From assembly GCF_965641715.1 (NCBI RefSeq), contig NZ_OZ282453.1: a DNA stretch of 64,000 bases. The stretch is one strand, 5' to 3'. The notes under the pieces were generated by a model that worked only from the letters and a program-made list of their open reading frames with translations, ran no database searches and was not told the origin of the DNA. This DNA is from Escherichia coli. GTDB lineage: Bacteria > Pseudomonadota > Gammaproteobacteria > Enterobacterales > Enterobacteriaceae. Shown piece after piece: positions 1-64,000 of the stretch. How positions within the stretch are numbered: position 1 is the first letter of the stretch; every line of letters begins with the position of its first letter. The position numbers and the translations under genes were made by a program.

Positions 1-203
1 GCTATATGGAAGCAGAAGCCGCCCGGCTGGGCCTCGGATTGGCCTATGTTCCTGTTGAACTGGTCGCGGATGATTTAGAACACGGTAAGCTTATCAGGGT
101 GTTGCAGCGTTACAGCCTGCGAATGGAGGGATTGTTTCTCTATTACCCTCATCGCAACGTCTCCCCCGCTCTGCGGATGGTCATTGATACATTGAAAATC
201 TGA
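1..203 (+). CDS. LysR-family regulator, C-terminal fragment (gene begins upstream of window)
   Basis: ORF 6..203 reads like the C-terminal effector-binding end of a LysR-type regulator; no start in window. Confidence 0.4.
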   Translation, partial: YMEAEAARLGLGLAYVPVELVADDLEHGKLIRVLQRYSLRMEGLFLYYPHRNVSPALRMVIDTLKI

Positions 204-903
204 ACGTTAACAACGACCGACTCTTCACTGTGCAATATTGTGTCAGGTAGTCACTCTGCGTTCAATTCCAGGGGCCGCTTTGAGCGAGAAAGAGCGGACT
301 TATCTGTACAAGGGGACTATCCAGCAATGGAGATCACCCAAAAGAAAAAACTACCTGGCTCCCTCAACAACCTTCATCCGGGAATTTAGCCTCAATCAAC
401 ATTTTTATATCTGTCAGGTTACTTCATTATGAAAACCGATCAATATCGTTGTTTTTGTTGCAATAGTAGAATACGCGTATTTATTCCTCCATTTCTATTA
501 ATAACGGCCATAAACTGTTCATTTCACTGATATTTAAAATATGCATCCTTTTCAAGCTGTTCAGCGGCGTAAGAAAACGTATTAAATATGAATTCGACGA
601 TTTAACCATTTCTGTCTGATTGGTAATCATCTGTGATTAATGCTGGTCTATTGATTACGCCAGCATTAACCGCTTAGGGATGTATTCTTCCTGTTGATAT
701 ACAGCCTCGAAAAAGAGAGAAAATAAAACTGTGTCCAATATTACTTTACTACTCCAGACCGAAGCATCGGTAGAATTAGCAGAACGACTGGTACAGAAGG
801 TGGGTATAGCGTCATTTGTCAGGTATTCCATTGCCTGACAAATGACAATTTTGAGTCAATAGACGTGCTTCTTGATCATGTCTTAAAAATTATACCATGA
901 GCC

Positions 904-1182
904 TTATGAAGCATTATTTTTACTGACTGGTGTTAACTTTGCTATCATATAAACTCTGTTCTTAAAAAACGCGCCCAGAATTTTATATGATTTCCCTTGT
1001 TTTTCTGCCTGTAAAGAAATTTCTTTTTCAGTGCTGTTAATGGTTGAACCGACGGCAGTAATCGTTTTGGCGACGCTACTGAATGATAATAAAGACAGTG
1101 CAACCACAACAATTAAAGAACAGATAGTATTCACGCTAATTCTCCTGACAATTGAGAGGATGAGTTTTATATATAAAGGCAT
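904..1182 (-). CDS. small secreted DUF1471-like (YhcN/BhsA-type) protein; true start probably internal
   Basis: hydrophobic N-terminal segment then short mature domain typical of small enterobacterial periplasmic stress proteins; AT-rich. Confidence 0.3.
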   Translation of the reverse strand: MPLYIKLILSIVRRISVNTICSLIVVVALSLLSFSSVAKTITAVGSTINSTEKEISLQAEKQGKSYKILGAFFKNRVYMIAKLTPVSKNNAS

Positions 1183-1347
1183 TAAACATGAGTCATGTTT
1201 ACTTCCTGTGAAAATAATCTTTCTGTAATTAAACCCTCATCTCCTTCGGGGTGAGCAATACATAATGCATCTTGCTATGAAAAACACAGGGATATATAAA
1301 TCTTCCTTCTGACCTATTTAATAAAACGTGAATGTAAAAATTATTCT

Positions 1348-2085
1348 TCAGTTTGCAGATGCAGTGGGTCTGATGGTAATTTCGGTTGTATCAACGCTTT
1401 CGGGAGATTCAATAATATGCCTTACCGCACGGGCAATATCCGCAGGTTGAAGTGCAACAGAACGGTAGGCGTCCATTGCCTTCATGGTTTCCACATGGGT
1501 AATGGTTGAAGCCAGTTCACTTTCGACAACGCCAGGATTTACGCAGGTCACACGGATTTTCGAGCTTTCCTGCCGTAAGCCATCAGAAATAGCCCGTACT
1601 GCAAATTTGGATGCACAATAGACTGCGCCTGTGGGCACAACAGAAAGGGCACCAATAGAACCAAGATTGATTATCTGACCGGAACCCTGTGCTTCCATCA
1701 CCGGAAGTACAGCGCCAATTCCCCACAGTACACCTTTGATATTCACGTCAATAGTGAGCTCCCATTCATCCTGTTTTCCTGCTGCAAGCGGTGAAAGCGG
1801 CATAACGCCCGCATTATTGATAAGAACATCAACTCGCCCCCAGCTATCCAGCGCTACTTGCACGAAATCTGCCATGGACTGTCGGTCTGTGACATCCAAC
1901 TCCCGAGCTTTAGCAATTCCTCCTGCGCGGCAAATTTCGGTTGCAATGGCTTCGATACGCTCAACTCTGCGTGCTCCCAGTAAAGTCTTTGCACCTGTCG
2001 TTCCCAGCTCTCTGGCAATACCTTCCCCAATACCACTTGATGCGCCGGTGATTAATATGACCTTATCCATTACGTTCTCCTTCAA
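1348..2085 (-). CDS. short-chain dehydrogenase/reductase (SDR) family oxidoreductase; likely start at MDKVILITG (2070)
   Basis: TGASSGIG Rossmann motif, NNAG, catalytic Y-x3-K (YCASK). Confidence 0.85.
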   Translation of the reverse strand: MKENVMDKVILITGASSGIGEGIARELGTTGAKTLLGARRVERIEAIATEICRAGGIAKARELDVTDRQSMADFVQVALDSWGRVDVLINNAGVMPLSPLAAGKQDEWELTIDVNIKGVLWGIGAVLPVMEAQGSGQIINLGSIGALSVVPTGAVYCASKFAVRAISDGLRQESSKIRVTCVNPGVVESELASTITHVETMKAMDAYRSVALQPADIARAVRHIIESPESVDTTEITIRPTASAN

Positions 2086-2168
2086 ATGTGTTCGGAGAGA
2101 GAATAGAACTTTATGATTGGTTCCAGTATCCTGCTTTCAATGTACTCAGTGGTTAGCGGCATTAAACA

Positions 2169-3068
2169 ATGAAAATCGATCTTAATCTTTTACCCATTTT
2201 TATCGCGGTAGCAGAAGAAAGTAATTTTAGTAAAGCCGCCGCACGACTGGGCGTTACCCGTTCAGCGGTCAGTCAGGGAATAAGACGCCTTGAAGATGCA
2301 TTCGGGACAATGCTTGTAATGCGGACCACGCGCTCAGTTAATTTGACGGAAGCGGGAGAACGGCTGCATAAATCGTTGTCATTACCTTTATCCGGTATTG
2401 AGACAGCGTTCGAAGAGATGGTTTCTGATCATGTACCACGTGGACTTCTCAGAATCGCAGTGACGTCAATAGCTGAAGAATTTCTTTCAGGTCCGCTAAT
2501 CGCTTCGTTTGCAGCAGCCAATCCAGCCGTTACGCTTGATATTGTTGTCACGGATGAGGAATTCGATATCGTGGCCGCAGGTTACGATGCTGGCGTAAGG
2601 CTCGGAGAGGTCATTGAAAAAGACATGATTGCTGTGCCCCTTACCGGCAGTCAGCGTGAAATGGTCGTTGCCTCTCCCTCCTATCTCGCAGCCAACAGCA
2701 CACCTGTTCATCCGCGTGAACTTGTGAATCATAAGTGTATCGGCTGGCGTCAGTCCCCGGAGGTTGCGCCTTATCGCTGGCCATTTGAAGAAAACGGGAG
2801 AGCTTTCGACCTTGCGATTGAACCGCAGATTACGACTAATGATCTGCGTCTGATGTTGAGGCTGGCTCTTGCCGGCGGAGGAATAACAATTGCCACTCAG
2901 GAAACTTTCAGGCCGTATATTGAAAGCGGTAAGCTTGTATCTCTGCTTGATGACTTTCTTCCACAATTTCCGGGCTTCTATCTGTATTTCCCACAGCGTC
3001 GCAATATTGCACCAAAGCTCCGCGCCCTGATTGACCACGTCAAGGAATGGCGGCAGCAATTGGCTTAA
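2169..3068 (+). CDS. LysR-type transcriptional regulator
   Basis: N-terminal HTH (FSKAAARLGVTRSAVSQGIRRLE) and LysR substrate-binding domain; divergent from the SDR gene. Confidence 0.85.
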   Translation: MKIDLNLLPIFIAVAEESNFSKAAARLGVTRSAVSQGIRRLEDAFGTMLVMRTTRSVNLTEAGERLHKSLSLPLSGIETAFEEMVSDHVPRGLLRIAVTSIAEEFLSGPLIASFAAANPAVTLDIVVTDEEFDIVAAGYDAGVRLGEVIEKDMIAVPLTGSQREMVVASPSYLAANSTPVHPRELVNHKCIGWRQSPEVAPYRWPFEENGRAFDLAIEPQITTNDLRLMLRLALAGGGITIATQETFRPYIESGKLVSLLDDFLPQFPGFYLYFPQRRNIAPKLRALIDHVKEWRQQLA

Positions 3069-3193
3069 ATGTCTGCACCTGCATTGCCTGATGTCAGAAC
3101 AGTATTTTGATTAATTGCCAGGGTTACAATGGCATAAATACGGCACAGGAGGAAACGTGGTGTATTTAAATATGGGGTAACTACTTGATTTAA

Positions 3194-3211
3194 ATGGTGC
3201 CGATAATAGGA
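3194..3211. repeat. attR of P4-like satellite: 18-bp direct repeat (atggtgccgataatagga) of the thrW 3' end
   Basis: identical 18-mer at 14821..14838 inside the tRNA-Thr 3' end. Confidence 0.6.
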
Positions 3212-3391
3212 ATAAAATAAAACAATAACATACTGAAAAATATACAAAAAAGAAACACACCGTTAAGTAATGCCCCCGAAAATGCCCCCATAATAGATGC
3301 CGCAGTAAGTCGACTTGTCCCAAGGACTGGTAAGTAATGTCAATAGCGGGAACAAAGAGACATTACTTACCGAGAATGGAATCCATTTAGG

Positions 3392-4621
3392 TTATGCTGG
3401 CCAATCCCACTGCTGATAGGCAGAGAATAGGCGCGTGAGCTCAGCAGGCGCAAGAATATCAACAATATTAGCTCTGTAGCTATGCGATTTACCTAATGGA
3501 ACATTTTCGAAATGATTAGCTTGATAAGGATTAAAATCGTGAAGCTCACCTAATGTTGAGATATCGGTATTAATAGTTTTAAGCCAAGAAACAAGAATTA
3601 CTTTTGCCCCTGTTCTCTGTATGTAAGCTCTTGCCGATTCAAAACTATAGCCTCGAGTTGTTATATCATCTATAAGAAGTACTGTTTTACCAGGGCCTAA
3701 AGGTGGTTTTTTATAGGTAGTTCTAGGATTTCTGTGTGGCTGAGAATTAAGACAAATTGTATTAAGTTGATTGCAATGGTCAATTGCAACTCCCTCATTT
3801 CTTGCTTTTTGAGATTTTTTGGAAGTCGTATGCCTTAAAATAAGATCTGGGATATACGTCTTGCGAAAACATTTTCCAAATATTGAAATCGCTTCATCCA
3901 TGATATTATTCCCATATCCTTGCTTATGCCCTGGATAAACACTAACATAATTAATCATCTTATGAATGCCACTAAAATAGAGACTGGATATTAAGGCACT
4001 CGTCCAAAATTCAGGATGGCCTAATCCATGTTTAGCAGCAGCACGAGCATCTTCAGAGTAAAGAGTATACTCTTCCTTCATGGTGCTGAAAGGAGCAAGT
4101 GCATAGAAATTAAAATCACCATCGTGAATTTCATGACACCAAAGATGCTCTCTTAAACAGAAGGTATCTATAAATCTAGCAATATCTTTAGGGGTTGAAA
4201 ACTCGAAACCATAATCTGTTTTGTCTGCCCACCATGTAGCTCTTAAAAAGAGCAACTCACCATTAACTGCTGTTTGCATGTCGTTTATCGAAGCACCAAT
4301 GTACAAAGTTTCTGTACTTTCCCAACCCATCAAATCAAGGACATATTTTGTAGCATCCGCAGTTGGCTTCCCTGGAATGCTCTTATCTTTCGCTCGACAA
4401 AGATATTTAAATTCTCCCCAATGCTTTTGTAACACATCCTCTAAAGGGGTTCTTTCATCTCCGACAACCCAACCCCTGTTAGTGAATACAACAAACTCGA
4501 TCTTTTTAGTTCTGAAATATCTAATTAATTTATCTACCTCTGCAAAGATTTCGCTATCGATCTTTCCCTTAGGCACAAGAATATCTTCAACACTAAGAAT
4601 CACACCCTTAATTTTGCTCAT
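3392..4621 (-). CDS. satellite cargo: protein with N-terminal Rossmann-like (possibly degenerate HAD-like) domain and C-terminal type I phosphoribosyltransferase domain; ShosT-like candidate
   Basis: PRTase signature VLLIDDITTRG near C-terminus; N-terminal YIGASINDMQTAVNG resembles HAD motif IV; AT-rich; 10-nt gap to upstream gene. Confidence 0.55.
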   Translation of the reverse strand: MSKIKGVILSVEDILVPKGKIDSEIFAEVDKLIRYFRTKKIEFVVFTNRGWVVGDERTPLEDVLQKHWGEFKYLCRAKDKSIPGKPTADATKYVLDLMGWESTETLYIGASINDMQTAVNGELLFLRATWWADKTDYGFEFSTPKDIARFIDTFCLREHLWCHEIHDGDFNFYALAPFSTMKEEYTLYSEDARAAAKHGLGHPEFWTSALISSLYFSGIHKMINYVSVYPGHKQGYGNNIMDEAISIFGKCFRKTYIPDLILRHTTSKKSQKARNEGVAIDHCNQLNTICLNSQPHRNPRTTYKKPPLGPGKTVLLIDDITTRGYSFESARAYIQRTGAKVILVSWLKTINTDISTLGELHDFNPYQANHFENVPLGKSHSYRANIVDILAPAELTRLFSAYQQWDWPA

Positions 4622-4631
4622 TTCATCTTCC

Positions 4632-5696
4632 TTAGAGATCTAAGCTCTGCTGTATCGGCTGTGCTTTTAAATCATGATTATTATTCAAAATATAATTACT
4701 CATCTCATTCAATTCAAAAGGCATTAAAAAAGATAAAGAATTTCTATTTTCTTCAGCAAACTTCAATTCTGGTCTACTTTCATACGTAGTAGGAAGATAT
4801 GGACTCGCTATCTTTTTTGCATACTTAAAAGCATAATCAACAGTATGTGATGTTCCACTTTTAATATTCCATTCGACTGGTATTAGTGAATCACATAAAG
4901 CAGCCTGGATTCTGTTACGCCTTACAAAATTTTCTGCGCTATATGTTTGTTCAGGTAGATACTCGGTAACGATAGCCCCACCATTAGAAACTATTGCTCG
5001 ATATAACTCTTTAGAACCTTTCGGATACTCGACAAAAATCCCATTACCCAATACCGCAATAGTTGGAATGCCATATCTCAGCGATTCATAATGACAACAT
5101 TGATCTATTCCTGTCGCCAAACCACTGACTGTTGAAACATCTTTAGAATATAGAGAAGAAACAATCAGTTTTACTAGAAAAATACCATCATCCGTTGGCT
5201 TTCGTGTCCCCACAATTGCAACAGATTTCTTATTAAGAAGTTCATAATTACCATGAACAAAAATCCAAAATGGCGGATCGCTTATGTTCTTTAATGATTG
5301 AGGAAATGTAGCCTGATCATAAAAGGTGAGCACAATACCATTTTTATTGAGTTCACGAGCTCTCTCCAGTCCCTTAGACCAAAGGTCTTGTTGAAATGTT
5401 TCCCAAGATATATTTTTAGGCAAGGAAACTCTTAGATATCCTGCCAAGGCATCAGCTGTATTATCTTTTAATATATTCTTAAATCCAATTTTGGATTGAT
5501 AGATTTTGCGAAGCGTCCAGTAACCAACCCCCTTTAGACAAGTTAAGGCAAGAAACGCAATAATTTCATTTTTCCAAAACTCTCTAACTTCAGTGTAATC
5601 TTTATATTCCATTTTACGTTTGCCTTTTAGATTACAACCCGTACTCAACACAAAAAATTTAGAAAATTGTTGCCAAAAGCATATTATAAATAGCAT
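4632..5696 (-). CDS. satellite cargo: DprA/Smf-like (SLOG-type Rossmann) protein; ShosA-like candidate; probable start at MEYKDY (5612)
   Basis: DprA core motifs VAIVGTRKPT, GLATGID, TIAVLGNGI, YPKGSKELYRAI, FVRRNRIQAAL; AT-rich. Confidence 0.55.
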   Translation of the reverse strand: MLFIICFWQQFSKFFVLSTGCNLKGKRKMEYKDYTEVREFWKNEIIAFLALTCLKGVGYWTLRKIYQSKIGFKNILKDNTADALAGYLRVSLPKNISWETFQQDLWSKGLERARELNKNGIVLTFYDQATFPQSLKNISDPPFWIFVHGNYELLNKKSVAIVGTRKPTDDGIFLVKLIVSSLYSKDVSTVSGLATGIDQCCHYESLRYGIPTIAVLGNGIFVEYPKGSKELYRAIVSNGGAIVTEYLPEQTYSAENFVRRNRIQAALCDSLIPVEWNIKSGTSHTVDYAFKYAKKIASPYLPTTYESRPELKFAEENRNSLSFLMPFELNEMSNYILNNNHDLKAQPIQQSLDL

Positions 5697-5980
5697 CTTA
5701 CCGCAGATTTGTGAAGCAACAACATCCCTAGGAGAAACCTTAACCTAGCGGGACAACTTACTGACCAATCCTCAGCTAGCTCATTGAATTGCCCCCATAT
5801 CGCACAGCCCCGCACGCCTGCCCGCTTCGCTTAACAGACTGGTTTTCATGCACCTCATAAATCGTCTCAGAAGCCACCAAACAAGGGCTTTCTCGTCAAA
5901 AATGGTGCATAAGACTCATGCGTTTTCATGCGCCATAGACATGCACTCATGCGCTCTCAGGCCAGCCAGGGAAAAGGTGT

Positions 5981-6005
5981 TAAAAATCCCGGTACTCGAC
6001 CGGGA
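5981..6005 (-). terminator. Rho-independent terminator downstream of delta/ogr-like gene
   Basis: stem tcccggtactcgaccggga followed by U-run on the minus-strand transcript. Confidence 0.5.
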
Positions 6006-6027
6006 TTACGTAGGCGTTTTTTTCTAA

Positions 6028-6309
6028 TCAGACAGGAATCTGCTGACGGCTTGACAGTTTTGACGCGGAGCCATAGCGATTGAGCGTTTGCTGTTGTTTT
6101 ACCGGGGTTTGTGATTTGTCTGGTTCCTGTTCATTGCGCCGGGGTTTCATGATTATCTTATCCACACTCTCCAGTGCCGTAAATGTGCAGGAACATTCCA
6201 GATTCTGGCACTGATACCACGAGCGTTTAACTGACGGAGCTTCATAGGCTGCTGTTCTGGCGTGTGCAACTGTACCGCATTCCGGACATTTAAGTGCCAT
6301 TAATATCAC
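6028..6309 (-). CDS. Ogr/Delta-family zinc-finger late transcription activator
   Basis: CPECG...HARTA...YQCQNLECSCTF matches the Ogr/Delta C4 zinc-finger pattern. Confidence 0.8.
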   Translation of the reverse strand: MILMALKCPECGTVAHARTAAYEAPSVKRSWYQCQNLECSCTFTALESVDKIIMKPRRNEQEPDKSQTPVKQQQTLNRYGSASKLSSRQQIPV

Positions 6310-6857
6310 TCCTGTATATCGTTAATGTCATTCAGGCGTTGCTGAAAACGCAGATGTTGTGCCGGGGTGTAAGAGCCCTGGCAATCACGAATCATACTGG
6401 GGTCAGGCATCAAACCGGATTCATCCAGGATCTCACGATAATCCCCGGCAATTTCAGGCGGTGTTATTGCCAGCTGGCGAACCAGAGCACTGCGTAATAT
6501 ACGGGACGCAACGTCAACCCCTCCGCGCCCCTTCAGGAACGGAGCCAGTGCAGATGTCAGGGCTGCCCCATTCGCCTGCATAAAATTGCTGAGAGCGGCT
6601 TCTGTGCAGGCCTCCATCAGTAAATGCTGCGAGTAAATGCATTCGCGCGCAGCACAGTTAATTTGCCATTTCAGCACATCCAGACGTTCCCGCAGGAATT
6701 CGAGCTGTCGGGCATAATCTGCTGGTTTTTCTGTGGCAGCGAGGAGAGATGTTATCTGTTGTTCAACGGCTTTTCGGCTCTCACTATGTCTGGCCCACAG
6801 AATACGGGCATTCCGAAAACTGGTAAGTACCTGGTCAGGTGTGCCTCGGGCCGTCAT
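6306..6857 (-). CDS. psu: Psu-like (polarity suppression / capsid decoration) protein
   Basis: 183 aa, recalled similarity to P4 Psu (KWQ.N.AA, FMQ.NGAAL.SALAP, FTPAQ); translationally coupled to sid and delta. Confidence 0.55.
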   Translation of the reverse strand: MTARGTPDQVLTSFRNARILWARHSESRKAVEQQITSLLAATEKPADYARQLEFLRERLDVLKWQINCAARECIYSQHLLMEACTEAALSNFMQANGAALTSALAPFLKGRGGVDVASRILRSALVRQLAITPPEIAGDYREILDESGLMPDPSMIRDCQGSYTPAQHLRFQQRLNDINDIQE

Positions 6858-7597
6858 ACTGCTTTCTCCTTCTCAGCAAGTTCCTGACGAACCTTTATTT
6901 TATGCATAGCTGCTGGAGAGAGTTGATTACTGAAATCCAGACGCGCCGCATAATCCGGGGCAACTCCCGCCAGTTTAAACACCGGGTCCTGTTCAGGCAT
7001 CGCATCGTTAGCCAGAGCCGGTCTGGTGATATGTTTATGAATAAAGTCTTTCAGCACTGTGTCCGGGTCATTAACTGAATTCACCACACCCACAACGGCA
7101 CTGGCTTCCCGGCCCATTGTGGATTTAAGCAGGCTCAGCGTCTGAATAAGCGCTTTTCCATGCGACTGCATAAAATCCTCCCAGATTTGTTTTGCGCGAA
7201 TATCCACAAGAATGTTATGCGCGTGGATATACTTTCCGGCTAATTCCGCAGCTTTCTGCGGCAAAAGTGCATTTTCGCTTTCCTGAGCCGCCAGCAGCTC
7301 ATCAAAATCCTCAAGCGTTTCTCGTCCCAGCGCAATTTCCGTGCGCAGTTTTTTCATTTCCTTTGAGACCACGCCCTGACTTTCACGAAACAGCGTGCGC
7401 CACTCCTCATTCAGTGTATTCGTCGTGGATTCCATTTCAGCGCGACGCTGGCGGATTGTCGCAATATTATCCGCTGCCGCTTTCTGCTGACGACGTGCTT
7501 CAAGCCATGCGTTTCTGGCTGTGTTCATGGTTTCCAGTGCCCGCTGCGTTACAGCCGGAAAAGTGGAAAGGTTGTTATTCACTGCGGTGTTGTTCAT
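6854..7597 (-). CDS. sid: Sid-like capsid size-determination (external scaffold) protein
   Basis: 247 aa helical protein first in the late operon upstream of psu/delta, size and position as P4 Sid. Confidence 0.5.
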   Translation of the reverse strand: MNNTAVNNNLSTFPAVTQRALETMNTARNAWLEARRQQKAAADNIATIRQRRAEMESTTNTLNEEWRTLFRESQGVVSKEMKKLRTEIALGRETLEDFDELLAAQESENALLPQKAAELAGKYIHAHNILVDIRAKQIWEDFMQSHGKALIQTLSLLKSTMGREASAVVGVVNSVNDPDTVLKDFIHKHITRPALANDAMPEQDPVFKLAGVAPDYAARLDFSNQLSPAAMHKIKVRQELAEKEKAV

Positions 7598-7631
7598 GAC
7601 TTCTCCTGTCGGGTTGGTTCGTTACGTCAAT

Positions 7632-7687
7632 TGTGTCGTGGCTGACACAAGCACACTATCGGTGCTCAGTGTGTGGTGGCTGGCACA
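7632..7687 (-). promoter_or_regulatory. Two TGT-N12-ACA dyads (Ogr/Delta-type activator sites) upstream of sid
   Basis: TGT(7632-7634)-N12-ACA(7647-7649) and TGT(7670-7672)-N12-ACA(7685-7687), 35-90 bp upstream of sid start. Confidence 0.45.
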
Positions 7688-7775
7688 ACGGGCGCTTGCG
7701 GTTATTCAGACGTGGCTATGAAAGCCAGCCAGATAAAAATGCCCACTGTTTCAGTCTGCTTTATGTCCCTGATGC

Positions 7776-7964
7776 GGTGGAACAGGTGAAACATGTGTTA
7801 CAGCTTTGTTTTATAAATCATTTATATACACTGCACCGGTGGAACATCGCGGGTAACAAGGTGGAACAGCGGATTGGCTGGCGTTACATCTGTTCCACCT
7901 CACTATTTCAGAAGGTGGAACAGGTTCAGCCCCTGTAAAATACGGTTGTTCCACCTGTTTCACC
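7776..7964. repeat. Iteron cluster: 6 perfect GGTGGAACA/TGTTCCACC 9-mers plus 2 variants in both orientations (crr/ori-like)
   Basis: copies at 7776, 7838, 7860, 7891(inv), 7914, 7947(inv); variants at 7785 and 7956; directly downstream of primase gene. Confidence 0.55.
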
Positions 7965-7998
7965 TGTTACCCTTAATAAATAAGACTCACGCAAAGCC

Positions 7999-10671
7999 TT
8001 AACCCGGCACCTCGCTGTTGAAGACATAGAGCCTGCGGGGATTCATCTCTGGCGGGCGAATGGTTGTCTGGAGTTTGCCATCAGTGGAGGGCAGCAGGTA
8101 TCCACGATCTGCGCACAGACGCGCCACCTTGCGCGGGTCAAATCCCCTGCAGATTTCTTTCCAGCCGGACGGCATGACATAAAACGTAGTGACAGCTTCC
8201 GTGCCCTGCGCGGTACTGCCTTTCTCCACCCTGCGCCAGCCCACCATATTGGCGGGGCGGTTGCGCTCGTCATACCAGTCTGCAAAGCGGCTGTACTGAT
8301 TCGCGGTAAAGAAACTGCGAACCTGCTCCAGTGCGGCGATATCTTCCTGATTGGCGGTGTGCCCGCGCTCTTTCAGCCATGCGTTCAGGCAGACGCGGGT
8401 TGCCCGCAATGCTTCACCCTCAGGCCAGCCGGTGATACCCTGACGGGTTGCCAGTTCACCTGCCATCGCCACCAGTGCAAAGCGGTTCACAGCCCGGCCC
8501 ACCTGATTGCCTGCATCTTTCGGAGTCAGGGCGGCAGCATATTCCTTCATCAGCGATTTTGCCTGTGCCGTTAGTCCGTTAAGATCAGCGGTCAGTGCTT
8601 TCAGCCACTCCCGGAACGGCGAACCGTAGTAGCAGGACGTGGCCCATTCAAGATGCTCTGCCAGAGCCTTGCCGCTGTCGAAGCCGTGCAGCTCCTCAAA
8701 AACGCCAAACTTCCCGGAATCGCTGGGGATCTGGATCATCCTGACTTCCATCCCGGCAAAAGTACGCTCACCGGCCTTTGCCGCATGTTCGGTCAGAGAT
8801 AACTCGCCAGTTGAAAAGAACAACAGGCGCCACTGCTTACGGGTACGCAGTTCACCGTCCGTACCGGCACGACCCTTGCCCTGACCGTTTGCCAGCATGT
8901 AGGCGATATTGCCTGCCTCGCGTCCGTCAACTTCCCGGATCTCATCAAGCATCATGGCGGCATCGTTGCGGCGGCTGGCACATCCCTCCAGCGCGTTGCC
9001 GGTGGCCCGCCATGTCTGCCAGTAGTCAGGCCCGCCGCAGACGGAGGTTGCCGCTTTCATGGTGGTGGTCTTACCGTCTGTCGATTCCCCTTTGAGGTGG
9101 TAGCCGCCGCCGTCCATACCAACCAGCCGTAACAGTGGTGCAGCAAAGGCCAGGCTGACAGCAAATGCCACGCGGGAGTTGCCGGTACAGTAGCGGGATA
9201 CGTTCTCCCGCCATTCCTCTGTTGTGCCCGACACGCGGAAATCACGCCCCTGCACGGAAGTGGTCTGGAGAATGACACCCTCTGCACCTTCACCGCTGAC
9301 CTCATCCTGCAGGACGTAAACCTGACCATGCCAGCCAGTACGGCTGACGCAGGTCACGCGACGTTCCGGTTTACACAGTGAGATATATTCCATCAGGCGT
9401 GCGCGTGCCTCACCGGTGGTGCTGATATAAGACAGCCCGTTAACAAGCAGTACCCGGCGCAGTTCCTCACCACTGCCGCTCAGCATTTCCATCGGCATCG
9501 CCCAGCGGCGACGCTCACCCCACGTATCTTCCCATTCCAGCAGTCGTCCGAAGTTACCGCCATCGGCATCGCAGGTGATTGCCGTCACGCGCAGCGGGCT
9601 GCATATTTTGACGTTCTGGATCTCCGTCTCACCGTTGCGCTGTACCTGCTTTTCATACCAGAGATATTCCTGGGTAAGACGGAACCCGTGCGGCAGTTGC
9701 GTGCGGCCTTCCCCGCACAGTACCAGACCGTTGCGAAAGGCTTCACGGGCACGGGTAATACCGTGCTCCCGATGAAAGTCATTCCAGTCAGCCTTAATCT
9801 CTCCTGGTGGCAGCGTCATCCAGCCGCCAACAGCTTTTGCCGCCCGTTCAGCAAAGGCTCTGCCGGGATTCTCCCCCCCGTCCTGAAAATCGTTATCACC
9901 GGCGATGATAATTTTTACCTCAGGCCAGCGTGCCCGCAGCGACTGCGCCACATTGGGCAGGTTGCCCGCAGATATGGCAGCCACTACGCATCCGGCAGTG
10001 AGCTGGCTTACCGTCAGCGCCGTAGCGTAACCTTCGGTAATCACCACCTGTACCGGTGGTTCAGACGGTAACGGGCTGAGCGACACAAACGCGCCTTTCA
10101 TCGTGCTGCCGGGCAGTATGCTTTTTTCACCCGTCGGGGCGATAAGCTGTGCACCGGTCACGGCTCCGGTGTTGGTCGTGAGTGGTAACAGCAGGGAACC
10201 AGCAGGAAAATCCTTACCGCTGATATGCTGCACGCTTCCGGTCAGAGAGGCCGGGTATCCGGCGAACCCTTTTCCTGCCAGATAGGCACTTTCTCCCGTG
10301 TGGCTCTCTTTCATCAGCGTCGCCACGGTAAGGCTCATGTCGCGTTTAGGGGCTTTTTGTCTGGCAGGCTTAACAGGCAGTTCCTGCACATCCGGCACAT
10401 TAAGCACCTGCGCCACCTGCTGCGCAGCCTTTCTGACGTTGTAGCCGGTTACGAGCTTAACCAGATCCAGACCGTCACCATTGCCACACTGGCTGCAGAT
10501 CCACGTCCCGCGCCCGTCAAGGTCATCGAGGCGAAAACGATCCTTGCCCCCACATTTCGGGCAGGGACCGTGCCTGCCGTTTTCAGGTACATCAATACGC
10601 AGCATATGCAGAATAACGGGCCATTTCCCCCGCGCGGCGGCTGAAATCTGCGTAACCGTCTGTATTGTCAT
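7999..10671 (-). CDS. P4 alpha-like primase/helicase (zinc finger + toprim + D5-type NTPase)
   Basis: N-terminal CPKCGG...CSQCG, Walker A GESTDGKTT, 890 aa. Confidence 0.8.
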   Translation of the reverse strand: MTIQTVTQISAAARGKWPVILHMLRIDVPENGRHGPCPKCGGKDRFRLDDLDGRGTWICSQCGNGDGLDLVKLVTGYNVRKAAQQVAQVLNVPDVQELPVKPARQKAPKRDMSLTVATLMKESHTGESAYLAGKGFAGYPASLTGSVQHISGKDFPAGSLLLPLTTNTGAVTGAQLIAPTGEKSILPGSTMKGAFVSLSPLPSEPPVQVVITEGYATALTVSQLTAGCVVAAISAGNLPNVAQSLRARWPEVKIIIAGDNDFQDGGENPGRAFAERAAKAVGGWMTLPPGEIKADWNDFHREHGITRAREAFRNGLVLCGEGRTQLPHGFRLTQEYLWYEKQVQRNGETEIQNVKICSPLRVTAITCDADGGNFGRLLEWEDTWGERRRWAMPMEMLSGSGEELRRVLLVNGLSYISTTGEARARLMEYISLCKPERRVTCVSRTGWHGQVYVLQDEVSGEGAEGVILQTTSVQGRDFRVSGTTEEWRENVSRYCTGNSRVAFAVSLAFAAPLLRLVGMDGGGYHLKGESTDGKTTTMKAATSVCGGPDYWQTWRATGNALEGCASRRNDAAMMLDEIREVDGREAGNIAYMLANGQGKGRAGTDGELRTRKQWRLLFFSTGELSLTEHAAKAGERTFAGMEVRMIQIPSDSGKFGVFEELHGFDSGKALAEHLEWATSCYYGSPFREWLKALTADLNGLTAQAKSLMKEYAAALTPKDAGNQVGRAVNRFALVAMAGELATRQGITGWPEGEALRATRVCLNAWLKERGHTANQEDIAALEQVRSFFTANQYSRFADWYDERNRPANMVGWRRVEKGSTAQGTEAVTTFYVMPSGWKEICRGFDPRKVARLCADRGYLLPSTDGKLQTTIRPPEMNPRRLYVFNSEVPG

Positions 10672-11051
10672 ACTTCCCCCTGATACAACGTCACACCAGT
10701 ACTGCAGAAGTCATCAAAGGTCGCCGGAAGCGTGCGGTACATCTCCGCCATTACTTCACAGCCGCGCGCGGTCAGTACCGGCGGCGCGGTCAGCAGTGAC
10801 GGCTCCAGCATGTCAGTCAGCAGTGCCAGCGCGGCAGCGGCGCCCTGTGCTTCGCCGTACTCGTTAATCAGTGCGCACTCGATATGCAGCGCAATGGCCA
10901 TTTCAATACGCTCCACCGTCAGGCTGTGCGGACCATACTGATCACTGCCAGTTTCGTTCAGCATTTTCTGCCGCCATGCTGAAGCAATAGCCCGCCGGTA
11001 AAGCGCGGTTGTCATTTCTGCCGGGAAAATGGAAACCTGCGGCTGGTTCAT
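10668..11051 (-). CDS. hypothetical satellite protein
   Basis: ORF translationally coupled (4-nt overlap) to primase gene. Confidence 0.4.
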   Translation of the reverse strand: MNQPQVSIFPAEMTTALYRRAIASAWRQKMLNETGSDQYGPHSLTVERIEMAIALHIECALINEYGEAQGAAAALALLTDMLEPSLLTAPPVLTARGCEVMAEMYRTLPATFDDFCSTGVTLYQGEV

Positions 11052-11332
11052 CTGGCACCTCCTTCAATCAGTGCACAGCTGTGCGCAATATCCGTCAAAT
11101 CTGCCCGCAGGTACTCCATCAGCGCGGCGACACCATGCGCACAGCCAGCGTCCAGTGCTCCGGCCTGAGACGGGTATTCAGAAAAGAGAAGCTGGAGCAT
11201 GTCGCAGGCATTTCTTGCGCGGGTCAGCTTTCCGAAACTGTCCTCTGACAACCCATAGGCAAAAGCACCGGTATTGTGTTTTTCAGGCAAAGTGTGGCCC
11301 TGAGCACCGTTGTGCCCGTTTGAAATATTCAT
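11048..11332 (-). CDS. hypothetical satellite protein
   Basis: ORF coupled by 4-nt overlap to downstream gene. Confidence 0.35.
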   Translation of the reverse strand: MNISNGHNGAQGHTLPEKHNTGAFAYGLSEDSFGKLTRARNACDMLQLLFSEYPSQAGALDAGCAHGVAALMEYLRADLTDIAHSCALIEGGAR

Positions 11333-11363
11333 CGTGGATTACTCCGTTTTCAGCGGTATTTTG

Positions 11364-11724
11364 TCAGAGAAACTTTGAATAGTGACCGTCGTCAGGCTCA
11401 GCAGAACGCCGTATGCTACGCTCCCGCCAGCGGATAAATAGCACAGACGGATGCAGTGTCAGCGGGCCGGAACCACTACCGCCTGCAGGAGCTGGTGCAG
11501 GCTTAAAGAGCGGTACATCAAACAGGCGCGTATACCGCTGTTCAAACCATGCCAGAGGGCAGGAAGAAAGCTGGTTGTCGCTGTCATGACGTATCAGCAC
11601 TTCACAGCTGAATTCAGGATTAACCAGCGCCACAGAGGGCGAGGCTTCAATTAATCGGATAATCGTGACCGTCCAGCCACGTTCATGCTGCCAGCGTTCG
11701 CCGGGGTGCGGATAATTACGCATG
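11364..11724 (-). CDS. hypothetical satellite protein (start MRNYPHPG at 11724)
   Basis: start ATG overlaps stop of upstream small ORF (ATGCGTAA). Confidence 0.35.
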
Positions 11725-11892
11725 TTCACCTCCGCAGGGAATGCGCCCGGCAAAGCTCAGTACATAATCCGGGGCAAGTCTTCGCCGCGCTGACCGCTCG
11801 TTATCTGCGGTGATCCTTAACATCACAGGACGGGCATTGCGTTGACTGCGGTTGATCGCCGCAAATAACCAGGTACACTTCTGTTTAGCCAT
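11716..11892 (-). CDS. small protein, possibly host cell division inhibitor Icd-like (58 aa)
   Basis: hand-translated MAKQKCTWLFAAINRSQRNARPVMLRITADNERSARRRLAPDYVLSFAGRIPCGGEHA; below the 60-aa cutoff of the ORF track. Confidence 0.35.
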   Translation of the reverse strand: MAKQKCTWLFAAINRSQRNARPVMLRITADNERSARRRLAPDYVLSFAGRIPCGGEHA

Positions 11893-11983
11893 CTTCGTTA
11901 CCTCTTATAACGGTTGGTTAAATGCCCGATTTGTGTTCCCGCACAATCGGGCATTGCTTTTACAAGCGAACTATACTTACAAT

Positions 11984-12027
11984 GGTAATTACCATGTAGT
12001 CATCATATTCCAGGGTAATTACCATGT
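11984..12027. promoter_or_regulatory. Tandem operator-like repeats GGTAATTACCATGT (each containing palindrome GGTAATTACC), 30 bp apart
   Basis: copies at 11984-11997 and 12014-12027; second overlaps the ATG of the small + strand ORF. Confidence 0.45.
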
Positions 12028-12197
12028 CAACACCACAAGAGAAACGTTCCCCACCATTCCAAATGCGTCTTACCGACGATTTTAGGTTGCAACTCGAAAA
12101 AGAAATGCGCAAAGATGGAGATAGCGCGTTGGCAACTTGGATTAAAAGAATTTTACGTAAAGAACTACAATCACGCGGGATTGACCCTAAAGGTTAA
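12024..12197 (+). CDS. small ribbon-helix-helix-like DNA-binding protein (57 aa)
   Basis: hand-translated MSTPQEKRSPPFQMRLTDDFRLQLEKEMRKDGDSALATWIKRILRKELQSRGIDPKG; strand-helix-helix pattern; only + strand gene in the satellite. Confidence 0.4.
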   Translation: MSTPQEKRSPPFQMRLTDDFRLQLEKEMRKDGDSALATWIKRILRKELQSRGIDPKG

Positions 12198-12229
12198 TCA
12201 GTTAAATATTACTAACTATCAATTAAGGC

Positions 12230-12520
12230 TTAGGGAGTAGGTGATAATCTATTCCCTTTATTAATTGCTCTTGCCTTATTTCTCATCCCCTCAAACTGTT
12301 GACCTGAGTTTTCTTCAAACCCATCTCGCCACTTATAATAATCAGCAGCGCGCCATCGGGACATCCGACCTATTTTTATAGGTTTTGGAAAGCGATTCAG
12401 AGAAATCAATCGATAAATCCATTTGTCACTTAATAAACAATCGGAAGTAATAAACTTCATATCGATCAGAGAATCCATTGAAGGTCGTTGCAAAGTAGTA
12501 TTATCATGTTTAGATAACAT
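12230..12520 (-). CDS. alpA: AlpA-family phage transcriptional regulator
   Basis: KFITSDCLLSDKWIYRLISLNRFPKPIKIGRMSRWRAADYYKWRDGF matches AlpA-type HTH proteins. Confidence 0.7.
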   Translation of the reverse strand: MLSKHDNTTLQRPSMDSLIDMKFITSDCLLSDKWIYRLISLNRFPKPIKIGRMSRWRAADYYKWRDGFEENSGQQFEGMRNKARAINKGNRLSPTP

Positions 12521-12645
12521 TCATCATTCTCCGTTTATCTAAGTCTATTGGCTTCAACACGGAAAATTAAAACATAGGTTATAAATGAGAAAAATGTGAC
12601 TAATGAAAAAAATCCAAAATCATTAGTCACAATAATTGTTAACAT

Positions 12646-13470
12646 TTAGTTAAACTTAATGTTTTTCATGCAACTACGTAGCAAGCTAACAACAGTATCA
12701 TAGCTCAAAGGTGGTTCTCCGGTCTTAGGCCAGAACTCACTGGCATGTTGAAAAAGATAATCAGCTATCGCTGCTGGACTCTCTCTTCTTAGCCTCATAT
12801 CACGATGATAGAGCGAAATAATAGCCATGAGTATTTCAGTTCGAGGAACAGCATGTTTTTGTTTTTGCGCCTCAGATTGTGATTTATATTTATTGGCGTT
12901 TTTTATCCGTTTTTGTTCGCATAAGACTATATCAATGAATTTTTGAATCTGTACCTTTGTAATCCACAAAACCTCAAAAAGATAATAATTTTCTTTTTCA
13001 TCATAATTTACATAAAGAATTACCTTACAATTTATATTAGGCGTACCCGCCAGTAGAAAATGAATAGGCCAGGAATCCGGTTGCCCCTCATGCTTAACTA
13101 ACAGATCTTTATATTCATAATCAACAGCCCATAAACCGGATATAAAGCATCGAATAAAACCATTTTTATCAATTAAATTATTTTCATCAGGGATTCTTAT
13201 AGAGCTTAAGTCTGACAACATAATATTGCCATTTCTATCTCGTGGTAAATATTTCAGATTAGATAAGAACTCATCCAGTTGACCATCAATCTTCAAACCA
13301 CATGAAACATCATACTCATCATCATGGAATTCCATGCATAGCTCTACATCTCGTTCTCTGGCAAACCAGAGTATATCCTTTTCACTACAACCAATTTTTT
13401 CTGAAGCTTCATCCAACTGGTAGTAATCTCTGAGCAGAGAATCAGTATTATTAATTTTTAAAATATTCAT
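12646..13470 (-). CDS. hypothetical AT-rich protein of unknown function, translationally coupled to integrase
   Basis: 274 aa; ATGA start/stop overlap with int; low GC relative to flanks; no motif recognised. Confidence 0.4.
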   Translation of the reverse strand: MNILKINNTDSLLRDYYQLDEASEKIGCSEKDILWFARERDVELCMEFHDDEYDVSCGLKIDGQLDEFLSNLKYLPRDRNGNIMLSDLSSIRIPDENNLIDKNGFIRCFISGLWAVDYEYKDLLVKHEGQPDSWPIHFLLAGTPNINCKVILYVNYDEKENYYLFEVLWITKVQIQKFIDIVLCEQKRIKNANKYKSQSEAQKQKHAVPRTEILMAIISLYHRDMRLRRESPAAIADYLFQHASEFWPKTGEPPLSYDTVVSLLRSCMKNIKFN

Positions 13471-14726
13471 TTATGAGTACCAATTAGCTCAGATAAATAA
13501 TTAGCATACCATTGCATCATTTCTCTTCTCCCTTCGAGATATTGGGCATGGTTATAAATTCCACGAATAGAGTTTTTGTCCGAATGAGCAAGCTGGGTTT
13601 CAATCCAAGCGCTGTTAAATCCTTTCTCATGTAGAATTGTACTCATCGTATGCCTGAAACCATGTCCCGTAACACGCCCTGCATATCCAATACGTTTAAA
13701 CACCTGATTGATGCTTGCTTCACTCATAAATTTGCTAGGATCGTTGCGTCCAGGGAACATCAGCGGGTAGTTCCCAGTTAGTTCTTTCAAACTTTTGAGA
13801 TGGGATAATGCTTGTTTTGGTAACGGGACAATATGGCTCCTACGCATTTTCATACGTTCTTTTGGGATCTCCCACACCGCATTATCAAAATCCACCTCTC
13901 GCCACTCACCTGCTCGTAGTTCTCCAGTTCGTAGACCTGTCAGGATAAGTAAATGCGCCCCCAACAATACAATTGGACTTCCTGAATAAGAATTAAGGGC
14001 ATTAAAGAACTCCGGTAGTTCGTTGGCTTTGAGGAATGGATAGTGGACTGCTTCATGTCCTTGCATCGCACTGGCAAGATCCGGTGCCGGATTGTAGATT
14101 GCCCTACCCGTTACGATGGCATAGCGAAAAACTTCACCGCATCGCTGACGGACTTTCTTCGCTTTCTCCATAGCGCCTCGAGCTTCTATCAACCTCAGAA
14201 CTTCAAGCAGTTCAAGGGGCTGAATATCAGCTATAGGTCTGTGCCCAATATGCGGAAAAATGTCTTTCTCAAATGCCTCAATGATGTCGGAAGCATAGCC
14301 CTCAGACCATTTGGATGATTTCATTTTGTGCCACTCTAACGCCACTTCTCTGAATGGGTTAAGTGTCTCAATCGCTGCGTTTAAAGCCTGCTTTTTGGCT
14401 TTTTTGACTTCGCCGGGATCTTCACCTGCTGCGAGTAGTTTCTTTGCGTCTTCTCGTTTTTGTCTGGCATCAGCAAGTGTGACTGTTGGATAAACACCAA
14501 AGGACAATCGTTTCTCTTTACCAGCAAAACGGTATTTCATACGCCAGTAACGCGAGCCATTAGGTTCGACCTGAAGGTATAGGCCACCTCCATCAAACAG
14601 CTTATAGCTCTTCTCTTTTCCTTTCGCAGCTTCAACCTTGCGGGCATTCAGCATCATTGGGGGCACATTTCCTAGACCGAACAGAACATGCCCCTGATTG
14701 TGCCCCCAACCGCGTGTTGATTTCAA
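13467..14726 (-). CDS. int: P4-type tyrosine integrase (probable start at MLNARKV, 14654)
   Basis: KEKSYKLFDGGGLYLQVEPNGSRYWRMKYRFAGKEK N-terminus and C-terminal HGFRHT...Y catalytic region; adjacent to tRNA-Thr. Confidence 0.9.
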   Translation of the reverse strand: MKSTRGWGHNQGHVLFGLGNVPPMMLNARKVEAAKGKEKSYKLFDGGGLYLQVEPNGSRYWRMKYRFAGKEKRLSFGVYPTVTLADARQKREDAKKLLAAGEDPGEVKKAKKQALNAAIETLNPFREVALEWHKMKSSKWSEGYASDIIEAFEKDIFPHIGHRPIADIQPLELLEVLRLIEARGAMEKAKKVRQRCGEVFRYAIVTGRAIYNPAPDLASAMQGHEAVHYPFLKANELPEFFNALNSYSGSPIVLLGAHLLILTGLRTGELRAGEWREVDFDNAVWEIPKERMKMRRSHIVPLPKQALSHLKSLKELTGNYPLMFPGRNDPSKFMSEASINQVFKRIGYAGRVTGHGFRHTMSTILHEKGFNSAWIETQLAHSDKNSIRGIYNHAQYLEGRREMMQWYANYLSELIGTHK

Positions 14727-14820
14727 GAGACAAGGGTTGACCTCAAACGTATGAAAACAACGTAATATATATGTTTTTAAATGATTTTGTTGATGTGGGT
14801 TGACTTGGGAAAACTAGGTG

Positions 14821-14838
14821 ATGGTGCCGATAATAGGA
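14821..14838. repeat. attL core: 18 bp at thrW 3' end, repeated at 3194..3211
   Basis: exact 18-mer match. Confidence 0.6.
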
Positions 14839-14897
14839 GTCGAACCTACGACCTTCGCATTACGAATGCGCTGCTCTACCAACTGAGCTATATCGGC
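14822..14897 (-). tRNA. thrW: tRNA-Thr (anticodon CGU)
   Basis: reverse complement reads GCCGATATAGCTCAGTTGGTAGAGCAGCGCATTCGTAATGCGAAGGTCGTAGGTTCGACTCCTATTATCGGCACCA. Confidence 0.9.
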
Positions 14898-15011
14898 CCT
14901 GAAAGGACATGTTCACGAACGTGAATCACGGTGGACAAGGGTAAAACTAACCGGGCGATGCGTCAATGGCCTTGTGAATCAAATGGCTACTTTTGCATCA
15001 CCCGGTTTTAT

Positions 15012-16265
15012 TTACGCACGAATGGTGTAATCACCAATGCCGATCCACTTGTAAGTGGTCAGTGCTTCCAGCCCCATTGGGCCACGCGCGTGGAGTTTTT
15101 GTGTGCTTACCGCCACTTCCGCACCCAGTCCAAACTGGCCGCCGTCGGTAAAACGCGTAGAGGCGTTAACGTAAACAGCGGACGAATCCACTTCGTTAAC
15201 AAAACGCTGGGCGTTGCGCATATCGCGGGTCAGGATCGCATCGGAGTGTTGTGTGCCGTGTTCACGAATATGGGCGATGGCATCGTCAAGATCGCTGACG
15301 ATTTTGACGTTCAAATCTAATGACAGAAACTCATCGTCATACTCTTCGGCTTTAACCGCCACCACCTTCGCGGGGCCTGCCTGCAACTGTGTCAGCGCAG
15401 CTGCATCTGCGTGTACTGTCACGCCGCTTTCCGCCATTTGTTTGCTTAATGCGGGCAGGAAGCTATCGGCGATGTTTTTATTCACCAGCAACGTTTCTAC
15501 CGTATTACATGTGCTCGGACGCTGAGTTTTCGCGTTGACGATCACTTTTAATGCTTCAGCGATCTCTGCACTTTCATCAACGTAAATATGGCATACGCCT
15601 ATACCACCTGTGATCACCGGGATCGTCGACTGTTCGCGGCACAGTTTATGCAAACCAGCCCCGCCGCGCGGGATCAGCATGTCGATGTATTTATCCATAC
15701 GCAGCATTTCACTGACCAGCGCACGGTCAGGATTATCAATCGCCTGCACGGCACCCGCCGGTAAGCCACAGGATTTCAGGGCGTCCTGAATCACCGCCAC
15801 CGTTGCAGCGTTAGTGCGACAGGTTTCTTTGCCACCGCGCAGGATCACCGCGTTACCTGTTTTCAGGCACAGCGAAGCGACATCAACCGTCACGTTCGGG
15901 CGCGCTTCATAAATCACGCCAATAACCCCCAGCGGTACGCGACGACGCTCAAGACGCAGGCCGCTGTCCAGTACGCCGCCATCGATTACCTGCCCCACCG
16001 GATCGGCGAGGTTGCACACCTGGCGCACATCATCGGCAATGCCTTTCAGCCGTGCGGGCGTCAGTGCCAGACGGTCAAGCATCGCTTCGCTAAGGCCATT
16101 GGCACGCGCGTCAGCAACATCCTGGGCGTTAGCGTTGAGGATGATTTCGCTTTGTGCTTCCAGTTCATCGGCGATTTTTTCCAGCACGCGATTTTTTTCG
16201 CGGCTGGAGAGTTGCGCTAATTTATACGAGGCTTGCTTCGCGGCAATGCCCATTTGTTCCAGCAT
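15012..16265 (-). CDS. proA: gamma-glutamyl phosphate reductase
   Basis: full-length match to ProA. Confidence 0.95.
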
Positions 16266-16276
16266 CGGCCAGCTCC

Positions 16277-17380
16277 TTAACGGGTAATCATGTCATCACG
16301 GTGAACGGCAACCGGGCCGTATTCATATCCCAGTATTGCATCAATTTCTTGCGAGTGGTGTCCGGCAATACGGCGTAATGCATCGCTGTTGTAACGACTG
16401 ACGCCGTGGGCGATATCGCGACCTTCGAGGTTACAAATGCGGATGACTTCACCACGCGAGAAATTGCCAGTCACGCTTTTAATGCCTTTCGGCAACAGGG
16501 AGCTGCCGCGTTCAAGAATGGCGGCAGTTGCCCCTTCATCTACCGTGATTTCACCCGCCGGCGGCGCACCGAAAATCCAGCGTTTACGGTTTTCAAGCGG
16601 AGTCGCCTGGGCATGGAACAGCGTACCGACGGAAATGCCTTCCATCACATCACCAATGACGCCCGGCTTGCTGCCCGCGGCAATAATGGTGTCGATACCC
16701 GCACGGCAAGCCACGTCCGCGGCCTGCAATTTGGTACTCATGCCGCCAGTTCCGAGGCCTGAAACGCTGTCACCGGCAATCGCGCGCAGTGCGTCATCAA
16801 TGCCGTAAACATCTTTAATCAGTTCTGCCTGCGGATTGCTGCGCGGGTCAGCGGTATACAAACCTTTTTGATCGGTCAGCAGCAACAGTTTATCGGCACC
16901 CGCCAGAATCGCCGCCAGCGCAGAAAGGTTGTCGTTATCGCCGACTTTAATCTCTGCCGTAGCGACAGCATCGTTCTCATTGATTACCGGAACGATATTG
17001 TTATCGAGCAACGCACGCAGGGTGTCGCGGGCGTTCAGGAAGCGTTCACGGTCTTCCATATCAGCACGAGTCAGCAGCATTTGCCCGACGTGAATGCCAT
17101 AAATCGAAAACAGCTGTTCCCACAGTTGAATCAGTCGACTCTGCCCTACCGCCGCCAGCAGTTGTTTCGAGGCGATAGTCGCTGGCAGTTCCGGGTAACC
17201 CAGGTGCTCACGTCCGGCGGCGATCGCGCCCGACGTCACAATAACAATCCGATGCCCGGCGGCATGTAACTGCGCGCACTGGCGAACAAGTTCAACGATA
17301 TGGGCACGGTTCAGACGGCGCGATCCGCCTGTTAGCACACTGGTGCCGAGTTTTACCACCAGCGTCTGGCTGTCACTCAT
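16277..17380 (-). CDS. proB: glutamate 5-kinase
   Basis: [19 protein letters not shown] start; ORF track extends upstream spuriously. Confidence 0.95.
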
Positions 17381-17568
17381 GATTCTCTGCCATTCAATTT
17401 TAGGAAAAATGATATCAAACGAACGTTTTAGCAGGACTGTCGTCGGTTGCCAACCATCTGCGAGCAAAGCATGGTGTTTTGTTGCGCGGGATCAGCAAGC
17501 CTAGCGGCAGTTGTTTACGCTTTTATTACAGATTTAATAAATTACCACATTTTAAGAATATTATTAAT

Positions 17569-17588
17569 CTGTAATATATCTTTAACAA
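17569..17588 (+). promoter_or_regulatory. Pho box (PhoB binding site) of phoE promoter
   Basis: ctgtaatatatctttaacaa ~80-100 bp upstream of phoE start. Confidence 0.5.
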
Positions 17589-17667
17589 TCTCAGGTTAAA
17601 AACTTTCCTGTTTTCAACGGGACTCTCCCGCTGAATATTCGCGCGTTAATTAAAATCAGGAATGAAA

Positions 17668-18723
17668 ATGAAAAAGAGCACTCTGGCATTAGTGGTGATG
17701 GGCATTGTGGCATCTGCATCCGTACAGGCCGCAGAAATATATAACAAAGACGGTAATAAACTGGATGTCTATGGCAAAGTTAAAGCCATGCATTATATGA
17801 GTGATAACGACAGTAAAGATGGCGACCAGAGTTATATCCGTTTTGGTTTTAAAGGCGAAACACAAATTAACGATCAACTGACTGGTTATGGTCGTTGGGA
17901 AGCAGAGTTTGCCGGTAATAAAGCAGAGAGTGATACTGCACAGCAAAAAACGCGTCTCGCTTTTGCCGGGTTGAAATATAAAGATTTGGGTTCTTTCGAC
18001 TATGGCCGTAACCTGGGCGCGTTGTATGACGTGGAAGCCTGGACCGATATGTTCCCGGAATTTGGTGGCGACTCCTCGGCGCAGACCGACAACTTTATGA
18101 CCAAACGCGCCAGCGGTCTGGCGACGTATCGGAACACCGACTTCTTCGGCGTTATCGATGGCCTGAACTTAACCCTGCAATATCAAGGGAAAAACGAAAA
18201 CCGCGACGTTAAAAAGCAAAACGGCGATGGCTTCGGCACGTCATTGACATATGACTTTGGCGGCAGCGATTTCGCCATTAGTGGGGCCTATACCAACTCA
18301 GATCGCACCAACGAGCAGAACCTGCAAAGCCGTGGCACAGGCAAGCGTGCAGAAGCATGGGCTACAGGTCTGAAATACGATGCCAATAATATTTATCTGG
18401 CAACTTTTTATTCTGAAACACGCAAAATGACGCCAATAACTGGCGGCTTTGCCAATAAGACACAGAACTTTGAAGCGGTCGCTCAATACCAGTTTGACTT
18501 TGGTCTGCGTCCATCGCTGGGTTATGTCTTATCGAAAGGGAAAGATATTGAAGGTATCGGTGATGAAGATATGGTCAATTATATCGATGTCGGGGCTACA
18601 TATTATTTCAACAAAAATATGTCAGCGTTTGTTGATTATAAAATCAACCAACTGGATAGCGATAACAAATTGAATATTAATAATGATGATATTGTCGCGG
18701 TTGGCATGACCTATCAGTTTTAA
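17668..18723 (+). CDS. phoE: phosphate-starvation outer membrane porin
   Basis: signal peptide [22 protein letters not shown]-terminal VGMTYQF. Confidence 0.95.
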
Positions 18724-18731
18724 TGATTATT

Positions 18732-18758
18732 GCCGGATGTGATGCATCCGGCATATTT
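18732..18758. terminator. hairpin terminator between convergent phoE and crl
   Basis: gccggatg..catccggc stem followed by T-rich tract. Confidence 0.5.
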
Positions 18759-18761
18759 CAC

Positions 18762-19220
<459 letters not shown>

Positions 19221-20465
19221 TTAACACAAACGTTTTTCGATCCATTCTGTGATTTCCTGAAGACCTTTGTCAAAATTCCGATACACCGGGTTAAATGGGA
19301 TCTCTAATAATTTACCGTCAGCAGATGATGAGGTGATTAAGCGTGAGTCCTCTTCCGGGCTGAACGGATCGTTCTTCCAGTAGCCTGATAACATTGGCGT
19401 TGGGCAGCGACGTCCCAGCAATCCTTGCACTTTTAATGAATAGCGATTCAGCTCCACGCGCAACGCTTCGTCGGAAGCATCATGCATCCCCAAACGACTG
19501 GCCAGAACGTCAAGATACATTTCCGGCACCTGTTGCTGGCACTTAAAATCACTCAACAGGGTATGAACTACCGGACCAAGACAGGCAACCGCTTTCAGAC
19601 GCGGCGATTCAAGGTATGCCAGACGCACGGCAACGTTAGCGCCGAAACGGAAACCAAAGGCCGCGACGCGAGTGTGATCCACCCACGGTACGTTAGGCAG
19701 TGCCTTTAAGACGTGCTGATGCAACAGGCTGGAGTCCTGGGTGAGCTTCCATTTTGAAGAAAAGCCCACCGACGGCATATCAATAGTCAGCATCGCAATG
19801 CCGCGCGGCGCAAAATAACGTTCATACAGGCTGTAATAGTCCGTCTGCATCGCATCCAGACCACCACACATTAATACCGTCGGGAACGGGCCATCGCCTT
19901 TCGGCATATGCAAAAAGCCGGTGATGGGCGCACCGCCAGGTACGGTAAACTCCATCTGCCGCATCGTGCCCGGTAGACGCTGAGCGGCCTCTTCATAGGC
20001 GCGGTTTGACAAAGCCTGCGCTTGCTCGGCCAGGTCATCTCCTTTCAGATGAGGATAGGCGGCAATGTTGTACAACGTAGCCGCATGCAGCCAGTGACGA
20101 CCACTGAGTTGCGGATCTTCTTCCGCACAGGCTTTTTGTTGCCACACCATCGCCTGGGTGGCCCACTCATAAATCCAGTTGCCGCCACGGTAGCCAATCA
20201 CCGTATCGTATAAATCATCGTCGGTACGTTCGGCATCGCTCATCACAATACGTGCCTGGACGTCGAGGATTTCGCGTGGGTCAATGCCGCGCCAGATCCA
20301 CATCAGACGGTTAATCATGCGATACCAGTGAGGGATGGTTTTACCATCAAGGGCCGACTGCACAGGCGGTTGTGCGCCGTGATTAAAGCGGCGGACTAGC
20401 GTCGAGGTTTCAGGATGTTTAAAGCGGGGTTTGAACAGGGTTTCGCTCAGGTTTGCCTGTGTCAT
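19221..20465 (-). CDS. frsA: esterase FrsA
   Basis: 414 aa alpha/beta hydrolase matching FrsA. Confidence 0.9.
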
Positions 20466-20556
20466 GGATGCAGCCTCCAGAATACTTACTGGAAACTATT
20501 GTAACCTGCCTGAAGTTAAAAAGAACAACGCCCGGCAATGCCAGGCGTTGAAAAGA

Positions 20557-21015
20557 TTAGCGACCGGAGATTGGCGGGACGAATACGACGCCCATATCCC
20601 ACGGCTGTTCGATCCAGGTATCTTGCGGGATATCAACAACATAATCATCAACCAGCGGACGACCAGCCGGTTTTGCAAAGATGGTGACAAAGTGCGCTTT
20701 TGGATACATTTCACGAATCGCAACCGCAGTACCACCGGTATCCACCAGGTCATCAATAACGATGAAGCCTTCGCCATCGCCTTCTGCGCGTTTCAGCACT
20801 TTAAGCTCGCGCTGGTTGTCGTGATCGTAGCTGGAAATACAAACGGTATCGACATGACGAATACCCAGTTCACGCGCCAGTAACGCACCCGGTACCAGAC
20901 CGCCACGGCTTACGGCAATAATGCCTTTCCATTGTTCAGAAGGCATCAGTCGGCTTGCGAGTTTACGTGCATGGATCTGCAACATGTCCCAGGTGACGAT
21001 GTATTTTTCGCTCAT
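20557..21015 (-). CDS. gpt: xanthine-guanine phosphoribosyltransferase
   Basis: 152 aa, [13 protein letters not shown]ase motif. Confidence 0.95.
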
Positions 21016-21275
21016 GTGAAGTGTCCCAGCCTGTTTATCTACGGCTTAAAAAGTGTTCGAGGGGAAAATAGGTTGCGCGAGATTATAGAGATCTGGCGCA
21101 CTAAAAACCAGTATTTCACATGAGTCCGCGTCTTTTTACGCACTGCCTCTCCCTGACGCGGGATAAAGTGGTATTCTCAAACATATCTCGCAAGCATGTC
21201 TTGTGTTGACAACATTTTCTGCTAACCCTGTGACCTGCAATACTGTTTTGCGGGTGATCGACAAGGAGACTTAAC

Positions 21276-22733
21276 GTGTCTGAACTGTCTCAATTATCTC
21301 CACAGCCGCTGTGGGATATTTTTGCCAAAATCTGTTCTATTCCTCACCCGTCCTATCATGAAGAGCAACTCGCTGAATACATTGTTGGTTGGGCAAAAGA
21401 GAAAGGTTTCCATGTCGAACGCGATCAGGTAGGTAATATCCTGATTCGTAAACCTGCTACAGCAGGTATGGAAAATCGTAAACCGGTCGTCTTGCAGGCC
21501 CACCTCGATATGGTGCCGCAGAAAAATAACGACACCGTGCATGACTTCACGAAAGATCCTATCCAGCCTTATATTGATGGCGAATGGGTTAAAGCGCGCG
21601 GCACCACGCTGGGTGCGGATAACGGCATTGGTATGGCCTCTGCACTGGCGGTTCTGGCTGACGAAAACGTGGTTCACGGTCCGCTGGAAGTGCTGCTGAC
21701 TATGACCGAAGAAGCCGGTATGGACGGTGCTTTTGGCTTACAGAGCAACTGGTTGCAGGCTGATATTCTGATTAACACCGACTCCGAAGAAGAAGGTGAA
21801 ATCTACATGGGTTGCGCGGGGGGTATCGACTTCACCTCCAACCTGCATTTAGATCGTGAAGCGGTTCCAGCTAGTTTTGAAACCTTCAAGTTAACCTTAA
21901 AAGGTCTGAAAGGCGGTCACTCCGGCGGTGAAATCCACGTTGGCCTCGGTAATGCCAACAAACTGCTGGTGCGCTTCCTGGCGGGTCATGCAGAAGAACT
22001 GGACCTGCGTCTTATCGATTTCAACGGCGGCACACTGCGTAACGCCATCCCGCGTGAAGCCTTTGCGACCATTGCTGTCGCAGCTGATAAAGTCGACGCC
22101 CTGAAATCTCTGGTGAATACCTATCAGGAGATCCTGAAAAACGAGCTGGCAGAGAAAGAGAAAAATCTGGCCTTGTTGCTGGACTCTGTAGCGAACGATA
22201 AAGCTGCCCTGATTGCGAAATCTCGCGATACCTTTATTCGTCTGCTGAACGCCACCCCGAACGGTGTGATCCGCAATTCCGACGTGGCAAAAGGTGTGGT
22301 CGAAACCTCCCTGAACGTCGGTGTGGTGACCATGACTGACAATAACGTAGAAATTCACTGCCTGATCCGTTCTCTGATCGACAGCGGTAAAGACTACGTG
22401 GTGAGCATGCTGGATTCGCTGGGTAAACTGGCTGGCGCGAAAACCGAAGCGAAAGGCGCATATCCTGGCTGGCAGCCGGACGCTAATTCTCCGGTGATGC
22501 ATCTGGTACGTGAAACCTATCAGCGTCTGTTCAACAAAACGCCGAACATCCAGATTATCCACGCGGGCCTGGAATGTGGTCTGTTCAAAAAACCGTATCC
22601 GGAAATGGACATGGTTTCTATCGGGCCAACAATCACCGGTCCACACTCTCCGGATGAGCAAGTTCACATCGAAAGCGTAGGTCATTACTGGACACTGCTG
22701 ACTGAACTGCTGAAAGAAATTCCGGCGAAGTAA
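21276..22733 (+). CDS. pepD: cytosol non-specific dipeptidase (Xaa-His dipeptidase)
   Basis: 485 aa M20 peptidase, GTG start. Confidence 0.95.
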   Translation: MSELSQLSPQPLWDIFAKICSIPHPSYHEEQLAEYIVGWAKEKGFHVERDQVGNILIRKPATAGMENRKPVVLQAHLDMVPQKNNDTVHDFTKDPIQPYIDGEWVKARGTTLGADNGIGMASALAVLADENVVHGPLEVLLTMTEEAGMDGAFGLQSNWLQADILINTDSEEEGEIYMGCAGGIDFTSNLHLDREAVPASFETFKLTLKGLKGGHSGGEIHVGLGNANKLLVRFLAGHAEELDLRLIDFNGGTLRNAIPREAFATIAVAADKVDALKSLVNTYQEILKNELAEKEKNLALLLDSVANDKAALIAKSRDTFIRLLNATPNGVIRNSDVAKGVVETSLNVGVVTMTDNNVEIHCLIRSLIDSGKDYVVSMLDSLGKLAGAKTEAKGAYPGWQPDANSPVMHLVRETYQRLFNKTPNIQIIHAGLECGLFKKPYPEMDMVSIGPTITGPHSPDEQVHIESVGHYWTLLTELLKEIPAK

Positions 22734-22745
22734 TTATTTGATTTG

Positions 22746-22781
22746 CTGCCGGATGGCGTTTAATCGCCTTCCGGCAGTTTC
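22746..22781. terminator. hairpin terminator downstream of pepD
   Basis: ctgccggatggcg..cgccttccggcag imperfect palindrome then TTTC. Confidence 0.45.
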
Positions 22782-22789
22782 ATCCTTCA

Positions 22790-23158
22790 TTATCCTTCGA
22801 TAAATGCCATCCCTGTAAACGTTCGTCGCGGGTTGCCACGTTCAATCTGGTGATGGAACATTCGCCGCTGCGATTTCAGCGCCGCGCTATTTTCCTGTTG
22901 CTGTTGCTCCAGCTTCCAGGCAATCAGCAATCGCGCCAGCCGTTTGTTAGCATGCTGGCTGCGTTCTGACTGAACCTTCACGCTAATCCCGGTTGCCAGA
23001 TGCGTGGCGCGTACCGCCGAGTCGGTTTTATTGACATGTTGACCGCCCGGCCCCGACGAACGCAGCGTGTCAGGATAACGCCCGGCTTCGGTTTCCAGCA
23101 CCGTTACCGCGACGTCTTGTCGGGTAAAAACGACCAACAGAGAAGAACGCTGCGCCAA
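22790..23158 (-). pseudogene. prfH: peptide chain release factor homolog RF-H, 5'-truncated fragment
   Basis: GGQ motif [11 protein letters not shown] present but protein only 122 aa; upstream rtcB-like fragment in another frame. Confidence 0.7.
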
Positions 23159-23324
23159 TCGGGTAGCCGCGTCCGGGGTGTAAATCTGGCATCCCCACTA
23201 CGCGCTGCATGTTGGGTAAATTTGCCGTGGTGTGTAATTGTTGGATCGCTAAACTCTCGATCCACAGGTCATCAGATGCGATGGTAAATACCGCATCGGA
23301 TAAGGGACGAATATATTTGCCCAT
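23140..23324 (-). pseudogene. ykfJ: RtcB-like ligase N-terminal fragment (ykfJ-type remnant)
   Basis: [57 protein letters not shown] then frame lost; boundaries approximate. Confidence 0.5.
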
Positions 23325-23641
23325 GTACCATTCCATTTATACTCGTCATACTTCAAGTTGCATGTACTGCGACTGCGTTCGTTCACCCCAGTCACTTACT
23401 TATGTAAGCTCCTGGGGATTCACTCGCTTGTCGCCTTCCTGCAACTCGAATTATTTAGAGTATATAAATATAAAAATCAGGAAATGGCAGACGAATCCAG
23501 GGCAAGAAAAAAAGAATTAATCCTGGAAAGGTCTGCAAAGAGTCATTGATAAAGGATTTGTCATGATTTACCTCCTTGCAGTTTGTGGAATAAGAAAACG
23601 CGCACATACCAGGCGGGCGTTATTTTCATTGCAAGCTGGAT

Positions 23642-24094
23642 TTAATGTTGCGGTTTATATCGCATATAAAAATTAGTAAACCAAGCTCCACGGCATTCAA
23701 CGCGCTGCTGCTTAACTGTCTGAAAACCATAACGTTCAAAAAAGGGTTTTGCGGTTATGCTGGCGTCCACCGTAAGTTCGGATTCAGACTTAATCAAAGG
23801 TTTTAACAAAGCGCTGGCAACCCCACGGCGGGTGTATTCAGGGTCAACAAATAACATATCGATATAATGTTCAATGCGGGAAATAAAACCAACCGGTTGT
23901 GCATTAATGACTGCAACCCGCACTTGTGATTTCGCGAGTTTCTCCTTCCAGCGAGATTCGTCAATCTGCGCCCAGGCGGCAATTTGTTGTGGTGAATAAT
24001 GCTGACTGGCGGTCATCATAACCGCTCTAATGAAAATAGCGCATAGTTGCTGAAAATCGCCAGGCTGATAGTTTCTTATTTGTATGTTATTCAT
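23642..24094 (-). CDS. yafP: GNAT-family acetyltransferase
   Basis: MNNIQIRNYQPGDFQQLCAIF start matches YafP; ORF track adds spurious upstream codons. Confidence 0.85.
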   Translation of the reverse strand: MNNIQIRNYQPGDFQQLCAIFIRAVMMTASQHYSPQQIAAWAQIDESRWKEKLAKSQVRVAVINAQPVGFISRIEHYIDMLFVDPEYTRRGVASALLKPLIKSESELTVDASITAKPFFERYGFQTVKQQRVECRGAWFTNFYMRYKPQH

Positions 24095-24125
24095 AATGTA
24101 AGTTTTGTTTTGAATACCCGCATCC

Positions 24126-24419
24126 TTATTCCTTAAAGTCATTGAAATCATCATCCGTCATATCATTAAGATATTGTTCAGCGCGGCGTGTAATTTCCTC
24201 TAATCTTGCAGCACTTGGACGGAAGCGCGCCTTTATGGGCTTTTTCTCCTCTTGTTCAGCAAGCATGTCCATTAACGCTTCGAATGCGCTGGCACTTAAG
24301 AGATATCCTGCGGGGCGATTATTAGAAAGAACCGCAACCGGTTGATCAATAAAGTATTTAGCTGGGTTTTTACGTAACTCAGTAATATTGACCGATTTTT
24401 CAGCGAGAATTCGATGCAT
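24126..24419 (-). CDS. yafN: antitoxin YafN (Phd/YefM family)
   Basis: 97 aa match to YafN. Confidence 0.9.
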   Translation of the reverse strand: MHRILAEKSVNITELRKNPAKYFIDQPVAVLSNNRPAGYLLSASAFEALMDMLAEQEEKKPIKARFRPSAARLEEITRRAEQYLNDMTDDDFNDFKE

Positions 24420-24470
24420 ACAGTGATCCCCTCATAATAATGCACACTAGAATAGACATAATAGTATACA

Positions 24471-25526
24471 TCATAATCCCAGCACCAGTTGTCTTTCCAT
24501 TTGAGGGTCAAGCAACGTCACATGCAGCCCCACCAGTCGCACACCGCGCCCACCGCGGCGTTCATCCCAGGTTTTACGCGCGGTGGCGATTAGATCAGCT
24601 TTATTCAGCCGCGGCCAGACGTGCTCCTGGGTGGTTTGCTGAAAATCGTCGAACTTTAATTTCACCCCCTGGCGAGCAATCAGTAAATCAGGTTTTACCT
24701 TTGCCAGACGGCGTTCAAGTTCCGGATACAGCCGCTCGATAATCGCTTCACATTCAGACCAGTGATGAATATCTTCCGCCATCGTGCGTTCCACGCCGAC
24801 GGATTTTCGTAACCGTTCGCTGTTAACATCGCGCTCGTCAATCCCCTGACTACGCTCCCACAAAATGCGGCCAAATTTGCCAAAGCGTTTAAGCAGAATC
24901 ACCAGATCACACTTTTGTACATCACCGCAGGTCCGCAGCCCCATCGCTTCCAGTTTTGCCGCCGAGACTTTGCCGACGCCGGGGATTTTTGCCAGCGGTA
25001 AGGTTTGCAGAAATGCCGGAACTTCTGCCGGAGTAATCACAAACTGGCCGTTGGGTTTATTCATGTCGGAGGCGATTTTGGCGAGAAACTTTACTGGTGC
25101 CACGCCCGCAGACGCCGTCAGTTGCAGCTCGCTGAAAATCGTCTGGCGGATTTCCTGGGCGATGAGGGTCGCAGAACCGTGGCAATGGACGCTGTCGGTG
25201 ACATCGAGATAAGCCTCATCCAGTGACAACGGCTCAATGCGCGAGGTGTAGCGCGAGAAGATTTCACGGATATGATTTGAGGCTTCTTTGTAGGCGTCAA
25301 AGCGCCCCGGAAGCAAGGTGAGATGTGGGCATAATTTGAGCGCCATCCCTGTCGGCATAGCGCTGCGTACGCCAAATTTACGCGCGGGATAATTGGCGGT
25401 GCTGATCACCCCCCGACGTTCGCGGCTGCCGCCAATAGCAATAGGGATATCGCGCAGGGCGGGATTGTCGCGCATCTCCACTGCGGCGAAAAAGCAGTCC
25501 ATATCCACATGAATGATTTTACGCAT
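24471..25526 (-). CDS. dinB: DNA polymerase IV
   Basis: 351 aa Y-family polymerase. Confidence 0.95.
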
Positions 25527-25540
25527 TACTCACCTCTCAA

Positions 25541-25560
25541 CACTGGTAAAGTATACAGTG
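25541..25560 (-). promoter_or_regulatory. LexA (SOS) box upstream of dinB
   Basis: minus-strand cactgtatactttaccagtg = CTG-N10-CAG, 15-34 nt upstream of dinB ATG. Confidence 0.7.
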
Positions 25561-25596
25561 ATTTCAGGGTTTGAGAAATGCGTAAAGATTCAGCAT

Positions 25597-26300
25597 TTAG
25601 CGCGTTCGCTGCGAAAGCACCTGCTGCTTATCCAGCTTTTGCACCAGCGGCTGCACCACTTTATCCCCATGCTGACCAAAGTATTGATACAGCGTATCGG
25701 ACGCACTTTTGGTCAGCACCATAATCTCAATACGCCGATTGCCCGCGCTTTGCGGATTTTTGGCATCCAGCAGCATCTGGTCAGCCATTGCGCTTACCTG
25801 CATCACTTTATCTTCCGGCATTCCGGCCTCTTCCAGCACCCGACGAGCCGAAAGCGCGCGATCGCCCGAAAGGTTCCAGTTGTTGTAGATATTGTTTTTG
25901 TAGGCCATCGCATCGGTATGCCCGGTAATAATAATTTTGTTATCGAGCGAGTCGAACACTGGCGCGAGCTCCACCAGCAGCGTTTTAAAGAACGGCATAA
26001 TCTGCGCGCTGCCGCGTTCAAACATATTGCGGTTCTGGTCGTCTTTAATCAGCACGCGTAATCCCTGCGGGACAATCTCCATCTCCAGATTCGCTTCCAT
26101 ATGCGCATCACGGGCAATGGTGTTGATACTGGTTGCCAACTCGCCAAGCTCGGTGGCGGATTTCTTCTTCAGCAGCGCCGTTTTCTCATTCACATCACGC
26201 GCTTTTTTCTCCGTCTCTTCCGGCACCGCCACGGTGGCAGGTTTTGGCGGATGAGACGGGCTGATTTTATTTAACGGCGACAGCCCACCACCGTTAAAAA
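25597..26300 (-). pseudogene. lafU: lateral flagellar motor protein LafU (MotB-like) 3' fragment
   Basis: OmpA-like C-terminus with NRRIEIMVL; 5' end replaced at junction ~26300-26330; upper boundary approximate. Confidence 0.6.
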
Positions 26301-26326
26301 TCGACTGCCCGTGCAGCGCGGCGATA

Positions 26327-28066
26327 ATGCTTTCACGCTCGGATTTACTGACGCTGTTGACAATCAACTTTATCGTCGTCACCAAAGGGGCCGAGCGTAT
26401 TTCCGAGGTTTCTGCCCGCTTTACCCTGGACGCGATGCCCGGCAAACAGATGGCGATTGACGCTGACCTTAACGCCGGGTTGATCAACCAGGCGCAGGCG
26501 CAAACCCGGCGTAAAGATGTCGCCAGCGAGGCCGATTTCTACGGCGCGATGGACGGGGCGTCGAAGTTTGTGCGCGGGGATGCCATCGCCGGGATGATGA
26601 TTCTGGCGATCAACCTGATCGGTGGTGTCTGTATCGGGATCTTCAAATACAACCTGAGCGCTGACGCTGCCTTCCAGCAATATGTGCTGATGACCATCGG
26701 CGACGGGCTGGTGGCGCAGATCCCTTCCCTGCTGCTCTCCACCGCGGCGGCGATTATCGTCACCCGCGTCAGCGACAACGGCGATATCGCCCATGACGTA
26801 CGCCACCAACTGCTGGCAAGCCCGTCGGTGCTCTACACCGCTACCGGAATTATGTTTGTGCTGGCGGTAGTGCCGGGGATGCCCCACCTGCCGTTTTTGC
26901 TGTTCAGCGCCCTGCTTGGCTTTACCGGCTGGCGGATGAGCAAACGCCCGCAGGCGGCGGAGGCGGAAGAGAAAAGCCTCGAAACGCTGACCCGTACCAT
27001 CACCGAAACCAGCGAGCAACAGGTCAGTTGGGAGACTATTCCGCTGATCGAGCCTATCAGTTTAAGCCTCGGCTACAAGCTGGTGGCGCTGGTGGACAAA
27101 GCCCAGGGCAACCCGCTCACCCAGCGTATTCGCGGCGTGCGACAGGTGATATCCGACGGCAACGGCGTGCTGCTGCCGGAGATCCGCATTCGGGAAAACT
27201 TCCGCCTTAAGCCCAGTCAGTACGCTATTTTCATCAACGGCATTAAGGCCGATGAAGCAGATATTCCGGCGGATAAACTGATGGCCCTGCCCTCCAGCGA
27301 AACCTACGGCGAGATAGACGGCGTGCTGGGGAACGACCCGGCGTACGGGATGCCGGTGACCTGGATCCAGCCCGCGCAGAAGGCGAAGGCACTAAATATG
27401 GGGTATCAGGTGATCGACAGCGCCAGCGTGATTGCCACCCATGTGAATAAGATTGTACGCAGCTATATTCCTGATTTGTTTAACTATGACGACATCACAC
27501 AGTTGCATAACCGTTTGTCGTCGATGGCACCGCGCCTGGCGGAGGATTTAAGCGCGGCGCTGAATTACAGCCAGTTGCTGAAAGTGTACCGCACACTACT
27601 GACCGAAGGCGTTTCCCTGCGCGACATCGTCACCATCGCCACCGTGCTGGTCGCCAGTAGCGCGGTGACCAAAGATCACATTCTGCTGGCGGCCGATGTG
27701 CGCCTGGCGCTGCGGCGCAGCATTACTCATCCGTTCGTTCGCAAACAGGAGCTGACGGTGTATACGCTGAATAATGAGCTGGAAAATCTGCTCACCAACG
27801 TAGTGAATCAGGCGCAACAGGGCGGCAAAGTGATGCTCGACAGCGTGCCGGTCGACCCGAATATGCTCAACCAGTTCCAGAGCACGATGCCGCAGGTGAA
27901 GGAGCAGATGAAAGCGGCGGGGAAAGATCCGGTGCTGCTGGTGCCGCCGCAGTTGCGTCCTTTGCTGGCGCGCTATGCAAGGTTGTTTGCGCCGGGGCTG
28001 CATGTGCTGTCGTATAACGAAGTGCCGGACGAGCTGGAGTTGAAGATTATGGGGGCCTTGAGTTGA
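26327..28066 (+). pseudogene. lfhA: lateral flagellar export protein LfhA (FlhA-like), promoterless 5'-truncated fragment
   Basis: begins inside the FlhA motif FTLDAMPGKQMAIDADLNAGLI..FYGAMDGASKFVRGDAIAG; lacks N-terminal TM segments. Confidence 0.65.
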
Positions 28067-28096
28067 TTGAGGAGGCTATATAAGGGCCAGGACCGT

Positions 28097-28185
28097 CCCC
28101 TCGCCCCTTTGGGGAGAGGGTTAGGGTGAGGGGAAAGTGCGCGCTGAGCCCCTCACCCCGGCCCTCTCCCCAAAGGGGCGAGGGA
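28097..28185. repeat. REP-type imperfect palindrome (two ~36-bp inverted arms)
   Basis: ccctcgcccctttggggagagggttagggtgagggg ... cccctcaccccggccctctccccaaaggggcgaggg. Confidence 0.6.
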
Positions 28186-28227
28186 GAAAATCGTGTACGA
28201 CTTTAGCTTTTTCGCGGTATTGCCGTC

Positions 28228-28977
28228 CTACAAAATCGTCTCTTCCGTCAAAATCCGCCGCGCGCCTAAAAAATGATCCTGCCAGAAAGGTTCAGCTAAC
28301 CGACTTACCCGAATGGTTTCCCCGGTGCGCGGTGACTCAATAAACTGACCGTCGCCCAGATACACCCCCATATGGTCGGCAATCTCGCGGCTGTGGATAT
28401 GGAAAAACAGCAAATCTCCCCGGCGCAGGTCGTTATTCGCCACAATCGTTGCCCGATGGTAGTGATACATCTCATTAGCCGTACGCGGGAGCTTCGCCTC
28501 GAGGATCTTGTTGTAGGCATAAAAAACCAACCCGCTACAGTCAAAGCCTTTATCAGGCCGCGTGCCGCCCCAGACGTAAGGCTTGCCAAGCTGCTGCTCC
28601 AGGCGGTGAATCGCCACTTCGGTGATGTTATGCAGATGGTCGCTGCTTAAAAAGTGGTTATTTTCCGCCAGCGCCTGCCAGCGTCTGTCACTCGCCTTGA
28701 GCGGCGCAGGAAACCATTCTGGATGCTGTTTTATCTGTTCGCGGTTGTGCTGGCGCAGCGCCCTTCTGCTTTCGGCATTGCCTTCCACAATATAGCTGGC
28801 CTGCTTTTTCAGATGGGTTTGGTACTGTTTTAATAAACGCGCACGGTTTTGCATCCGCTGGCGGGCGGCGTAGCTGAAAGAGATATGTGATGTGGTGGCG
28901 CAGGCAAATGAAGAAAACGGCAAGCAAAGCAACAGTAATCCCGACAACACAAAAGAGGGAATCGACGGCAAAGACAT
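28228..28977 (-). CDS. yafL: NlpC/P60-family lipoprotein endopeptidase
   Basis: lipoprotein signal and C-terminal NlpC/P60 region (YVWGG...DCSGLV...H). Confidence 0.85.
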   Translation of the reverse strand: MSLPSIPSFVLSGLLLLCLPFSSFACATTSHISFSYAARQRMQNRARLLKQYQTHLKKQASYIVEGNAESRRALRQHNREQIKQHPEWFPAPLKASDRRWQALAENNHFLSSDHLHNITEVAIHRLEQQLGKPYVWGGTRPDKGFDCSGLVFYAYNKILEAKLPRTANEMYHYHRATIVANNDLRRGDLLFFHIHSREIADHMGVYLGDGQFIESPRTGETIRVSRLAEPFWQDHFLGARRILTEETIL

Positions 28978-29154
28978 TCTCAATAATGGCTGGTCATGCA
29001 TTGATGTTGCAGTGTATCCTGGCCCGTACCTGAACAAACTTAATAAACCATTATTATAAAATTAATAAATATATTTCAGTTTATTATGTAAAAACATCCG
29101 TTTATTAAATTACTCATGGATTGTCGCTGTTGCTCATTTGAGCTACAATTCAAG

Positions 29155-29170
29155 CTGAATAAATATACAG
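29155..29170 (+). promoter_or_regulatory. LexA (SOS) box upstream of dinJ
   Basis: CTGaataaatataCAG, 17 nt upstream of dinJ ATG. Confidence 0.6.
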
Positions 29171-29186
29171 CACAGGAGATACCCCA

Positions 29187-29447
29187 ATGGCTGCTAACGC
29201 GTTTGTTCGCGCCCGAATCGATGAAGATCTGAAGAATCAGGCGGCGGACGTACTGGCCGGGATGGGGCTGACCATCTCTGACCTGGTTCGCATAACCCTC
29301 ACAAAGGTCGCGCGTGAAAAGGCATTGCCGTTTGATTTACGCGAGCCTAATCAATTAACCATTCAATCAATCAAAAACAGCGAAGCTGGCGTTGATGTTC
29401 ATAAGGCCAAAGACGCCGATGATTTATTTGATAAATTAGGAATTTAA
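29187..29447 (+). CDS. dinJ: antitoxin DinJ (RelB family)
   Basis: 86 aa match to DinJ. Confidence 0.9.
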   Translation: MAANAFVRARIDEDLKNQAADVLAGMGLTISDLVRITLTKVAREKALPFDLREPNQLTIQSIKNSEAGVDVHKAKDADDLFDKLGI

Positions 29448-29449
29448 AT

Positions 29450-29730
29450 ATGATTCAAAGGGATATTGAATACTCGGACAATTTTCAAAGGATGTAAAAC
29501 TTGCACAAAAGCGTCATAAGGATATGAATAAATTGAAATATCTTATGACGCTTCTTATCAATAATACTTTACCGCTTCCAGCTGTTTATAAAGACCACCC
29601 GCTGCAAGGTTCATGGAAAGGTTATCGCGATGCTCATGTCGAACCGGACTGGCTCCTGATTTACAAACTTACCGATAAACTTTTACGATTTGAGAGAACT
29701 GGAACTCACGCGGCGCTCTTTGGGTAAAGC
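29450..29730 (+). pseudogene. yafQ: toxin YafQ, frameshifted near the 5' end
   Basis: ATG at 29450 gives MIQRDIEYSDNFQRM then TAA; the YafQ body (MNKLKYLMTLL...) continues from 29524 in a different frame. Confidence 0.65.
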
Positions 29731-29882
29731 CCGCTTCCGATGAAATTTGTAAACCCTGCGCCGACAGGCTTGCGTAAAACTCTTTTGGTGATAATGTGAG
29801 CCTTCCAAATCCAGACTATTCCGATTTGGGATCCATTTTGCCGTCCTGGCGTGTGTAACCGTTTTATCAAGGAATAAGCAGT

Positions 29883-30623
29883 ATGCGTAAAATCGCATTA
29901 ATTCTTGCGATGTTGTTGATCCCGTGCGTTTCGTTTGCCGGTTTGCTGGGCAGCAGTAGCTCGACCACGCCAGTGAGCAAAGAGTATAAGCAGCAGTTGA
30001 TGGGATCCCCTGTCTACATCCAGATCTTCAAGGAAGAACGTACGCTCGATCTCTACGTCAAAATGGGCGAGCAATATCAACTGCTCGACAGCTATAAAAT
30101 CTGTAAATATTCCGGCGGCTTAGGGCCAAAACAGCGTCAGGGCGATTTCAAAAGCCCGGAAGGGTTTTATAGCGTCCAGCGTAATCAGTTAAAACCAGAC
30201 AGCCGTTACTACAAAGCGATTAATATTGGTTTCCCCAATGCCTATGACCGTGCGCATGGTTATGAAGGGAAATACCTGATGATCCACGGCGATTGTGTTT
30301 CCATCGGCTGCTACGCGATGACCAATCAGGGCATTGACGAGATTTTCCAGTTCGTTACTGGCGCACTGGTATTTGGTCAGCCGAGCGTGCAAGTGAGCAT
30401 TTACCCGTTCCGCATGACCGACGCTAATATGAAGCGCCACAAATATTCCAACTTTAAGGACTTCTGGGAGCAACTGAAGCCGGGTTACGACTACTTTGAG
30501 CAAACCCGTAAGCCACCGACCGTTTCTGTGGTCAATGGTCGTTACGTGGTCAGCAAGCCGTTAAGCCACGAAGTTGTGCAACCACAGCTGGCATCAAACT
30601 ACACGCTCCCCGAGGCAAAATAA
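29883..30623 (+). CDS. yafK: L,D-transpeptidase-like periplasmic protein
   Basis: signal peptide plus YkuD-like domain. Confidence 0.85.
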
Positions 30624-31361
30624 GCGCCATTCGCCTGGCATAATTTTTTGCCAGGTTTCATTGCCCGTCAGCGGCTGTGTCGCAATCACCGTGACCACAT
30701 CATTCGGTGTGGTCTGCGAGCTGAAGTCGATTTCCACATCCTGATCCAGCAACGTTGCCACGCCAAACGGCGCGCGGCGGGTGATCCAGTGTAAATTAGT
30801 CGAGCAATACGCCATTACATAGCGCCCGTCCGAAAGCAGCATGTTGAAAACGCCCTTCGCCCGCAGTTCATCCGCCAGTGAGGCGATATATTTAAACACT
30901 GCCGCCATGTTGCCCGGCGTGCGCGGGTAACGCTGCGTTAATTTATGCAGCAGCCAGCAAAAGGCTTTTTCGCTGTCGGTTTCACCGACCGGGCGGAAGT
31001 TGCCGGTTTCCAGTGATTTGTAGCCCGTCAGTTGCCCGTTATGGGCATAAGTCCAGTTACGCCCCCATAACTCGCGGGTAAACGGGTGAGTATTTTCCAG
31101 CGCCACCTCGCCCCGATTAGCCTGGCGAATATGAGCCACCACCGAACAAGATTTTATCGGGTAGTCCTGGACCAGTTTGGCGATAGGTGAGTTAAAGCTG
31201 GGTTGCGGATCTTTAAATGTGCGACAGCCTTTACCTTCGTAAAAGGTAATGCCCCAGCCATCTTTATGTGGCCCGGTTCCACCACCACGCTGCACCAGAC
31301 CGGTGAAACTAAAGCAGATATCGGTAGGGACGTTGGCGCTCATCCCGAGCAATTCGCACAT
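30594..31361 (-). CDS. yafJ: class II glutamine amidotransferase
   Basis: [12 protein letters not shown] start with N-terminal catalytic Cys. Confidence 0.85.
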
Positions 31362-31384
31362 GGGTAACCTCCACAACAGCGGGA

Positions 31385-31565
31385 GCGCATGGCCCCCGGC
31401 GAAGATTGATTTAAGAATTTTCAGGTCGGATGCGGCGTGAACGCATTATTCGGCCTACGGTTCGCGTACAGATTTGTAGGCATGATAAGACGCGTCAGCG
31501 TCGCATCAGGCATCAGCGCACAAATGCCGGATGCGGCGTAAACGTCTTATCCGGCCTACGCCAGA
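31385..31565. repeat. REP/BIME cluster (about 3 REP units in alternating orientation)
   Basis: gccggatgcggcgtgaacgc..., gtaggcatgataagacgcgtcagcgtcgcatcaggcat, gccggatgcggcgtaaacgtcttatccggcctacg. Confidence 0.8.
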
Positions 31566-31566
31566 C

Positions 31567-32145
31567 TTACTTAACCATCTCTTTTTCAATCAACTGGATC
31601 AGGATATGGATCACTTTAATGTGAATCTCCTGAATGCGGTCGGCATAACCAAAGTGCGGTACGCGAATTTCGATATCCGCCGTGCCAGCCATTTTGCCGC
31701 CGTCTTTACCGGTCAGGGTGATCACTTTCATTCCCTTCTCACGCGCCGCTGCGATCGCTTTGATCACGTTTGCAGAGTTACCGGAGGTGGAGATCCCCAG
31801 CAGTACATCGCCTTCGCGACCTACCGCTTCAACGTAACGGGAGAAAATATCATTGAAACCGAAATCGTTACCGACGCATGAAATATGACTAACGTCAGAA
31901 ATAGCAATCGCCGGGTAGCCCGGACGGTTTTCACGGTAGCGACCGGTCAACTCTTCGGCAAAGTGCATAGCGTCGCAATGGGAACCGCCGTTGCCGCAGG
32001 AAAGCACTTTGCCACCGGCTTTAAAGCTGTCTGCTAACAGGACCGCCGCGCGCTGAATGGCGTGAATATTGGCGTCATCTTTTAAAAAGTTAGCCAGCGT
32101 TTCCGCCGCTTCGTTCAGTTCGTTACGAATAAGATCCTGGTACAT
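31567..32145 (-). CDS. gmhA: phosphoheptose isomerase
   Basis: [20 protein letters not shown] start, SIS domain. Confidence 0.95.
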
Positions 32146-32384
32146 GAGGATATCCTTCAGCATAAATGTAATAGACAAAATGCAGTGTACCGGATACCGC
32201 CAAAAGCGAGAAGTACGGGCAGGTGCTATGACCAGGACTTTTTGACCTGAAGTGCGGATAAAAACAGCAACAATGTGAGCTTTGTTGTAATTATATTGTA
32301 AACACATTGCTAAATGTTTTTACATCCACTACAACCATATCATCACAAGTGGTCAGACCTCCTACAAGTAAGGGGCTTTTCGTT

Positions 32385-34829
32385 ATGATGATTTTGAGTA
32401 TTCTCGCTACGGTTGTCCTGCTCGGCGCGTTGTTCTATCACCGCGTGAGCTTATTTATCAGCAGTCTGATTTTGCTCGCCTGGACAGCCGCCCTCGGCGT
32501 TGCTGGTCTGTGGTCGGCGTGGGTACTGGTGCCTCTGGCCATTATCCTCGTGCCATTTAACTTTGCGCCTATGCGTAAGTCGATGATTTCCGCGCCGGTA
32601 TTTCGCGGTTTCCGTAAGGTGATGCCGCCGATGTCGCGCACTGAGAAAGAAGCGATTGATGCGGGCACCACCTGGTGGGAGGGCGACTTGTTCCAGGGCA
32701 AGCCGGACTGGAAAAAGCTGCATAACTATCCGCAGCCGCGCCTGACGGCTGAAGAGCAAGCGTTTCTCGACGGCCCGGTAGAAGAAGCCTGCCGGATGGC
32801 GAATGATTTCCAGATCACCCATGAACTGGCGGATCTGCCGCCGGAGTTGTGGGCGTACCTTAAAGAGCATCGCTTCTTCGCGATGATTATCAAAAAAGAG
32901 TACGGCGGACTGGAGTTCTCAGCTTATGCCCAGTCTCGCGTGCTGCAAAAACTCTCCGGCGTGAGCGGGATCCTGGCGATTACCGTCGGCGTGCCGAACT
33001 CATTAGGCCCGGGCGAGCTGCTGCAACATTACGGCACTGACGAGCAGAAAGATCACTATCTGCCGCGTCTGGCGCGTGGTCAGGAAATCCCTTGCTTTGC
33101 ACTAACCAGCCCGGAAGCGGGTTCCGATGCGGGCGCGATTCCGGACACCGGGATTGTCTGCATGGGCGAATGGCAGGGCCAGCAGGTGCTGGGGATGCGT
33201 CTGACCTGGAACAAACGCTACATTACGCTGGCACCGATTGCGACCGTGCTGGGTCTGGCGTTTAAACTCTCCGACCCGGAAAAATTACTCGGCGGTGCAG
33301 AAGATTTAGGCATTACCTGTGCGCTGATCCCGACCACCACGCCGGGCGTGGAAATTGGTCGTCGCCACTTCCCGCTGAACGTACCGTTCCAGAACGGACC
33401 GACGCGCGGTAAAGATGTCTTCGTGCCGATCGATTACATCATCGGCGGGCCGAAAATGGCCGGGCAAGGCTGGCGGATGCTGGTGGAGTGCCTCTCGGTA
33501 GGCCGCGGCATCACACTGCCTTCCAACTCAACCGGCGGCGTGAAATCGGTAGCGCTGGCAACCGGCGCGTATGCTCACATTCGCCGTCAGTTCAAAATCT
33601 CTATCGGTAAGATGGAAGGGATTGAAGAGCCGCTGGCGCGTATTGCCGGGAACGCTTATGTAATGGATGCTGCGGCATCGCTGATTACCTACGGCATAAT
33701 GCTCGGCGAAAAACCTGCCGTGCTGTCGGCTATCGTTAAGTATCACTGTACCCACCGCGGGCAGCAGTCGATTATTGATGCGATGGATATTACCGGCGGT
33801 AAAGGCATTATGCTCGGGCAAAGCAACTTCCTGGCGCGAGCTTACCAGGGCGCACCGATTGCCATCACCGTTGAAGGGGCCAACATTTTGACCCGCAGCA
33901 TGATGATCTTCGGGCAGGGAGCGATTCGTTGCCATCCGTATGTGCTGGAAGAGATGGAAGCGGCGAAGAACAATGACGTCAACGCGTTCGATAAACTGTT
34001 GTTCAAACATATCGGTCACGTCGGTAGCAACAAAGTTCGCAGCTTCTGGCTGGGCCTGACGCGCGGTTTAACCAGCAGCACGCCAACCGGCGATGCCACT
34101 AAACGCTACTATCAGCACCTGAACCGCCTGAGCGCCAACCTCGCCCTGCTTTCTGATGTCTCGATGGCAGTGCTGGGCGGCAGCCTGAAACGTCGTGAGC
34201 GTATCTCGGCACGTCTGGGGGATATTTTAAGCCAGCTCTACCTCGCCTCCGCCGTTCTGAAACGTTATGACGACGAAGGCCGTAATGAAGCCGACCTGCC
34301 GCTGGTGCACTGGGGCGTACAGGATGCGCTGTATCAGGCAGAACAGGCGATGGACGATTTACTGCAAAACTTCCCGAACCGCGTGGTTGCCGGGCTGCTG
34401 AATGTGGTGATCTTCCCGACCGGACGTCATTATCTGGCACCGTCTGACAAGCTGGATCATAAGGTGGCGAAGATTTTACAAGTGCCGAACGCCACTCGCT
34501 CACGTATTGGTCGGGGTCAGTACCTGACGCCGAGCGAGCATAATCCGGTTGGTTTACTGGAAGAGGCGTTGGTGGATGTGATTGCCGCCGACCCGATTCA
34601 TCAGCGGATCTGTAAAGAGCTGGGTAAAAATCTGCCATTTACCCGTCTGGATGAACTGGCGCACAACGCGCTGGCGAAGGGGCTGATTGATAAAGATGAA
34701 GCCGCTATTCTGGTGAAAGCGGAAGAAAGCCGTCTGCGCAGTATTAACGTTGATGACTTTGATCCGGAAGAGCTGGCGACGAAGCCGGTAAAGTTGCCGG
34801 AGAAAGTGCGGAAAGTTGAAGCCGCGTAA
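32385..34829 (+). CDS. fadE: acyl-CoA dehydrogenase FadE
   Basis: [14 protein letters not shown] start; 814 aa. Confidence 0.95.
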
Positions 34830-34838
34830 TTGAATAAC

Positions 34839-34862
34839 GGAGCCGAAAGGCTCCGTTTCTTT
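34839..34862. terminator. bidirectional hairpin terminator between fadE and ivy
   Basis: ggagccgaaaggctcc followed by gtttcttt. Confidence 0.6.
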
Positions 34863-34871
34863 ATCCGCTAA

Positions 34872-35345
34872 TTATTTAAAATTAAAGCCATCCGGATGGT
34901 TTTCCAGGCTGCCGGTCAACGCCGCGAACAGCACCGTTTTACCATCAATCGAAAGCGCATCGTTCACATTCAGCCAGGTGAGTTTCTCTTGCGACGTTTT
35001 CTCATCAATAGTCGAGAACAGCCCCGTCATCTGATTAGATTTCTCGGACCACATCACAGCGATACGTTGCGAGCCACAGTCATGCGGTTTGCACGCGCTC
35101 ATCACCTGATACGTCTCATCTCCCAACGTTACGGTTTGTGCGGGAGTATAAGTACCGCCTTTCATCACCCATGCAGGTAGCTTATGCCCTTGCACCATCT
35201 GATTAAACGCAGCTTTGGTGGTTTCGCCCTTTGCCAGGCTGCTAATGGTTAAATCATCCTGCGCCATTGCACTGGTGGCGATGACCAGAGCGGCGACTGT
35301 CGTTATTGCCTTAAACATCATTCCTCCCGAGCTTATCCTGCCCAT
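34872..35345 (-). CDS. ivy: inhibitor of vertebrate lysozyme
   Basis: 157 aa with signal peptide and CKPHDCG loop. Confidence 0.9.
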   Translation of the reverse strand: MGRISSGGMMFKAITTVAALVIATSAMAQDDLTISSLAKGETTKAAFNQMVQGHKLPAWVMKGGTYTPAQTVTLGDETYQVMSACKPHDCGSQRIAVMWSEKSNQMTGLFSTIDEKTSQEKLTWLNVNDALSIDGKTVLFAALTGSLENHPDGFNFK

Positions 35346-35498
35346 GTTATTAACCTCCTAAAGCCTGGCGATAACACGATAATTTGCAAATCAGATATTT
35401 CCAATATCAGCATTTGTTATCAATTTATTCTGCGCTAAGGCAACTGCCTGATAAGGTGTTAAAGTTATAAAACCCTTCGCATAAAGGAGTTGTACACC

Positions 35499-36269
35499 GT
35501 GCCTGGTTTGAAGATTACGCTTTTGCAGCAACCACTGGTGTGGATGGATGGTCCTGCCAACCTGCGCCATTTTGATCGTCAACTGGAAGGTATTACCGGG
35601 CGCGATGTGATCGTTCTACCGGAGATGTTTACCAGCGGCTTTGCCATGGAAGCGGCAGCTTCGTCGCTAGCGCAAGATGACGTAGTGAACTGGATGACAG
35701 CTAAAGCGCAGCAGTGCAATGCGCTGATTGCAGGCAGTGTTGCATTACAAACGGAGTCTGGTTCTGTTAACCGCTTTTTGCTGGTTGAGCCGGGCGGCAC
35801 GGTACATTTTTATGATAAGCGTCATCTGTTCCGCATGGCAGATGAGCATCTACATTATAAACCGGGCAATGCGCGAGTGATTGTGGAATGGCGCGGCTGG
35901 CGTATTTTGCCGCTGGTGTGCTACGACTTACGTTTTCCTGTGTGGTCGCGCAATCTCAACGATTATGACCTCGCCCTGTACGTCGCCAACTGGCCTGCTC
36001 CGCGCTCTCTGCACTGGCAGGCATTGCTGACGGCCCGCGCGATTGAGAATCAGGCGTATGTGGCGGGATGCAATCGCGTCGGCAGCGATGGCAACGGCTG
36101 CCATTATCGCGGTGACAGCCGGGTGATTAATCCACAAGGCGAGATTATCGCTACTGCCGACGCGCATCAGGCAACGCGCATTGATGCGGAGCTGTCGATG
36201 GTGGCATTGCGGGAATATAGAGAAAAGTTTCCGGCATGGCGGGATGCGGATGAGTTTAGGTTGTGGTGA
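35499..36269 (+). CDS. yafV: nitrilase-superfamily omega-amidase
   Basis: GTG start [19 protein letters not shown]. Confidence 0.85.
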
Positions 36270-36289
36270 GTGGGTGTTGTGTTTAGGGC

Positions 36290-36480
36290 AGGGGAGAGTC
36301 GGGGAAGACTACGAAAGCCCGCTCTCCTGCGACCACTTTTATCATAGGAGTGTGGAAGTGCTTTACCATCAATCGCGATGACGTCTTTGTCATTTGATGA
36401 ATGGCAGTCACGCATCCAGTTAATAAAGCACTCGTGAAATTATACTGAACGGATACAAGACATAACTCTAATTATGGTGT
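36290..36480 (-). mobile_element. ISAs1-family (H-repeat) transposase fragment, copy B
   Basis: minus-strand [28 protein letters not shown]; homologous to 38230-38430. Confidence 0.6.
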
Positions 36481-36539
36481 CGTGAACAGGATTACCATTT
36501 TCAAAATTACAATATTATTTGCAGTAATTATGTTATTAA

Positions 36540-37052
36540 TCATTGTGATATTTCCATCTCTGTGATTAATACCGGATAAGCATTTAATTGCAGAGTTTGC
36601 ACGAAATTATCGCAGATAACTGGCAATAACAATAACCCATCAGCCCGCTGCTGTAATACCTCCATTCGTTCTACTGATTCAACATTAACAACCAAACCAA
36701 GGGCATTTAGCGATTTAAGGATCTCCAGATGTTCACTCATCCAGCGCAGAGAAAAAGGATCATCACCAATTATAAAAACAGGCCCCCAGCCGGTTAATAA
36801 CTGGCGTTTCATTACGGAACCAGGATGAAGTCGAGTACATATTACAGGAAATACCCCCTGTTGCGATGGTTCCGATGATGTGGATAATTCAGAAATATTT
36901 TCCATTGTTAGTGAAGAATTAACATGCATTAATAATGGTGAAACAACCTCACTTTCCTTGCTAGTAATGGCTGCACTAATCTGAAAGGAAAATAACAATA
37001 TTATTACGTATAAACTCATTTTTAACATAACACATTCAATCCGTTTATTCAT
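36540..37052 (-). CDS. hypothetical secreted protein (signal peptide), unknown function
   Basis: hydrophobic N-terminus LYVIILLFSFQISAA; AT-rich; between ISAs1 fragments. Confidence 0.4.
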   Translation of the reverse strand: MNKRIECVMLKMSLYVIILLFSFQISAAITSKESEVVSPLLMHVNSSLTMENISELSTSSEPSQQGVFPVICTRLHPGSVMKRQLLTGWGPVFIIGDDPFSLRWMSEHLEILKSLNALGLVVNVESVERMEVLQQRADGLLLLPVICDNFVQTLQLNAYPVLITEMEISQ

Positions 37053-37118
37053 GTTATAGAATAATGATGCTATAAATCATCATTAATGTTCAATTATTTA
37101 ATCACACAATTTAAAAAA

Positions 37119-37622
37119 TCATTGACCAATGTGAATTGGCAATGTACCACTCAAGTTAAAATCACTGAATATTTTATCAATTTCTCTTGCAGTTTCTATA
37201 TATTTAACCTCTTTCGTACTTGCATTATAAATAGCCCAAGCCTCGGGATGGGATGTTCCACCAAACCTTACAAAAAAACTTGATTTCATATTATTATATA
37301 AATTAACATCAGGAAAAGGATCTTCTCCAAAATTAGTAGTATTGAATAATGAAAGTTCGTATCGCTTAGAAAATTCTGTTGGTAGGATAGCTTCACTGCC
37401 ATCAATAGCATTCATCCAGAGTTTGTTACCATTATATTCCAACAATAATCTCTGTTTTGCATGTGTCTTATCTCGTTCTTTAACGACAGCGAATACCTTT
37501 TTAACAACTTGCTGTGCGGATGGTCCTATTGTATTACCAAAAGCTGGCAACCCGATTTTGCCATAAACACTCTCCTGAATGAAATAAATATCCGTTTTAT
37601 CGGCCTCGACAATATCTACCAT
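37119..37622 (-). CDS. hypothetical protein, unknown function (possible orphan immunity protein)
   Basis: AT-rich 167-aa ORF between ISAs1 fragments. Confidence 0.35.
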   Translation of the reverse strand: MVDIVEADKTDIYFIQESVYGKIGLPAFGNTIGPSAQQVVKKVFAVVKERDKTHAKQRLLLEYNGNKLWMNAIDGSEAILPTEFSKRYELSLFNTTNFGEDPFPDVNLYNNMKSSFFVRFGGTSHPEAWAIYNASTKEVKYIETAREIDKIFSDFNLSGTLPIHIGQ

Positions 37623-37850
37623 TTATCCCTCCAAACAAGACCTGACTCCAGGACAAGAGCATAGTGTGTAGTAAACACTTCATGCTCTTGCCCTGACCAT
37701 TGAAATAACAACTTTCGTTTGTTTACTGTACGCTGTCTAAATAGCTGCGTGGAATAAAGTTGCACTTTTTATCATCCCTTGCAGAACAAGATTACGAAAG
37801 CCCGCCCCCGCAAGGACTGACGCGAGGTAGTCTCTGTCCGCAGCTGCTTT

Positions 37851-38430
37851 TCACATCTTACATCTTGCCCCTGCCTTGATTATCTTATCTTTCGTTAAAA
37901 TATTAATAGCGATCTTCCGTATCCCTGAAAATAATTCTGCTGCATTTCCTCTTCTTATTTTGAAGTCGTCTTTATTCATTACCACGTCCAGATGCCAGTG
38001 CAATTTATTCTCCACTTGCCAGTGATTTCGGTTCGCTGTGGCGAACTTCTCTGCGGTTAAATCAGCAGAAATGCTATAATATCTGACCGTCATTTCGGGA
38101 TTTTTCTTTTGTTCTGCTATTATTGAGCGAAATGAGACTGCCATGCATAATTTCTTCAGCCCTTTCCATTCAAACGTAAAATCAATAAATTCATCAGAGA
38201 CATGCAAACAATATGAAGACGGGTTTTAATGACATAAATTGCTCCCTTGTGACGACTTTTATCATAAGAGTGCCGGAGCGTTTTTCCATCAATTGTAATG
38301 ACGTCTTTATCATCTGAAGAATGACAGTCACGCATCCAGTTAATAAAGCACTCATGAAATTTTTCAGGACTGATACAGGATACAACTCTGGCAATGATAT
38401 CGTGAACAGGAATACCATTTTCAAAATCAC
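37851..38430 (-). mobile_element. ISAs1-family (H-repeat) transposase remnant, copy A (internally deleted/frameshifted)
   Basis: C-terminal part intact (ORF 37851..38207); N-terminal part ([23 protein letters not shown]) in another frame at 38230-38430. Confidence 0.7.
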
Positions 38431-38772
38431 CATATCACTTCAAAAAATCGGGATGTGTTTCCCCAAATCCTCTATATCTTCCCAGCATTATGCACCAGAA
38501 ATAACGGCGCAAATAGTTAACAGATAGAATATCTGGCAATTTATGTTCCACTTTCCAGGCTTGCCTGTAATCGGGGATAATAGAAATATGTTCCATCAAT
38601 TTTTTAAGTTCCATTTTGCCCCCCTTAATTATGCAATGAGTATTTGATCATGTATAAGCAATGAAAAACAGCTTTAGGTAATAAGGAACACCTCAATTAT
38701 TGAACATAAAATGCGAATTATTTAGTACAAAAAAAGCAGCATTACGTGATTTTTCCCTGGGAGTACAGTGTG

Positions 38773-38824
38773 AAGTTTCCGGCATGGCGGGATGCGGATG
38801 GGTTTGAACTGGGGTGATTAGGCA
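38773..38824. repeat. Imperfect duplicate of the yafV 3' end (matches 36225..36276)
   Basis: 28-bp exact core aagtttccggcatggcgggatgcggatg plus diverged flank. Confidence 0.6.
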
Positions 38825-38871
38825 CTACATGTCTACATTTTCCCGGTCACCACCCCCTCAATCTTATGAAC

Positions 38872-40965
38872 TTAACCTCGGCTCACCGTTTTCGATTCCA
38901 TCCAATAAATGACCCGGTTGGATGTGGGCTGATCGCCAACAACTTTGCCATCTGCAGAGATTAGCTTCAGCTCTTTATTAGCCTCATCACCGAAGTAAAT
39001 CATGCGGTAGCGAAAATAACCGCCCCAGGGTTCGCGTCCACCCAGCGAACTTTGCATAAACCAGGCGCGGGAGTCGTGAACCTGGTCATCATAGAGAGCC
39101 AGTAATTCAGCGCAGGGCTGAGTACGCGTTCCCGTTCCCAGTGAATCAATAAAAAATTGTGGATAGAGTCCGTCTCCCATAGCCTTAATTTGCTGATATT
39201 CTTTTGCTTCATCATCGCCATTAATCAGATACACCGGATATTTAGGAATGACATCCACAAGAATCTGAATGGCTTTCTCCATGACGCTGCCGTTAATATC
39301 GCGCGTCCATCCTTTATAATCGCTCTGAAATTCTCGGGCTGCCTCTCGCAACTGATACTGAGCATTGGTTGGGTCAAGGATAGGAATGCCCTGATTACTT
39401 TCATCAAGTGTGCCATTCCCTTTCTGCTTGTTCGCCCGCTCTTTTTCAATATTTTCCATTTGTTCTTTACGCGCTTTAGCCTCTTTATCAAGTCCATCTT
39501 TATCCAGCTGTGGCGCCTTAATATAAAAAGGTTGCACAAGAAGGCTGTTATTCGCATAGCGACCGATACGCCAGGCGGTGATCCAGCCGATCTGATCGCT
39601 AATTGCGCTTTCAAGAACCTGGGCAAGTTGATAGGAGTGATAATCTTCCCTCGTATCAATCATTTCTTCTGTACCCTGCAAGGTGGTGTTCAGCAGCGTT
39701 TGTCGCCAGATGTTGAAGCGTTTTGTTAATGAATTAGCAATCGTAAATTCCTTTACGCTAGAAGGACTCATAATTCGCAGAGGCGACACACCTTTTATTA
39801 ATGGAGTAACAAATTTAGAATAAACAGCAAGTGGTGCTCCTGAATCAAATGCAGCAAGATACATATCATGCAGTGCTATCTGAGAAAGAATTTCGCCTGA
39901 GTCACCACAGGACTTCCCCTGATCGCGAACGGGATAGCCACCACCGACATCAGAGTGCATCCCCGGATAGATAATTTCCTCTGCATTTAAAGGATAATTT
40001 CCGTCTGGACGACGGATTGAATCCAGCGGAAAGCACAGCCGCTGCTCATGCGCGGCAACGAAGTGGCGGCAGCATTTAATCAGGCCGGGAAACTGCCTCT
40101 CATCAGGGAGTTGCTGAGTACTATCGGCCCATCCCATATGACCGGCAGCGCCCGGTAAAACATGCGCCGCCCCCACAGAAGCTACGGTATCCAGCAGCCC
40201 CAAAAACTCAATACTGACAGCTAACCCGGCCAGCATCACCTGTTGCTCCTGCGGGCAAGCTAACTGAGTCAACCAGTTAACAAAAGTTCGTGCTTCCGCT
40301 GCGCCACGGGAAAATCCGTAGATAAACAGCTTTACGTTTAGCAGGCGCGGACTGGCTTGCTCTAACAGTCCCTGTAATTTTTCCAGGTAGGGGTTAATCA
40401 CATTGCGACGATTCACTTCACCAGTCATAGGCCAGGGAGCGCGCATAAGAGGAATGTGCTCTTTTGCCACATTATCATCCAGTCGCTTATGGGAAGGGTC
40501 AATGGAATAGCTCAGGGCATCCACGAGGCGTAATAATGCCCAATTAATTCGATCTTCACCACCAGTAGCGAACTCCAGCCCGCTGTTGCTGTAATCCATT
40601 TCACCTATCTTGGGAAATGGTGTGCCTACACCCGGTATATAGTAGTTAAAATATCCCTGTTCTTCTGCGTTCTGATAGGTCGTATGAAACAGTTTGGCAA
40701 TATTGATTGGGTGTCCAGGAGTGTCATTATATTCATTATTATTTGTACCATCAAAAAACAGACTAATATGCAGACTTTGATTACACGTAAAGCCAATTCT
40801 AAATCCAGCCTGTTTACTACAGTTGGTTTTGTGCTCTTCTGTTTTATTGATTTGTTTTAGGTAGTTCGCGTTTACCTGCGCTTCAGATAATATTAATCGC
40901 CCATTTTCAGGAAACGCTGGGGGGGCATAACACGGAAAAGCCAGACCACTTATTTCGCTGGACAT
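38872..40965 (-). CDS. tle1: T6SS phospholipase effector, Tle1 family
   Basis: 697 aa; lipase motif GFSRGA (GxSxG); sits after adaptor gene in vgrG island. Confidence 0.7.
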   Translation of the reverse strand: MSSEISGLAFPCYAPPAFPENGRLILSEAQVNANYLKQINKTEEHKTNCSKQAGFRIGFTCNQSLHISLFFDGTNNNEYNDTPGHPINIAKLFHTTYQNAEEQGYFNYYIPGVGTPFPKIGEMDYSNSGLEFATGGEDRINWALLRLVDALSYSIDPSHKRLDDNVAKEHIPLMRAPWPMTGEVNRRNVINPYLEKLQGLLEQASPRLLNVKLFIYGFSRGAAEARTFVNWLTQLACPQEQQVMLAGLAVSIEFLGLLDTVASVGAAHVLPGAAGHMGWADSTQQLPDERQFPGLIKCCRHFVAAHEQRLCFPLDSIRRPDGNYPLNAEEIIYPGMHSDVGGGYPVRDQGKSCGDSGEILSQIALHDMYLAAFDSGAPLAVYSKFVTPLIKGVSPLRIMSPSSVKEFTIANSLTKRFNIWRQTLLNTTLQGTEEMIDTREDYHSYQLAQVLESAISDQIGWITAWRIGRYANNSLLVQPFYIKAPQLDKDGLDKEAKARKEQMENIEKERANKQKGNGTLDESNQGIPILDPTNAQYQLREAAREFQSDYKGWTRDINGSVMEKAIQILVDVIPKYPVYLINGDDEAKEYQQIKAMGDGLYPQFFIDSLGTGTRTQPCAELLALYDDQVHDSRAWFMQSSLGGREPWGGYFRYRMIYFGDEANKELKLISADGKVVGDQPTSNRVIYWMESKTVSRG

Positions 40966-41504
40966 GTTGCTGGTTCCTTCATCTCGCGGGGTTCTTTGAT
41001 GGGATAATTCGGTGTGCCATACTTCTGGCAGACGGTTGTCACTTTAATCTGATTACACGTTAGAAAATGAACGGTCAGGCCACAAAGCTCAGCATCGTAT
41101 TCCGGGATATCAACAATTGCGGTATGTTGAATGTAACTTTCTTTTAGTTTTTTCTCCCAGGCCTGATATTTATCCCAATCCTTATAGAGTGGTGGCGGAG
41201 GTACTGTATTTGGGGTAATTTCCCATTCAACCTGGGCTTTTAATCCAGAATGCCACTTATCTGGCAGCATAACGCAACAATATCCTCCACCGTCTCCGAA
41301 TGGACCAATATTTGGTCCGCCGTAACCATTGATGTGTATATAATTTATATCCTTATCCGTATGATTTATCCCATTAATATCCACAGCAGTGTAATCACCG
41401 CTATTTTTTGCCATTGAACAGCCTGATACTGCAAATAAAATCATTAGAGAATAACATTTGAAAATCGTTCTCATACTGATACTTTTCCTTATTTTGCTGG
41501 ACAT
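40950..41504 (-). CDS. lipoprotein, candidate Tle1 immunity protein
   Basis: lipobox LFAVSGC; overlaps tle1 start by 16 nt. Confidence 0.4.
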   Translation of the reverse strand: MSSKIRKSISMRTIFKCYSLMILFAVSGCSMAKNSGDYTAVDINGINHTDKDINYIHINGYGGPNIGPFGDGGGYCCVMLPDKWHSGLKAQVEWEITPNTVPPPPLYKDWDKYQAWEKKLKESYIQHTAIVDIPEYDAELCGLTVHFLTCNQIKVTTVCQKYGTPNYPIKEPREMKEPATCPAK

Positions 41505-41817
41505 GTTGCTGGTTCTTTTACTTTGAGAGATTTTAATTGATGGGTATTGTTTCTACGACAATAAAGTTTTGACAAAGAAGCAAATAAAATGCATATCTTT
41601 CGATTGTCACACATTGGAATATCGACAGAGCATTGATGATATTACGCAAAATATATTGCAGCCAAGTGAACTGACATTACGATCGAACACAAATGCAACA
41701 TGATGGATACTACCATTACATGTCGAGCTTGATTTTCCGTTTATTTCACGATTATCTCTTGATATTAACAGCTACGGACTTTTAAACAGATAAATCTCCC
41801 CGTACATCACCACAATA

Positions 41818-42588
41818 TTATCCTTCGAAGTCCCGCAAAGCTCCGAAATATTTCGCGTCATTGGCTCTGAAAGCAATATCAAGACAGTGGGCAAAATAGC
41901 TTTCCTGACTGAGTTCACTGACTGCTTTCTCCTTCATCAGGACTTCAGCGTCGCAGATACAGCCCATCAATCCCACCTGTACATCATCCACCCGATTCAT
42001 CTCCGGGTTGTCAGTAAGCCTGCGTTCTGGTGAAAAACTTCCTGATTTCCAGTTAATCTCACCATCACGGTCTAACCAGCTCCAGAACAACGCAATATCA
42101 GTAAATGTCGCCTGCTGCTCGTTAGTCAAAACATGTGTGAACAGTAAAGGGAACACCCGATTATCATAGTAACGCAGCAATCCGGTCTGTTCTTCCCACT
42201 GAACCTGTGACAATACCTGAAGATGCCGCCCCAGCAGGTCGAATGTAAGAGGGGATATCAACAAAGTAAGACGCGGCGTATCAGCAAATGACGCCATCAG
42301 TTGTGCCAGAAATTTGCGATGGCTACTGAGCGCAAAGTACAGGCGTAACACTACAGGGGAATACTCCATCGTCTCAGCTTCAGGCGTTCCTTCAAACAGG
42401 GCATACCAGTGAATGGCTGGCCACAGATGAAGTATCTCATTTTGCAAAGGTTGGTCGGTTCCAGCCTGGTCAACAAGCACATCTATGTAATCCAAACCAG
42501 CGGCAGAACAGAATGATTCAGCCTGCTTCAGCCAGATAATATATTTGTCTTGATCGGTAGCGCGTGGCGATACTGTTATCATCGTCAT
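41818..42588 (-). CDS. T6SS effector adaptor/chaperone (DUF4123-like)
   Basis: 256 aa; positioned between vgrG remnant and effector. Confidence 0.45.
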   Translation of the reverse strand: MTMITVSPRATDQDKYIIWLKQAESFCSAAGLDYIDVLVDQAGTDQPLQNEILHLWPAIHWYALFEGTPEAETMEYSPVVLRLYFALSSHRKFLAQLMASFADTPRLTLLISPLTFDLLGRHLQVLSQVQWEEQTGLLRYYDNRVFPLLFTHVLTNEQQATFTDIALFWSWLDRDGEINWKSGSFSPERRLTDNPEMNRVDDVQVGLMGCICDAEVLMKEKAVSELSQESYFAHCLDIAFRANDAKYFGALRDFEG

Positions 42589-42594
42589 TCTCCC

Positions 42595-43010
42595 TTATCC
42601 ACGAGGCGCAAAAGCGGCGGCGGCTTCCTGCGCCCTTTTCAGGCACTCCTTACACACCGATTTTTCTGGCGCTTCCTCACCCTCATCGTTGTTATCATTC
42701 TGATCGGACGATGCATTACTATCATTTTGCTCAGCCGCTAAACTTTTATCATCTGCCAGCGCTTTCAGAACCGCCGGTTGCAGCGTCGGCACCGGCGTTC
42801 CCGGACTACCGCCGCTATTGAGATTGATTTTCGGCCCGACGATGTCCACGCCCCCTGAATGGATGACCACAAACGAACCGCCCACCTTCAGGCTTATCCG
42901 GCTGCTGCTCTCCAGCACCACATCGCCCTCCACCTTTAACCACGCCACCGCAGTCAATGGCATCACCGGTTCTGGCGGTAGGTTTATCGTCGATAAAGGC
43001 GGAAGAGGTG
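42595..43010 (-). pseudogene. Chimeric PAAR 3' fragment fused to vgrG 3' fragment (recombination scar)
   Basis: PAAR motif SSAFIDDKPTARTGDAIDCGGVV in one frame, then vgrG C-terminus VLESSSRISLKVGGSFVVIHSGGVDIVGPKINLN in another; junction ~42940. Confidence 0.65.
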
Positions 43011-43082
43011 TTTCCGGCTCTTAAGAAATATTTACGCACATGCACCAGCATTACAGAAAATAAAACCTGCGATACATTTTAA

Positions 43083-43859
43083 TCAATAAGGTTGCTTTAC
43101 CAAGCTTCCATCGATATTGATGGAAAATTCATTAGACCTAATATGAACAGAATGTTGCTCATCATCTTTATCTAATATTTGATTAACAAAAAAAAACGTA
43201 TTTTTATCAAATTCATAATTATCACATCCCTCTCCACTAAATGATATAGCTCTAAAATCATATTCATTACATGAGTATCTTTTCATCAAAATAGAGAGGA
43301 ATGTTTCATTAATTGATTTTAATACAAACCATTTTCTCCTAACAAGTTTGTAGTTTAATGTTTTTATATGATAATTATTTAAACTGGGGAGAAATGAATG
43401 CATATCATTCAATTTTACATCAAAAGATATTTTTTTACCTGCCGTAATTTCCACCCATCGGCTCAAATTCAAATCAAGCTCAAAGGGACAAAAGCCTCCT
43501 AGATAGTCTAAGCTAATATTTCCTGATGTAATCAAGAATTCGTCATCACACAAAGCATCAAATACATCTCCATTTCCTTTTTGGAAGTTCTTTGGATAAT
43601 ATATTCTGGGGAGAAAATACGATTTAGTACTACTGTTATAAAAAGTTATAGTAGCTAAAATATTTTCAGCATGTGGCTTAACCACCAATTTAACAACAAC
43701 ATCATTTGTTAATTCATTACTTATATTTTCCTCTGGCGCTAAATTATGGCTAAGATAAATAATTGGTTTCCCATTGTCACTTCTTCGTTCAAAACCGAAT
43801 CTGTATTTTTTTACAAAAAGATTCTCATTATCTATTGCAATTGCAATAGATAATGGCAA
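43083..43859 (-). CDS. hypothetical protein, candidate immunity for upstream HExxH effector
   Basis: AT-rich 258-aa ORF directly downstream of putative effector; no signal peptide seen. Confidence 0.35.
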   Translation of the reverse strand: MPLSIAIAIDNENLFVKKYRFGFERRSDNGKPIIYLSHNLAPEENISNELTNDVVVKLVVKPHAENILATITFYNSSTKSYFLPRIYYPKNFQKGNGDVFDALCDDEFLITSGNISLDYLGGFCPFELDLNLSRWVEITAGKKISFDVKLNDMHSFLPSLNNYHIKTLNYKLVRRKWFVLKSINETFLSILMKRYSCNEYDFRAISFSGEGCDNYEFDKNTFFFVNQILDKDDEQHSVHIRSNEFSINIDGSLVKQPY

Positions 43860-43924
43860 AAAACAAAGAAAAAAAAACCATCAGTACAACATAATTTAGA
43901 TTATAGAAAGCCAACCTCTTCATC

Positions 43925-44728
43925 TTATTTCCCCGTCAACTCATCAAAACATTTTTCTATCTCTTTTATTTTATCCTCTACTTTTTTTGCTAACATATTC
44001 TCATCTTGAGCTTCAATATCTTCATCATTTAATTTTATATAAAAATATCTTTCAACATTATATGCATTCTCAAATAACTGATCTTTACGCAATGTAACCA
44101 GATCATTAGCCACTGAAACATGTTTCTCATAGCTAACTTCATCCTTATTACTTGTTGCGAACTTATTAATACCCGTATAATCCTGAGTCCACATACCACC
44201 TTTTTGATTGTCACCCCAATACCAAAATATATGGGACATTTCATGGCAAAGTGTACTTACATGAGAGTCTCTACCTGTAACCGACTGTTTTATACCATGT
44301 CTGTATTCAAAATGCGCTCCGATATTTACAATGTAAGGAGGATCAAGATGTGGACTAATAAAAGCAGCAAATTCATTGCAGTTCGTATAATCTTTATAGC
44401 TTTCGATCGTCAAACCATTTGCAATCGTCATTATTCGTCTGATGCCATCCATTATGAATAGTCTCGCTTGCATTCGTTTCCCAGTATCTTCCCCAACTTT
44501 TCTGATTTTTATAATGTCCTCGCCTTTAAGGCCAAAAACTTTAATAAAATCTCGTTGTTGTTCCCCCTCCCATGACATAATATCATCTGCTCTTTTCAAT
44601 AAAACCATTTTCTGTGCTTTACAAGCCTTACTCATCATTATTTTAAATTTATTTGTAATTTTTTGCGGTACTACACATACTTGCGACTCGGGTTGTGAAG
44701 TCCCACTAGTATTATTATTCCCTGCCAT
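43925..44728 (-). CDS. putative zincin-like (HExxH) metallopeptidase toxin, T6SS effector candidate
   Basis: HEMSH motif (LCHEMSHIFWYWG); start MAGNNNTSG overlaps vgrG stop; AT-rich; ORF track extension to 45103 is spurious. Confidence 0.45.
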   Translation of the reverse strand: MAGNNNTSGTSQPESQVCVVPQKITNKFKIMMSKACKAQKMVLLKRADDIMSWEGEQQRDFIKVFGLKGEDIIKIRKVGEDTGKRMQARLFIMDGIRRIMTIANGLTIESYKDYTNCNEFAAFISPHLDPPYIVNIGAHFEYRHGIKQSVTGRDSHVSTLCHEMSHIFWYWGDNQKGGMWTQDYTGINKFATSNKDEVSYEKHVSVANDLVTLRKDQLFENAYNVERYFYIKLNDEDIEAQDENMLAKKVEDKIKEIEKCFDELTGK

Positions 44729-47114
44729 AATGCCCCTCCGGCTCAATATAAAAAGCATCCGAAAATAACAATTGGACTTTAATTTCCTGTGCTGTATCTG
44801 TATAAAATATTTCTGTATATCCCTCTCTGTCTGTTTCACCACGCGTCTGTGTGCCATCCTCAAAAAAGGCAATATACTGCGTCTCTGAATACGGTATCCC
44901 GTCATCGTCCGTAAAATGGAACTGGAGGGTATATTTTTCAGGATCATCTTCATCGTCACCGCCATCACCTCCTCCGTCACTCCCTGCGGGATTGCCACTA
45001 TCCTCTCCGGAGTCATCACTGCCATCATCACTGCTCTCATCCTCCGGAGCCTCCAGCACCGCCGGCTGCATCGTCCCCACCGGTGTCCCCGCACTGCCCC
45101 CACCGTTCAGGTTTATCTTCGGCCCGGCAATATCCACTCCGCCCGGCTGAATGACGATAAACGAGCCACCCACCTTCAGGCTTATCCGGCTGCTGCTCTC
45201 CAGCACGATATCCCCGTCCACTTTTATCCCCAGCGCGCCACTCACCTTCTCCGCCAGGTCCCCCTTCACCTCCAGGCTGTGCTTCCCCTCCACCAGGCTG
45301 ATGTGGTTACCCGTCGTCTTATGCTCCTGCTTCCCTTTCACCGTCACCCTACGGTCATTTCTGACGTACAGACCGTCATCGTGACTCACGCTCACCGTCC
45401 GGTCATTTGTCACCTTCAGCGTCTGGTCGTTACGTACCGTTATGCTCCGGTCGTTCGCCACCGTGATACTCTGGTCGTGGCCTCCTTCTTTTCTGGTCCC
45501 GACCTCAACCGTCTGCCCCTTCACCACCGTTATCTTCTGGTCGTTACCAATGGTCTCCGTATGGTCATGTTTCACATCCGTTGTCCGGTCGTTGAGCACC
45601 TCCGTATCCATGTTCTTCTGCGCATGGATATACACCTGCTCATTACTGGTGGCGTCCTCAAAGCGCAACTCGTTAAATCCGCTTCCTTTATAGGTCTTCG
45701 ACCGTATCGTCATCTGCGTCTTCGTCCCCGGCAGGCTCCCCGGCGAACGGTTGTCCTCATGGTACGTCCGGCCCATGACCAGCGGCTGGTCCGGGTCTCC
45801 GTTCAGGAAGTCAACAATCACCTCCTGACCCACCCGCGGTATCGCCAGGTTACCAAACCCCGGCCCCGCCCACGCCTGTGATACCCGCACCCAGCATGAA
45901 CTCGCCTCCGTCATCCCGTGATAACGGTCCCAGTGGAACTTCACCCGTACCCGGCCATGTTCGTCGCAGAATATCTCCTCACCCTTCGGCCCGGTGACAA
46001 TGGCGCTCTGCGGCCCGTCCACCTTCGGTTTGCTTTGCAGCCGTGGACGCCACGTCCGGTCCGCCGGTATCACCTCTAACTGATTTCCCAGCGTGGTTCC
46101 TCTCCCCTGGCTGCCGTGCAGCGCCTGCGGCTGGCTTCCTGACAGTATGCTCTGTACCACCTGCCATTCACGGTTCAGCATCTTCTGCGGATGCCCCGTC
46201 AGCGTAAACCGCGTTCCCGGCCACAGCCTCGGCGAATTACTCTGCCCTGTGGCCTTTTCCGCATCACTGCGCAGGCTCTCCATCTGGTACAGCGTGAAAT
46301 CCTTGCCGTGCTGCTCATCCTTGAACCTTCCCGGATAATCAAATATCTCGTACTGCGCCAGCTGTCCGTTCAGGTTCTCACCCTGCTGCTCATACATCCC
46401 CGGCCAGTCCGGCACCTTAAACGTGTAATCCTGGCTCTGCACCGACGACGGGCGGACATGCGCCTCATAACGGAACATACTGAGACACTCCGTCTCCGCT
46501 CCTGCCGATGTGTCCGGGTTAAACGGAAGCTCTCCCGCCTGTGACAGCCCCGCCACATCGTCGCACAGCGTCAGCTTCTGCTCCGGACTGTCCGCCGCAA
46601 ACCGCTCAAAGAAGAAAATTCCTTCTTCCGCCCACAGCCGAGCCAGAAACGCCAGGTCGCTCTCCCCGTACTGGACACAGAACTCCCGCGCCGGATGGTC
46701 TTCATAAAACAGCGGAGTCCACTCCGTGACGCCGTTCTCGTTCAGTAACGTGGCCGATATCGTCCGGATATCCTGCTGCTGAAAAATACGAAAGTTCTGC
46801 CGCAGCCCGCACCGCCATAACGGCGGCTCAATACGCAGGTGATAACGCATCTGCCAGCCGTTGTTCTCCTGCATGCCAAAGCCCGCCACCACGCCGGTGA
46901 CATAACGCTGCGCCACCGCGCCCTGCCAGATGGCCAGCGTCGCCTTCTTCTCCAGCAGCATCTCCGCCGTCTGCATAAAAGAGTCGCTGGCAACATCCAC
47001 ACTCATCACAAACGGATAAGACTGGTTCTGGATTAACCTGAAATTCACCACTGCAAAGGTGTCCGGCTCCTGGCCGTCAATCTCCAGCGTAAAGCGCAGA
47101 CCGTTTAAGGACAT
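44715..47114 (-). CDS. vgrG: T6SS spike protein VgrG with acidic linker and C-terminal extension domain
   Basis: 799 aa; repeated octapeptide region; Asp/Gly-rich linker then ~70-aa C-terminal domain. Confidence 0.9.
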   Translation of the reverse strand: MSLNGLRFTLEIDGQEPDTFAVVNFRLIQNQSYPFVMSVDVASDSFMQTAEMLLEKKATLAIWQGAVAQRYVTGVVAGFGMQENNGWQMRYHLRIEPPLWRCGLRQNFRIFQQQDIRTISATLLNENGVTEWTPLFYEDHPAREFCVQYGESDLAFLARLWAEEGIFFFERFAADSPEQKLTLCDDVAGLSQAGELPFNPDTSAGAETECLSMFRYEAHVRPSSVQSQDYTFKVPDWPGMYEQQGENLNGQLAQYEIFDYPGRFKDEQHGKDFTLYQMESLRSDAEKATGQSNSPRLWPGTRFTLTGHPQKMLNREWQVVQSILSGSQPQALHGSQGRGTTLGNQLEVIPADRTWRPRLQSKPKVDGPQSAIVTGPKGEEIFCDEHGRVRVKFHWDRYHGMTEASSCWVRVSQAWAGPGFGNLAIPRVGQEVIVDFLNGDPDQPLVMGRTYHEDNRSPGSLPGTKTQMTIRSKTYKGSGFNELRFEDATSNEQVYIHAQKNMDTEVLNDRTTDVKHDHTETIGNDQKITVVKGQTVEVGTRKEGGHDQSITVANDRSITVRNDQTLKVTNDRTVSVSHDDGLYVRNDRRVTVKGKQEHKTTGNHISLVEGKHSLEVKGDLAEKVSGALGIKVDGDIVLESSSRISLKVGGSFIVIQPGGVDIAGPKINLNGGGSAGTPVGTMQPAVLEAPEDESSDDGSDDSGEDSGNPAGSDGGGDGGDDEDDPEKYTLQFHFTDDDGIPYSETQYIAFFEDGTQTRGETDREGYTEIFYTDTAQEIKVQLLFSDAFYIEPEGHYGRE
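45650..47114. repeat. ~1.5 kb direct repeat, vgrG 5' region copy 1
   Basis: near-identical to 51535..52995 (1 mismatch in the ~130 bp compared by eye); boundaries approximate. Confidence 0.7.
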
Positions 47115-47132
47115 AAATACCTCTCAGACATA

Positions 47133-47417
47133 TCAGCCTATATTTACCGTACCGCCACCAATGACCACACCACCACAGTCGATGGCATCACCGGTTCTGG
47201 CGGCGGGCAGGCCGTCAATAAAGACGGTTGAAGAACCTCTGGCGATTTTACGGGGATGAGGTGGATGCTTCGGTTTAGCATGCGGCGTCAGCGGATCTCC
47301 CTGGCGAGCAGCAGGTAATCCATCAATAAATACCGTGGATGAAGCCGCAATGATGACTGTCTCACGGTAGCCATCATGCTGAGTACCTTTGTCGTTTAAT
47401 CTGGCAGCTAAAGGCAT
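47133..47417 (-). CDS. PAAR-domain protein
   Basis: two PAAR motifs (STVFIDGLPAARQGD / STVFIDGLPAARTGDAIDCGG). Confidence 0.8.
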   Translation of the reverse strand: MPLAARLNDKGTQHDGYRETVIIAASSTVFIDGLPAARQGDPLTPHAKPKHPPHPRKIARGSSTVFIDGLPAARTGDAIDCGGVVIGGGTVNIG

Positions 47418-47527
47418 AATTCCTCCTGTTCAGAATATCAGCGACAAAAAATTTAAAAAACGGTAAGGTGCTTAACTCAGCAATAATCACCTTACCGGAC
47501 ATCCTGATTTGTAGCCCAACAGGTTAA

Positions 47528-48538
47528 TCAAGTAACAGGGATAAACTGACCATCAATCAGCGAAAATACCGGAGCGTAATACCCCATACGCTCTTCACCA
47601 CTTTCATCTGTAAAACGGTAAGTCAGTGGGGAATACGTTGGCATTGATTTATTATATAATTGCACCATACGCCCATTATTCATAACCCGGACGGCATAAT
47701 CGTTCCACCTGATAGGCAGTATTTTGGCTTTTCCACCCTCAAGGTTATCTTTCGGAAAGTGGGAGAGTAATATGTCATCCTCAGAGTCACCGGTTGTGGC
47801 TGACCATGCCTTCAGCGCCTCTGTGTTATATAACTTAAGACGTGCTCTGTCCCCGCTGTTAATAATTGTTGCCATTTCGGTATAGGTGGCTTTTAACTTC
47901 CGTAGCTGCTCGTCGCTTCCGGTATAGGGGGTTGCCCGCGTCCAGGCCCATTCAGGAAGCCCCGTCACCGTGACTTTTTGTGTAAACTGATACACCTTCA
48001 TCCCTTTCGGAAAATAGGTTTCATCAAAATAATCTGGATCTATAAATCCTGGCTCCGCCTGCTCTGCCAGGATCTCTTTCCTGATAACGGGATGCACGCT
48101 GTCTGACCGGGCTTCAGGTATGCCCTGCTGGTTGATGGTCACTTTTATCGAAGAAAGCAGGGTTTCTTCCTGTTTAATAAAACGAACCAAATCCAGGCTG
48201 CACCCTGCTTTTTGGAAAAAACGCCCCCGTTCTTCCGTACTGGCAGGCTTGTCAGAAAACCATCCTAACGCCCCGATTTCCAGACTGATTTCATTTTCTC
48301 CATTCGCCATCAGCATCATGGCATTGGTGCTGGATATGGCCCCGGTGGAATCACCATTCTCTCGCCATGCGTTCATTCGGTTACTGAAGCCGAGGACACC
48401 GTTGGTTTTGATGGCACAATATGATTCCTCAATATTAAACTTACTGCGGATTTTTTGTGGATTTTCACCCGAGTACAATCCTGCTCCCATAATACCTCCT
48501 GACAGTAAAATAACCGATATTAAATGTTTTACCTTCAT
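47528..48538 (-). CDS. secreted protein of unknown function, candidate periplasmic immunity protein
   Basis: N-terminal signal peptide; follows putative effector. Confidence 0.4.
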   Translation of the reverse strand: MKVKHLISVILLSGGIMGAGLYSGENPQKIRSKFNIEESYCAIKTNGVLGFSNRMNAWRENGDSTGAISSTNAMMLMANGENEISLEIGALGWFSDKPASTEERGRFFQKAGCSLDLVRFIKQEETLLSSIKVTINQQGIPEARSDSVHPVIRKEILAEQAEPGFIDPDYFDETYFPKGMKVYQFTQKVTVTGLPEWAWTRATPYTGSDEQLRKLKATYTEMATIINSGDRARLKLYNTEALKAWSATTGDSEDDILLSHFPKDNLEGGKAKILPIRWNDYAVRVMNNGRMVQLYNKSMPTYSPLTYRFTDESGEERMGYYAPVFSLIDGQFIPVT

Positions 48539-48604
48539 AATTATTTTCTCTTAAAAGGAAAAGACTCTCATTATATTGAGTGATTTTAATTGCTGTAATA
48601 TCAC

Positions 48605-50176
48605 TTAATAATCCATGCCTATTGTCCACGTTGTCACTGGCTTCGGCGGTATTACTTTTTTCTCTACCGTGCGTTCTTTACCGTATAAATTAACCCGCAA
48701 TGGTGAATCTTTTATCTCCATAGGATCACATAACTGCCACTCAACGGTATCTTTCTTCTCGGGTTTCTCACTCTTTTCTTTCCCCTTTCCCTTCCCTTTA
48801 CTTTCACCATAAGATACATCCGCCTTAAATTCGAACTTTCCTTTAATGCCGTCATGAAATAATGCCAGGTCCAGTCCGTCATCATGTGAATCGAATCCAA
48901 AGCCAGCTTTCGCCTCTATAGAAGCGGTCGCTTCTGCGGTCAGTTGTACAACAAAAACATTCGCCTCAAACGTCGCACTCACCACACCTTTTAAACCGAG
49001 CTTGATGTTACTTTCCTTTACATTAAACTCCCATTTTTTATCCTTTTCAGCGTATACTGCGCCAAGATCAAGATTAATCTCCGCTGAAATCTCGATATAG
49101 CATTCAACACTGGCTCCGTTTTTACGGAGATATTCACGACATCTGTTGACCAATGACTCGACTTTACAGTATGCACATATAAATGAAATAATATCGAATC
49201 TGAACGACGCTTCAAAAAATGGGGCACCAAACAAACCATAAAAATGACAGGGGCCATCCTGGATATCGGTATATTGATAGGCATACGATATACCCAGTTT
49301 AACGGGTTCTATTTTTGCACTGAACAATGCATATTTGCGCGTACCATTATTATTGTCAGGATCTGGCGCAAAATATTTATTGACATTCTTGACCAGAGAG
49401 TCAATTCTTCCTATCTGTTCCAGTTGCTTTGTTTGTCGAAGTTTTTTTATCTCTTTTTCATATTCACTTGTGTGTTCAACATTAGCTATTTTTACGCCAA
49501 AATCGACAGTCAGGGAAGTCTTGTTTATCCACTCAAACTCAGCAGTGGTATTTGTCCAGCCGCTACGGAGTTTATTTTTATCCCTGGGCTTGGTGTTCTC
49601 CATTGCGTCCCTGGCTTTTATTCTTTCGTCACGCCGCTCTTTTACTGTTCGCGTCTGTTTTGATGACGAAATCTCATAGCTGAACCCTGTAGTAAACCTA
49701 ATTTCCATTGTAGGATAAACATCAATTTCAACATAATTGCCACATTCGTAACAACTGTCAATTCTGACTGAATAATGGGCAGGTTCATAATGATTCTTAA
49801 GTGGAGAGGATATTGCCCCCAAATAATCCCATGGTACGCGAAATGTACCCATAGCAATTATTTCACCTTCAGACAAGTTATCATCCAAAGTGACCTTATT
49901 AGGTATTCCGAAAGGTTGCAGTATCTTATGATTATTTTCTGATTCTTCCTCTAACCATGCCTCATGTGTTCCACTTTTATCGCACTGGTAGGTAATGGTA
50001 ATTATACCATCACATCCGGAACCATCATCCAGTAGCTTAAAACGCGCCACTCCTTCTTTTGACCAGAAATGTTTCTCGCCGGCCTCTGGAAAATCACTAA
50101 TAACATCAAAAATACATGGATCAGGTATGCCGCATTCCACACAGGGCTTTCCGGCTGTCGAAGATGGAGATGTCAT
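48605..50176 (-). CDS. large protein of unknown function, candidate T6SS effector
   Basis: 523 aa, follows DUF4123-like adaptor; Cys-rich N-terminus (CVECG..DPC), Lys/Gly-rich C-terminal tract; AT-rich. Confidence 0.4.
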   Translation of the reverse strand: MTSPSSTAGKPCVECGIPDPCIFDVISDFPEAGEKHFWSKEGVARFKLLDDGSGCDGIITITYQCDKSGTHEAWLEEESENNHKILQPFGIPNKVTLDDNLSEGEIIAMGTFRVPWDYLGAISSPLKNHYEPAHYSVRIDSCYECGNYVEIDVYPTMEIRFTTGFSYEISSSKQTRTVKERRDERIKARDAMENTKPRDKNKLRSGWTNTTAEFEWINKTSLTVDFGVKIANVEHTSEYEKEIKKLRQTKQLEQIGRIDSLVKNVNKYFAPDPDNNNGTRKYALFSAKIEPVKLGISYAYQYTDIQDGPCHFYGLFGAPFFEASFRFDIISFICAYCKVESLVNRCREYLRKNGASVECYIEISAEINLDLGAVYAEKDKKWEFNVKESNIKLGLKGVVSATFEANVFVVQLTAEATASIEAKAGFGFDSHDDGLDLALFHDGIKGKFEFKADVSYGESKGKGKGKEKSEKPEKKDTVEWQLCDPMEIKDSPLRVNLYGKERTVEKKVIPPKPVTTWTIGMDY

Positions 50177-50197
50177 ATAATCTATCCGTTTGTCTTT

Positions 50198-51040
50198 TTA
50201 TTGCGGGATAAATCCCAGTTCCTGTTGTGCAAGTTCATGTACCCGAATATGTCCCGGGTATGACTGATTGCTGAGTTGTTCATACCAGTCATCCGGAATA
50301 TATCTGAGATCGATTATATTTTTTTTCAGTAATATAAGCGTCATTGTTCTGACGGAACGATCATCTGCTATATTTAATGACTGGCAAAAAGAGAAATAAT
50401 CTTCTGCCAGAATTCGGGATGATTCAGCTTTTGATAAATCATCCCATCCGTCTTTATCTACATTTTCTTCGATAAATGCAGATAATATATCAAGATAATT
50501 ATCCCGTGCCTTTCGTTCCAGTTGGCTATATTGTCTGTAACTCAGCGTCAGTTGTGATGGCCGTTCTGCCCTTATATTCATAGTTTCTGCGGGACGGACG
50601 GAAGAAAAATTATCCTCACGACATTCTTCACCATAGCGGGTACTTAGCTGTCTGACGGGGCTGATAAAAGAAAGAAGCTGGCGGGGGGTCAGAACTTCCG
50701 CTAATACCCATATATTCCGGGGATCATAAAATCGCATGAGAACAGGTTTCTCCTGTTCGGGGATCATAACCCACAGATAACGTCTGAAGTGTTGCTGTAG
50801 CTCACGTATGGATGACTCAGAAGTAAGATATATTCCCCACGGCGACGCCTTATCACTCAGCCATGCTTCAACTTCCGGAACAACCTCCACGAGATAAGGG
50901 GCCAGCGCGACCAGATCCGGTTGTATGGGTTCTGCATACAGACAACAGTGCGGGGGATTCACCTCGTTCAGAAAATCCAGCAATCCTTCCTCCACAGCGC
51001 CATCCACAATGGCGTACTGCACGGGTGCCGTTTCCATCAC
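50198..51040 (-). CDS. T6SS effector adaptor/chaperone (DUF4123-like)
   Basis: N-terminal YAIVDGA; overlaps vgrG2 stop. Confidence 0.5.
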   Translation of the reverse strand: MMETAPVQYAIVDGAVEEGLLDFLNEVNPPHCCLYAEPIQPDLVALAPYLVEVVPEVEAWLSDKASPWGIYLTSESSIRELQQHFRRYLWVMIPEQEKPVLMRFYDPRNIWVLAEVLTPRQLLSFISPVRQLSTRYGEECREDNFSSVRPAETMNIRAERPSQLTLSYRQYSQLERKARDNYLDILSAFIEENVDKDGWDDLSKAESSRILAEDYFSFCQSLNIADDRSVRTMTLILLKKNIIDLRYIPDDWYEQLSNQSYPGHIRVHELAQQELGFIPQ

Positions 51041-52995
51041 TTATCCTCCTTCGGACAATGCGACACGAACATCGAACCACTTCCGGCTGCGGCTTTCAGG
51101 ATCACCGGGCGCATCGGCAGGATCACATCCCCCGGACTGCCCCCGCCGTTAAGATTGATTTTCGCGCCCTTAATATCCACGCCGCCGGAATGGATCACCA
51201 CAAATGAACCGCCCACCCGCAGACTGATTTTGCTGTCGCTCTGTAAAACAATATCGCCCTGTACGCTGATACCCAGCGCGCCGCTTATTTTCTGTGCCAG
51301 ATCGCCTTTCACCTCCAGTCCCTGATTGCCCTCTGTCAGGCTGACGTGGTCTTTGGTGGTTTTATGGTCCTGTTTACCTTCAACCGTCACTTTCCGGTCA
51401 TTTGCCACCACCAGGGATTCATCATGCCCGATGCTGACCGTCCGGTCATAGTTGACCCGCTTATCCTTGCTGTTCAGCACAACGACCTGCATATTTTTCT
51501 GTGCGTGCAGATAAATTTCTTCCTTGTCCGTGGCGTCCTCAAACCGCAGTTCGTTAAATCCGCTTCCTTTATAGGTCTTTGACCGTATCGTCATCTGCGT
51601 CTTCGTCCCCGGCAGACTCCCCGGCGAACGGTTGTCCTCATGGTATGTCCGGCCCATGATTATCGGCTGGTCCGGGTCTCCGTTCAGGAAGTCAACAATC
51701 ACCTCCTGACCCACCCGCGGTATCGCCAGGTTACCGAACCCCGGCCCCGCCCACGCCTGCGATACCCGCACCCAGCATGAACTCGCCTCCGTCATCCCGT
51801 GATAACGGTCCCAGTGGAACTTCACCCGTACCCGGCCATGTTCGTCGCAGAATATCTCCTCACCCTTCGGCCCGGTCACAATGGCACTCTGCGGCCCGTC
51901 CACCTTCGGTTTGCTTTGCAGCCGTGGACGCCACGTCCGGTCTGCCGGTATCACCTCTAACTGATTTCCCAGCGTGGTTCCCCTCCCCTGGCTGCCGTGC
52001 AGCGCCTGCGGCTGGCTTCCTGACAGTATGCTCTGTACCACCTGCCATTCACGGTTCAGCATCTTCTGCGGATGCCCCGTCAGCGTAAACCGCGTTCCCG
52101 GCCACAGCCTCGGCGAATTACTCTGCCCTGTGGCCTTTTCCGCATCACTGCGCAGGCTCTCCATCTGGTACAGCGTGAAATCCTTGCCGTGCTGCTCATC
52201 CTTGAACCTTCCCGGATAATCAAATATCTCATACTGCGCCAGCTGTCCGTTCAGGTTCTCACCCTGCTGCTCATACATCCCCGGCCAGTCCGGCACCTTA
52301 AACGTGTAATCCTGGCTCTGCACCGACGACGGGCGGACATACGCCTCATAACGGAACATACTGACACACTCTGTCTCCGCTCCTGCCGATGTGTCCGGGT
52401 TAAACGGAAGCTCTCCCGCCTGTGACAGCCCCGCCACATCGTCGCACAGCGTCAGCTTCTGCTCCGGACTGTCCGCCGCAAACCGCTCAAAGAAGAAAAT
52501 TCCCTCCTCCGCCCACAGCCGCGCCAGAAACGCCAGGTCCGACTCCCCGTACTGCACACAGAACTCCCGCGCCGGATGGTCCTCATAAAACAGCGGCGTC
52601 CACTCCGTGACGCCGTTCTCGTTCAGTAACGTGGCCGATATCGTCCGGATATCCTGCTGCTGGAAGATACGGAAGTTCTGCCGCAGCCCGCACCGCCATA
52701 ACGGCGGCTCAATACGCAGGTGATAACGCATCTGCCAGCCATTGTTCTCCTGCATACCAAAACCCGCCACCACGCCGGTGACATAACGCTGCGCCACCGC
52801 GCCCTGCCAGATGGTCAGCGTCGCCTTCTTCTCCAGCAGCATCTCCGCCGTCTGCATAAAAGAGTCGCTGGCAACATCCACACTCATCACAAACGGATAT
52901 GACTGGTTCTGGATTAACCTGAAATTCACCACTGCAAAGGTGTCCGGCTCCTGGCCGTCAATCTCCAGCGTAAAGCGCAGACCGTTTAAGGACAT
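51037..52995 (-). CDS. vgrG: T6SS spike protein VgrG (short form, no C-terminal extension)
   Basis: 652 aa; N-terminal region near-identical to the 799-aa vgrG. Confidence 0.9.
   Translation of the reverse strand: MSLNGLRFTLEIDGQEPDTFAVVNFRLIQNQSYPFVMSVDVASDSFMQTAEMLLEKKATLTIWQGAVAQRYVTGVVAGFGMQENNGWQMRYHLRIEPPLWRCGLRQNFRIFQQQDIRTISATLLNENGVTEWTPLFYEDHPAREFCVQYGESDLAFLARLWAEEGIFFFERFAADSPEQKLTLCDDVAGLSQAGELPFNPDTSAGAETECVSMFRYEAYVRPSSVQSQDYTFKVPDWPGMYEQQGENLNGQLAQYEIFDYPGRFKDEQHGKDFTLYQMESLRSDAEKATGQSNSPRLWPGTRFTLTGHPQKMLNREWQVVQSILSGSQPQALHGSQGRGTTLGNQLEVIPADRTWRPRLQSKPKVDGPQSAIVTGPKGEEIFCDEHGRVRVKFHWDRYHGMTEASSCWVRVSQAWAGPGFGNLAIPRVGQEVIVDFLNGDPDQPIIMGRTYHEDNRSPGSLPGTKTQMTIRSKTYKGSGFNELRFEDATDKEEIYLHAQKNMQVVVLNSKDKRVNYDRTVSIGHDESLVVANDRKVTVEGKQDHKTTKDHVSLTEGNQGLEVKGDLAQKISGALGISVQGDIVLQSDSKISLRVGGSFVVIHSGGVDIKGAKINLNGGGSPGDVILPMRPVILKAAAGSGSMFVSHCPKEDK
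51535..52995. repeat. ~1.5 kb direct repeat, vgrG 5' region copy 2
   Basis: near-identical to 45650..47114. Confidence 0.7.
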
Positions 52996-53169
52996 AATGA
53001 CCTCCCTGATTTATTCACGGACCAAATGATTCTCACCATGCAGCAAAGGGTGCCAGTGCAGCGTTACACTCATCTTTACATTTTCAGGTACGCTACCGCC
53101 CGGGTTTCCGGCATCCGCCATCTCCCTCATGAAAGCGTAACTCCTTACTGACACTCATTTTTTACACGT

Positions 53170-53204
53170 ACAAAAACAACATCCTGCACGAAGGCAGGAT
53201 GTTG
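53170..53204 (-). terminator. Rho-independent terminator downstream of hcp
   Basis: stem caacatcctgc/gcaggatgttg followed by UUUUUG on minus-strand transcript. Confidence 0.6.
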
Positions 53205-53215
53205 TTGACTCAGAT

Positions 53216-53734
53216 TTATGCTTCCAGCGGTGCACGCCAGTCATCGGCACCAGAAGTACCGGATTTGATGTGCTCCCACTCAACCTTACGGTATGCCAGT
53301 GATACTGCGAGCAATTGCGTAAACTCACGCTGTGCAGGGTCCTGGCAGTGCGGCATGTGCAGGTTCATGTCCACAATCGTCGCGTCAGTAAGACGTGTGG
53401 TGAAGTAGTGCTCCTGCTTGCCTTCAACTGAAGTACGCCACCAGTGCAGCTCCACTTTCGGCAGCATTTCACCGGAGGCCAGCGCGTTGTACAGCAGCGG
53501 AACGGCTTTGTTCAGCGCCACGGTGAAAATGAACGGTTTGTGCGCGCGCTGCCCGGAAGGTTGACCAGACTGTGGATCGGTTGGAACAGTAACGTTATGC
53601 AGAAACTCCTGCACCAGCATTTCATCTTCGTGTCCCTGCACGTAGATATTGCCGACAGAATCTGCGGTGAAAGCACCGGCAGTGATGTTCCCCTGGGTCT
53701 GACCTGTAATTGAAATGTAACATGGGGTTGGCAT
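53216..53734 (-). CDS. hcp: T6SS tube protein Hcp (TssD)
   Basis: 172 aa MPTPCYISITGQTQGNITAG; good RBS. Confidence 0.9.
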   Translation of the reverse strand: MPTPCYISITGQTQGNITAGAFTADSVGNIYVQGHEDEMLVQEFLHNVTVPTDPQSGQPSGQRAHKPFIFTVALNKAVPLLYNALASGEMLPKVELHWWRTSVEGKQEHYFTTRLTDATIVDMNLHMPHCQDPAQREFTQLLAVSLAYRKVEWEHIKSGTSGADDWRAPLEA

Positions 53735-54437
53735 TTATGAACTCCTTGTGAAATTATCAACTGCTGTTTTACGAACAACCCGTCGTTAATCCCCGACGGG
53801 TTAGAGTGTGATGCGGCTCACATCAGGAACCACACCCTTTTCTTTATTCGAGTTACAGGCACACGTAATTAGCACCTACTGAAAAACTCTTTTATGGTGT
53901 TTAAATATATTTTTAGTCAATTTCAGAACACGGTCACATAAGCTAAAAATATATCAACTTCAACAGCAGAATTATCCATAACGTATCTTCCCCCCCCATA
54001 AAAATCCACAGCCGCGTCAAAAACAAATTATTACGACACTTACTCCGCCATCGTTCCAGCACGCAATTAAGACATTCCTTAAAGGAATTTCTTATGATGT
54101 ATTGCCAGCAATTAATTAATTGATAAAACCATACATAAAACTTATTAATCAATTTAATAAATGCATATAAATCAATATATTATGGTATTTTATTAACCGT
54201 AAAATCATATTCATCAAGTCTATAAATACCAAAATTTATTTCACTATAATATATTAGCAAGGAAGAATACATCTCTTTCTAAAATATAAATAGTTCTTTT
54301 AATATTTTATTTCATGAGTAGAATACTGATCACAACAGAAGGAAGGTTACATTATCTAACTGCCACTGAAACGGTATCTTCGGTATTTTTATGCAGTACG
54401 AAAATGCTGTGCTCATGGCCTGAACGGGAACATTTTT

Positions 54438-54941
54438 ATGAGCAAAATGAACAACAATGGCGGCAGTGTCGCGCCGAAAGAAAGAATCAGCGTTCGGTAT
54501 ACACCAAAAGTTGATGGGGTGGCTGCTGATATCGAATTGCCGCTGAATTTATTGATCACCGGCAATCTGAAAGGGAAACCAGATAACACGCCGTTGGACG
54601 AGCGAACTGCCATTGCTATCAACCGCTATAACCTCAACGCAGTCATTTCAGAAGCTGACATTGAACGGGAGTTTGTTGTTCCGGCTGAACTCAGTGACGC
54701 TCCCAATGAGCAAATGTACGTCAACCTGAAAGTCAAATCTATGGATGACCTTTCTCCGGACCATATTGCCAGCCAGGTACCAGAAATAAAACGTCTTCTC
54801 GAATTGCGTGAAGCTCTGGTCGCACTTAAGTCTCCACTAGGCAATATTCCGGCCTTCCGCGCACAACTTCAGGCGCTACTGGAAAACGAAGACAGCCGCG
54901 AGCAGCTGATCCATGAACTGGGTATCGCCGTTCAGAAATAA
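54438..54941 (+). CDS. tssB: T6SS sheath small subunit TssB
   Basis: 167 aa, first gene of structural operon. Confidence 0.85.
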   Translation: MSKMNNNGGSVAPKERISVRYTPKVDGVAADIELPLNLLITGNLKGKPDNTPLDERTAIAINRYNLNAVISEADIEREFVVPAELSDAPNEQMYVNLKVKSMDDLSPDHIASQVPEIKRLLELREALVALKSPLGNIPAFRAQLQALLENEDSREQLIHELGIAVQK

Positions 54942-54963
54942 TTTTCACAGAAGGATTTTCAGT

Positions 54964-56448
54964 ATGTCAGTAAAGGAAGATATTGCTCCCGTCAGCGCGT
55001 CGCAAACCGCCGCGCCCCCATCTCTGCTTGATGAAATCATGGCGCAAACCCGCGTCCAGCCTAAATCAGAAAGCTACGATATCACCCGCCAGGGCGTGAG
55101 CGCCTTTATTGCCGCCATGTTACAGGGCGACAGTAGCGCTGAACCTATCAATATCCTGGCCGTTGACGCCATGATTGCTGATATTGATGCCCGAACCAGC
55201 AGGCAGATGGATGCCATTATTCATGCCCCGGAGTTTCAGGAACTGGAATCCCTGCTGCGCTCGCTGAAGCTGCTGGTTGAACGCGCGGATACACGGGAAA
55301 ACATCAAGGTCCATTTCCTGAATGTCACTCAGGAAGAACTGCTGGATGATTTCGAATTTGCACCTGAAATCACGCAGTCTGCATATTACAAGCATGTATA
55401 TTCAAGCGGTTACGGACAATTTGGCGGTGAGCCAGTGGCGGCGGTAATCGGCAACTTTGCCTTTAAGAACACCACGCCGGATATGAAGTTGCTGAAATAT
55501 ATCAGCCAGGTCAGTGCGATGGCGCACAGCCCGTTCCTCTCATCAGTATCATCCGAATTTTTCGGTCTGGACTCATGGACAGAGTTACCGGGGATTAAAG
55601 AACCAGGAGCCATCTTTGAAGGCCCGGCCTATTCCCGCTGGCGTGCCTTGCGTGAATCAGAAGATTCACGCTACCTGGGGCTGACCGCCCCCCGGTTCCT
55701 GCTGCGTCACCCTTACTCGCCGGATGAGAACCCAGCCAGGACCTTCCGTTACCATGAAGACGTCAGCCAGAGTCACGAGTCTTATTTGTGGGGGAACACC
55801 TCGTTTTTACTAGCTGCGAACCTGGCTGAAAGTTTTGCTAAATATCGCTGGTGTCCCAATATCATTGGCCCTTCCAGCGGCGGCGCAGTCAAAGACCTCC
55901 CGGTGCATCTGTATGAATCCATGGGGCAAATGCAGGCAAAAATTCCGACTGAAGTGTTGATCACTGACCGGAGAGAGTATGAGCTGGCGGAAGAAGGCTT
56001 TATCACACTGACCATGCGTAAAGGGTCTGATAATGCGTGCTTTTTCTCGGCCAACTCGGTGCAGAAACCCAAAACATTCCCCAAAACCCCCGAAGGCAAG
56101 GCTGCGGAGACCAACTATAAACTCGGCACCCAGCTACCATACTTATTTGTTATCAGTAGGTTAGCGCATTACATCAAGGTAATTCAGCGCGAACAGCTTG
56201 GCTCATGGAAAGAACGCAGTGACCTGGAGCGCGAGCTGAACACCTGGATTCGCCAGTATGTGGCCGACCAGGAGAATCCGCCTGCCGAAGTCCGCAGCCA
56301 CCGGCCATTACGTCAGGCGAAGATCGAGGTACTTGATGTGGATGGTGAGCCAGGCTGGTACCAGGTCGCGATTTCTGTCAGACCGCATTTTAAATACATG
56401 GGTGCCAGTTTCGACCTGAGCTTGGTCGGACGACTGGATAAGGAATAA
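54964..56448 (+). CDS. tssC: T6SS sheath large subunit TssC
   Basis: 494 aa from MSVKEDIAPV. Confidence 0.9.
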   Translation: MSVKEDIAPVSASQTAAPPSLLDEIMAQTRVQPKSESYDITRQGVSAFIAAMLQGDSSAEPINILAVDAMIADIDARTSRQMDAIIHAPEFQELESLLRSLKLLVERADTRENIKVHFLNVTQEELLDDFEFAPEITQSAYYKHVYSSGYGQFGGEPVAAVIGNFAFKNTTPDMKLLKYISQVSAMAHSPFLSSVSSEFFGLDSWTELPGIKEPGAIFEGPAYSRWRALRESEDSRYLGLTAPRFLLRHPYSPDENPARTFRYHEDVSQSHESYLWGNTSFLLAANLAESFAKYRWCPNIIGPSSGGAVKDLPVHLYESMGQMQAKIPTEVLITDRREYELAEEGFITLTMRKGSDNACFFSANSVQKPKTFPKTPEGKAAETNYKLGTQLPYLFVISRLAHYIKVIQREQLGSWKERSDLERELNTWIRQYVADQENPPAEVRSHRPLRQAKIEVLDVDGEPGWYQVAISVRPHFKYMGASFDLSLVGRLDKE

Positions 56449-56452
56449 TCAG

Positions 56453-56878
56453 ATGCAAAGACGGGATTCAGGGCCAACCAGCAGTCTTTTTGAACGTATC
56501 CGTGAGGCGGCCAACCCACCTTCATACCAGAATCCAAAAGAAGCACTGATACGTTCCATCAGACGTAACCTGCGACAGGTCCTGAATACCCGCTCCGGCA
56601 GTTGTTATGGCTCACCAGAGCTGGGGATTACTGATTTAAATGATGAATCGCTGGCCTCCAGCGATTTCAGACGAGAAATCCGTAAGTCCATTAGCCAGTG
56701 CATTTTACATTACGAACCTCGTATTACCGATGTTGTTGTTACGGCTGCGGCACCGGATGAATACGCCCCTGTGGAACTACGTTTTCATATTGTGGCTACG
56801 GTCGATGTCAGCGAAACCAGGGGAGTGTTTGAATTTGACATTTTGCTGGACAATCATCAACGCTATTGTGTGGAGTGA
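56453..56878 (+). CDS. tssE: T6SS baseplate protein TssE (gp25-like)
   Basis: 141 aa, position after tssC. Confidence 0.8.
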   Translation: MQRRDSGPTSSLFERIREAANPPSYQNPKEALIRSIRRNLRQVLNTRSGSCYGSPELGITDLNDESLASSDFRREIRKSISQCILHYEPRITDVVVTAAAPDEYAPVELRFHIVATVDVSETRGVFEFDILLDNHQRYCVE

Positions 56879-58725
56879 TCTCTGTGGCTTTTGAAGAACG
56901 TTACTACCGCGAAGAGCTGGATTATCTTCGCCAGCTTGGCAAACTGCTGGCGCAGGAAAAACCACATCTGGCCCACTTTCTGGCCGAGAAAGAGGGTGAT
57001 CCGGACGTGGAGCGTCTGATGGAAGCCTTTGCCTTTATGTCCGGTAGCCTGCGTCAGAAACTTGAGGACGAATTCCCCGAATTCACCCATGGGCTAATCC
57101 GTATGCTGTGGGCAAACTATTTACGCCCAGTTCCGGCCATGACGGTTATTGCCTATGAACCCAAAACCGATCAGTTAAAAGTCCCTGTTCAAGTCTGCCG
57201 TAATGAACTGATCAGAAGCCGCTCAGAAAAGTCCGCCCTGGCTGCTCAGAAGGTGCTGTCTGACAATCATGATAAAATCGTTTCTTCCGTAGCCTGTCAT
57301 TTCACGCTGGCGCGCGATATCTGGCTGCAACCACTGCGCATTCTCGACACCCGCAACGCCAGCAGCCTGAAAGAAGGCATCATAGATATCAGTTTTACCG
57401 CAGATAACAATGTCTCCCCCGCCATGCTTGACCTGAACAAAATAACGTTCTGGCTGGGTAATGAAGACGATTATACCCGACACCAGCTTTATCTGTGGTT
57501 TTGCGAATGCCTGATGGATGCGGAACTGATTGCCGGAGAGTACCGCCTGCCGCTGCCGGATCTGTGGCTGGAGGCCGCCGGGTTTGAAAACCAGGACGCC
57601 CTGCTGCCGTGGCCGAAAAATGTCCACAGCGGCTATCGGGTACTCCAGGAATATTTCTGCTATCCCGAAGCCTTCTTCTTTTTTCATCTGCGCGATGTTG
57701 CGCCGCTACCAGACGATTTCCCGGTCAGCGCGTTTACGCTGCGCCTGCACTTTAACCGCCCGTTACCTGCCGACATCAAGCTGCGTCAGGACTCAATGCG
57801 TCTGCACTGTACGCCAGCCATTAACCTGTTTACGCATTATGCGGAACCCGTCAGGCCTGATGGACGGATAGCGGAATACCCGCTGCGCGCCAGCCACCGG
57901 CATCCCGACGCTTATGACATTTTTCAGATAAGCACAGTCACCAGCAAAGTCAAAGTTTCAGGTACTGAATCCAACCCTGGCAGCCAGGCGCGTGTCTGGC
58001 CCGAATTTGAAAGTTTCCAGCACCAGATGGAGTACAGCCGCCAGCGGGAAGTCGTCTACTGGCATCACCGGACTAAAACATCCCTGTTTCACCGCGGGCT
58101 TGAACATAGTATCGCCTTTGTCCATGCGGACGGCAGCATTCCGGACAGCTCACGGTTTAATGATGATGTGATCACCACGTCATTAATCTGTACCAACCGT
58201 ATGATCCCTGCTCGGCTGCATATCGGCGATATCTGCGTGGCCGTCAACAAAAACCCGGCGGTGGCCTCATTTCATAATGTCACACGCCCAACGCAGCCGC
58301 TCTGGCCAGTCACGGACGGCGACATGCACTGGTCGCTGATTTCCGCGATGAACCTGAACTACCTCTCCCTGCTGGACAGGGAGACACTGATCCAGATCCT
58401 GCGGACCTTCGACCTGCCAGGCGCTCACCATCCGCAGCGGGCCAGACTGTCGCGCCAGAAACTGGATGCCATAGAAAAACTCGAAACCAAACCTGTTGAC
58501 AGGTTGTTTAAAGGCGTGCCGGTTCGCGGGCTGGCGACCACGCTGTGGATACGTCCCGATCCATTTATCTGCGAAGGTGAAATTTATCTTCTTGGTACAG
58601 TGCTCTCGCACTTTTTTGCTCTCTACGCCAGCATCAATTCGTACCACTGTCTGAAAATTATCAACACGGAAAGTCAGGAGGCCTGGGAATGGCAGGAGAA
58701 AATGGGTCAGCACGCCCTTATATAG
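56866..58725 (+). CDS. tssF: T6SS baseplate protein TssF
   Basis: 619 aa; start may be an internal GTG. Confidence 0.8.
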   Translation: MCGVISVAFEERYYREELDYLRQLGKLLAQEKPHLAHFLAEKEGDPDVERLMEAFAFMSGSLRQKLEDEFPEFTHGLIRMLWANYLRPVPAMTVIAYEPKTDQLKVPVQVCRNELIRSRSEKSALAAQKVLSDNHDKIVSSVACHFTLARDIWLQPLRILDTRNASSLKEGIIDISFTADNNVSPAMLDLNKITFWLGNEDDYTRHQLYLWFCECLMDAELIAGEYRLPLPDLWLEAAGFENQDALLPWPKNVHSGYRVLQEYFCYPEAFFFFHLRDVAPLPDDFPVSAFTLRLHFNRPLPADIKLRQDSMRLHCTPAINLFTHYAEPVRPDGRIAEYPLRASHRHPDAYDIFQISTVTSKVKVSGTESNPGSQARVWPEFESFQHQMEYSRQREVVYWHHRTKTSLFHRGLEHSIAFVHADGSIPDSSRFNDDVITTSLICTNRMIPARLHIGDICVAVNKNPAVASFHNVTRPTQPLWPVTDGDMHWSLISAMNLNYLSLLDRETLIQILRTFDLPGAHHPQRARLSRQKLDAIEKLETKPVDRLFKGVPVRGLATTLWIRPDPFICEGEIYLLGTVLSHFFALYASINSYHCLKIINTESQEAWEWQEKMGQHALI

Positions 58726-59738
58726 CGGTAAAACCGCCGTTATCGGCGGATGTGCGCAACTGCAATTTCTATGTGCTGATGGAGGCGCTGTACCGTCGGT
58801 ATGGCGCTCCGGGCCAGGATATTTCCCTGCGTACCGAGCCAGCCCAAGAGATCGTGCGTTTCAGCTCTGACGCCAATATCGGTTTTCCGGGTACGGACCT
58901 GAGTGTGCTTTCCCGTAGCCAGAACGGACAGTATGTACTGCAAACCCGTTTCCTGGGCTTTTCCGGCAGCCAGTCGCCGCTACCGGGCTATTATCTGGAT
59001 CAGATGGCGCAGGAGTCCGCACAGAACGAAGACGGCCTGAAAGAATTTCTCGATCTGTTCAGCCACCGCTGGACGCAGTTTGCCTACCATGCCTGGCGCA
59101 AATACCGCTACTACATCTGCTTTCGTAACGGCGGTAATGACACCTTTTCACAGCGCATGTACGCACTGGTCGGACTGGGTAATCAGAGCGTGCGTGACAG
59201 GCTTGCCATTAACCACAGCAAAATGCTGGCCTACGCCGGAATTCTGGCGACACCTGGCCGCGCGCCGGAGGTTATCTGTAATCTGGTGTCGCACTGTTTC
59301 GATTTGCCGGATGTCACCATTGAACGCTGGCAACTGCGTAAAGTCGCCATTGATCCGGCACACCAGAACCGGCTGGGTGTACGTAATCCGAAAGGAAAAA
59401 CGGCTGGACATATTCCGGGACGCTCCATACTCGGCGTTAATTTTACCCTCGGCGCACGGGTACCGGATCGCAGCGGAAAATTCCTGTTGCAGATTGGCGG
59501 CCTGTCGCGGGAGCGTTATCTCTCATTTTTACCCGATGGCGAAAATCACCTGCCTCTGACCATGTTCCTTTCCTTTATTCTGCGCGACCAGTTTGCCTGG
59601 GATTTACGGCTGTGCCTGGCACCACAGCAGGCTAAAGGGATGCGCCTTGGCGATCCGGCCAGCTCCCGCCTCGGCAGAACCAGCTTTATTGGTCAGCCGA
59701 AAGTACCGCCCGCCATCACCATCCGAATCAGGGAATAA
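58689..59738 (+). CDS. tssG: T6SS baseplate protein TssG
   Basis: 349 aa, overlaps tssF end. Confidence 0.8.
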   Translation: MAGENGSARPYIAVKPPLSADVRNCNFYVLMEALYRRYGAPGQDISLRTEPAQEIVRFSSDANIGFPGTDLSVLSRSQNGQYVLQTRFLGFSGSQSPLPGYYLDQMAQESAQNEDGLKEFLDLFSHRWTQFAYHAWRKYRYYICFRNGGNDTFSQRMYALVGLGNQSVRDRLAINHSKMLAYAGILATPGRAPEVICNLVSHCFDLPDVTIERWQLRKVAIDPAHQNRLGVRNPKGKTAGHIPGRSILGVNFTLGARVPDRSGKFLLQIGGLSRERYLSFLPDGENHLPLTMFLSFILRDQFAWDLRLCLAPQQAKGMRLGDPASSRLGRTSFIGQPKVPPAITIRIRE

Positions 59739-59742
59739 TTCT

Positions 59743-61035
59743 ATGGAACCACTTATGGCTGAGGAAAAACAGCAATCCCGCCAGGCCTCACTGACTTTAC
59801 AGGTGATGAATGGCAACGAACTGGAAAGCGGACGCGCCGCAAAATGCCTGTTCAGCGAAAACGGCGGTGATATTGGTCATACGCCGGAATGTCACTGGCA
59901 GGTACAGGATCGGGCGGGAAGCATTGCTGCGCGTGCCTGTACCGTTATCCGGCACGACGGAGCCTATTGCCTGCGGTGCCTGACGCCGGGACTGATGATT
60001 AATCTGGCCCCGGTTTCTTCCGATGCGCTCATCCGCCTGCGCCAAGGGGATGAGATCCAGCTCGGTGCACTGGCGTTGAAAGCGTTTCTGCATGACGGCG
60101 CGGCTGTCACCTACGACGAGCGGATGGCAACCCCGGAAACGATTGTGATGAACCGCGACAGTCTGGCGGACACCCTGCTGACCACCGAGGGACAACCGTC
60201 CTATCCGGGAATGCCGTTCCAGCATCAGCTTGCCCCCACGGTGGCGCACGGTTTTTCCAGCGATCCGCTCCAGGCACTCCAGACGGAAAGCCTGATGGTG
60301 GCAGATGATCCGATCGCACCACGCGTTTCCCGGCCCGTCGCCCCCGCCTCCGAACTGACAGGTGCAAACGGGATCAATACGCCGTTTATGGATCTGCCGC
60401 CCGGCAATGCCCGTTATGAGGACGACGATGAATTTTCTGCCATGGCGCAGTACCACCTGGCCGTGACCCCGCTGCTGCGCGGTATGGAGTGCCCGCTGAC
60501 GCTGCACGATTCTCAGGATGCGGATGAGTTTCTCGAAGAGGCCGGACGGGCGTTGCAGTCTGCCATTAAGGGATTGCTGAGCCTGCAACAACAACAGAAC
60601 AGCCTGTCGGATAAACATCTGCGTCCACTGGAAGACAACCCGCTTCGCCTTGATATGGACTACGCCACTGCGCTGAACGTCATGTTCGCTGAGGGTAAAA
60701 GTCCGGTACATCTCGCAGCACCCGCGGCCATCGGCGAAAGCCTGCGCAACATCCGGCATCATGAAGAGGCTAACCGGGCGGCGATTGTGGAAGCGTTGCG
60801 TGTCATGCTGGAGGCCTTCTCGCCGGGCAACCTGATGCGCCGCTTTGCGCAATACCGCCGCAGCCATGAACTGCGCCAGAAAATGGACGACGCCTGGGCA
60901 TGGCAGATGTACAGCAACTATTACGATGAGCTGGCCTCCAGCCGACAGCAAGGATTTGAAATGCTGTTCAATGAAGTTTATGCCCAGGTCTATGACCGGG
61001 TGCTGCGAGAAAAACAGCGGGAGCCGGAAGCATGA
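59743..61035 (+). CDS. tagH: FHA-domain T6SS-associated protein (TagH/Fha)
   Basis: start MEPLMAEEK; FHA-like N-terminal region; ORF track adds upstream codons. Confidence 0.7.
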   Translation: MEPLMAEEKQQSRQASLTLQVMNGNELESGRAAKCLFSENGGDIGHTPECHWQVQDRAGSIAARACTVIRHDGAYCLRCLTPGLMINLAPVSSDALIRLRQGDEIQLGALALKAFLHDGAAVTYDERMATPETIVMNRDSLADTLLTTEGQPSYPGMPFQHQLAPTVAHGFSSDPLQALQTESLMVADDPIAPRVSRPVAPASELTGANGINTPFMDLPPGNARYEDDDEFSAMAQYHLAVTPLLRGMECPLTLHDSQDADEFLEEAGRALQSAIKGLLSLQQQQNSLSDKHLRPLEDNPLRLDMDYATALNVMFAEGKSPVHLAAPAAIGESLRNIRHHEEANRAAIVEALRVMLEAFSPGNLMRRFAQYRRSHELRQKMDDAWAWQMYSNYYDELASSRQQGFEMLFNEVYAQVYDRVLREKQREPEA

Positions 61036-61556
61036 ACGGCAAAGCGTTTCTGGCCTGCGTTCTGATGAGCGTCGTATTAACTGGCTGTGAAACAGCGAAA
61101 AAAATCAGCCAGGTGATCCGCAATCCGGATATTCAGGTCGGAAAGCTGATGGATCAGTCAACCGAGCTAACCGTCACGCTGCTGACCGAGCCGGACAGCA
61201 ACCTGACGGCGGACGGCGAAGCTGCGCCGGTGGATGTCCAACTGGTTTACCTGAGCGACGACTCCAAATTCCAGGCCGCCGACTACGACCAGGTTGCCAC
61301 CACCGCGCTGCCCGACGTGCTGGGGAAAAACTATATCGATCATCAGGACTTCAACCTGTTGCCGGACACCGTAAAAACACTGCCGCCGATCAAGCTGGAT
61401 GAGAAAACCAGTTATATCGGTGTCATTGCCTATTTTTCAGACGACCAGGCCACAGAATGGAAACAAATTGAGCCGGTAGAAAGTATCGGCCACCACTATC
61501 GCCTGCTGGTGCACATCCGCGCCAGTGCGATTGAGATGAAAAAAGAGGAAAACTGA
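61032..61556 (+). CDS. tssJ: T6SS outer-membrane lipoprotein TssJ
   Basis: lipobox VLTGC. Confidence 0.8.
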   Translation: MNGKAFLACVLMSVVLTGCETAKKISQVIRNPDIQVGKLMDQSTELTVTLLTEPDSNLTADGEAAPVDVQLVYLSDDSKFQAADYDQVATTALPDVLGKNYIDHQDFNLLPDTVKTLPPIKLDEKTSYIGVIAYFSDDQATEWKQIEPVESIGHHYRLLVHIRASAIEMKKEEN

Positions 61557-61558
61557 CG

Positions 61559-62905
61559 ATGGCAACAATGAAAAACAAGGTGATCTGGCAGGAAGGGCTG
61601 TTTGCCCTGCCGCAGCATTTTCAGCAACAGCAGCGTCACTGCGAGTACCTGCTGACCCGTCGTCTGGATGCACTGGGTGATTTTTTCTGGGGCTTTACGG
61701 AACTCTCCATCAATACCGAACTGCTTGCTCAGGGCAAAATTATGATTGACCGTGCGGCGGGCTGCATGCCTGACGGCACCGTATTCAGTATTCCCGACCA
61801 GGATCTGCTGCCGGAACCTTTCCAGCCGGGAACCCTTTCATCGAAAGAGAGCCACAGTATTTATCTGGCGCTGCCGGTGATAAGCGACGTGATCAATGAA
61901 ATCCAGGGGTTGCACAGCGCCGGTCAGGGTACGGAGCGTTACCGCCTCACCCATACCCGCGTCCGTGATTTTCACACTGACGAAGGCGACGAACAGCCAG
62001 TCGGTCTGGGACAGTTGATCCCCAGGATAGTCAGCGGCGCAGATGATCTCAGCGCGATGGTGACTCTCCCCCTGTGCCGTATCCTCAATAAAAATGCCAC
62101 CGGCGCGCTGGTGCTGGACAACACCTTTATTCCCACCATTCAGGCCGTCCGTGTCAGCGGGTTGCTCGGGGCATTCTCCGGCGAGGTGCAGGGACTGCTT
62201 GCCACCCGCGCCGCTGACCTGGCCGGGCGCATTGGTTCGCCTGAACAGAGCGGGATCGCCGATGTAGCCGAATTTATGATGTTGCAGATGCTTAACCGCC
62301 ATCAAATGCAGTTCACGCATCGTTCCCAACTGCACACGCTGCATCCGGAAGCCTTCTACCGGGATCTGGTGGGGCTGCTGGGAGAACTGATGACCTTTAC
62401 CGAAGGTAATCGCCTGCCCTGCACCGTGGAGCCATATAATCACAGGGATCTTACCGCGACCTTCACCAGAACCGTGATCCCGGAACTGCGGCGCGCGCTC
62501 AATACCGTACTGGTGCCGCGTGCGCAGAATCTGCCGCTGTTCTTTTCAGAGGGGACCTGGATCGCCACCATCAACGATCCCACACTGTTGCAGTCCTGCA
62601 AGCTGGTACTGGCAGTGCGCGCCAGGATGCCCTACGACCAGGTACAACGCCAGTTCATCCAGCAGTCGAAAGTGGCCGCTACCGACAAAATCCGCAGCGT
62701 GGTCAGCGTGCAGGTGCCGGGTATTCCGCTGCACACGCTTACCGCTGCGCCGCGTCAGTTGCCCTGGCATGAAGGTTATGTTTACTTCGAACTGGAAAAA
62801 GGCACCCCAGCCTGGCAGGACGTGATAAAAGCGGGCGCGCTGGCGCTGCATATCTCCGGCACCTTCCCCGATCTGAACCTTCAGCTCTGGGCGATAAGGG
62901 GATAA
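61559..62905 (+). CDS. tssK: T6SS baseplate protein TssK
   Basis: 448 aa, N-terminus VIWQEGLFALPQHFQQQ. Confidence 0.85.
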   Translation: MATMKNKVIWQEGLFALPQHFQQQQRHCEYLLTRRLDALGDFFWGFTELSINTELLAQGKIMIDRAAGCMPDGTVFSIPDQDLLPEPFQPGTLSSKESHSIYLALPVISDVINEIQGLHSAGQGTERYRLTHTRVRDFHTDEGDEQPVGLGQLIPRIVSGADDLSAMVTLPLCRILNKNATGALVLDNTFIPTIQAVRVSGLLGAFSGEVQGLLATRAADLAGRIGSPEQSGIADVAEFMMLQMLNRHQMQFTHRSQLHTLHPEAFYRDLVGLLGELMTFTEGNRLPCTVEPYNHRDLTATFTRTVIPELRRALNTVLVPRAQNLPLFFSEGTWIATINDPTLLQSCKLVLAVRARMPYDQVQRQFIQQSKVAATDKIRSVVSVQVPGIPLHTLTAAPRQLPWHEGYVYFELEKGTPAWQDVIKAGALALHISGTFPDLNLQLWAIRG

Positions 62906-62909
62906 GTGA

Positions 62910-63683
62910 ATGAGCGATATCAGCGATATGGGTGAACCGTCGGTTTTTCCCATGGAGCCGGAGAGCGGAACATCAGGACGTCAGTACCGTCTCGCCCTTC
63001 GCGGCAACAGCCTGAACCCAATGATTGACGCCGCCACGCCGTTGCTCGGCATGGTGATGCGTCTGTCCACCATGAACAGCCAGGCCATGCCAGAACATCT
63101 GTTTGCCCAGGTGGTAACCGATGTCCAGGCCGTAGAACAACTACTCCAGGAACAGGGATACGAACCGGGCGTCATTGTTTCGTTCCGCTACATTCTCTGC
63201 ACGTTTATTGACGAAGCGGCGCTGGGCAACGGCTGGTCCAACAAAAACGAATGGATCAAACAGTCGCTGCTGGTTCATTTTCATAACGAAGCCTGGGGCG
63301 GCGAGAAAGTGTTTATCCTGCTCGAACGCCTTATCCGGGAGCCGATACGTTACCAGGATCTGCTGGAATTTTTATACCTTTGTTTTTCGCTCGGCTTTCG
63401 CGGGCGCTACAAGGTTGCCATTCAGCAACAGGATGAATTTGAGCGGATCTACCAGCGCCTGCACCATGCCCTGCACAAACTGCGCGGCGATGCGCCATTT
63501 CCGCTGCTTCACCAGAAGAACAACATACAGGGTGGGCGTTATCAGTTAATCCGGCGGCTGACCATCAGGCATGTAATGTGCGGAGGTCTTGTTGTGCTGG
63601 CCGTATTTTATCTGTTTTATCTGCTGCGTCTGGACAGCCAGACACAGGATATTCTGCATCAGCTCAATAAATTACTCCGATAA
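62910..63683 (+). CDS. tssL: T6SS membrane protein TssL (DotU family)
   Basis: 257 aa with C-terminal TM segment. Confidence 0.8.
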   Translation: MSDISDMGEPSVFPMEPESGTSGRQYRLALRGNSLNPMIDAATPLLGMVMRLSTMNSQAMPEHLFAQVVTDVQAVEQLLQEQGYEPGVIVSFRYILCTFIDEAALGNGWSNKNEWIKQSLLVHFHNEAWGGEKVFILLERLIREPIRYQDLLEFLYLCFSLGFRGRYKVAIQQQDEFERIYQRLHHALHKLRGDAPFPLLHQKNNIQGGRYQLIRRLTIRHVMCGGLVVLAVFYLFYLLRLDSQTQDILHQLNKLLR

Positions 63684-63692
63684 GGACATCTT

Positions 63693-64000
63693 ATGATCCA
63701 GATTGATTTAGCCACGCTGGTAAAGCGGCTTAACCCCTTTGCAAAACAGGCGCTGGAAATGGCTGCCTCGGAGTGTATGAGCCAGCAGGCCAGTGAGATC
63801 ACCGTTGCCCATGTGCTGTTACAGATGCTGGCAATCCCGCGCAACGACGTAAGGGTGATTGCCGAACGCACAGGCATCAGTGCGGAGGATTTACGCCAGG
63901 CGCTGACCGTGGAGAGTTATCCCGGCGGACGTTCCGCCGATGGCTATCCCAGCTTCTCCCCGATGCTGGTCGAATGGCTCAAGGAGTCATGGCTGCTGGC
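63693..64000 (+). CDS. clpV: T6SS ATPase ClpV (TssH), N-terminal fragment; continues past window
   Basis: hand-translated MIQIDLATLVKRLNPFAKQALEMAASECMSQQASEITVAHVLLQML (Clp N-domain). Confidence 0.7.
   Translation, partial: MIQIDLATLVKRLNPFAKQALEMAASECMSQQASEITVAHVLLQMLAIPRNDVRVIAERTGISAEDLRQALTVESYPGGRSADGYPSFSPMLVEWLKESWLL

What the first reader, a model, noticed from the sequence alone, without database searches (positions are those of the whole stretch)
38872..43010. Tle1-type phospholipase cassette preceded by a PAAR'-vgrG' recombination scar
A short PAAR 3' fragment is fused out of frame to ~110 codons of a vgrG 3' end (junction ~42940), followed by an adaptor-like gene, a lipoprotein and a GxSxG lipase of Tle1 type. 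This looks like a once-complete PAAR-vgrG-effector unit whose spike genes were deleted by recombination with a neighbouring vgrG, leaving an orphan cassette. The lipoprotein lies upstream of, and overlapping, the lipase rather than downstream.
Basis: seen in the sequence. Interest (0 to 1): 0.5.

Follow-up and report, generated by a model that had tools for sequence, protein, structure and literature searches.

The report
Orphaned Tle1 cassette with spike-gene scar
In an E. coli type VI secretion locus, a Tle1 lipase toxin with its chaperone and antidote has lost its own needle-tip genes, which survive only as a roughly 430-base scar, and this is an ordinary by-product of how such toxin modules are stacked and reshuffled.

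Summary
On the minus strand, about 80 nt of a PAAR 3' end (43020-42941) is joined out of frame to the last 115 codons of a vgrG (42940-42595). Intact tla1 (DUF4123 adaptor), tli1a (DUF3304 lipoprotein immunity) and tle1 follow.

The window is the yafV-side E. coli T6SS cluster. It carries three stacked modules:
- Hcp, VgrG_A, adaptor, effector, immunity.
- PAAR, VgrG_B, M35-like effector, immunity.
- The scar plus the Tle1 cassette.

An intact version exists. E. coli A32 has PAAR-VgrG-Tla1-Tli1a x3-Tle1 as a downstream module at the same locus. Relative to A32, the scar lacks about 1.9 kb.

The junction joins unrelated genes with only a few bases of microhomology. It is therefore an illegitimate deletion, not vgrG-vgrG recombination.

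The scar is 99-100% identical in all 16 relatives that carry it (12 of 5426 complete genomes), which points to a single origin.

The VgrG tail that recruits Tla1 and Tle1 in the Pseudomonas model is single copy in every genome that has it. Scar strains therefore lack the cognate spike, and tle1 carries frame-disrupting indels in 13 of 16 relatives.

The lipoprotein-upstream gene order is canonical, not unusual. The finding is ordinary module turnover and of low interest.

The parts
38872..40965 (-). tle1: PA3290-type T6SS phospholipase effector, 697 aa, intact reading frame, GFSRG at residue 217
   Evidence: Pfam PF22137 (E 1e-56) and PF09994. PDB 4O5P at E 3e-117 over residues 11-677, with the Ser, Asp and His motif contexts conserved. 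Motif position.
40919..40925 (-). C7 homopolymer in tle1 codons 14-16. C6 variants shift the frame in relatives.
   Evidence: C7 in the window, L007 and all intact-locus alleles. C6 in L001/L003/L005, and independently in L009/L010.
40950..41504 (-). tli1a: DUF3304 outer-membrane lipoprotein immunity gene, single copy here, overlapping tle1 by 16 nt
   Evidence: NCBIfam NF053804, 211 bits against a cut-off of 110. Lipobox LFAVSGC with Ser at +2. Other loci have 2-3 tandem copies.
41818..42588 (-). tla1: DUF4123 adaptor/chaperone for Tle1. Its GGGAGA ribosome-binding site lies directly after the vgrG' stop codon.
   Evidence: NCBIfam NF053803 equivalog, 220 bits against a cut-off of 200. Sequence context.
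42595..42940 (-). vgrG' remnant: the last 115 codons of a T2-type VgrG (end of the gp5 beta-helix plus the effector-recruiting C-terminal tail). It has no start codon context.
   Evidence: 97% identical to the intact A32 VgrG and to the L027 allele. Tail 42763-42595 matches at 169/169. Annotated by PGAP as a partial VgrG pseudogene in relatives.
42941..43020 (-). PAAR' remnant: about 27-30 of 94 codons (C-terminal third), in a different frame from vgrG', not annotated in RefSeq relatives
   Evidence: D5. 79-82% identical to the PAAR genes in the window, L030 and L031. The annotation under the match is 'none'.
43021..43082 (-). AT-rich spacer between the stop of the M35-partner gene and the PAAR' remnant. 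This is the right-hand edge of the low-GC M35 cassette.
   Evidence: no PAAR similarity upstream of about 43020. Composition.
43083..44728 (-). Module 2 cargo: an M35-like metallopeptidase effector (43925-44728, HEMSH) and a 258-aa presumed immunity protein (43083-43859), about 30% GC
   Evidence: PGAP names it 'M35 family metalloendopeptidase'. Pfam PF14521 is only E 0.002. Homologues of the partner occur only in E. coli and Salmonella.
44715..47417 (-). Intact PAAR (47133-47417) and VgrG_B (44715-47114, 799 aa, acidic linker plus C-terminal domain), the spike pair of module 2
   Evidence: NCBIfam NF033420 (157 bits) and TIGR03361 (600 bits).
45169..45206 (-). 38-nt block in VgrG_B identical to 42881-42918 in vgrG'. 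It is the longest exact repeat of the remnant in the window.
   Evidence: The same block is present in the natural T2 VgrG allele, so it is a shared allele segment and not a scar-specific event.
47528..53734 (-). Module 1 and hcp: Hcp (53216-53734), VgrG_A (51037-52995), DUF4123 adaptor (50198-51040), 523-aa protein (48605-50176), 336-aa protein (47528-48538)
   Evidence: Colinear at 89% with the ExPEC auxiliary island L030.

Best explanation
The region is the third and oldest module of a stacked spike-and-cargo array downstream of hcp in the yafV-side E. coli T6SS cluster. It is a PA3290-type Tle1 cassette: the Tla1 adaptor, the Tli1a outer-membrane lipoprotein immunity protein and the Tle1 phospholipase.

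Its own PAAR-VgrG spike pair has been reduced to a non-coding scar by illegitimate deletion. About 1.9 kb has been lost between the PAAR 3' end and VgrG codon ~630, and the PAAR 5' two-thirds has been lost at the edge of the neighbouring low-GC M35 cassette.

Shown here:
- Homology of both remnants.
- The junction position and frames.
- The existence of the intact unit in strain A32.
- A single origin for the scar.
- Single-copy status of the VgrG tail.

Inferred:
- In the P. aeruginosa system the last ~20 residues of VgrG4a recruit Tla1 and Tle1. By analogy, Tle1 in this strain has no cognate spike and is probably not loaded or fired.
- The cassette probably persists because it is transcribed by read-through and because Tli1a still protects against Tle1-armed kin.
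- tle1 itself is under relaxed selection.
For: Anatomy.

Intact comparators:
- Hcp-VgrG_T-Tla1-Tli1a x3-Tle1.
- PAAR-VgrG_T2-Tla1-Tli1a x3-Tle1 as a downstream module at the same locus in A32.
- The remnant is 369/382 identical to A32.

Single origin: the scar is 99-100% identical in all 16 scar-bearing loci fetched and is always flanked by M35-Imm and tla1. It occurs in 12 of 5426 complete genomes.

Stacked PAAR-VgrG modules are normal in E. coli and Salmonella.

Orphan status:
- The tail 42595-42800 is present once per genome in all 67 genomes that have it, by megablast and by blastn.
- Tla1 is unrelated to the module-1 adaptor.
- The tails of VgrG_A and VgrG_B differ from the T tail.

Tail requirement: PMC13133936 section 7.

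Decay in scar-bearing relatives:
- C7 to C6 slip, arising twice.
- A 23-nt deletion.
- An extra +1 insertion.
- A tla1 frameshift and loss of tli1a.
- By contrast, all 4 loci with a type-I VgrG_T that were tested keep an intact tle1, and the A32 tle1 is annotated as intact.

Family assignments.
Against: - tle1, tla1 and tli1a are all intact in this window, so loss of function is not shown here.
- The C6 variants can restart from an internal GTG (PGAP annotates 686 aa), so not every 'frameshift' is a null allele.
- The inactivating mutations are few independent events (3-4) in related strains, and only five intact-locus controls were examined.
- The tail requirement is taken from P. aeruginosa and was not tested for E. 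coli.
- The PAAR' piece is only 79-82% identical to any E. coli PAAR, while vgrG' is 97-100% identical to intact alleles. This fits less well with simple in-situ decay of one unit.
- No intermediate (M35-Imm followed by an intact PAAR-VgrG_T) was found.
- No expression data are available.
Confidence: 0.7

Rival explanations
1. Import scar rather than in-situ decay. The lineage never had a PAAR-VgrG-Tle1 unit. A foreign segment (VgrG_B tail, M35, Imm and a truncated PAAR) entered an Hcp-VgrG_T2-Tla1-Tli1a-Tle1 locus by homology-facilitated illegitimate recombination. The left crossover lay in the conserved vgrG core, and the right end joined illegitimately at VgrG codon ~630. On this reading PAAR' comes from the donor and vgrG' from the recipient.
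For: - PAAR' is at most 83% identical to any PAAR in 5426 E. coli genomes, while vgrG' is 97-100% identical to resident alleles.
- The M35-Imm cassette is about 30% GC.
- Outside the scar-bearing strains, Imm homologues are known only at 49-54% identity, in Salmonella and two unnamed Logan contigs.
- The scar is never seen without M35-Imm.
- T2-type VgrG also occurs directly after Hcp without a PAAR (L027).
- The process is the one proposed for V. cholerae arrays (PMC5361080).
Against: - A32 shows that PAAR-VgrG_T2-Tle1 exists as a downstream module at this locus.
- The core of PAAR' (42978-42936) matches the A32 PAAR at 40/43. The mismatches cluster near the two junctions.
- No donor carrying the junction or a close Imm was found in the species representatives or in the JGI metagenomes.
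Confidence: 0.25
2. Silent but re-armable cassette. The vgrG' remnant keeps exactly the cargo-recruiting tail and shares a 193-nt homeologous stretch with VgrG_B, including 38 identical nt. RecA-mediated exchange between them would delete the M35 module and rebuild a VgrG with the Tle1 tail. The C7 tract in tle1 would add ON/OFF switching.
For: - Direct repeats 42749-42941 and 45037-45229 at 78%, with a 38-nt exact block.
- The hybrid protein would be almost the natural T2 allele.
- VgrG_T alleles T1, T2 and T3 are mosaics with different breakpoints in this same zone.
- Arrays evidently collapse by vgrG-vgrG exchange, giving locus types with and without module 1.
- The C7/C6 polymorphism arose twice.
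- Orphan Rhs reactivation is a precedent cited in PMC5361080.
Against: - 78% identity is poor substrate for RecA.
- No recombinant carrying scar-lineage markers was identified.
- The cassette accumulates disruptive mutations in relatives, which argues against maintenance as a reserve.
- All of this is evolutionary-scale inference, not a programmed switch.
Confidence: 0.1
3. One reading: the spike genes were removed by homologous recombination between this unit's vgrG and a neighbouring vgrG.
For: Neighbouring vgrG genes share long near-identical cores, and such exchanges plausibly explain other locus types.
Against: - The junction is between PAAR and vgrG sequence, with only about 2-5 nt of microhomology, and it is out of frame.
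- A vgrG-vgrG crossover would leave one hybrid vgrG and remove the PAAR entirely.
Confidence: 0.03

Closest known systems
P. aeruginosa vgrG4a island, PA3294-PA3290: vgrG4a, tla1, tli1b, tli1a, tle1 (Lefebvre et al., J Biol Chem 2026, PMC13133936; Tle1 structure PDB 4O5P)
   Same: - Same gene order, with the immunity lipoproteins between the adaptor and the lipase.
- Tla1 and Tli1a pass the NCBIfam models built on that system.
- Tle1 aligns with 4O5P over nearly its full length (E 3e-117).
   Different: - Here the VgrG is reduced to its last 115 codons and is preceded by a PAAR fragment.
- There is one tli1a copy.
- The cassette sits as the third module inside a main T6SS cluster.
- The VgrG tail sequences were not compared directly.
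Intact E. coli versions of the same locus: A32 (PAAR-VgrG_T2-Tla1-Tli1a x3-Tle1 behind another VgrG module) and type-I loci such as NGF1 and AF5 (Hcp-VgrG_T-Tla1-Tli1a x3-Tle1)
   Same: - Same chromosomal site, between tssB/hcp and yafV.
- 97-99% DNA identity across the vgrG 3' end, tla1 and tle1.
- Same ISAs1 remnant downstream.
   Different: - The window lacks about 1.9 kb of PAAR-vgrG and the PAAR 5' part.
- It has one tli1a instead of three.
- It carries two extra modules upstream.
Sequential displacement of T6SS effector-immunity modules in Vibrio cholerae (Kirchberger et al. 2017, PMC5361080), and the Rhs C-terminal displacement and orphan arrays cited there
   Same: - A newer module sits next to the intact carrier gene.
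- The older module is pushed downstream with a 3' remnant of the carrier.
- The old immunity gene is retained.
- There is a mixture of homologous and illegitimate recombination.
   Different: - The displaced unit here keeps a complete adaptor and a complete effector, not only immunity genes.
- The remnant is of the spike genes (PAAR plus VgrG) rather than of the effector.
EAEC Sci-1 Tle1-VgrG1 (PDB 6SJL/6SKI)
   Same: A Tle1-family phospholipase delivered by an E. coli T6SS through the VgrG C-terminus, with a lipoprotein immunity protein.
   Different: - Only distant similarity (E 6e-7 over about 140 residues).
- As described in PMC13133936 and from my own knowledge, the EAEC effector binds VgrG directly without a DUF4123 adaptor. 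The window's cassette has an adaptor.

Membership tests
Tle1 phospholipase effectors (PA3290 type) | Tle1-like catalytic domain plus Tle1-like C-terminal domain | tested here: met
   PF09994 (two stretches, E 1e-13 and 5e-7) and PF22137 (E 1e-56).
Tle1 phospholipase effectors (PA3290 type) | GxSxG nucleophile motif and conserved Asp and His contexts of the catalytic triad | tested here: met
   GFSRG at residue 217. YGFSRGAAEAR, DTVA.VG and YPG.HSDVGGGY align with 4O5P. Triad residue numbers were not checked against the structure paper.
Tle1 phospholipase effectors (PA3290 type) | Phospholipase activity and T6SS-dependent delivery | not testable with these tools
Delivery is doubtful because the cognate VgrG tail exists only in the remnant.
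Tla1 (DUF4123 Tle1 adaptor) | Score above the curated cut-off of the NCBIfam equivalog NF053803 | tested here: met
   220.2 bits against a cut-off of 200, covering residues 19-248.
Tli1a (DUF3304 immunity lipoprotein) | Score above the NF053804 cut-off, plus a lipoprotein signal peptide | tested here: met
   211 bits against a cut-off of 110. Lipobox LFAVSG|C with Ser at +2, read from the sequence. Localisation was not tested.
VgrG/TssI spike protein | gp27-like and gp5-like domains in one ORF (TIGR03361/TIGR01646) | tested here: not met
   The 123-aa ORF 42598-42966 hits no NCBIfam model. Only the last 115 codons are homologous. It is a pseudogene remnant. VgrG_B at 44715-47114 does meet the criterion.
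PAAR spike-tip protein | Complete 94-residue PAAR domain (NF033420) | tested here: not met
   Only about 27-30 C-terminal codons are present, with no start codon, and the frame is broken at 42941. The intact PAAR at 47133-47417 scores 157 bits.
Displaced/orphan T6SS cargo module | A 3' remnant of the carrier gene upstream of an older cassette, with a newer module attached to an intact carrier upstream | tested here: met
   The order is VgrG_B, M35, Imm, then PAAR'::vgrG', then tla1-tli1a-tle1.
Displaced/orphan T6SS cargo module | No cognate carrier elsewhere in the genome | tested here: met
   Shown for the 12 complete scar-bearing genomes: the tail occurs once per genome. The rest of the source genome of this window cannot be seen.
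Displaced/orphan T6SS cargo module | Old effector lost while immunity is retained (V. cholerae model) | tested here: inconclusive
   In this window tle1 is intact. In 13 of 16 relatives it carries indels relative to the native start, while tli1a is retained in all but one.

The most novel reading that the evidence does not exclude
The spike remnant is not just debris. It keeps precisely the cargo-recruiting tail, and it shares a recombination-competent block with the active VgrG_B. The array could therefore work as a store of silent spike-tail-plus-cargo cassettes that are re-armed by vgrG-vgrG exchange, the VgrG counterpart of orphan Rhs/CdiA modules. The C7 tract would give an additional slip-strand switch on tle1.
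Probability: 0.1. Interest if true: 0.5.

Novelty: new member of a known kind. Interest (0 to 1): 0.25.

Why it matters
The finding has three modest uses.

1. It documents, to the base, how stacked PAAR-VgrG-cargo modules in the E. coli T6SS cluster are built up and eroded: an illegitimate deletion inside a spike pair, array collapse between vgrG cores, and mosaic VgrG tails.

2. It supplies natural near-isogenic comparators for asking whether a Tla1-dependent Tle1 needs its own VgrG tail. A32 is the intact comparator. A30 and this window carry the scar with tle1 intact. Other strains carry the scar with tle1 broken.

3. It flags an unannotated PAAR fragment. It also corrects the idea that immunity-before-effector is odd for this Tle1 subtype.

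None of this changes current understanding of T6SS biology.

Tried and rejected
1. Chimeric remnant. I first read the vgrG' remnant as a chimera of VgrG_B and the type-I VgrG formed when the scar arose. I rejected this. A natural intact allele (T2: SCU-124, A32 and about 15 genomes) already has that composition, and the remnant is simply its 3' end.

2. No PAAR-VgrG-Tle1 unit. I first concluded that no such unit exists, because the type-I and type-III loci lack an upstream PAAR. A32 overturned this.

3. Donor or intermediate. These searches found no intermediate:
- The search for related loci with the 258-aa partner protein found nothing in the 100,044 species representatives.
- The 26-mer across the junction is absent from genome contigs and from the JGI metagenome contigs.
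- The Salmonella homologues (49-54% identity) are followed by IS elements or other genes, not by this scar.

4. Cross-loading. The module-1 DUF4123 adaptor shows no real similarity to Tla1.

5. Regulatory signals. Promoter-like and terminator-like hits are at background level (18 found against 15.5 expected, and 9 against 7.4), so no statement on transcription can be made. There are no Rfam hits in 36000-54500. There are no PADLOC hits for the unassigned proteins.

Full report
**1. Setting**

The window is an Escherichia coli-type chromosome. The genes yafV, ivy and fadE lie to the left, and tssB, tssC, tssE, tssF and tssG to the right.

On the minus strand, downstream of hcp (53216-53734), the window carries three stacked modules:
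- Module 1: VgrG_A (51037-52995), a DUF4123 adaptor, a 523-aa protein and a 336-aa protein.
- Module 2: PAAR (47133-47417), VgrG_B (44715-47114), an M35-like protein (43925-44728, HEMSH motif) and a 258-aa partner (43083-43859).
- Module 3: the region of the finding.

No complete E. coli genome of the 5426 searched carries the whole three-module array. The stretch 36000-47123 is 99% identical to strains such as ECNB21-M121 and A30. The stretch 47383-54500 is 96% identical to another locus type.

**2.

BLASTN of 42400-43200 against the window gives two matches:
- 42749-42941 matches 45037-45229 inside VgrG_B (78%, E 3e-41).
- 42927-43002 matches 47152-47227 inside the intact PAAR gene (79%, E 6e-13).

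The repeat finder returns the same pairs.

Base-by-base alignment puts the end of the PAAR similarity and the start of the vgrG similarity at 42941/42940. The PAAR similarity begins near 43020. The PAAR piece and the vgrG piece lie in different frames.

The vgrG piece is the last 115 codons. It comprises the end of the gp5 beta-helix plus a 57-residue tail ending ...KECLKRAQEAAAAFAPRG.

The three downstream genes are intact:
- Tla1 and Tli1a score above the curated cut-offs of the NCBIfam models named after the Pseudomonas proteins.
- Tle1 has both Tle1 Pfam domains.
- Tle1 aligns with the P. aeruginosa Tle1 structure 4O5P at E 3e-117. GFSRG and the Asp and His motif contexts are conserved.
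- Similarity to the EAEC Tle1 (6SJL) is only marginal.

**3. Intact versions**

I found three kinds of related locus.

- Type I (for example AF5 and NGF1): Hcp, VgrG_T, Tla1, Tli1a x3, Tle1, ISAs1 remnant.
- Type III (12 of 5426 complete genomes, for example ECNB21-M121, A30 and 23CRST031): Hcp, VgrG_B, M35, partner, the same scar, Tla1, Tli1a, Tle1. PGAP already marks the vgrG piece as an N-terminally missing pseudogene. The PAAR piece is unannotated.
- Strain A32: Hcp, VgrG_x, two unnamed genes, ISAs1 remnant, PAAR, VgrG_T2 (743 aa, intact), Tla1, Tli1a x3, Tle1, at the same site next to yafV. A22 shares the same tail and PAAR junction.

The remnant in the window is 369/382 identical to the A32 gene, and its tail is 169/169 identical to the T2 allele.

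So a complete PAAR-VgrG-adaptor-immunity-Tle1 unit sitting behind another module is a real arrangement. Relative to it, the scar lacks about 1.9 kb (coordinates).

**4. How the scar formed**

At the junction the sequences read as follows:
- PAAR: ...GTGGTTA TTGGTGGCGG
- VgrG: ...GGGGATA AAGGTGGACGG
- Scar: ...GTGGTTA AAGGTGGAGGG

The shared sequence is limited to TA and an imperfect flanking match. This is an illegitimate deletion. It is not an exchange between two vgrG genes, which would have produced a hybrid vgrG and removed the PAAR.

A second junction is needed, because the PAAR piece also lacks its first ~58 codons. It abuts a 60-nt AT-rich spacer at the end of the ~30% GC M35 cassette.

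The scar is 99-100% identical in all 16 scar-bearing loci I fetched. These comprise 8 complete genomes plus draft and metagenome contigs. The scar is always flanked by the same neighbours, so it arose once.

Two histories remain open:
- In-situ erosion of an A32-like array after a new cassette replaced module 2.
- Import of M35-partner-PAAR' from an unsampled donor, with the right end joined illegitimately inside a resident VgrG_T2.

The second history is favoured by the contrast in divergence. PAAR' is at most 83% identical to any E. coli PAAR, whereas vgrG' is 97-100% identical to intact alleles.

The first history is favoured by A32, and by the fact that the central 43 nt of PAAR' match the A32 PAAR at 40/43, with the mismatches clustered near both junctions.

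I found no intermediate or donor.

**5. An idea I had to withdraw**

The block 42881-42918 is identical to VgrG_B (45169-45206) but differs at 12 of 38 positions from the first type-I allele I compared. I read this as a chimera created with the scar.

A wider search showed that a natural intact allele (T2) has exactly this composition. The ExPEC auxiliary VgrG shares it too. The VgrG 3' region is a population-level mosaic, and the remnant is simply the end of a T2 gene.

**6. Context of stacking**

Window 44811-53004 is colinear at 89% with an auxiliary island between yncG and yddH found in roughly 600 genomes. That island reads PAAR, VgrG, DUF4123, two proteins, PAAR, VgrG, M35.

Type-II loci retain only the first 35 nt of the second PAAR before an ISAs1 element. 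Type-III loci lack module 1 and the PAAR.

Together these patterns indicate that arrays grow by module addition. They shrink by exchange between the near-identical vgrG cores and by IS-associated deletion. This is inference from the locus comparison.

**7. What the cassette probably does now**

In P. aeruginosa, the last ~20 residues of VgrG4a bind both Tla1 and Tle1. Point mutations in that tail abolish the interactions (PMC13133936).

In E. coli, the corresponding tail DNA occurs once per genome in all 67 genomes that have it, both with megablast and with sensitive blastn. In the 12 scar-bearing complete genomes, that one copy is the remnant.

The tails of VgrG_A and VgrG_B are different, and the module-1 adaptor is unrelated to Tla1.

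I therefore infer that Tle1 here lacks a spike to ride on. The cassette would be kept because Tli1a still protects against Tle1-armed relatives, and because it lies in the same transcriptional direction.

Mutations in scar-bearing relatives are consistent with relaxed selection:
- tle1 has a C7-to-C6 slip, which arose in two different allele backgrounds.
- tle1 has a 23-nt deletion in eight contigs.
- One contig has an additional 1-nt insertion.
- tla1 is frameshifted in one genome.
- tli1a is lost in one genome.

By contrast, all four loci with a type-I VgrG_T that were tested keep tle1 intact, and the A32 tle1 is annotated as intact.

This evidence has limits. The events are few and the strains are related. 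C6 alleles may restart from an internal GTG. In this window all three genes are intact.

**8. Gene order**

It is the standard order for this subtype. It occurs in PA3294-PA3290 in P. aeruginosa and in every intact E. coli locus examined. In those loci the tandem tli1a copies and tle1 each overlap by 16 nt.

**9. Verdict**

The parts belong to known families. The process (module displacement, orphan cassettes, mosaic VgrG tails) is already described for V. cholerae T6SS and for Rhs systems. I found no paper in the held library that describes this particular PAAR'::vgrG' scar.

It is a new example of a known kind and of low general interest. A minor untested possibility is that such remnants serve as substrates for re-arming.

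Noticed in passing
window 40919-40925 (minus strand, tle1 codons 14-16): A C7 homopolymer. C6 variants arose at least twice in relatives and shift the frame from the native ATG. An internal GTG at gene nt 34 could then restart a 686-aa product, as PGAP annotates. This may be slip-strand ON/OFF variation.
   Followed up: partly
window 44811-53004; L030 8669-16828: Modules 1 and 2 are colinear at 89% with an auxiliary T6SS island between yncG and yddH, present in roughly 600 ExPEC-type genomes (Nissle 1917, UTI89 and others). That island reads PAAR, VgrG, DUF4123, 516 aa, 321 aa, PAAR, VgrG, M35.
   Followed up: partly
window 47528-50176: The 523-aa and 336-aa proteins behind VgrG_A and its DUF4123 adaptor have no NCBIfam or PADLOC hit. 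They are presumably an uncharacterised effector-immunity pair.
   Followed up: partly
window 43083-44728: A low-GC (~30%) cassette holds an M35-like protein (HEMSH; Pfam M35 only E 0.002) and a 258-aa partner. Homologues of the partner were found only in E. coli and in Salmonella enterica (49-54% identity).
   Followed up: partly
window 43826-43855: A perfect 13-bp-stem palindrome (CATTATCTATTGC AATT GCAATAGATAATG) lies inside the 5' end of the 258-aa ORF, just downstream of the M35 gene. Its significance is unknown.
   Followed up: no
window 47383-47417; L006 about 9001: Locus type II (for example WP7-S17-ESBL-01) keeps only the first 35 nt of this PAAR gene before an ISAs1 element. This suggests it derives from a longer array like the window's.
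   Followed up: partly
window 40950-41817: tli1a is single copy here but present as 2-3 tandem copies elsewhere, with one often frameshifted. The 313-nt gap between tla1 and the first tli1a is conserved in length across loci.
   Followed up: partly
window 36167-38614: Between the Tle1 cassette and yafV lie degenerate ISAs1 transposase fragments, a DUF2859 'integrating conjugative element protein' and a 167-aa hypothetical. These are conserved in all locus types.
   Followed up: no
L015 (Salmonella Moero contig) 1-10650: Salmonella also stacks an M35-like effector and partner, three small genes, a disrupted PAAR, a degraded vgrG and a further PAAR. Tandem PAAR-VgrG modules with decay are therefore not peculiar to E. 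coli.
   Followed up: partly
L017 and L019 (E. coli draft contigs): In some scar-bearing strains most of the T6SS core is deleted. A truncated tssM/IcmF_C is joined to a truncated vgrG, so the whole array is stranded without a machine at this locus.
   Followed up: no

What the first reader, a model, noticed from the sequence alone, without database searches (positions are those of the whole stretch)
40950..41530. Same ~27-bp sequence precedes both the tle1 start and the upstream lipoprotein start
aaccagcaacatgtccagc(a/g)aaataag occurs at both ATGs (around 40965 and 41504), so both proteins begin MSS. This suggests a past duplication or recombination that replaced a 5' end; the lipoprotein may really start at the internal MRTIFK.
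Basis: seen in the sequence. Interest (0 to 1): 0.25.

Follow-up and report, generated by a model that had tools for sequence, protein, structure and literature searches.

The report
Boundary repeat of immunity-gene tandem array
The repeated 27-31 bases are real, but they are the ordinary gene-to-gene joint of a tandem array of Tli1a immunity genes upstream of the Tle1 toxin gene of an E. coli type VI secretion locus; the upstream copy is a dead leftover of a lost array unit.

Summary
A 31-nt direct repeat with 2 mismatches lies at 40949-40979 and 41488-41518, with none expected by chance.

Genes on the minus strand run vgrG, M35 peptidase, a vgrG 3' relic, tla1 (DUF4123), tli1a (DUF3304 lipoprotein) and tle1.

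The repeat is the intercistronic joint of the tli1a/tle1 operon. It holds the last codons of tli1a (…KEPATCPAK*), a Shine-Dalgarno AAGGA, the next gene's ATG, and the tli1a stop 16 nt inside that gene.

In eight E. coli loci read here, tli1a forms a tandem array of 0-3 units, and the joint occurs N+1 times for N units. One strain has lost the unit cleanly between the two repeats and also has a frameshifted tle1. Hafnia, Rahnella, Pantoea and Superficieibacter use the same joint.

The upstream copy in the window is vestigial. Its SD is mutated to AAAGA (-0.9 against -5.7 kcal/mol) and no gene ends in it. The lipoprotein therefore most likely starts at the internal ATG (MRTIFK, own SD -6.2), as RefSeq annotates it.

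Either start gives the same mature lipoprotein. This is an ordinary tandem-duplication and recombination scar, of low interest.

The parts
40949..40979 (-). Functional junction. It holds the last 10 codons region of tli1a (…KEPATCPAK*), SD AAGGA (40975-40979), the tle1 ATG (40963-40965) and the tli1a stop TAA (40950-40952). The stop/start overlap is 16 nt.
   Evidence: for sequence and ORFs. One search gives SD dG -5.7 kcal/mol with spacing of about 8. Searches show the same joint in four other genera.
41488..41518 (-). Vestigial junction copy upstream of the single tli1a unit. The SD is mutated to AAAGA and the ATG at 41502-41504 opens the long MSSKIRKSIS… ORF. Its TAA plus the following GGA (41486-41491) forms the SD of the internal start.
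   Evidence: One search gives dG -0.9. Searches show it is conserved at this position in all E. coli loci read.
40950..41474 (-). tli1a (DUF3304 / Tli1a-family outer-membrane lipoprotein immunity gene), counted from the internal ATG MRTIFK. The lipobox is VSGC, with Cys at 41418-41420. The longest ORF extends to 41504.
   Evidence: Pfam DUF3304 98.6 bits. NCBIfam Tli1a_fam 211 bits against a cutoff of 110. RefSeq coordinates in A30.
40949..41122 (-). Conserved 3' homology block of the tli1a unit, about 174 nt including the junction. It is 91-99% column conservation among six E. coli units whose middles are only 56-83% conserved.
   Evidence: alignment profile; third-codon-position identity 78-98% among E. 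coli units against 36-60% between E. coli and other genera.
38872..40965 (-). tle1, a T6SS phospholipase effector of 697 aa with a GFSRG motif. Its N-terminus MSSEISGLAFPCYAPP is conserved across genera, so its start is the junction ATG.
   Evidence: Pfam T6SS_Tle1-like_cat and _C. Orthologues.
41519..41817 (-). A 299-nt spacer between tla1 and the vestigial junction. It is unannotated, unique to this locus, and has no detectable homology to tli1a apart from a marginal ~40 nt next to the junction.
   Evidence: The promoter scan is not above shuffles.
41818..42582 (-). tla1 (DUF4123), the adaptor/chaperone of Tle1.
   Evidence: Pfam DUF4123. NCBIfam Tla1 220 bits against a cutoff of 200.
42595..42939 (-). 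The 3' relic of the vgrG that originally preceded tla1. It is context for the erosion of this module.
   Evidence: 95.4% identity over 324 nt to the 3' end of the full vgrG of strain E1. RefSeq marks it as a pseudogene.

Best explanation
The window is E. coli chromosome at the end of a type VI secretion cluster. The 31-nt repeat is the intercistronic joint of a tandem array of Tli1a immunity genes that ends in the toxin gene tle1.

Each joint is dual-coding. In one frame it encodes the C-terminal …MKEPATCPAK* of a Tli1a. Inside those codons sit a Shine-Dalgarno (AAGGA) and the ATG of the next cistron, and the upstream stop falls 13 nt after that ATG. Any cistron placed after a tli1a, whether another tli1a or tle1, therefore begins MSS/MSG. 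The layout is the classic one for translational coupling; coupling here is inferred, not shown.

The joint is also the end of a ~170-nt 3' block that is kept nearly identical among otherwise divergent units. That block is a substrate for homologous recombination between units. Shown outcomes are a copy number of 0 to 3 among E. coli strains and mosaic units.

The window carries a contracted array of one mosaic unit. The copy at 40949-40979 is the working tli1a|tle1 joint. The copy at 41488-41518 is what remains of a lost upstream unit (inferred): its SD is dead and no ORF with tli1a homology ends in it.

The surviving tli1a is most likely translated from the internal ATG at 41474, using an SD (TAAGGA) built partly from the vestigial stop codon. 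Either start yields the same mature lipoprotein after signal peptidase II cleavage at Cys29/Cys19.
For: The repeat is real and non-random.

Gene identities are supported. Tle1, DUF3304 and DUF4123 match in Pfam. Tli1a_fam and Tla1 in NCBIfam score above their curated cutoffs.

In eight E. coli loci the unit counts are 0, 1, 1, 1, 1, 2, 3 and 3, and the joint counts are 1, 2, 2, 2, 2, 3, 4 and 4. The joint always sits at unit boundaries with 527/539-nt spacing. Across the collection 69 of 5426 genomes carry the locus; of the 60 records listed, most have three units.

Strain 2018-05-2CC has spacer, one joint, then tle1 with nothing between. That is exactly the product of recombination between the window's two repeats, and its tle1 is frameshifted.

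Units are about 70% identical overall between types A and B, but the joint and the 3' ~170 nt show 91-99% column conservation across units. Third-position identity in that block is 78-98% among E. coli units against 36-60% between genera, despite near-identical protein. This indicates homogenisation within the array.

The window's unit is a mosaic. Columns 1-300 match the type A units at 87-100% per 30-column block (L002_u1 90-100%, L003_u2 87-100%). Columns 301-360 and 391-420 match the E1 pseudogene unit at 87-100%, while columns 361-390 are only 63% (33% to the type A units).

The same overlapping SD-ATG-stop joint links 5 units in Hafnia and 3 in Rahnella, and links tli1a to tle1 in Pantoea and Superficieibacter.

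Superficieibacter has a statistically significant relic of a tli1a 3' end plus joint just after tla1 (score 25 against a shuffle maximum of 19, 0 of 1000). This is an independent example of the same kind of leftover.

SD energies are -5.7 for the tle1 ATG, -0.9 for the upstream junction ATG and -6.2 for the internal ATG. RefSeq uses the internal start.
Against: Homology between the 299-nt spacer and tli1a beyond the 31-mer is only marginal: 17 of 1000 shuffles for 40 nt, and not significant by local alignment. There is no Pfam hit on its translation. The 'lost upstream unit' therefore rests mainly on logic and on the Superficieibacter analogue. The logic is that 14 nt of the repeat are tli1a 3' coding sequence everywhere else.

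Translational coupling and the actual start codon were not measured.

For type B units the internal ATG has a poor SD (-1.5) and the junction ATG a good one. The junction ATG is therefore a genuine start in some units, and the MSS start cannot be dismissed generally.

Conservation of the 3' block could partly reflect selection on the protein and on the dual-coding joint rather than gene conversion alone.
Confidence: 0.85

Rival explanations
1. One reading: a recombination event transplanted the 5' end of tle1 onto the lipoprotein gene, replacing its original 5' end, so that MSSKIRKSIS is a foreign N-terminus.
For: The first five codons of the long tli1a ORF (MSSKI) match tle1's MSSEI/MSSKI. 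Class-ii joints in Hafnia (MSGEIRRAM-MARK…) also look like the tli1a|tle1 joint fused to a tli1a leader.
Against: The repeat extends 14 nt upstream of the ATG into what is tli1a 3' coding sequence in every other copy. It recurs at every unit boundary in arrays of 2-5 units. The lipoprotein's own start, SD and signal peptide are intact downstream. Nothing was replaced; a unit boundary was retained.
Confidence: 0.07
2. The upstream copy is functional: tli1a is translated from the junction ATG at 41504, or from both ATGs, giving a longer signal-peptide n-region. The repeat is kept for that reason.
For: The ATG and the reading frame through to the internal Met are intact in all first-position units read. 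In type B units and in the Hafnia/Rahnella MSGLRFVF… units the junction ATG is clearly the real start.
Against: In the window the SD is reduced to AAAGA (-0.9 kcal/mol) and no upstream cistron exists to couple from. RefSeq calls the internal start. The extension would be removed with the signal peptide anyway.
Confidence: 0.1
3. The 31-mer is a target of a site-specific recombinase, i.e. an integron-like cassette site that inserts and excises immunity-gene cassettes.
For: Units are gained and lost precisely at the repeat.
Against: No integrase or recombinase gene is adjacent; there is only a decayed ISAs1 transposase downstream of tle1. The repeat has no dyad symmetry beyond ACATGT. Homology between units extends about 170 nt beyond the 31-mer, enough for RecA-dependent exchange, and mosaic breakpoints lie inside units, not only at the joint.
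Confidence: 0.02

Closest known systems
Tle1 / Tli1a / Tla1 module of T6SS vgrG islands (P. aeruginosa PA3290-PA3294; Lefebvre et al. 2026, PMC13133936)
   Same: The gene set and order are the same: vgrG, a DUF4123 adaptor, one or more DUF3304 lipoprotein immunity genes, then tle1. As in that paper, the duplicated immunity genes include a decayed copy (Tli1b is proposed there to be a pseudogene).
   Different: The E. coli locus has 0-3 units joined by an overlapping SD-ATG-stop joint, a vestigial joint upstream of the first unit, and in this window a truncated cognate vgrG. The paper does not describe the joint.
Recombination between tandem immunity-gene paralogues through conserved homology blocks (T7SS esaG and tipC; Garrett et al. 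2022, PMC9484751)
   Same: These are strings of non-identical immunity genes with blocks of high similarity at gene ends. Recombination through those blocks explains loss, expansion and chimeric genes. The tli1a units here show the same features.
   Different: The secretion system differs (T6SS, Gram-negative), as does the protein family (DUF3304 lipoprotein). Here the 3' block is additionally dual-coding with the next cistron's start.
Translationally coupled overlapping cistrons (textbook stop/start overlap with an SD inside the upstream gene)
   Same: There is a 16-nt overlap, and the SD AAGGA lies about 8 nt upstream of the ATG within the upstream coding sequence.
   Different: Coupling was not measured here. 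The overlap is longer than the common ATGA/TAATG forms.

Membership tests
Tli1a family (DUF3304) T6SS lipase immunity proteins | DUF3304 domain / NCBIfam Tli1a_fam above the curated cutoff | tested here: met
   Pfam PF11745 scores 98.6 bits against a cutoff of 22. NF053804 scores 211 bits against a cutoff of 110.
Tli1a family (DUF3304) T6SS lipase immunity proteins | Lipoprotein signal peptide with a lipobox; outer-membrane sorting | tested here: met
   The signal peptide reads MRTIFKCYSLMILFAVSG|C, with lipobox VSGC and Ser at +2. This was read from the sequence against the standard lipobox rule; no predictor was run. Localisation itself is not testable here.
Tli1a family (DUF3304) T6SS lipase immunity proteins | Encoded next to a tle1 (DUF2235) effector and a DUF4123 adaptor | tested here: met
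Tli1a family (DUF3304) T6SS lipase immunity proteins | Neutralises the cognate Tle1 | not testable with these tools
   This needs co-expression or competition assays.
Tandem immunity-gene arrays evolving by recombination through homology blocks | Several non-identical paralogues in tandem | tested here: met
   There are 2-3 units in most E. coli carriers, 5 in Hafnia and 3 in Rahnella. The window itself holds one unit.
Tandem immunity-gene arrays evolving by recombination through homology blocks | Conserved sequence blocks shared by all units | tested here: met
   The joint plus the 3' ~170 nt show 91-99% column conservation, against 56-83% in the middle.
Tandem immunity-gene arrays evolving by recombination through homology blocks | Copy-number change and chimeric genes among close relatives | tested here: met
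   There are 0, 1, 2 or 3 units in loci that are otherwise 91-100% identical. Strain 2018-05-2CC shows a clean deletion. The window unit is a mosaic.
Translationally coupled overlapping genes | Stop of the upstream gene overlaps or abuts the start of the downstream gene, with an SD in the upstream coding sequence | tested here: met
   The overlap is 16 nt and the SD dG is -5.7 kcal/mol.
Translationally coupled overlapping genes | Downstream translation depends on upstream translation | not testable with these tools
   This needs reporter fusions with premature stops.

The most novel reading that the evidence does not exclude
The dual-coding joint together with the homogenised 3' block may be a maintained cassette-exchange device. 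On this reading it lets Enterobacterales shuffle and resize sets of Tli1a specificity modules. The variable middle segment exists as at least four types shared across genera and is recombined with different N-terminal halves. This would be a T6SS counterpart of the T7SS esaG system, selected for rapid change of immunity repertoire rather than an incidental by-product of duplication.
Probability: 0.3. Interest if true: 0.35.

Novelty: new member of a known kind. Interest (0 to 1): 0.15.

Why it matters
The result mainly settles annotation. It explains why a lipoprotein and a toxin share a start, and it supports the internal start for the first tli1a. It also identifies the upstream repeat as a scar rather than a signal.

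More broadly, the conserved joint and 3' block make this immunity array easy to expand, contract and shuffle. The window's strain carries a contracted one-unit array next to a truncated vgrG. This looks like an effector module in decay. That bears on which strains remain protected against Tle1, but it does not open a new question.

Tried and rejected
- Chance repeat: rejected, with 0 of 100 shuffles matching.
- Homology of the 299-nt spacer to tli1a. Local alignment was not significant (39 of 300 shuffles; 203 of 1000). An end-anchored alignment was marginal for 40 nt only. A suggestive VDIP…C… peptide in one frame gave no Pfam hit at E<=10. I therefore do not claim that the spacer is a decayed unit.
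- Internal promoter in the spacer: 5 consensus matches in the 40900-41900 scan (both strands) against 3.5±1.8 in shuffles, so no evidence.
- Rfam families: no match within the 40950-41530 region or the spacer. The only window hits are a tRNA and naRNA4 elsewhere.
- Spacer found elsewhere in E. coli: no, it occurs once per genome in the same 69 genomes.
- Idea that tle1 is badly 3'-truncated by the ISAs1 remnant: Pfam C-domain coverage (1-265 of 353) is about the same as in longer orthologues (1-278), so this was rejected. Homology does, however, run about 11 codons past the stop.
- The genome-contig scan with Tle1 returned only 4 loci, so cross-genus statements rest on four species.

Full report
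**Observation.** No match appeared in 100 dinucleotide-preserving shuffles, even with three mismatches allowed. The repeat finder extends it to 31 nt with two mismatches, spaced 539 nt apart. Each copy contains an ATG that opens an ORF beginning MSS. One is the 697-aa ORF at 38872-40965 and the other is the 184-aa ORF at 40950-41504, both on the minus strand.

**What the genes are.** The 697-aa protein has the Tle1-like catalytic and C-terminal Pfam domains. The 184-aa protein is a DUF3304 protein, and the gene upstream of it (41818-42588) is DUF4123. NCBIfam places the last two in Tli1a_fam (211 bits, cutoff 110) and Tla1 (220 bits, cutoff 200).

These names come from work on P. aeruginosa. 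There DUF3304 lipoproteins are the immunity proteins of the T6SS phospholipase Tle1, Tla1 is its adaptor, and a second, decayed immunity copy sits alongside the first (PMC13133936).

The window is 99.9% identical over the 1301 bases compared (40700-42000) to E. coli strain A30. Its annotation shows the module at the end of a T6SS cluster in this order: hcp, vgrG, M35 peptidase, a hypothetical gene, a vgrG 3' pseudogene, DUF4123, DUF3304, tle1, then a decayed ISAs1 transposase.

**Anatomy of the repeat.** In gene orientation the tle1-proximal copy reads AAGGAACCAGCAACATGTCCAGCGAAATAAG.
- In the tli1a frame it encodes …(K)EPATCPAK followed by TAA.
- In the tle1 frame ATG TCC AGC GAA ATA encodes MSSEI.
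- AAGGA lies about 8 nt upstream of the ATG and pairs with the 16S tail at -5.7 kcal/mol.
- The tli1a stop lies 13 nt after the tle1 ATG, giving a 16-nt overlap.

This is the usual layout of translationally coupled cistrons. Coupling is inferred, not shown.

**Relatives show what the repeat is.** The locus is present in 69 of 5426 complete E. coli genomes. I read eight loci. Unit counts and joint counts are:

| Locus | tli1a units | Joints |
|---|---|---|
| 2018-05-2CC | 0 | 1 |
| window | 1 | 2 |
| A30 | 1 | 2 |
| 33F4 | 1 | 2 |
| PapRG-04-4 | 1 | 2 |
| FDAARGOS_944 | 2 | 3 |
| E1 | 3 | 4 |
| 2017-02-2CC | 3 | 4 |

The joint always sits at unit boundaries, with 527- or 539-nt spacing. Across the collection three units is the commonest state.

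The zero-unit strain reads spacer, one joint, then tle1, with nothing between them. That is exactly the product of an exchange between the two repeats seen in the window. Its tle1 is frameshifted by loss of one C from a C7 run.

**Why both proteins start MSS.** Every cistron that follows a tli1a inherits the same start, whether it is another tli1a or tle1. For tle1 the junction ATG is the true start. Its N-terminus (MSSEISGLAFPCYAPP) is conserved in Pantoea, Rahnella, Hafnia and Superficieibacter orthologues.

The same overlapping SD-ATG-stop joint links five units in Hafnia psychrotolerans and three in Rahnella perminowiae. In many of those units the junction ATG directly opens the lipoprotein signal peptide (MSGLRFVFLMFVFFVSGC). 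The joint is therefore old and functional in general.

**The units recombine.** Type A and type B units are about 70% identical overall. Across the six E. coli units aligned, column conservation is 96% for the first 30 nt and 91-99% for the last ~170 nt, against 56-83% in the middle.

In the last 150 nt, third-codon-position identity among E. coli units is 78-98%. Between E. coli and other genera it is 36-60%, although the peptide is nearly the same. This points to homogenisation within the array.

The window's single unit is a mosaic. Columns 1-300 match the type A units at 87-100% per 30-column block (L002_u1 90-100%, L003_u2 87-100%). Columns 301-360 and 391-420 match the frameshifted first unit of strain E1 at 87-100%. 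Columns 361-390 are only 63% identical to that unit and 33% to the type A units.

This is the pattern described for T7SS esaG and tipC immunity arrays, where conserved blocks mediate loss, gain and chimeras (PMC9484751).

**The upstream copy in the window.** It lies 299 nt downstream of tla1 and directly abuts the only unit. All E. coli loci read have it there.

Fourteen of its bases are, in every other copy, the last codons of a tli1a. It must therefore derive from the 3' end of a former unit. Beyond the 31-mer, similarity to tli1a is only marginal for about 40 nt (17 of 1000 shuffles) and absent further out. The rest of that unit has been deleted or replaced.

Superficieibacter electus offers an independent parallel. 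It carries a significant ~75-nt relic of a tli1a 3' end plus joint just after tla1 (0 of 1000 shuffles). Hafnia and Rahnella lack such a relic, and their first unit follows tla1 directly with its own SD.

In the window the relic's SD has mutated to AAAGA (-0.9 kcal/mol). No gene ends in it apart from an unannotated 41-codon ORF.

**Start of the lipoprotein.** The internal ATG at 41474 (MRTIFK…) has an SD TAAGGA at -6.2 kcal/mol. That SD is formed by the relic's stop codon plus GGA. RefSeq annotates the gene from this ATG. It gives a canonical 18-residue lipoprotein signal peptide ending in the lipobox VSG|C.

I therefore favour the internal start for this copy, at about 0.7. The question has little consequence for the product, because either precursor is cleaved before the same cysteine. 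For type B units the reverse holds: the junction ATG scores -5.7 and the internal ATG -1.5. The MSS start is therefore genuine in some units.

**Context.** The 345-nt vgrG pseudogene upstream of tla1 is 95% identical to the 3' end of the full-length vgrG that precedes tla1 in strain E1. Twelve genomes carry this relic next to the hypothetical gene of the M35 module, and 57 carry the full vgrG.

In the relic haplotype the loci I read have 0-2 units, one frameshifted tle1 and one truncated tla1. The two full-vgrG loci read have three units. This suggests, by inference only, that the Tle1 module lost its cognate spike and is eroding.

**Verdict.** The repeat is real and fully explained. It is the boundary sequence of a tandem immunity-gene array, present once as a working tli1a|tle1 joint and once as a dead remnant. 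It is a further example of known phenomena: duplicated T6SS immunity genes, overlapping coupled cistrons, and recombination between tandem paralogues. It would not surprise a specialist. Interest is 0.15.

Noticed in passing
window 42595-42939 (-): This is a 3' relic of a vgrG, 95% identical over 324 nt to the end of the full vgrG that precedes tla1 in strain E1. A different vgrG plus an M35-peptidase module (43083-47114) now sits upstream. Twelve E. coli genomes share the relic with that adjoining sequence and 57 have the full vgrG. Tle1 may have lost its cognate spike.
   Followed up: partly
window 40919-40925 (C7 run on the gene strand, tle1 codons 14-16): This homopolymer sits at the 5' end of tle1. 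Strain 2018-05-2CC has C6 here, which is its tle1 frameshift, and that same strain has lost all tli1a units.
   Followed up: partly
L010 (Hafnia), L009 (Rahnella), L008 (Pantoea), L011 (Superficieibacter), L002/L003/L007 (E. coli): tli1a units: The variable middle segment of Tli1a falls into at least four types that recur across genera (e.g. KDWDKYQAWEKKLK…, KDREKFxAWK…, PIAMKKEGFGYEE…, LGTDEYRKAYA…). These types are combined with different N-terminal halves, e.g. L007 unit 2.
   Followed up: partly
L011:1284-1358 (Superficieibacter electus): A relic of a tli1a 3' end plus junction lies just after tla1 and is separated from the intact tli1a by about 210 nt of AT-rich spacer. It is significant against shuffles.
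   Followed up: yes
L007:~4365-4490 (E. coli 2017-02-2CC) and other strains with the same extra ~124 nt: There is a 124-nt insertion immediately after tla1 whose core (GAATCCCCAGGAACGTACATAAGTACGTGACTGGGG) looks like an ERIC/IRU repeat, recognised from memory and not tested. It is absent from the window.
   Followed up: no
window 41489-41614 (-): This unannotated 41-codon ORF ends in the same KEPATCPAK* as Tli1a because it runs into the vestigial junction. One frame of the spacer reads …SVDIPMCDNRKIC…, faintly like Tli1a's …IVDIPEYDAELC…, but there is no statistical support.
   Followed up: yes
window 38839-38874 (-): tblastn similarity to the longer Tle1 orthologues of Hafnia and Superficieibacter continues about 11 codons past the E. 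coli tle1 stop codon. The E. coli protein may therefore end at a relatively recent stop; a decayed ISAs1 transposase follows at 37851-38614.
   Followed up: partly
window 38872-40965 compared with L002/L003/L004 tle1: tle1 alleles are mosaics. Blocks of 64-83% identity (alignment columns ~200-500 and ~1100-1300 against FDAARGOS_944) sit within otherwise 94-100% identical sequence.
   Followed up: no
window 31479-31556 (-) and 14825-14897 (-): Rfam matches above gathering score: naRNA4 (74 bits) and a tRNA (72 bits).
   Followed up: no

Follow-up and report, generated by a model that had tools for sequence, protein, structure and literature searches.

The minus-strand gene pair that we analyse here, from a 64,000-nucleotide stretch of Escherichia coli DNA (the window; contig NZ_OZ282453.1), very probably encodes a type VI secretion system (T6SS) cargo toxin carried by VgrG, together with its immunity gene. 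The pair follows vgrG on the same strand in the T6SS-1 region of E. coli, adjoining yafV (Table 1). By homology and fold the effector is a divergent M35 (aspzincin) protein, predicted to act as a zinc-dependent metalloendopeptidase. The first-pass annotation had called it uncharacterised and unplaceable in a toxin family, which was mistaken: its RefSeq entry is already annotated 'peptidase M35', and homologues have been tested in two papers (PMC10673891, PMC7904677). With our analysis, a rare T6SS toxin of E. coli gains a firm family name and the outline of a mechanism.

Table 1. Features of the vgrG-M35-immunity module and its flank, in window positions
Feature	Position	Strand	Remarks
vgrG (TssI spike)	44715..47114	-	799 aa; gp27/gp5 core and beta-helix, ~residues 1-687
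VgrG acidic Gly/Ser/Asp/Glu-rich linker, residues 688-725	44940..45053	-	read from translation
VgrG C-terminal 74-aa domain, residues 726-799	44718..44939	-	TTR-like; candidate M35 docking site
M35 (aspzincin) metallopeptidase cargo effector, 267 aa	43925..44728	-	identical to WP_047624962.1
HEMSH zinc-binding/catalytic motif, H162 E163 H166 (residues 162-166)	44231..44245	-	invariant in 25 family members
GGMWTQD, aspzincin 'GTxD' motif	44180..44200	-	D183 putative third zinc ligand
NAYNVERYF C-terminal helix motif, residues 221-229	44042..44068	-	counterpart of M35 NADNHEYF
Immunity gene, 279 aa when intact: Sec signal peptide and beta-sandwich domain	43083..43923	-	frameshifted in the window
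Partner ORF as written, 258 aa	43083-43859	-	TTG start at 43859
Poly-T tract	43869..43877	-	T9 here, T8 in intact alleles; splits signal-peptide codons from the 258-aa ORF
Second variable poly-T tract	43188..43196	-	T9 here and in A30; T8 in JX21CE8, giving a 249-aa C-terminally truncated allele
PAAR 3' end fused to vgrG 3' end, remnant	42595..43051	-	translations TGDAIDCGGVV... then ...VVLESSSRISLKVGGSF...; RefSeq partial VgrG

Effector and partner are real genes and not chance ORFs: RefSeq has a protein with 100% identity to the effector, homologues that are 57-67% identical are known from E. coli, Buttiauxella and metagenomes, and the gene order is recurrent. The vgrG-effector-partner order is found again at three other chromosomal sites and on one plasmid; within E. 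coli, vgrG-M35-partner arrangements were seen at ansP-yncG and in the T6SS-2 of strain PAR, and beyond it in Buttiauxella and, following clpV-vgrG, in another genus. Word-indexed searches recovered nine relatives of the effector and four to seven of the partner, and about 40 further clusters, of which many are fragments, came from an exhaustive profile search.

An ORF of about 267 aa with an HEMSH motif, overlapping the stop of the 799-aa vgrG, had been proposed before and was found on the minus strand as described. It runs from an ATG at 44728 to a stop at 43925-43927, and the two reading frames share 14 nt across the vgrG stop (ATGGCAGGGAATAA); a ribosome-binding site, GGAGGGG, precedes the ATG by 5 nt. 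Because of this overlap, the effector is probably translationally coupled to vgrG. Its catalytic domain begins at about residue 20, and the layout of secreted M35 zymogens, a signal peptide followed by an inhibitory propeptide, is absent in cis. The AT-richness noted at first for both genes is also real, with GC contents of 34.3% for the effector and 29.1% for the partner against 49.2% for the window.

The zincin assignment made from the HEMSH motif could be sharpened to M35 by the profile-profile and structure-prediction checks proposed for it. A family profile run against PDB sequences retrieved AsaP1 (E 6.7e-6) and GfMEP (E 4.8e-5), and hhalign against the same two enzymes gave a probability of 97.4% (E 9e-12) with H162, E163, H166 and D183 placed on the catalytic residues. 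An AlphaFold2 model of the effector (pLDDT 90, pTM 0.87) retrieved only M35 structures in Foldseek, confirming the M35 catalytic-domain fold. The effector's own match to Pfam Aspzincin_M35 is sub-threshold (E 0.0022, 18.9 bits, model positions 37-104 of 142); among 25 family members, 15 match at E <= 0.1 and two at E <= 0.001, the best at 2.4e-6. NCBIfam holds no model for the effector, and NCBIfam and PADLOC searches with effector and partner returned nothing relevant. Weak matches to EAD9, SprT-like and Peptidase_M91 models were set aside as due to the coiled C-terminal helix or to the bare HExxH.

We also weighed membership of the VgrG2b C-terminal (DUF4157-type) metallopeptidases. VgrG2b/PA0261 of Pseudomonas aeruginosa works in a similar way, as an HExxH zinc peptidase sited on VgrG after DUF2345 and TTR domains; its C-terminal domain is toxic only in the periplasm, where a small protein encoded downstream neutralises it (PMC6899460), and M35-PAR, a tested homologue of our effector, has been equated with the toxin domain of PA0262 (PMC10673891). 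VgrG2b belongs, however, to another zincin family and is covalently fused to its VgrG, and neither Pfam, fold nor Foldseek searches with our effector retrieved any VgrG2b C-terminal or DUF4157 similarity. We rejected this membership as extremely improbable, and the family described here is thereby set apart from the VgrG2b peptidases with which it had been equated.

The alignment to GfMEP outlines a plausible active site. HEMSH is aligned to H117-E118-x-x-H121, and the TGxDS...TL motif that precedes HExxH reads VTGRDSHVSTLCHEMSH in the effector and aligns to TTGTDSQAGTLVHESSH; G152, S155, C161, H162, E163, S165 and H166 are invariant in the 25 members. Candida Pra1 is a zincophore with an M35-like fold; a comparable role for the effector, as a non-catalytic zincophore secreted by the T6SS for metal acquisition, was given almost no weight and rejected. 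As a peptidase, the effector would hold zinc through H162, H166 and D183, with E163 as general base. In the GGMWTQD motif, G177 and G178 are conserved in at least 90% of the 25 members, T181 is nearly invariant and D183 invariant. T181-Q-D183 (in GGMWTQDYTG, whose YG part is kept loosely) aligns to T128-K-D130 of GfMEP, in which D130 is a zinc ligand (PMC3268031), and we infer from this alignment that D183 is the third ligand. The spacer between His and Asp is 16 residues long, against eight in classical M35 enzymes, and this loop block is modelled with lower confidence (pLDDT 77-81).

Substrate preference may be read from the last motif. In NAYNVERYF, A222 is nearly invariant and Y223, N224, E226, Y228 and F229 are invariant (25 members); Y223 aligns to D154 and E226 to E157 of GfMEP, so that the second-shell residue D154 is replaced by an invariant Tyr. 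E157 sets the specificity of GfMEP for Lys at P1' (PMC11985622). Since this Lys-N specificity glutamate is retained, a Lys-like P1' residue is possible for the effector, and the toxin may cleave envelope targets on the N-terminal side of Lys- or diaminopimelate-type residues, for example at the Lpp-peptidoglycan link. At 267 aa, well folded and with a pocket like that of Lys-N enzymes, the effector would be a tractable case for finding the substrate of a T6SS metallopeptidase toxin.

The vgrG gene itself is unambiguous (TIGR03361, E 4.9e-180; Pfam Phage_GPD, Phage_base_V and two copies of Gp5_trimer_C), and the acidic linker and extra domain of about 70 aa ascribed to its C-terminus are both present, the latter being 74 aa long. 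Across the five M35-linked VgrGs that we compared, the linker varies in length and is absent from those of DUF2345 type. The terminal domain is kept in all five, despite differing beta-helices, with F133, F135, D137, G140, P142 and Y143 and then G160, T162, D163, G166, T168 and E169 invariant. It has no Pfam match; a profile of the five C-termini aligned marginally with residues 777-830 of EAEC VgrG1 (6sjl_A; domain i-E 0.023). Low GC is common to this domain and its cargo: 40.9% for the domain, against 59.0% for the vgrG core. The 74-aa domain is thus co-inherited with the cargo effector.

According to Flaugnatti et al., as cited in PMC6899460, the TTR domain of EAEC VgrG1 binds its cargo effector Tle1 directly, without an adaptor. 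For the module described here we infer similarly that the effector docks directly on the TTR-like C-terminal domain of VgrG. Such adaptor-free loading had been suggested in the first-pass annotation and gains support from the conservation in five of five VgrGs, from the cargo-like GC content, from the lack of any DUF4123, DUF1795 or DUF2169 adaptor gene in the vgrG-M35-immunity module, and from the pull-down of M35-PAR by a C-terminal VgrG fragment (PMC10673891). A VgrG C-terminal domain that travels with its cargo is a useful cue for predicting effector loading.

The toxicity and rescue data come from homologues. M35-PAR is toxic and is neutralised by the product of the downstream gene, AKO63_2956 (PMC10673891, Commun Biol 2023). 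We placed M35-PAR through the published primers, at L010:5016-5804, with a 39-mer rebuilt from two primers sharing ATGAGTAA; the 44-nt overlap primer gave no match, and a distant blastn search with a 30%-related gene gave nothing. Read against the pET22b map, the primers presumably put the M35-PAR ATG out of frame with pelB, so the M35-PAR study (PMC10673891) alone does not fix the compartment of the toxin. A second E. coli M35 peptidase, from strain BCE049, is toxic only with a PelB leader, that is, in the periplasm (PMC7904677). From the description of its locus, this protein is probably WP_000342575.1, annotated 'peptidase M35' in a PAAR-vgrG islet at ansP-yncG. Literature searches on aspzincin or peptidase M35 with T6SS, and on the AsaP1 propeptide, yielded nothing useful. 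Two published and loosely annotated 'M35' effectors, one of them still 'hypothetical' in RefSeq, can now be linked to the toxin described here.

The partner gene needs a closer reading than it was first given. A downstream ORF of 258 aa is present, as the first-pass annotation had it, but it is the remainder of a frameshifted 279-aa gene. The full gene has its ATG at 43923, a single base beyond the stop of the effector; strain A30 carries it intact, beginning MKRLAFYNLNYVVLMVFFLCFLPLSIAIA/IDNE. By contig, 93 + 3 carry the 279-aa form, 110 + 10 the 249-aa form and 11 + 1 the 258-aa form. Because the one-base expansion of the T tract disconnects the signal peptide, the partner as written in this strain is probably not exported, and an intact effector beside a frameshifted immunity gene is awkward for an active self-protecting system.

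This raises the possibility that the module is decaying in this strain, either as a non-functional relic or in appearance only, through an extra T that is a sequencing error. We consider such decay unlikely, though it deserves serious weight. The length of the T tract at 43869-43877 (T9 against T8) and the variation of two T tracts, which yields the 258-, 249- and 279-aa calls, would fit it, as would the PAAR'-vgrG' relic and the IS fragments close by. In both effector and vgrG, however, the reading frame is unbroken and matches that of other strains exactly or almost so, and the 258-aa allele is found on 12 independent contigs, so it is probably real and heritable. Decay would in any case bear on the state of the window copy, not on the identity of the genes. 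The PAAR'-vgrG' remnant marks the join of the vgrG-M35-immunity cassette to an older vgrG-Tla1-Tli1a-Tle1 module.

That the partner is an immunity protein, as was proposed at the outset, is upheld by its 31% identity (E 2e-30) to the neutralising AKO63_2956 and by the signal peptide of its intact alleles. Every full-length homologue carries a signal peptide and two invariant cysteines, and the partner is probably disulfide-bonded (C125-C145). Pfam searches with the partner and nine homologues returned nothing significant, and its structure model is poor overall (pLDDT 60).

Could the partner instead be a chaperone, adaptor or co-effector that loads or activates the protease? Protease propeptides are often folding chaperones as well as inhibitors, the partner resembles such a propeptide (see below), and the window copy, having lost its signal peptide, could stay in the cytoplasm with the effector. 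The intact alleles of all lineages, however, have Sec signal peptides and conserved cysteines, which point to the periplasm and away from the site of loading; the 279-aa form outnumbers the 258-aa form, on 96 against 12 contigs; and the homologous AKO63_2956 relieved toxicity (PMC10673891). We judge a role in loading or activation very improbable, and the reading of the partner as a cytoplasmic chaperone was rejected.

The same partner family bears on whether the protease is aimed at bacteria at all. It could be an anti-eukaryotic virulence factor delivered into host cells by the T6SS: among the solved structures nearest to it is that of AsaP1, an extracellular endopeptidase that is toxic and acts in fish virulence, M35 proteases have been mentioned in connection with pathogenicity (PMC5874247), and a cross-kingdom role was proposed for VgrG2b (PMC6899460). 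A host target would leave unexplained the conserved signal-peptide gene downstream of every family member, and the orphan immunity genes that persist in toxin-free strains; EcN and similar strains retain only the immunity gene of a paralogous module. Moreover, homologues proved lethal to E. coli, and the partner neutralised them (PMC10673891, PMC7904677); deletion of the effector locus left virulence in mice unattenuated (PMC7904677). We regard a host-directed role as very improbable and favour that of an antibacterial toxin paired with its immunity protein.

Where such an immunity protein might have come from is suggested by the likeness of its beta-sandwich core, in fold and in sequence, to the AsaP1-type M35 prodomain. 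Partner and prodomain align in hhalign with a probability of 71-87% (E 4e-6 to 4e-5; reversed control, E 0.14), none of 5,000 shuffles reached the real score, a Cronobacter member of the partner family matches the M35 prodomain by BLASTP (E 2e-5), and reciprocal HMM rankings are consistent with the similarity. An open search of PDB sequences with the immunity profile gave only noise and did not reach AsaP1, and the immunity proteins do not keep the K-R..P loop that four of four propeptide-type sequences have; at the aligned position they carry C145-P146-F147. We take the Lys of this Lys-Arg-x-x-Pro loop to be the residue that plugs the S1' pocket in AsaP1. Other M35 genes, on plasmids of Ruegeria, Polaromonas and Streptomyces, are without propeptides and so could not widen the prodomain profile.

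On balance we lean towards the partner being an evolutionary offshoot of the inhibitory propeptide of an M35 zymogen. The classical module of signal peptide, prodomain and catalytic domain would have been re-wired for the T6SS, the naked catalytic domain becoming VgrG cargo and a signal-peptide-bearing copy of the prodomain the periplasmic antidote. A stand-alone prodomain paralogue often follows classical M35 modules, as in Aeromonas and Pseudoalteromonas; our literature search found no paper stating a propeptide origin for M35 immunity. If confirmed, this origin would explain the protection, predict binding of the partner in the active-site cleft, show how a secreted zymogen could evolve into an effector-immunity pair, and offer a general route by which protease toxins gain immunity.

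In the mechanism that we favour, the effector would be made in the cytoplasm, loaded on VgrG and shot, along with the spike, into an adjacent Gram-negative cell. There it would act in the periplasm, as the homologues and the location of the immunity protein suggest, and cleave an envelope protein or peptide. The 279-aa protein, exported by Sec, would protect sister cells, most likely by lying over the active-site cleft in trans, in the manner of the propeptide in cis.

Set beside known systems, the effector is far from the classical M35 enzymes GfMEP (1g12), AsaP1 (2x3a) and deuterolysin (1eb6; MEROPS M35), with which it shares about 15-19% identity. Those enzymes have a signal peptide and propeptide in cis, the eight-residue His-Asp spacer and D154; the effector, unlike them, is without fungal-type disulfides and would be delivered by the T6SS. 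The module of Cronobacter sakazakii pESA3 is intermediate. ESA_RS20965 has a toxin domain with the family motifs, ending NAYNFERYFQ, and its downstream neighbour, a 226-aa signal-peptide protein, belongs to the same immunity family (hhalign 97%, E 1e-10), but its M35 toxin is fused to the end of VgrG (an 'evolved VgrG') and is 33% identical to AsaP1 (tblastn). Its short canonical HEMSHYNDVLGTDD spacing, different from that of the effector described here, makes this fusion a bridge between the effector family and classical M35.

The two tested systems are closer. M35-PAR is 28% identical to the effector over the full length (E 7e-29), its start codon also overlaps the end of vgrG, and its VgrG has the conserved C-terminal domain; it differs in belonging to a T6SS-2 cluster, where it follows a vgrG of DUF2345 type marked as frameshifted in RefSeq, and in lacking the C-terminal helix of our effector (residues 243-265), and RefSeq calls it a hypothetical protein. 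The WP_000342575.1 locus is more similar still in its parts (effector 57% and immunity protein 41% identical to ours; an 801-aa vgrG, 75% identical over the last 200 residues including the terminal domain), but it is common, in 641 of 5,426 genomes against 12 for the effector described here, and is an orphan islet rather than part of the main T6SS-1 cluster. EAEC VgrG1 (6sjl), finally, has a C-terminal TTR domain that the terminal domain of our VgrG resembles marginally; its cargo is the phospholipase Tle1 in place of a peptidase; in the 799/801-aa VgrG class, unlike in EAEC VgrG1, the terminal domain is joined through an acidic linker.

The locus encodes a rare, divergent M35 aspzincin T6SS effector with a periplasmic immunity protein, a kind of system that is already recognised; among the points that stand out are an immunity protein that probably derives from a propeptide, and homopolymer-driven variation of its gene. 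The arrangement described in the first-pass annotation, a 799-aa vgrG overlapped by a 267-aa ORF with a HEMSH motif and followed by a 258-aa ORF, was confirmed. The effector ORF, with GGAGGGG as its ribosome binding site, shares 14 nt with the end of vgrG. Both ORFs are AT-rich, as had been claimed, with GC contents of 59% in the vgrG core, 40.9% in its last 74 codons, 34.3% in the effector and 29.1% in the partner, against a window average of 49.2%. The acidic linker and extra C-terminal domain of ~70 aa attributed to VgrG were also found, as a Gly/Ser/Asp/Glu stretch at residues 688-725 and a separate terminal domain at 726-799.

Features of the M35 module and its surroundings
Feature	Coordinates	Strand	Description
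vgrG	44715-47114	-	799 aa
Effector ORF	ATG 44728, stop 43925	-	267 aa; HEMSH at residues 162-166
Partner ORF	43083-43859	-	258 aa; TTG start
Poly-T tract 1	43869-43877		T9 in the window versus T8; signal peptide out of frame
Poly-T tract 2	43188-43196		T8 in strain JX21CE8; 249-aa truncated allele
Spike module 1	47528-52995		vgrG (652 aa), weakly Tla1/DUF4123-like 280-aa protein, 523-aa and 336-aa proteins, PAAR
Spike module 2			vgrG-M35 effector-partner (module under study)
Spike module 3			PAAR'-vgrG' relic, then Tla1, Tli1a, 697-aa Tle1-like lipase
PAAR'-vgrG' relic	42595-43051		start of spike module 3
ICE-family protein	36540-37622		PFL_4695 type; between Tle1 module and yafV
ISAs1 transposase fragments	37851-38433		between Tle1 module and yafV

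The view that the effector could not be placed in a named family was not borne out. Its sequence matches WP_047624962.1, named 'peptidase M35' in RefSeq, at 100% identity. By itself it matches Pfam Aspzincin_M35 weakly (E 0.0022, partial model only), and a comparison with NCBIfam gave no match. The family is small: when 1.84 billion representative proteins were searched exhaustively by profile, no more than 49 clusters were recovered. A 25-member profile retrieved AsaP1, an M35 enzyme made as a zymogen (E 6.7e-6), and GfMEP, the Grifola peptidyl-Lys metalloendopeptidase (E 4.8e-5), from PDB sequences, and hhalign of the family against both gave a probability of 97.4% (E 9e-12). A template-free AlphaFold model (pLDDT 90, pTM 0.87) matched only M35 structures in Foldseek, bearing out the expected zincin fold. 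The family thus belongs to M35 on several independent comparisons.

Residues A122, I136, F140, G152, S155, C161, H162, E163, S165, H166, D183, Y223, N224, E226, Y228 and F229 are invariant in the 25-member alignment. By hhalign, H162, E163 and H166 correspond to GfMEP H117, E118 and H121 (zinc ligands and catalytic Glu), T181-Q-D183 to T128-K-D130, where D130 is the third zinc ligand, and Y223 to D154, in the second shell around H117 (PMC3268031); E226 corresponds to E157, which sets P1'-Lys specificity (PMC11985622). Unlike classical M35 enzymes, the effector has a His-Asp spacer of 16 residues rather than 8, its family has an invariant Tyr at the GfMEP D154 position, and it lacks a signal peptide or propeptide, since its N-terminus is disordered and the fold starts near residue 20.

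The proposal of a T6SS effector/immunity pair proved essentially right: the homologous M35-PAR (AKO63_2955) of E. coli PAR kills E. coli and is neutralised by AKO63_2956 (PMC10673891). We located its gene through the published primers, two of which yielded a 39-mer matching NZ_CP012379.1 at 2972615, where a vgrG flagged as frameshifted by RefSeq precedes a 'hypothetical protein' of 262 aa. Effector and M35-PAR share 28% identity over their full length (E 7e-29), and partner and AKO63_2956 share 31% (E 2e-30). The PAR locus (NZ_CP012379.1 2967615-2977653) contains two tandem vgrG-M35-immunity modules; 'VgrG-PAR' and 'DUF2345-PAR', treated as separate genes in PMC10673891, correspond to the two halves of one vgrG, in which RefSeq marks a frameshift and an internal stop. 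The same study equates M35-PAR with a VgrG2b-type peptidase. The VgrG2b C-terminal peptidase is a DUF4157-type domain (PMC6899460) and was not recovered by any sequence or fold search with the effector family, so the equation is unsupported at the family level.

A second E. coli paralogue, WP_000342575.1 (57% identical to the effector), is found in 641 of 5,426 genomes, where its PAAR-vgrG islet is flanked by ansP/yncG and yddH. Many strains, including Seattle 1946 and EcN (Nissle 1917; NZ_CM187577.1 2594787-2595417), carry the orphan immunity gene of this module with the toxin absent. We infer that this paralogue is the 'M35-peptidase' of the B2-strain orphan PAAR/VgrG locus that inhibits E. 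coli only as a PelB fusion (PMC7904677). On our own reading, the supplementary pET22b primers of PMC10673891 place the insert ATG immediately after GAATTC. The 'periplasmic' toxicity of M35-PAR may not have come from a PelB fusion. On the vector map, the pelB leader would not read in frame into this ATG (…AAT TCA TGA). Evidence for the compartment therefore comes mainly from PMC7904677 and the immunity signal peptides.

Conservation of the final ~74 VgrG residues extends to all five M35-linked VgrGs examined, two of which are of an 841-aa DUF2345 type whose beta-helix before the terminal domain is unrelated. This domain aligns marginally (i-E 0.023) to residues 777-830 of EAEC VgrG1, the TTR domain, which binds Tle1 (as cited in PMC6899460). 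M35-PAR binds a C-terminal VgrG fragment, the authors' DUF2345-PAR (PMC10673891). The M35 module has no adaptor gene, and both flanking modules have a DUF4123/Tla1 protein. The conserved terminus, the lack of an adaptor and the M35-PAR pull-down support a model in which the effector would dock directly on the VgrG terminal domain.

The downstream partner is present as described, but when intact it is a 279-aa gene, and here its signal peptide is frameshifted. In strain A30 the intact gene starts one base past the effector stop and encodes an N-terminal Sec-type signal peptide that every full-length homologue also has, in Salmonella, Buttiauxella and other genera as well as in the E. coli paralogues; two cysteines, C125 and C145, do not vary among homologues. 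Tract 1/tract 2 lengths are T9/T9 in the window, T8/T9 in A30 and T8/T8 in JX21CE8, giving products of 258, 279 and 249 aa, and it is the T9 in tract 1 that puts the signal peptide out of frame. The extra T may be a sequencing error, but the 258-aa allele occurs on 11+1 contigs of a public collection (279 aa, 93+3; 249 aa, 110+10), all three forms being present on many independent contigs, and looks like a real minority variant. The immunity gene could be undergoing slipped-strand variation at these tracts; recurrent decay could also account for the differences. This strain thus has an intact toxin beside an apparently unexportable antidote, with no export signal in frame.

The region lies in a chromosomal T6SS-1-type cluster adjoining yafV, ivy and fadE, and 12 of the 5,426 complete genomes of E. 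coli match it (identity at least 99.4%). The window carries three consecutive spike modules. In module 1, the 336-aa protein carries a signal peptide; it and the 523-aa protein are a candidate effector-immunity pair, called uncharacterised because an NCBIfam search gave no match to either. The relic fuses a PAAR 3´ end (…TGDAIDCGGVV) directly to a vgrG 3´ end (…VVLESSSRISLKVGGSF…) upstream of Tla1-Tli1a-Tle1, and is a recombination scar, the M35 cassette apparently having entered in front of an older vgrG module. Together with the GC step, it suggests that a unit of VgrG terminal domain, M35 effector and partner entered by recombination inside conserved vgrG sequence. The ICE-family protein and ISAs1 fragments mark the island edge.

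How might the partner neutralise its toxin? By hhalign, the immunity profile matched the propeptides of an Aeromonas caviae AsaP1 homologue and a Pseudoalteromonas M35 gene (probability 86.6%, E 4.5e-6, 100 columns) and a set of four prodomain-type sequences (71%, E 3.7e-5; reversed control, E 0.14). The real HMM score was never attained in 5,000 shuffles of either propeptide, and when 638 ORFs served as decoys, each profile placed the other family right after its own members. Plain BLASTP aligned the Cronobacter immunity-family member with residues 31-113 of the AsaP1-homologue propeptide (E 2e-5). On the other side, an open PDB sequence search with the immunity profile did not find AsaP1, and the Lys-Arg..Pro loop common to prodomain-type sequences is Cys-Pro-Phe in the immunities, which counts against homology. 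In the AsaP1 zymogen this loop carries the Lys that fills the S1' pocket. On these comparisons we favour homology between immunity protein and propeptide as reasonably probable, in which case the immunity protein would most likely occlude the effector active-site cleft in trans.

Related architectures occur elsewhere. On Cronobacter sakazakii pESA3 (locus L011, 1460-5079), the C-terminal part of a 980-aa VgrG belongs to the effector family; it has the canonical short HEMSHYNDVLGTDD spacing and ends NAYNFERYFQ. The next gene encodes a signal-peptide protein of 226 aa from the partner's immunity family. The true ATG of this immunity gene, at 4399, overlaps the vgrG stop and yields the signal peptide; the RefSeq start, at 4456, is later and does not. 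The M35 toxin thus exists in two forms, as a VgrG fusion and as a separate cargo protein. In A. caviae (L012, 1946-2470) and Pseudoalteromonas (L013, 1829-2284), a classical secreted M35 zymogen gene is followed by a small signal-peptide ORF, a paralogue of the protease's own propeptide that keeps the K-R..P loop and may be a stand-alone secreted inhibitor. A protease gene followed by a stand-alone prodomain-like gene is therefore a layout that pre-exists outside T6SS.

Follow-up and report, generated by a model that had tools for sequence, protein, structure and literature searches.

The window is a stretch of 64,000 nucleotides of Escherichia coli DNA (contig NZ_OZ282453.1), and two vgrG genes lie within it in the yafV-side T6SS island of the chromosome. 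All the features for which ranges are given below are on the minus strand. Of the two spike genes, vgrG-B (51037..52995) comes first behind hcp and encodes a protein of 652 aa with a short tail, and vgrG-A (44715..47114), encoding 799 aa, comes second. Both open reading frames are intact, and the length of vgrG-B matches that of its homologues in CFT073 and in draft assemblies. VgrG-B and VgrG-A score 598 and 599.5 bits respectively against TIGR03361 (curated cut-off 186 bits), and in both proteins Pfam places Phage_GPD (i.e. the gp27-like hub) at residues 34-328 with E ~2e-75, Phage_base_V (the gp5 OB-fold) at 385-451 and Gp5_trimer_C (the beta-helix) from residue 468. The nearest solved structures are those of P. 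aeruginosa VgrG1 (4MTK and 4UHV, E ~4e-89). Judged by this domain content, the two genes encode bona fide VgrG/TssI spike proteins. The beta-helix of VgrG-A exceeds that of VgrG-B by 54 aa, and its tail also has an acidic linker and a C-terminal extension of ~100 aa. Repeats with a period of 24 nt are found within vgrG-A at 45346-45595.

The gene for the tube protein, hcp (53216..53734; Pfam T6SS_HCP, E = 1.5e-32), is divergent from tssB (at 54438). The adjoining T6SS core genes are hcp, tssB, tssC, tssE, tssF, tssG, tagH and tssJ, and the homologous E. coli locus carries matching T6SS annotation. The divergent hcp/tssB pair and TagH/FHA agree with descriptions of T6SS-2. Between 42000 and 54600 a promoter scan gave 26 hits (20 ± 3.9 in shuffled sequence) and a terminator scan gave 14 (10.5 ± 3.2), i.e. 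no difference from shuffled sequence in either case.

Comparison of the window with itself using BLASTN reveals direct repeats of 1475 bp in the same orientation, with 38 mismatches and no gaps (97.42% identity) and a start-to-start spacing of 5881 bp. Copy 1 (51530..53004) belongs to vgrG-B and copy 2 (45649..47123) to vgrG-A. Each comprises a leader of 9 nt plus codons 1-489, so that it contains the gp27-like and gp5 OB-fold core. The match begins 9 nt 5′ of both ATG codons (47114 and 52995), upstream of which the sequences are unrelated (the 3′ end of a PAAR gene in one case and the hcp-vgrG spacer in the other), and it ends abruptly at nt 1466 (codon 489) in both genes, past which BLASTN finds similarity of ≤72% that is patchy only. 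At a length of 1475 bp, the match is not attributable to chance. The earlier note had described two vgrG genes sharing a near-identical 5′ region of ~1.5 kb as direct repeats 5.9 kb apart, at 45650-47114 and 51535-52995. This description stands, with coordinates that are correct to within a few bases. Its estimate of ~1 difference per 130 bp (~99% identity) was too high, since the mean divergence is 1 difference per 39 bp; at 97.4%, the identity found on pairwise alignment is nevertheless not substantially lower.

The codon differences between the two cores comprise 28 that are synonymous and 5 that are non-synonymous, giving dS 0.092, dN 0.007 and dN/dS ~0.08. These values could be those of old paralogues that remain alike only through purifying selection, with no exchange between them, so that the repeat would be irrelevant to cassette turnover. 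The low dN/dS, with just 5 amino-acid differences in 489 residues, is what such a history would give. The spacing of the 38 mismatches is also compatible with it, there being no striking long conversion tract; the perfectly identical blocks include ones of 248, 131, 116 and 109 bp, of which the first is the longest. This spacing, estimated from the block data, is not significant alone, so the evidence for recombination rests on the comparisons between genomes that are given below. Against old paralogues, however, synonymous divergence in the core is low too. It jumps from a dS of ~0.09 in the core to 1.67 just past codon 489, and in the tails of vgrG-A and vgrG-B the synonymous sites are saturated.

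The vgrG genes are part of an array in the order hcp, module B, PAAR, module A and a displaced module C. In module B the gene for a DUF4123 adaptor (50198..51040; Pfam, E = 8e-26, 91 bits with a cut-off of 25.8) overlaps the stop codon of vgrG-B, directly after which it lies, and is followed by a gene for a putative cargo effector of 523 aa (48605..50176) that belongs to an uncharacterised family. The 523-aa protein has no match in Pfam, NCBIfam or PDB sequences. Its homologues fall into 37 clusters, and all of those with a source name are Enterobacterales 'hypothetical protein'. An AlphaFold2 model made with 20 homologues has a pLDDT of 68 and a pTM of 0.58, and comparison of this model with the PDB using Foldseek gave nothing below E = 0.06. 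Beyond it lies an ORF of 336 aa (47528..48538; 320 aa in the calls of other assemblies), whose product has a hydrophobic N-terminus and no family match in Pfam or NCBIfam. The position of the 523-aa gene after vgrG and DUF4123 suggests that its product is a toxin, and the position and sequence of the 336-aa ORF suggest that it encodes the immunity protein. A PAAR spike-tip gene (47133..47417; NCBIfam NF033420, 157 bits with a cut-off of 124, and Pfam PAAR_motif) separates modules B and A.

The putative cargo of VgrG-A is a 267-aa protein whose gene (43925..44728) overlaps the vgrG-A stop codon. It has an HExxH motif (HEMSH), and RefSeq names its homologues in five other genomes (L002 and L017-L020; L numbers denote the loci compared) M35 family metalloendopeptidase or peptidase M35. 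The score against Pfam Aspzincin_M35 is 18.9 bits, below the cut-off of 30, and we treat the protein as an M35-like metallopeptidase rather than a proven M35 member. The adjacent putative immunity gene of module A (43083..43924) is frameshifted in a T9 tract at ~43877, with a single extra T relative to L009 and L010. Close relatives with T8 encode 279 aa. Module A may therefore lack full function in the lineage of the window.

Module C begins with a scar. A 76-nt fragment of the 3′ end of a PAAR gene (42927..43002; 79-82% identity to PAAR genes of the window, L004 and L015) is fused to an orphan tail of vgrG-C, i.e. the last ~347 nt of the gene (42595..42941), which matches the 3′ end of the L016 vgrG at 97% identity; in L016 the intact gene encodes 743 aa. 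The homologue of this remnant in L002 and L017-L020 is labelled by RefSeq as VgrG 'missing N-terminus'. There follow genes for a Tla1 (DUF4123) adaptor (41818..42588; NCBIfam NF053803, 220 bits with a cut-off of 200), a DUF3304 (Tli1a-like) immunity lipoprotein (40950..41504; Pfam, E = 2.9e-28, RefSeq name tli1a) and a Tle1-family phospholipase effector (38872..40965; Pfam T6SS_Tle1-like_C, E = 1e-58, plus the catalytic domain). Both BLASTN and the Pfam/NCBIfam annotation bear out the earlier observation that the 3′ ends of the two full-length vgrG genes and the cargo downstream of them differ.

The tandem might have arisen in assembly, by the splitting of one vgrG in two or the joining of two loci. 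Repeats of this type are known to break or collapse assemblies made from short reads. Two draft contigs (L011 and L012) terminate within the vgrG-B copy, and the fragmentation of assemblies by multiple vgrG genes is stated in PMC10711316, so that the earlier note was right to anticipate trouble of this kind here. Against an artefact, four independent assemblies, with 99.96-100% identity to the window, each run across both copies. These are L006 (20.3 kb), which is one of two independent NCBI assemblies that are 100% identical to the window over the sequence compared, and L008-L010 (99.96-99.98%). Moreover the copies are told apart by 38 fixed differences, and the finished genome of CFT073 has the same architecture. 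On the agreement of these sequences the tandem is not an assembly artefact, an explanation that we regard as having a negligible chance of being correct.

Comparison with the same locus in other genomes reveals a polymorphism of whole cassettes. Five complete E. coli genomes (L002 and L017-L020) are collinear with the window but lack exactly the 5881-bp unit. Their alignment runs up to 47123 of the window and resumes at 51530, leaving one core and a single vgrG after hcp. The ends of this indel thus coincide with the repeat, which would not be expected of old paralogues between which nothing was exchanged. Swapping is seen in three further loci (L005, L007 and L013). There hcp, module B and PAAR are kept, while the second slot has a vgrG (662 aa) with a different tail and cargo comprising DUF6484, DUF2169 and Tox-GHH2, and homology with the window stops at 45508. 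L014 has the same cargo as these in that slot with no vgrG called there, L016 has one full vgrG-C with Tla1, Tli and Tle1, and L015 has two further truncated vgrG genes. In all of the 20 loci inspected each tail type is accompanied by its own cargo, i.e. A by M35, B by DUF4123 and the 523-aa family, C by Tla1/Tli/Tle1 and D by DUF6484/DUF2169/GHH2. Deletion or insertion of cassettes and their swapping, both raised in the earlier note, are therefore each represented among extant genomes.

The junction that links the immunity gene of module B with PAAR and the core of vgrG-A is present in CFT073 and 148 other complete genomes at ~89% identity. In CFT073, the only one of these 149 that was inspected, the tandem has the order PAAR, B module, PAAR, A, M35, and the orphan island that contains it is flanked by yddH and yncG. 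A B-A tandem inside the main cluster was found in none of 5,426 complete genomes, so this arrangement must be either rare or poorly sampled.

Sequence differences between closely related genomes are concentrated in the vgrG cores. The unique segments of the window and L005 are 98.5-100% identical (several of them 99.8-100%), while identity in the two cores falls to 96.5% and 94.6%. Comparing the cores of the window with those of CFT073, dS is 0.19 and 0.17 for pairs of the same type and 0.19 and 0.21 for pairs of different type, so that across these genomes the cores carry no signal of tail type; the two cores of the window are closer to each other (dS 0.09) than to those of CFT073. Among 13 cores the four-gamete test fails for 52% of the informative site pairs and the Hudson-Kaplan Rm is 41 (i.e. 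at least 41), and none of 2000 permutations in a PHI-like test reached the observed value.

Recombination breakpoints can be located near nt 800-1000 of the core both in L002 and in the vgrG-B core of the window (winB; the vgrG-A core is termed winA). At nt 236-800 the single core of L002 has 0 differences to winB and 18 to winA, while at nt 1001-1466 it has 2 differences to winA and 13 to winB. Between winB and the B core of L005 there are 42 differing sites in nt 1-800 and only 5 in nt 1001-1466. The sequences thus show cassettes that vary between strains, an indel bounded by the repeat and breakpoints in the core. Breakpoints within the core, the widespread failure of the four-gamete test and the absence of tail-type signal are each contrary to a history of old paralogues without exchange, and we consider such a history to be very unlikely.

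The history of the core is not one clean event. L002 has a private patch of 7 SNPs at nt 801-980, and winA at nt 236-800 is unlike both L002 and the second-slot core of L005. One exchange at nt 800-1000 accounts for the three-way site patterns whichever way it is read. Being chimeric, winB lends slight weight to an insertion of module B into a locus with a single vgrG-A, while winA at nt 236-800 fits neither putative parent. On the present comparisons the 5.9-kb indel may be a loss or a gain, and the partners in the exchanges may have been paralogues within one genome or imported alleles.

The similarity of the two window cores (97.4%) is greater than that to same-type cores elsewhere (92-96.5%), as would be expected if one vgrG had recently been duplicated in tandem in this lineage, one copy then receiving a foreign 3′ end and cargo. 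Yet the B module, PAAR, A, M35 order exists in the CFT073-type orphan island at ~89-90% identity, and this order together with the junction in 149 genomes indicates that the two-cassette arrangement is old. The saturation of the tails at synonymous sites is likewise at odds with recent duplication, and closely related genomes with a perfect duplicate of one tail are absent. Furthermore, the first 800 nt of winB correspond to the core of the single-vgrG genomes and the remainder to the B module of L005, a pattern that better fits recombination between two pre-existing loci. We therefore think a recent duplication very improbable.

We think it highly probable that the repeats are the cores of functional VgrG paralogues, and that recombination within them adds, removes and swaps cassettes, each consisting of a tail plus its cargo. 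Whatever the cassette, the core (i.e. the gp27-like hub and gp5 OB fold, residues 1-489) would have to be compatible with a common Hcp tube, baseplate and PAAR tip, and would for that reason be under purifying selection. By contrast the tail past codon 489 would decide which cargo is loaded, and both spikes are probably used. Being common to all vgrG alleles of the species, the core could act as a homology arm in recombination of the RecA type. Within it, crossovers and conversion tracts would add, delete or replace whole tail-plus-cargo cassettes, and the same exchanges would keep the cores of different cassettes alike. The earlier reading of the repeats as a recombination substrate for effector cassettes is thus supported. 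A broader proposal is more tentative, and taken as a whole we place it somewhat below an even chance. The conservation of the core might not be purely passive, and frequent gene conversion might keep it interchangeable between every vgrG locus of E. coli, whether that locus lies in the main cluster or, as with the yddH-yncG island of CFT073, in an orphan island. It would then provide an integrase-free docking sequence for a species-wide pool of cassettes; and module B might carry in its 523-aa protein a toxin of a family without a recognisable fold.

Orphan toxin arrays of Rhs and CdiA are organised on a related principle. Their conserved 5′ part is the recombination substrate and their 3′ toxin ends are variable, with displaced 3′ fragments and cognate immunity genes piling up downstream. 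These proteins are unrelated to VgrG, and in them the conserved protein carries the toxin as a fusion, whereas the cargo in the window is encoded separately.

A closer precedent is the sequential displacement model for vgrG-3 and the aux clusters of V. cholerae (Kirchberger et al. 2017; PMC5361080), in which modules are exchanged at conserved vgrG 5′ regions. There homologous recombination in the conserved part of vgrG brings in new modules and displaces the older ones downstream, where they persist, partial 3′ fragments of vgrG among them (PMC5361080). The window resembles this in having a conserved vgrG 5′ region to which different 3′ ends are joined, every one of them with a separate set of adaptor, effector and immunity genes, as well as the order B, A, C-remnant, an orphan vgrG-C tail and breakpoints in the core. 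It differs in that two full-length vgrG genes are kept in tandem, where V. cholerae has one vgrG and then orphan immunity genes. In addition, a PAAR gene lies within the repeated unit of the CFT073-type island, and the displaced E. coli module keeps its effector (Tle1) and not the immunity gene alone.

In E. coli itself, the effector modules of vgrG islands are diverse (Ma et al. 2018, cited in PMC6730261), and an ST131 locus has three vgrG genes (PMC10711316). As here, these islands have several vgrG genes, each followed by a different putative effector, including DUF4123-associated ones and Tle1 (DUF2235), and they occur both in the main cluster and as orphan islands. We found no paper on this B-A tandem in the yafV-side main cluster, and none on how the vgrG core of E. 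coli recombines, the work of Ma et al. 2018 being covered through the paper that cites it. The phenomenon is already familiar from the V. cholerae model and the E. coli vgrG islands, and nothing in the locus is new in principle. Its value is as a clean E. coli example with mapped breakpoints and as a pointer to an uncharacterised candidate effector family. The locus shows E. coli diversifying its contact-dependent weapons, with cassettes stacked, lost and exchanged via a common spike core, and turnover of this kind by ordinary homologous recombination alters which strains kill or resist each other.

We note a practical consequence for mutagenesis. In the porcine ExPEC strain PCN033 two near-identical vgrG copies hinder allelic exchange by homologous recombination (PMC6363058), and the window likewise has two closely similar copies in one E. 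coli genome. In PCN033 a single residue separates the two VgrG proteins over their whole length and the genes downstream are identical too, whereas in the window only the 489 codons are common and the tails and cargo differ. The 1.5-kb repeat is nonetheless a trap for mutagenesis of vgrG by allelic exchange.

Comparison of the window with itself by BLASTN reveals one long direct repeat. Its copies, 45649-47123 and 51530-53004, form an ungapped alignment of 1475 bp that contains 38 mismatches (97.42% identity). Both copies are on the minus strand and lie 5881 bp apart, start to start; a repeat finder, with a reporting maximum of 300 nt, recovered the same pair. Each copy begins 9 nt upstream of the ATG of a vgrG gene (at 47114 for vgrG-A and 52995 for vgrG-B) and runs to nt 1466 (codon 489) of both ORFs, while the sequences 5′ of the two copies are unrelated to each other. 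Within the shared coding part (the core; we call the remainder of each gene its tail) 28 codons have synonymous and 5 have non-synonymous differences, and there are identical blocks of 248, 131, 116 and 109 bp. The near-identical direct repeats in two vgrG genes described in an earlier note on this DNA are therefore borne out by the self-alignment, with essentially exact coordinates. The note put the divergence at about one difference per 130 bp, which overstated the identity; the actual value is one per 39 bp (97.4%), although identical blocks of up to 248 bp do exist.

VgrG-A (44715-47114, minus strand, 799 aa) and VgrG-B (51037-52995, minus strand, 652 aa) have every sequence characteristic of VgrG/TssI. 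In both, Phage_GPD spans residues 34-328 and Phage_base_V 385-451, Gp5_trimer_C begins at residue 468, and the TIGR03361 score is about 598-600 bits (cut-off 186). The closest solved structures to both are those of P. aeruginosa VgrG1. Homology ends about 20 residues inside the β-helix. Past this boundary the two align in patches only, with 72% identity and an offset of 162 nt, so that the β-helix of VgrG-A is 54 aa longer; beyond the helix VgrG-A has an acidic linker and then about 100 further residues as a C-terminal extension. By the Nei-Gojobori method the cores differ with dS 0.092 and dN 0.007, and the tails with dS 1.67 and dN 0.36. Selection at the protein level alone does not account for a twenty-fold synonymous jump at one codon. 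We note that seven 24-nt periodic units in vgrG-A (45346-45595) correspond to gp5-type β-helix octapeptide repeats.

The window is a segment of E. coli chromosome, in which dpaA, yafJ, lpcA, fadE, ivy and yafV (around 29.9-36.3 kb) are 98-99% identical to E. coli and are followed by the T6SS island. naRNA4, a REP-associated sRNA family in Rfam, lies between yafJ and lpcA (31479-31556), and a tRNA-Thr(CGU) gene is located at 14822-14897; both are unrelated to the vgrG repeat. In the island hcp and tssB form a divergent pair. The core genes tssB, C, E, F, G, tagH and tssJ run on the plus strand from 54438, and the cassette array runs on the minus strand from hcp (53216-53734). After vgrG-B come the gene of a DUF4123 adaptor (50198-51040), a gene at 48605-50176 whose 523-aa product belongs to no known family, a gene at 47528-48538 whose 336-aa product is hydrophobic at its N-terminus, and PAAR (47133-47417). 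Next is vgrG-A, and behind it lie the gene of an M35-like peptidase that has the motif HEMSH (43925-44728) and a putative immunity gene (43083-43924). The homology of the two vgrG genes stops at codon 489 and their cargo sets are distinct, as the earlier note had said of their 3′ ends and downstream genes. A promoter and terminator scan performed no better than on shuffled sequence.

The array continues with the remnant of another vgrG, i.e. the last ~347 nt (the tail) of vgrG-C (42595-42941, minus strand), fused to 76 nt of the 3′ end of a PAAR gene (42927-43002, minus strand); the two overlap by about 12-15 nt. This junction is the scar of an earlier PAAR-vgrG-C cassette that was displaced and truncated when module A (the vgrG-A tail with its cargo) arrived. 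Beyond it on the minus strand are Tla1 (41818-42588), a DUF3304/Tli1a-like lipoprotein (40950-41504) and, last, Tle1 (38872-40965), the names Tla1 and Tli1a deriving from work on P. aeruginosa Tle1 (PMC13133936). Since only a tail of vgrG-C remains, this module (38872-42588) has no full-length cognate VgrG in the window. In another genome (L016) the only vgrG is an intact vgrG-C (743 aa), accompanied by Tla1, Tli and Tle1, and the last 347 nt of this gene are the remnant found here. The stretch between yafV and Tle1 (36320-38760) contains ISAs1-family transposase remnants and 195-bp repeats (36321-36515 and 38241-38435) that are 81.5% identical.

On both sides the window is collinear with five complete E. 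coli genomes (strains 23CRST031, JX21CE8, A30, 32F4 and FDAARGOS_944), whose alignments stop at 47123 and restart at 51530 on one single vgrG core. These genomes thus correspond to the window without the 5881-bp unit and have the order hcp, vgrG-A, M35 etc. Many genomes have module B only; in the one inspected (L001) hcp and module B are followed by an ISAs1 element that truncates PAAR at the equivalent of 47383. Elements of the ISAs1, IS1, IS100, IS903B and IS3 types interrupt the island at various points in other strains. The main-cluster tandem of modules B and A was found in none of 5,426 complete genomes, and is present in NCBI draft assemblies. Identity to the window is 100% in two assemblies (L006 and L012) and 99.96-99.99% in four (L008-L011). 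In three more (L005, L007 and L013) hcp, module B and PAAR are retained, but the second vgrG is another one (662 aa), and its cargo comprises DUF6484, DUF2169, Tox-PAAR-like and Tox-GHH2 genes; their homology to the window stops at 45508. This cargo is also present in L014, where no vgrG was called, and the array of L015 includes two truncated vgrG genes.

The junction from the putative immunity gene of module B through PAAR to the vgrG-A core occurs in 149 complete genomes (CFT073, Nissle 1917, ATCC 25922 and 146 others) at ~89% identity. In CFT073 (NC_004431, 1714.9-1727.7 kb) the entire tandem is an orphan island between yddH and yncG, in the order PAAR, vgrG-B, DUF4123, two hypothetical genes, PAAR, vgrG-A and M35. 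In that island the direct repeat is ~1.79 kb long and takes in the PAAR gene as well. Because it is found across these genomes, including the CFT073-type island, the two-cassette architecture is both old and real. On this comparison each type of vgrG tail goes with a cargo of its own. The contigs of L011 and L012, two draft assemblies of the window's lineage, break off within the repeat copy of vgrG-B, at the equivalents of 52467 and 51808. The earlier note had said that such repeats can cause assembly collapse, and these contigs directly illustrate how assemblies fragment at this one.

Differences between genomes concentrate in the vgrG cores. The window and L005 are 100% identical in the 523-aa gene, 99.9% in the 336-aa region, 99.8% in the B tail and 99.9% in hcp, yet merely 96.5% and 94.6% in the cores. 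Compared with 23CRST031 the flanks are 99.85-100% identical and vgrG-A 98.0%, with the differences clustered at nt 240-1119 and nt 1560-1766; the latter (~45349-45555) falls in the 24-nt-repeat part and has 19 differences in otherwise 99.9% identical sequence. Between window and CFT073 cores dS is 0.193 and 0.172 for pairs of the same type and 0.188 and 0.208 for cross-type pairs, and the core therefore has no memory of the attached tail. The window cores are closer to each other (dS 0.092) than either is to those of CFT073, and at the 38 sites that separate them other genomes show many differing, alternating patterns. A set of 13 cores has 119 informative sites; the four-gamete test fails for 52% of the pairs of these sites, and the Hudson-Kaplan Rm is 41. 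Adjacent sites are more compatible than permuted ones (0/2000 permutations reach the observed value).

Two breakpoints can be placed, both in or beside the 248-bp block that is identical between the window copies. The single core of 23CRST031 has no differences from the vgrG-B core of the window over nt 236-800 and 18 from that of vgrG-A, while over nt 1001-1466 it has 13 and 2 respectively. Between the vgrG-B core of the window and the B core of L005 there are 42 differences in nt 1-800 and 5 in nt 1001-1466, with almost none in the cargo.

It is very probable that the shared vgrG core is a recombination site by which tail-plus-cargo cassettes are added, deleted and replaced. The core has to fit Hcp, the baseplate and PAAR, which constrains it, while the tail would choose the cargo, a rule reportedly established for other VgrGs by Bondage and colleagues in 2016. 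RecA needs roughly 25-30 bp of identity, and the perfect-identity stretches of the core, which could serve as recombination substrate, are well above this. Unequal crossover between the copies would remove the B tail, the B cargo and the sole PAAR gene, and crossover with incoming DNA would add cassettes or exchange them for others. Cassette deletion or swapping by homologous recombination, as the earlier note proposed, is supported by the indel of the 5881-bp unit, the swapped second slot and the core breakpoints. The genomes with vgrG-A only are either deletion products or recipients of a module B insertion. The chimeric vgrG-B core slightly favours insertion, but this reading is weakened because nt 236-800 of the vgrG-A core matches neither putative parent and a patch of seven SNPs at nt 801-980 is private to 23CRST031.

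The locus presents the same picture of sequential displacement as Vibrio cholerae, where a conserved vgrG 5′ region bears alternative 3′ ends with cognate genes, and new modules enter by homologous recombination, shifting partial vgrG fragments and older genes downstream; selection of cargo by the tail is established for other VgrGs (PMC5361080). In E. coli, vgrG islands that carry a variety of effector modules have been reported (Ma et al. 2018, as cited in PMC6730261). An ST131 locus carries three vgrG genes, and several vgrG genes fragment assemblies (PMC10711316); near-identical paralogues also impede allelic exchange (PMC6363058). This is thus an ordinary, well-understood type of T6SS architecture, to which the E. 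coli main-cluster tandem and its mapped breakpoints add an example and not a new principle.

A T9 homopolymer at 43877 frameshifts the gene (43083-43924) behind the M35-like effector gene, leaving only a 258-aa ORF with a TTG start. L009 and L010 (99.96-99.98% identical to the window) have T8 at this position, and the gene then encodes 279 aa with a signal-like N-terminus; L006 also has T9. The T9 tract could reflect a true pseudogene, phase variation or a shared sequencing error. The 523-aa protein encoded in module B had no match in Pfam, NCBIfam, PDB or Foldseek, and only 37 homologue clusters among 5.8 billion proteins, those with a source name all being Enterobacterales 'hypothetical protein'. 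Its AlphaFold2 model (pLDDT 68) is β-rich with long hairpins, and the protein is a candidate for an uncharacterised family of T6SS effectors.
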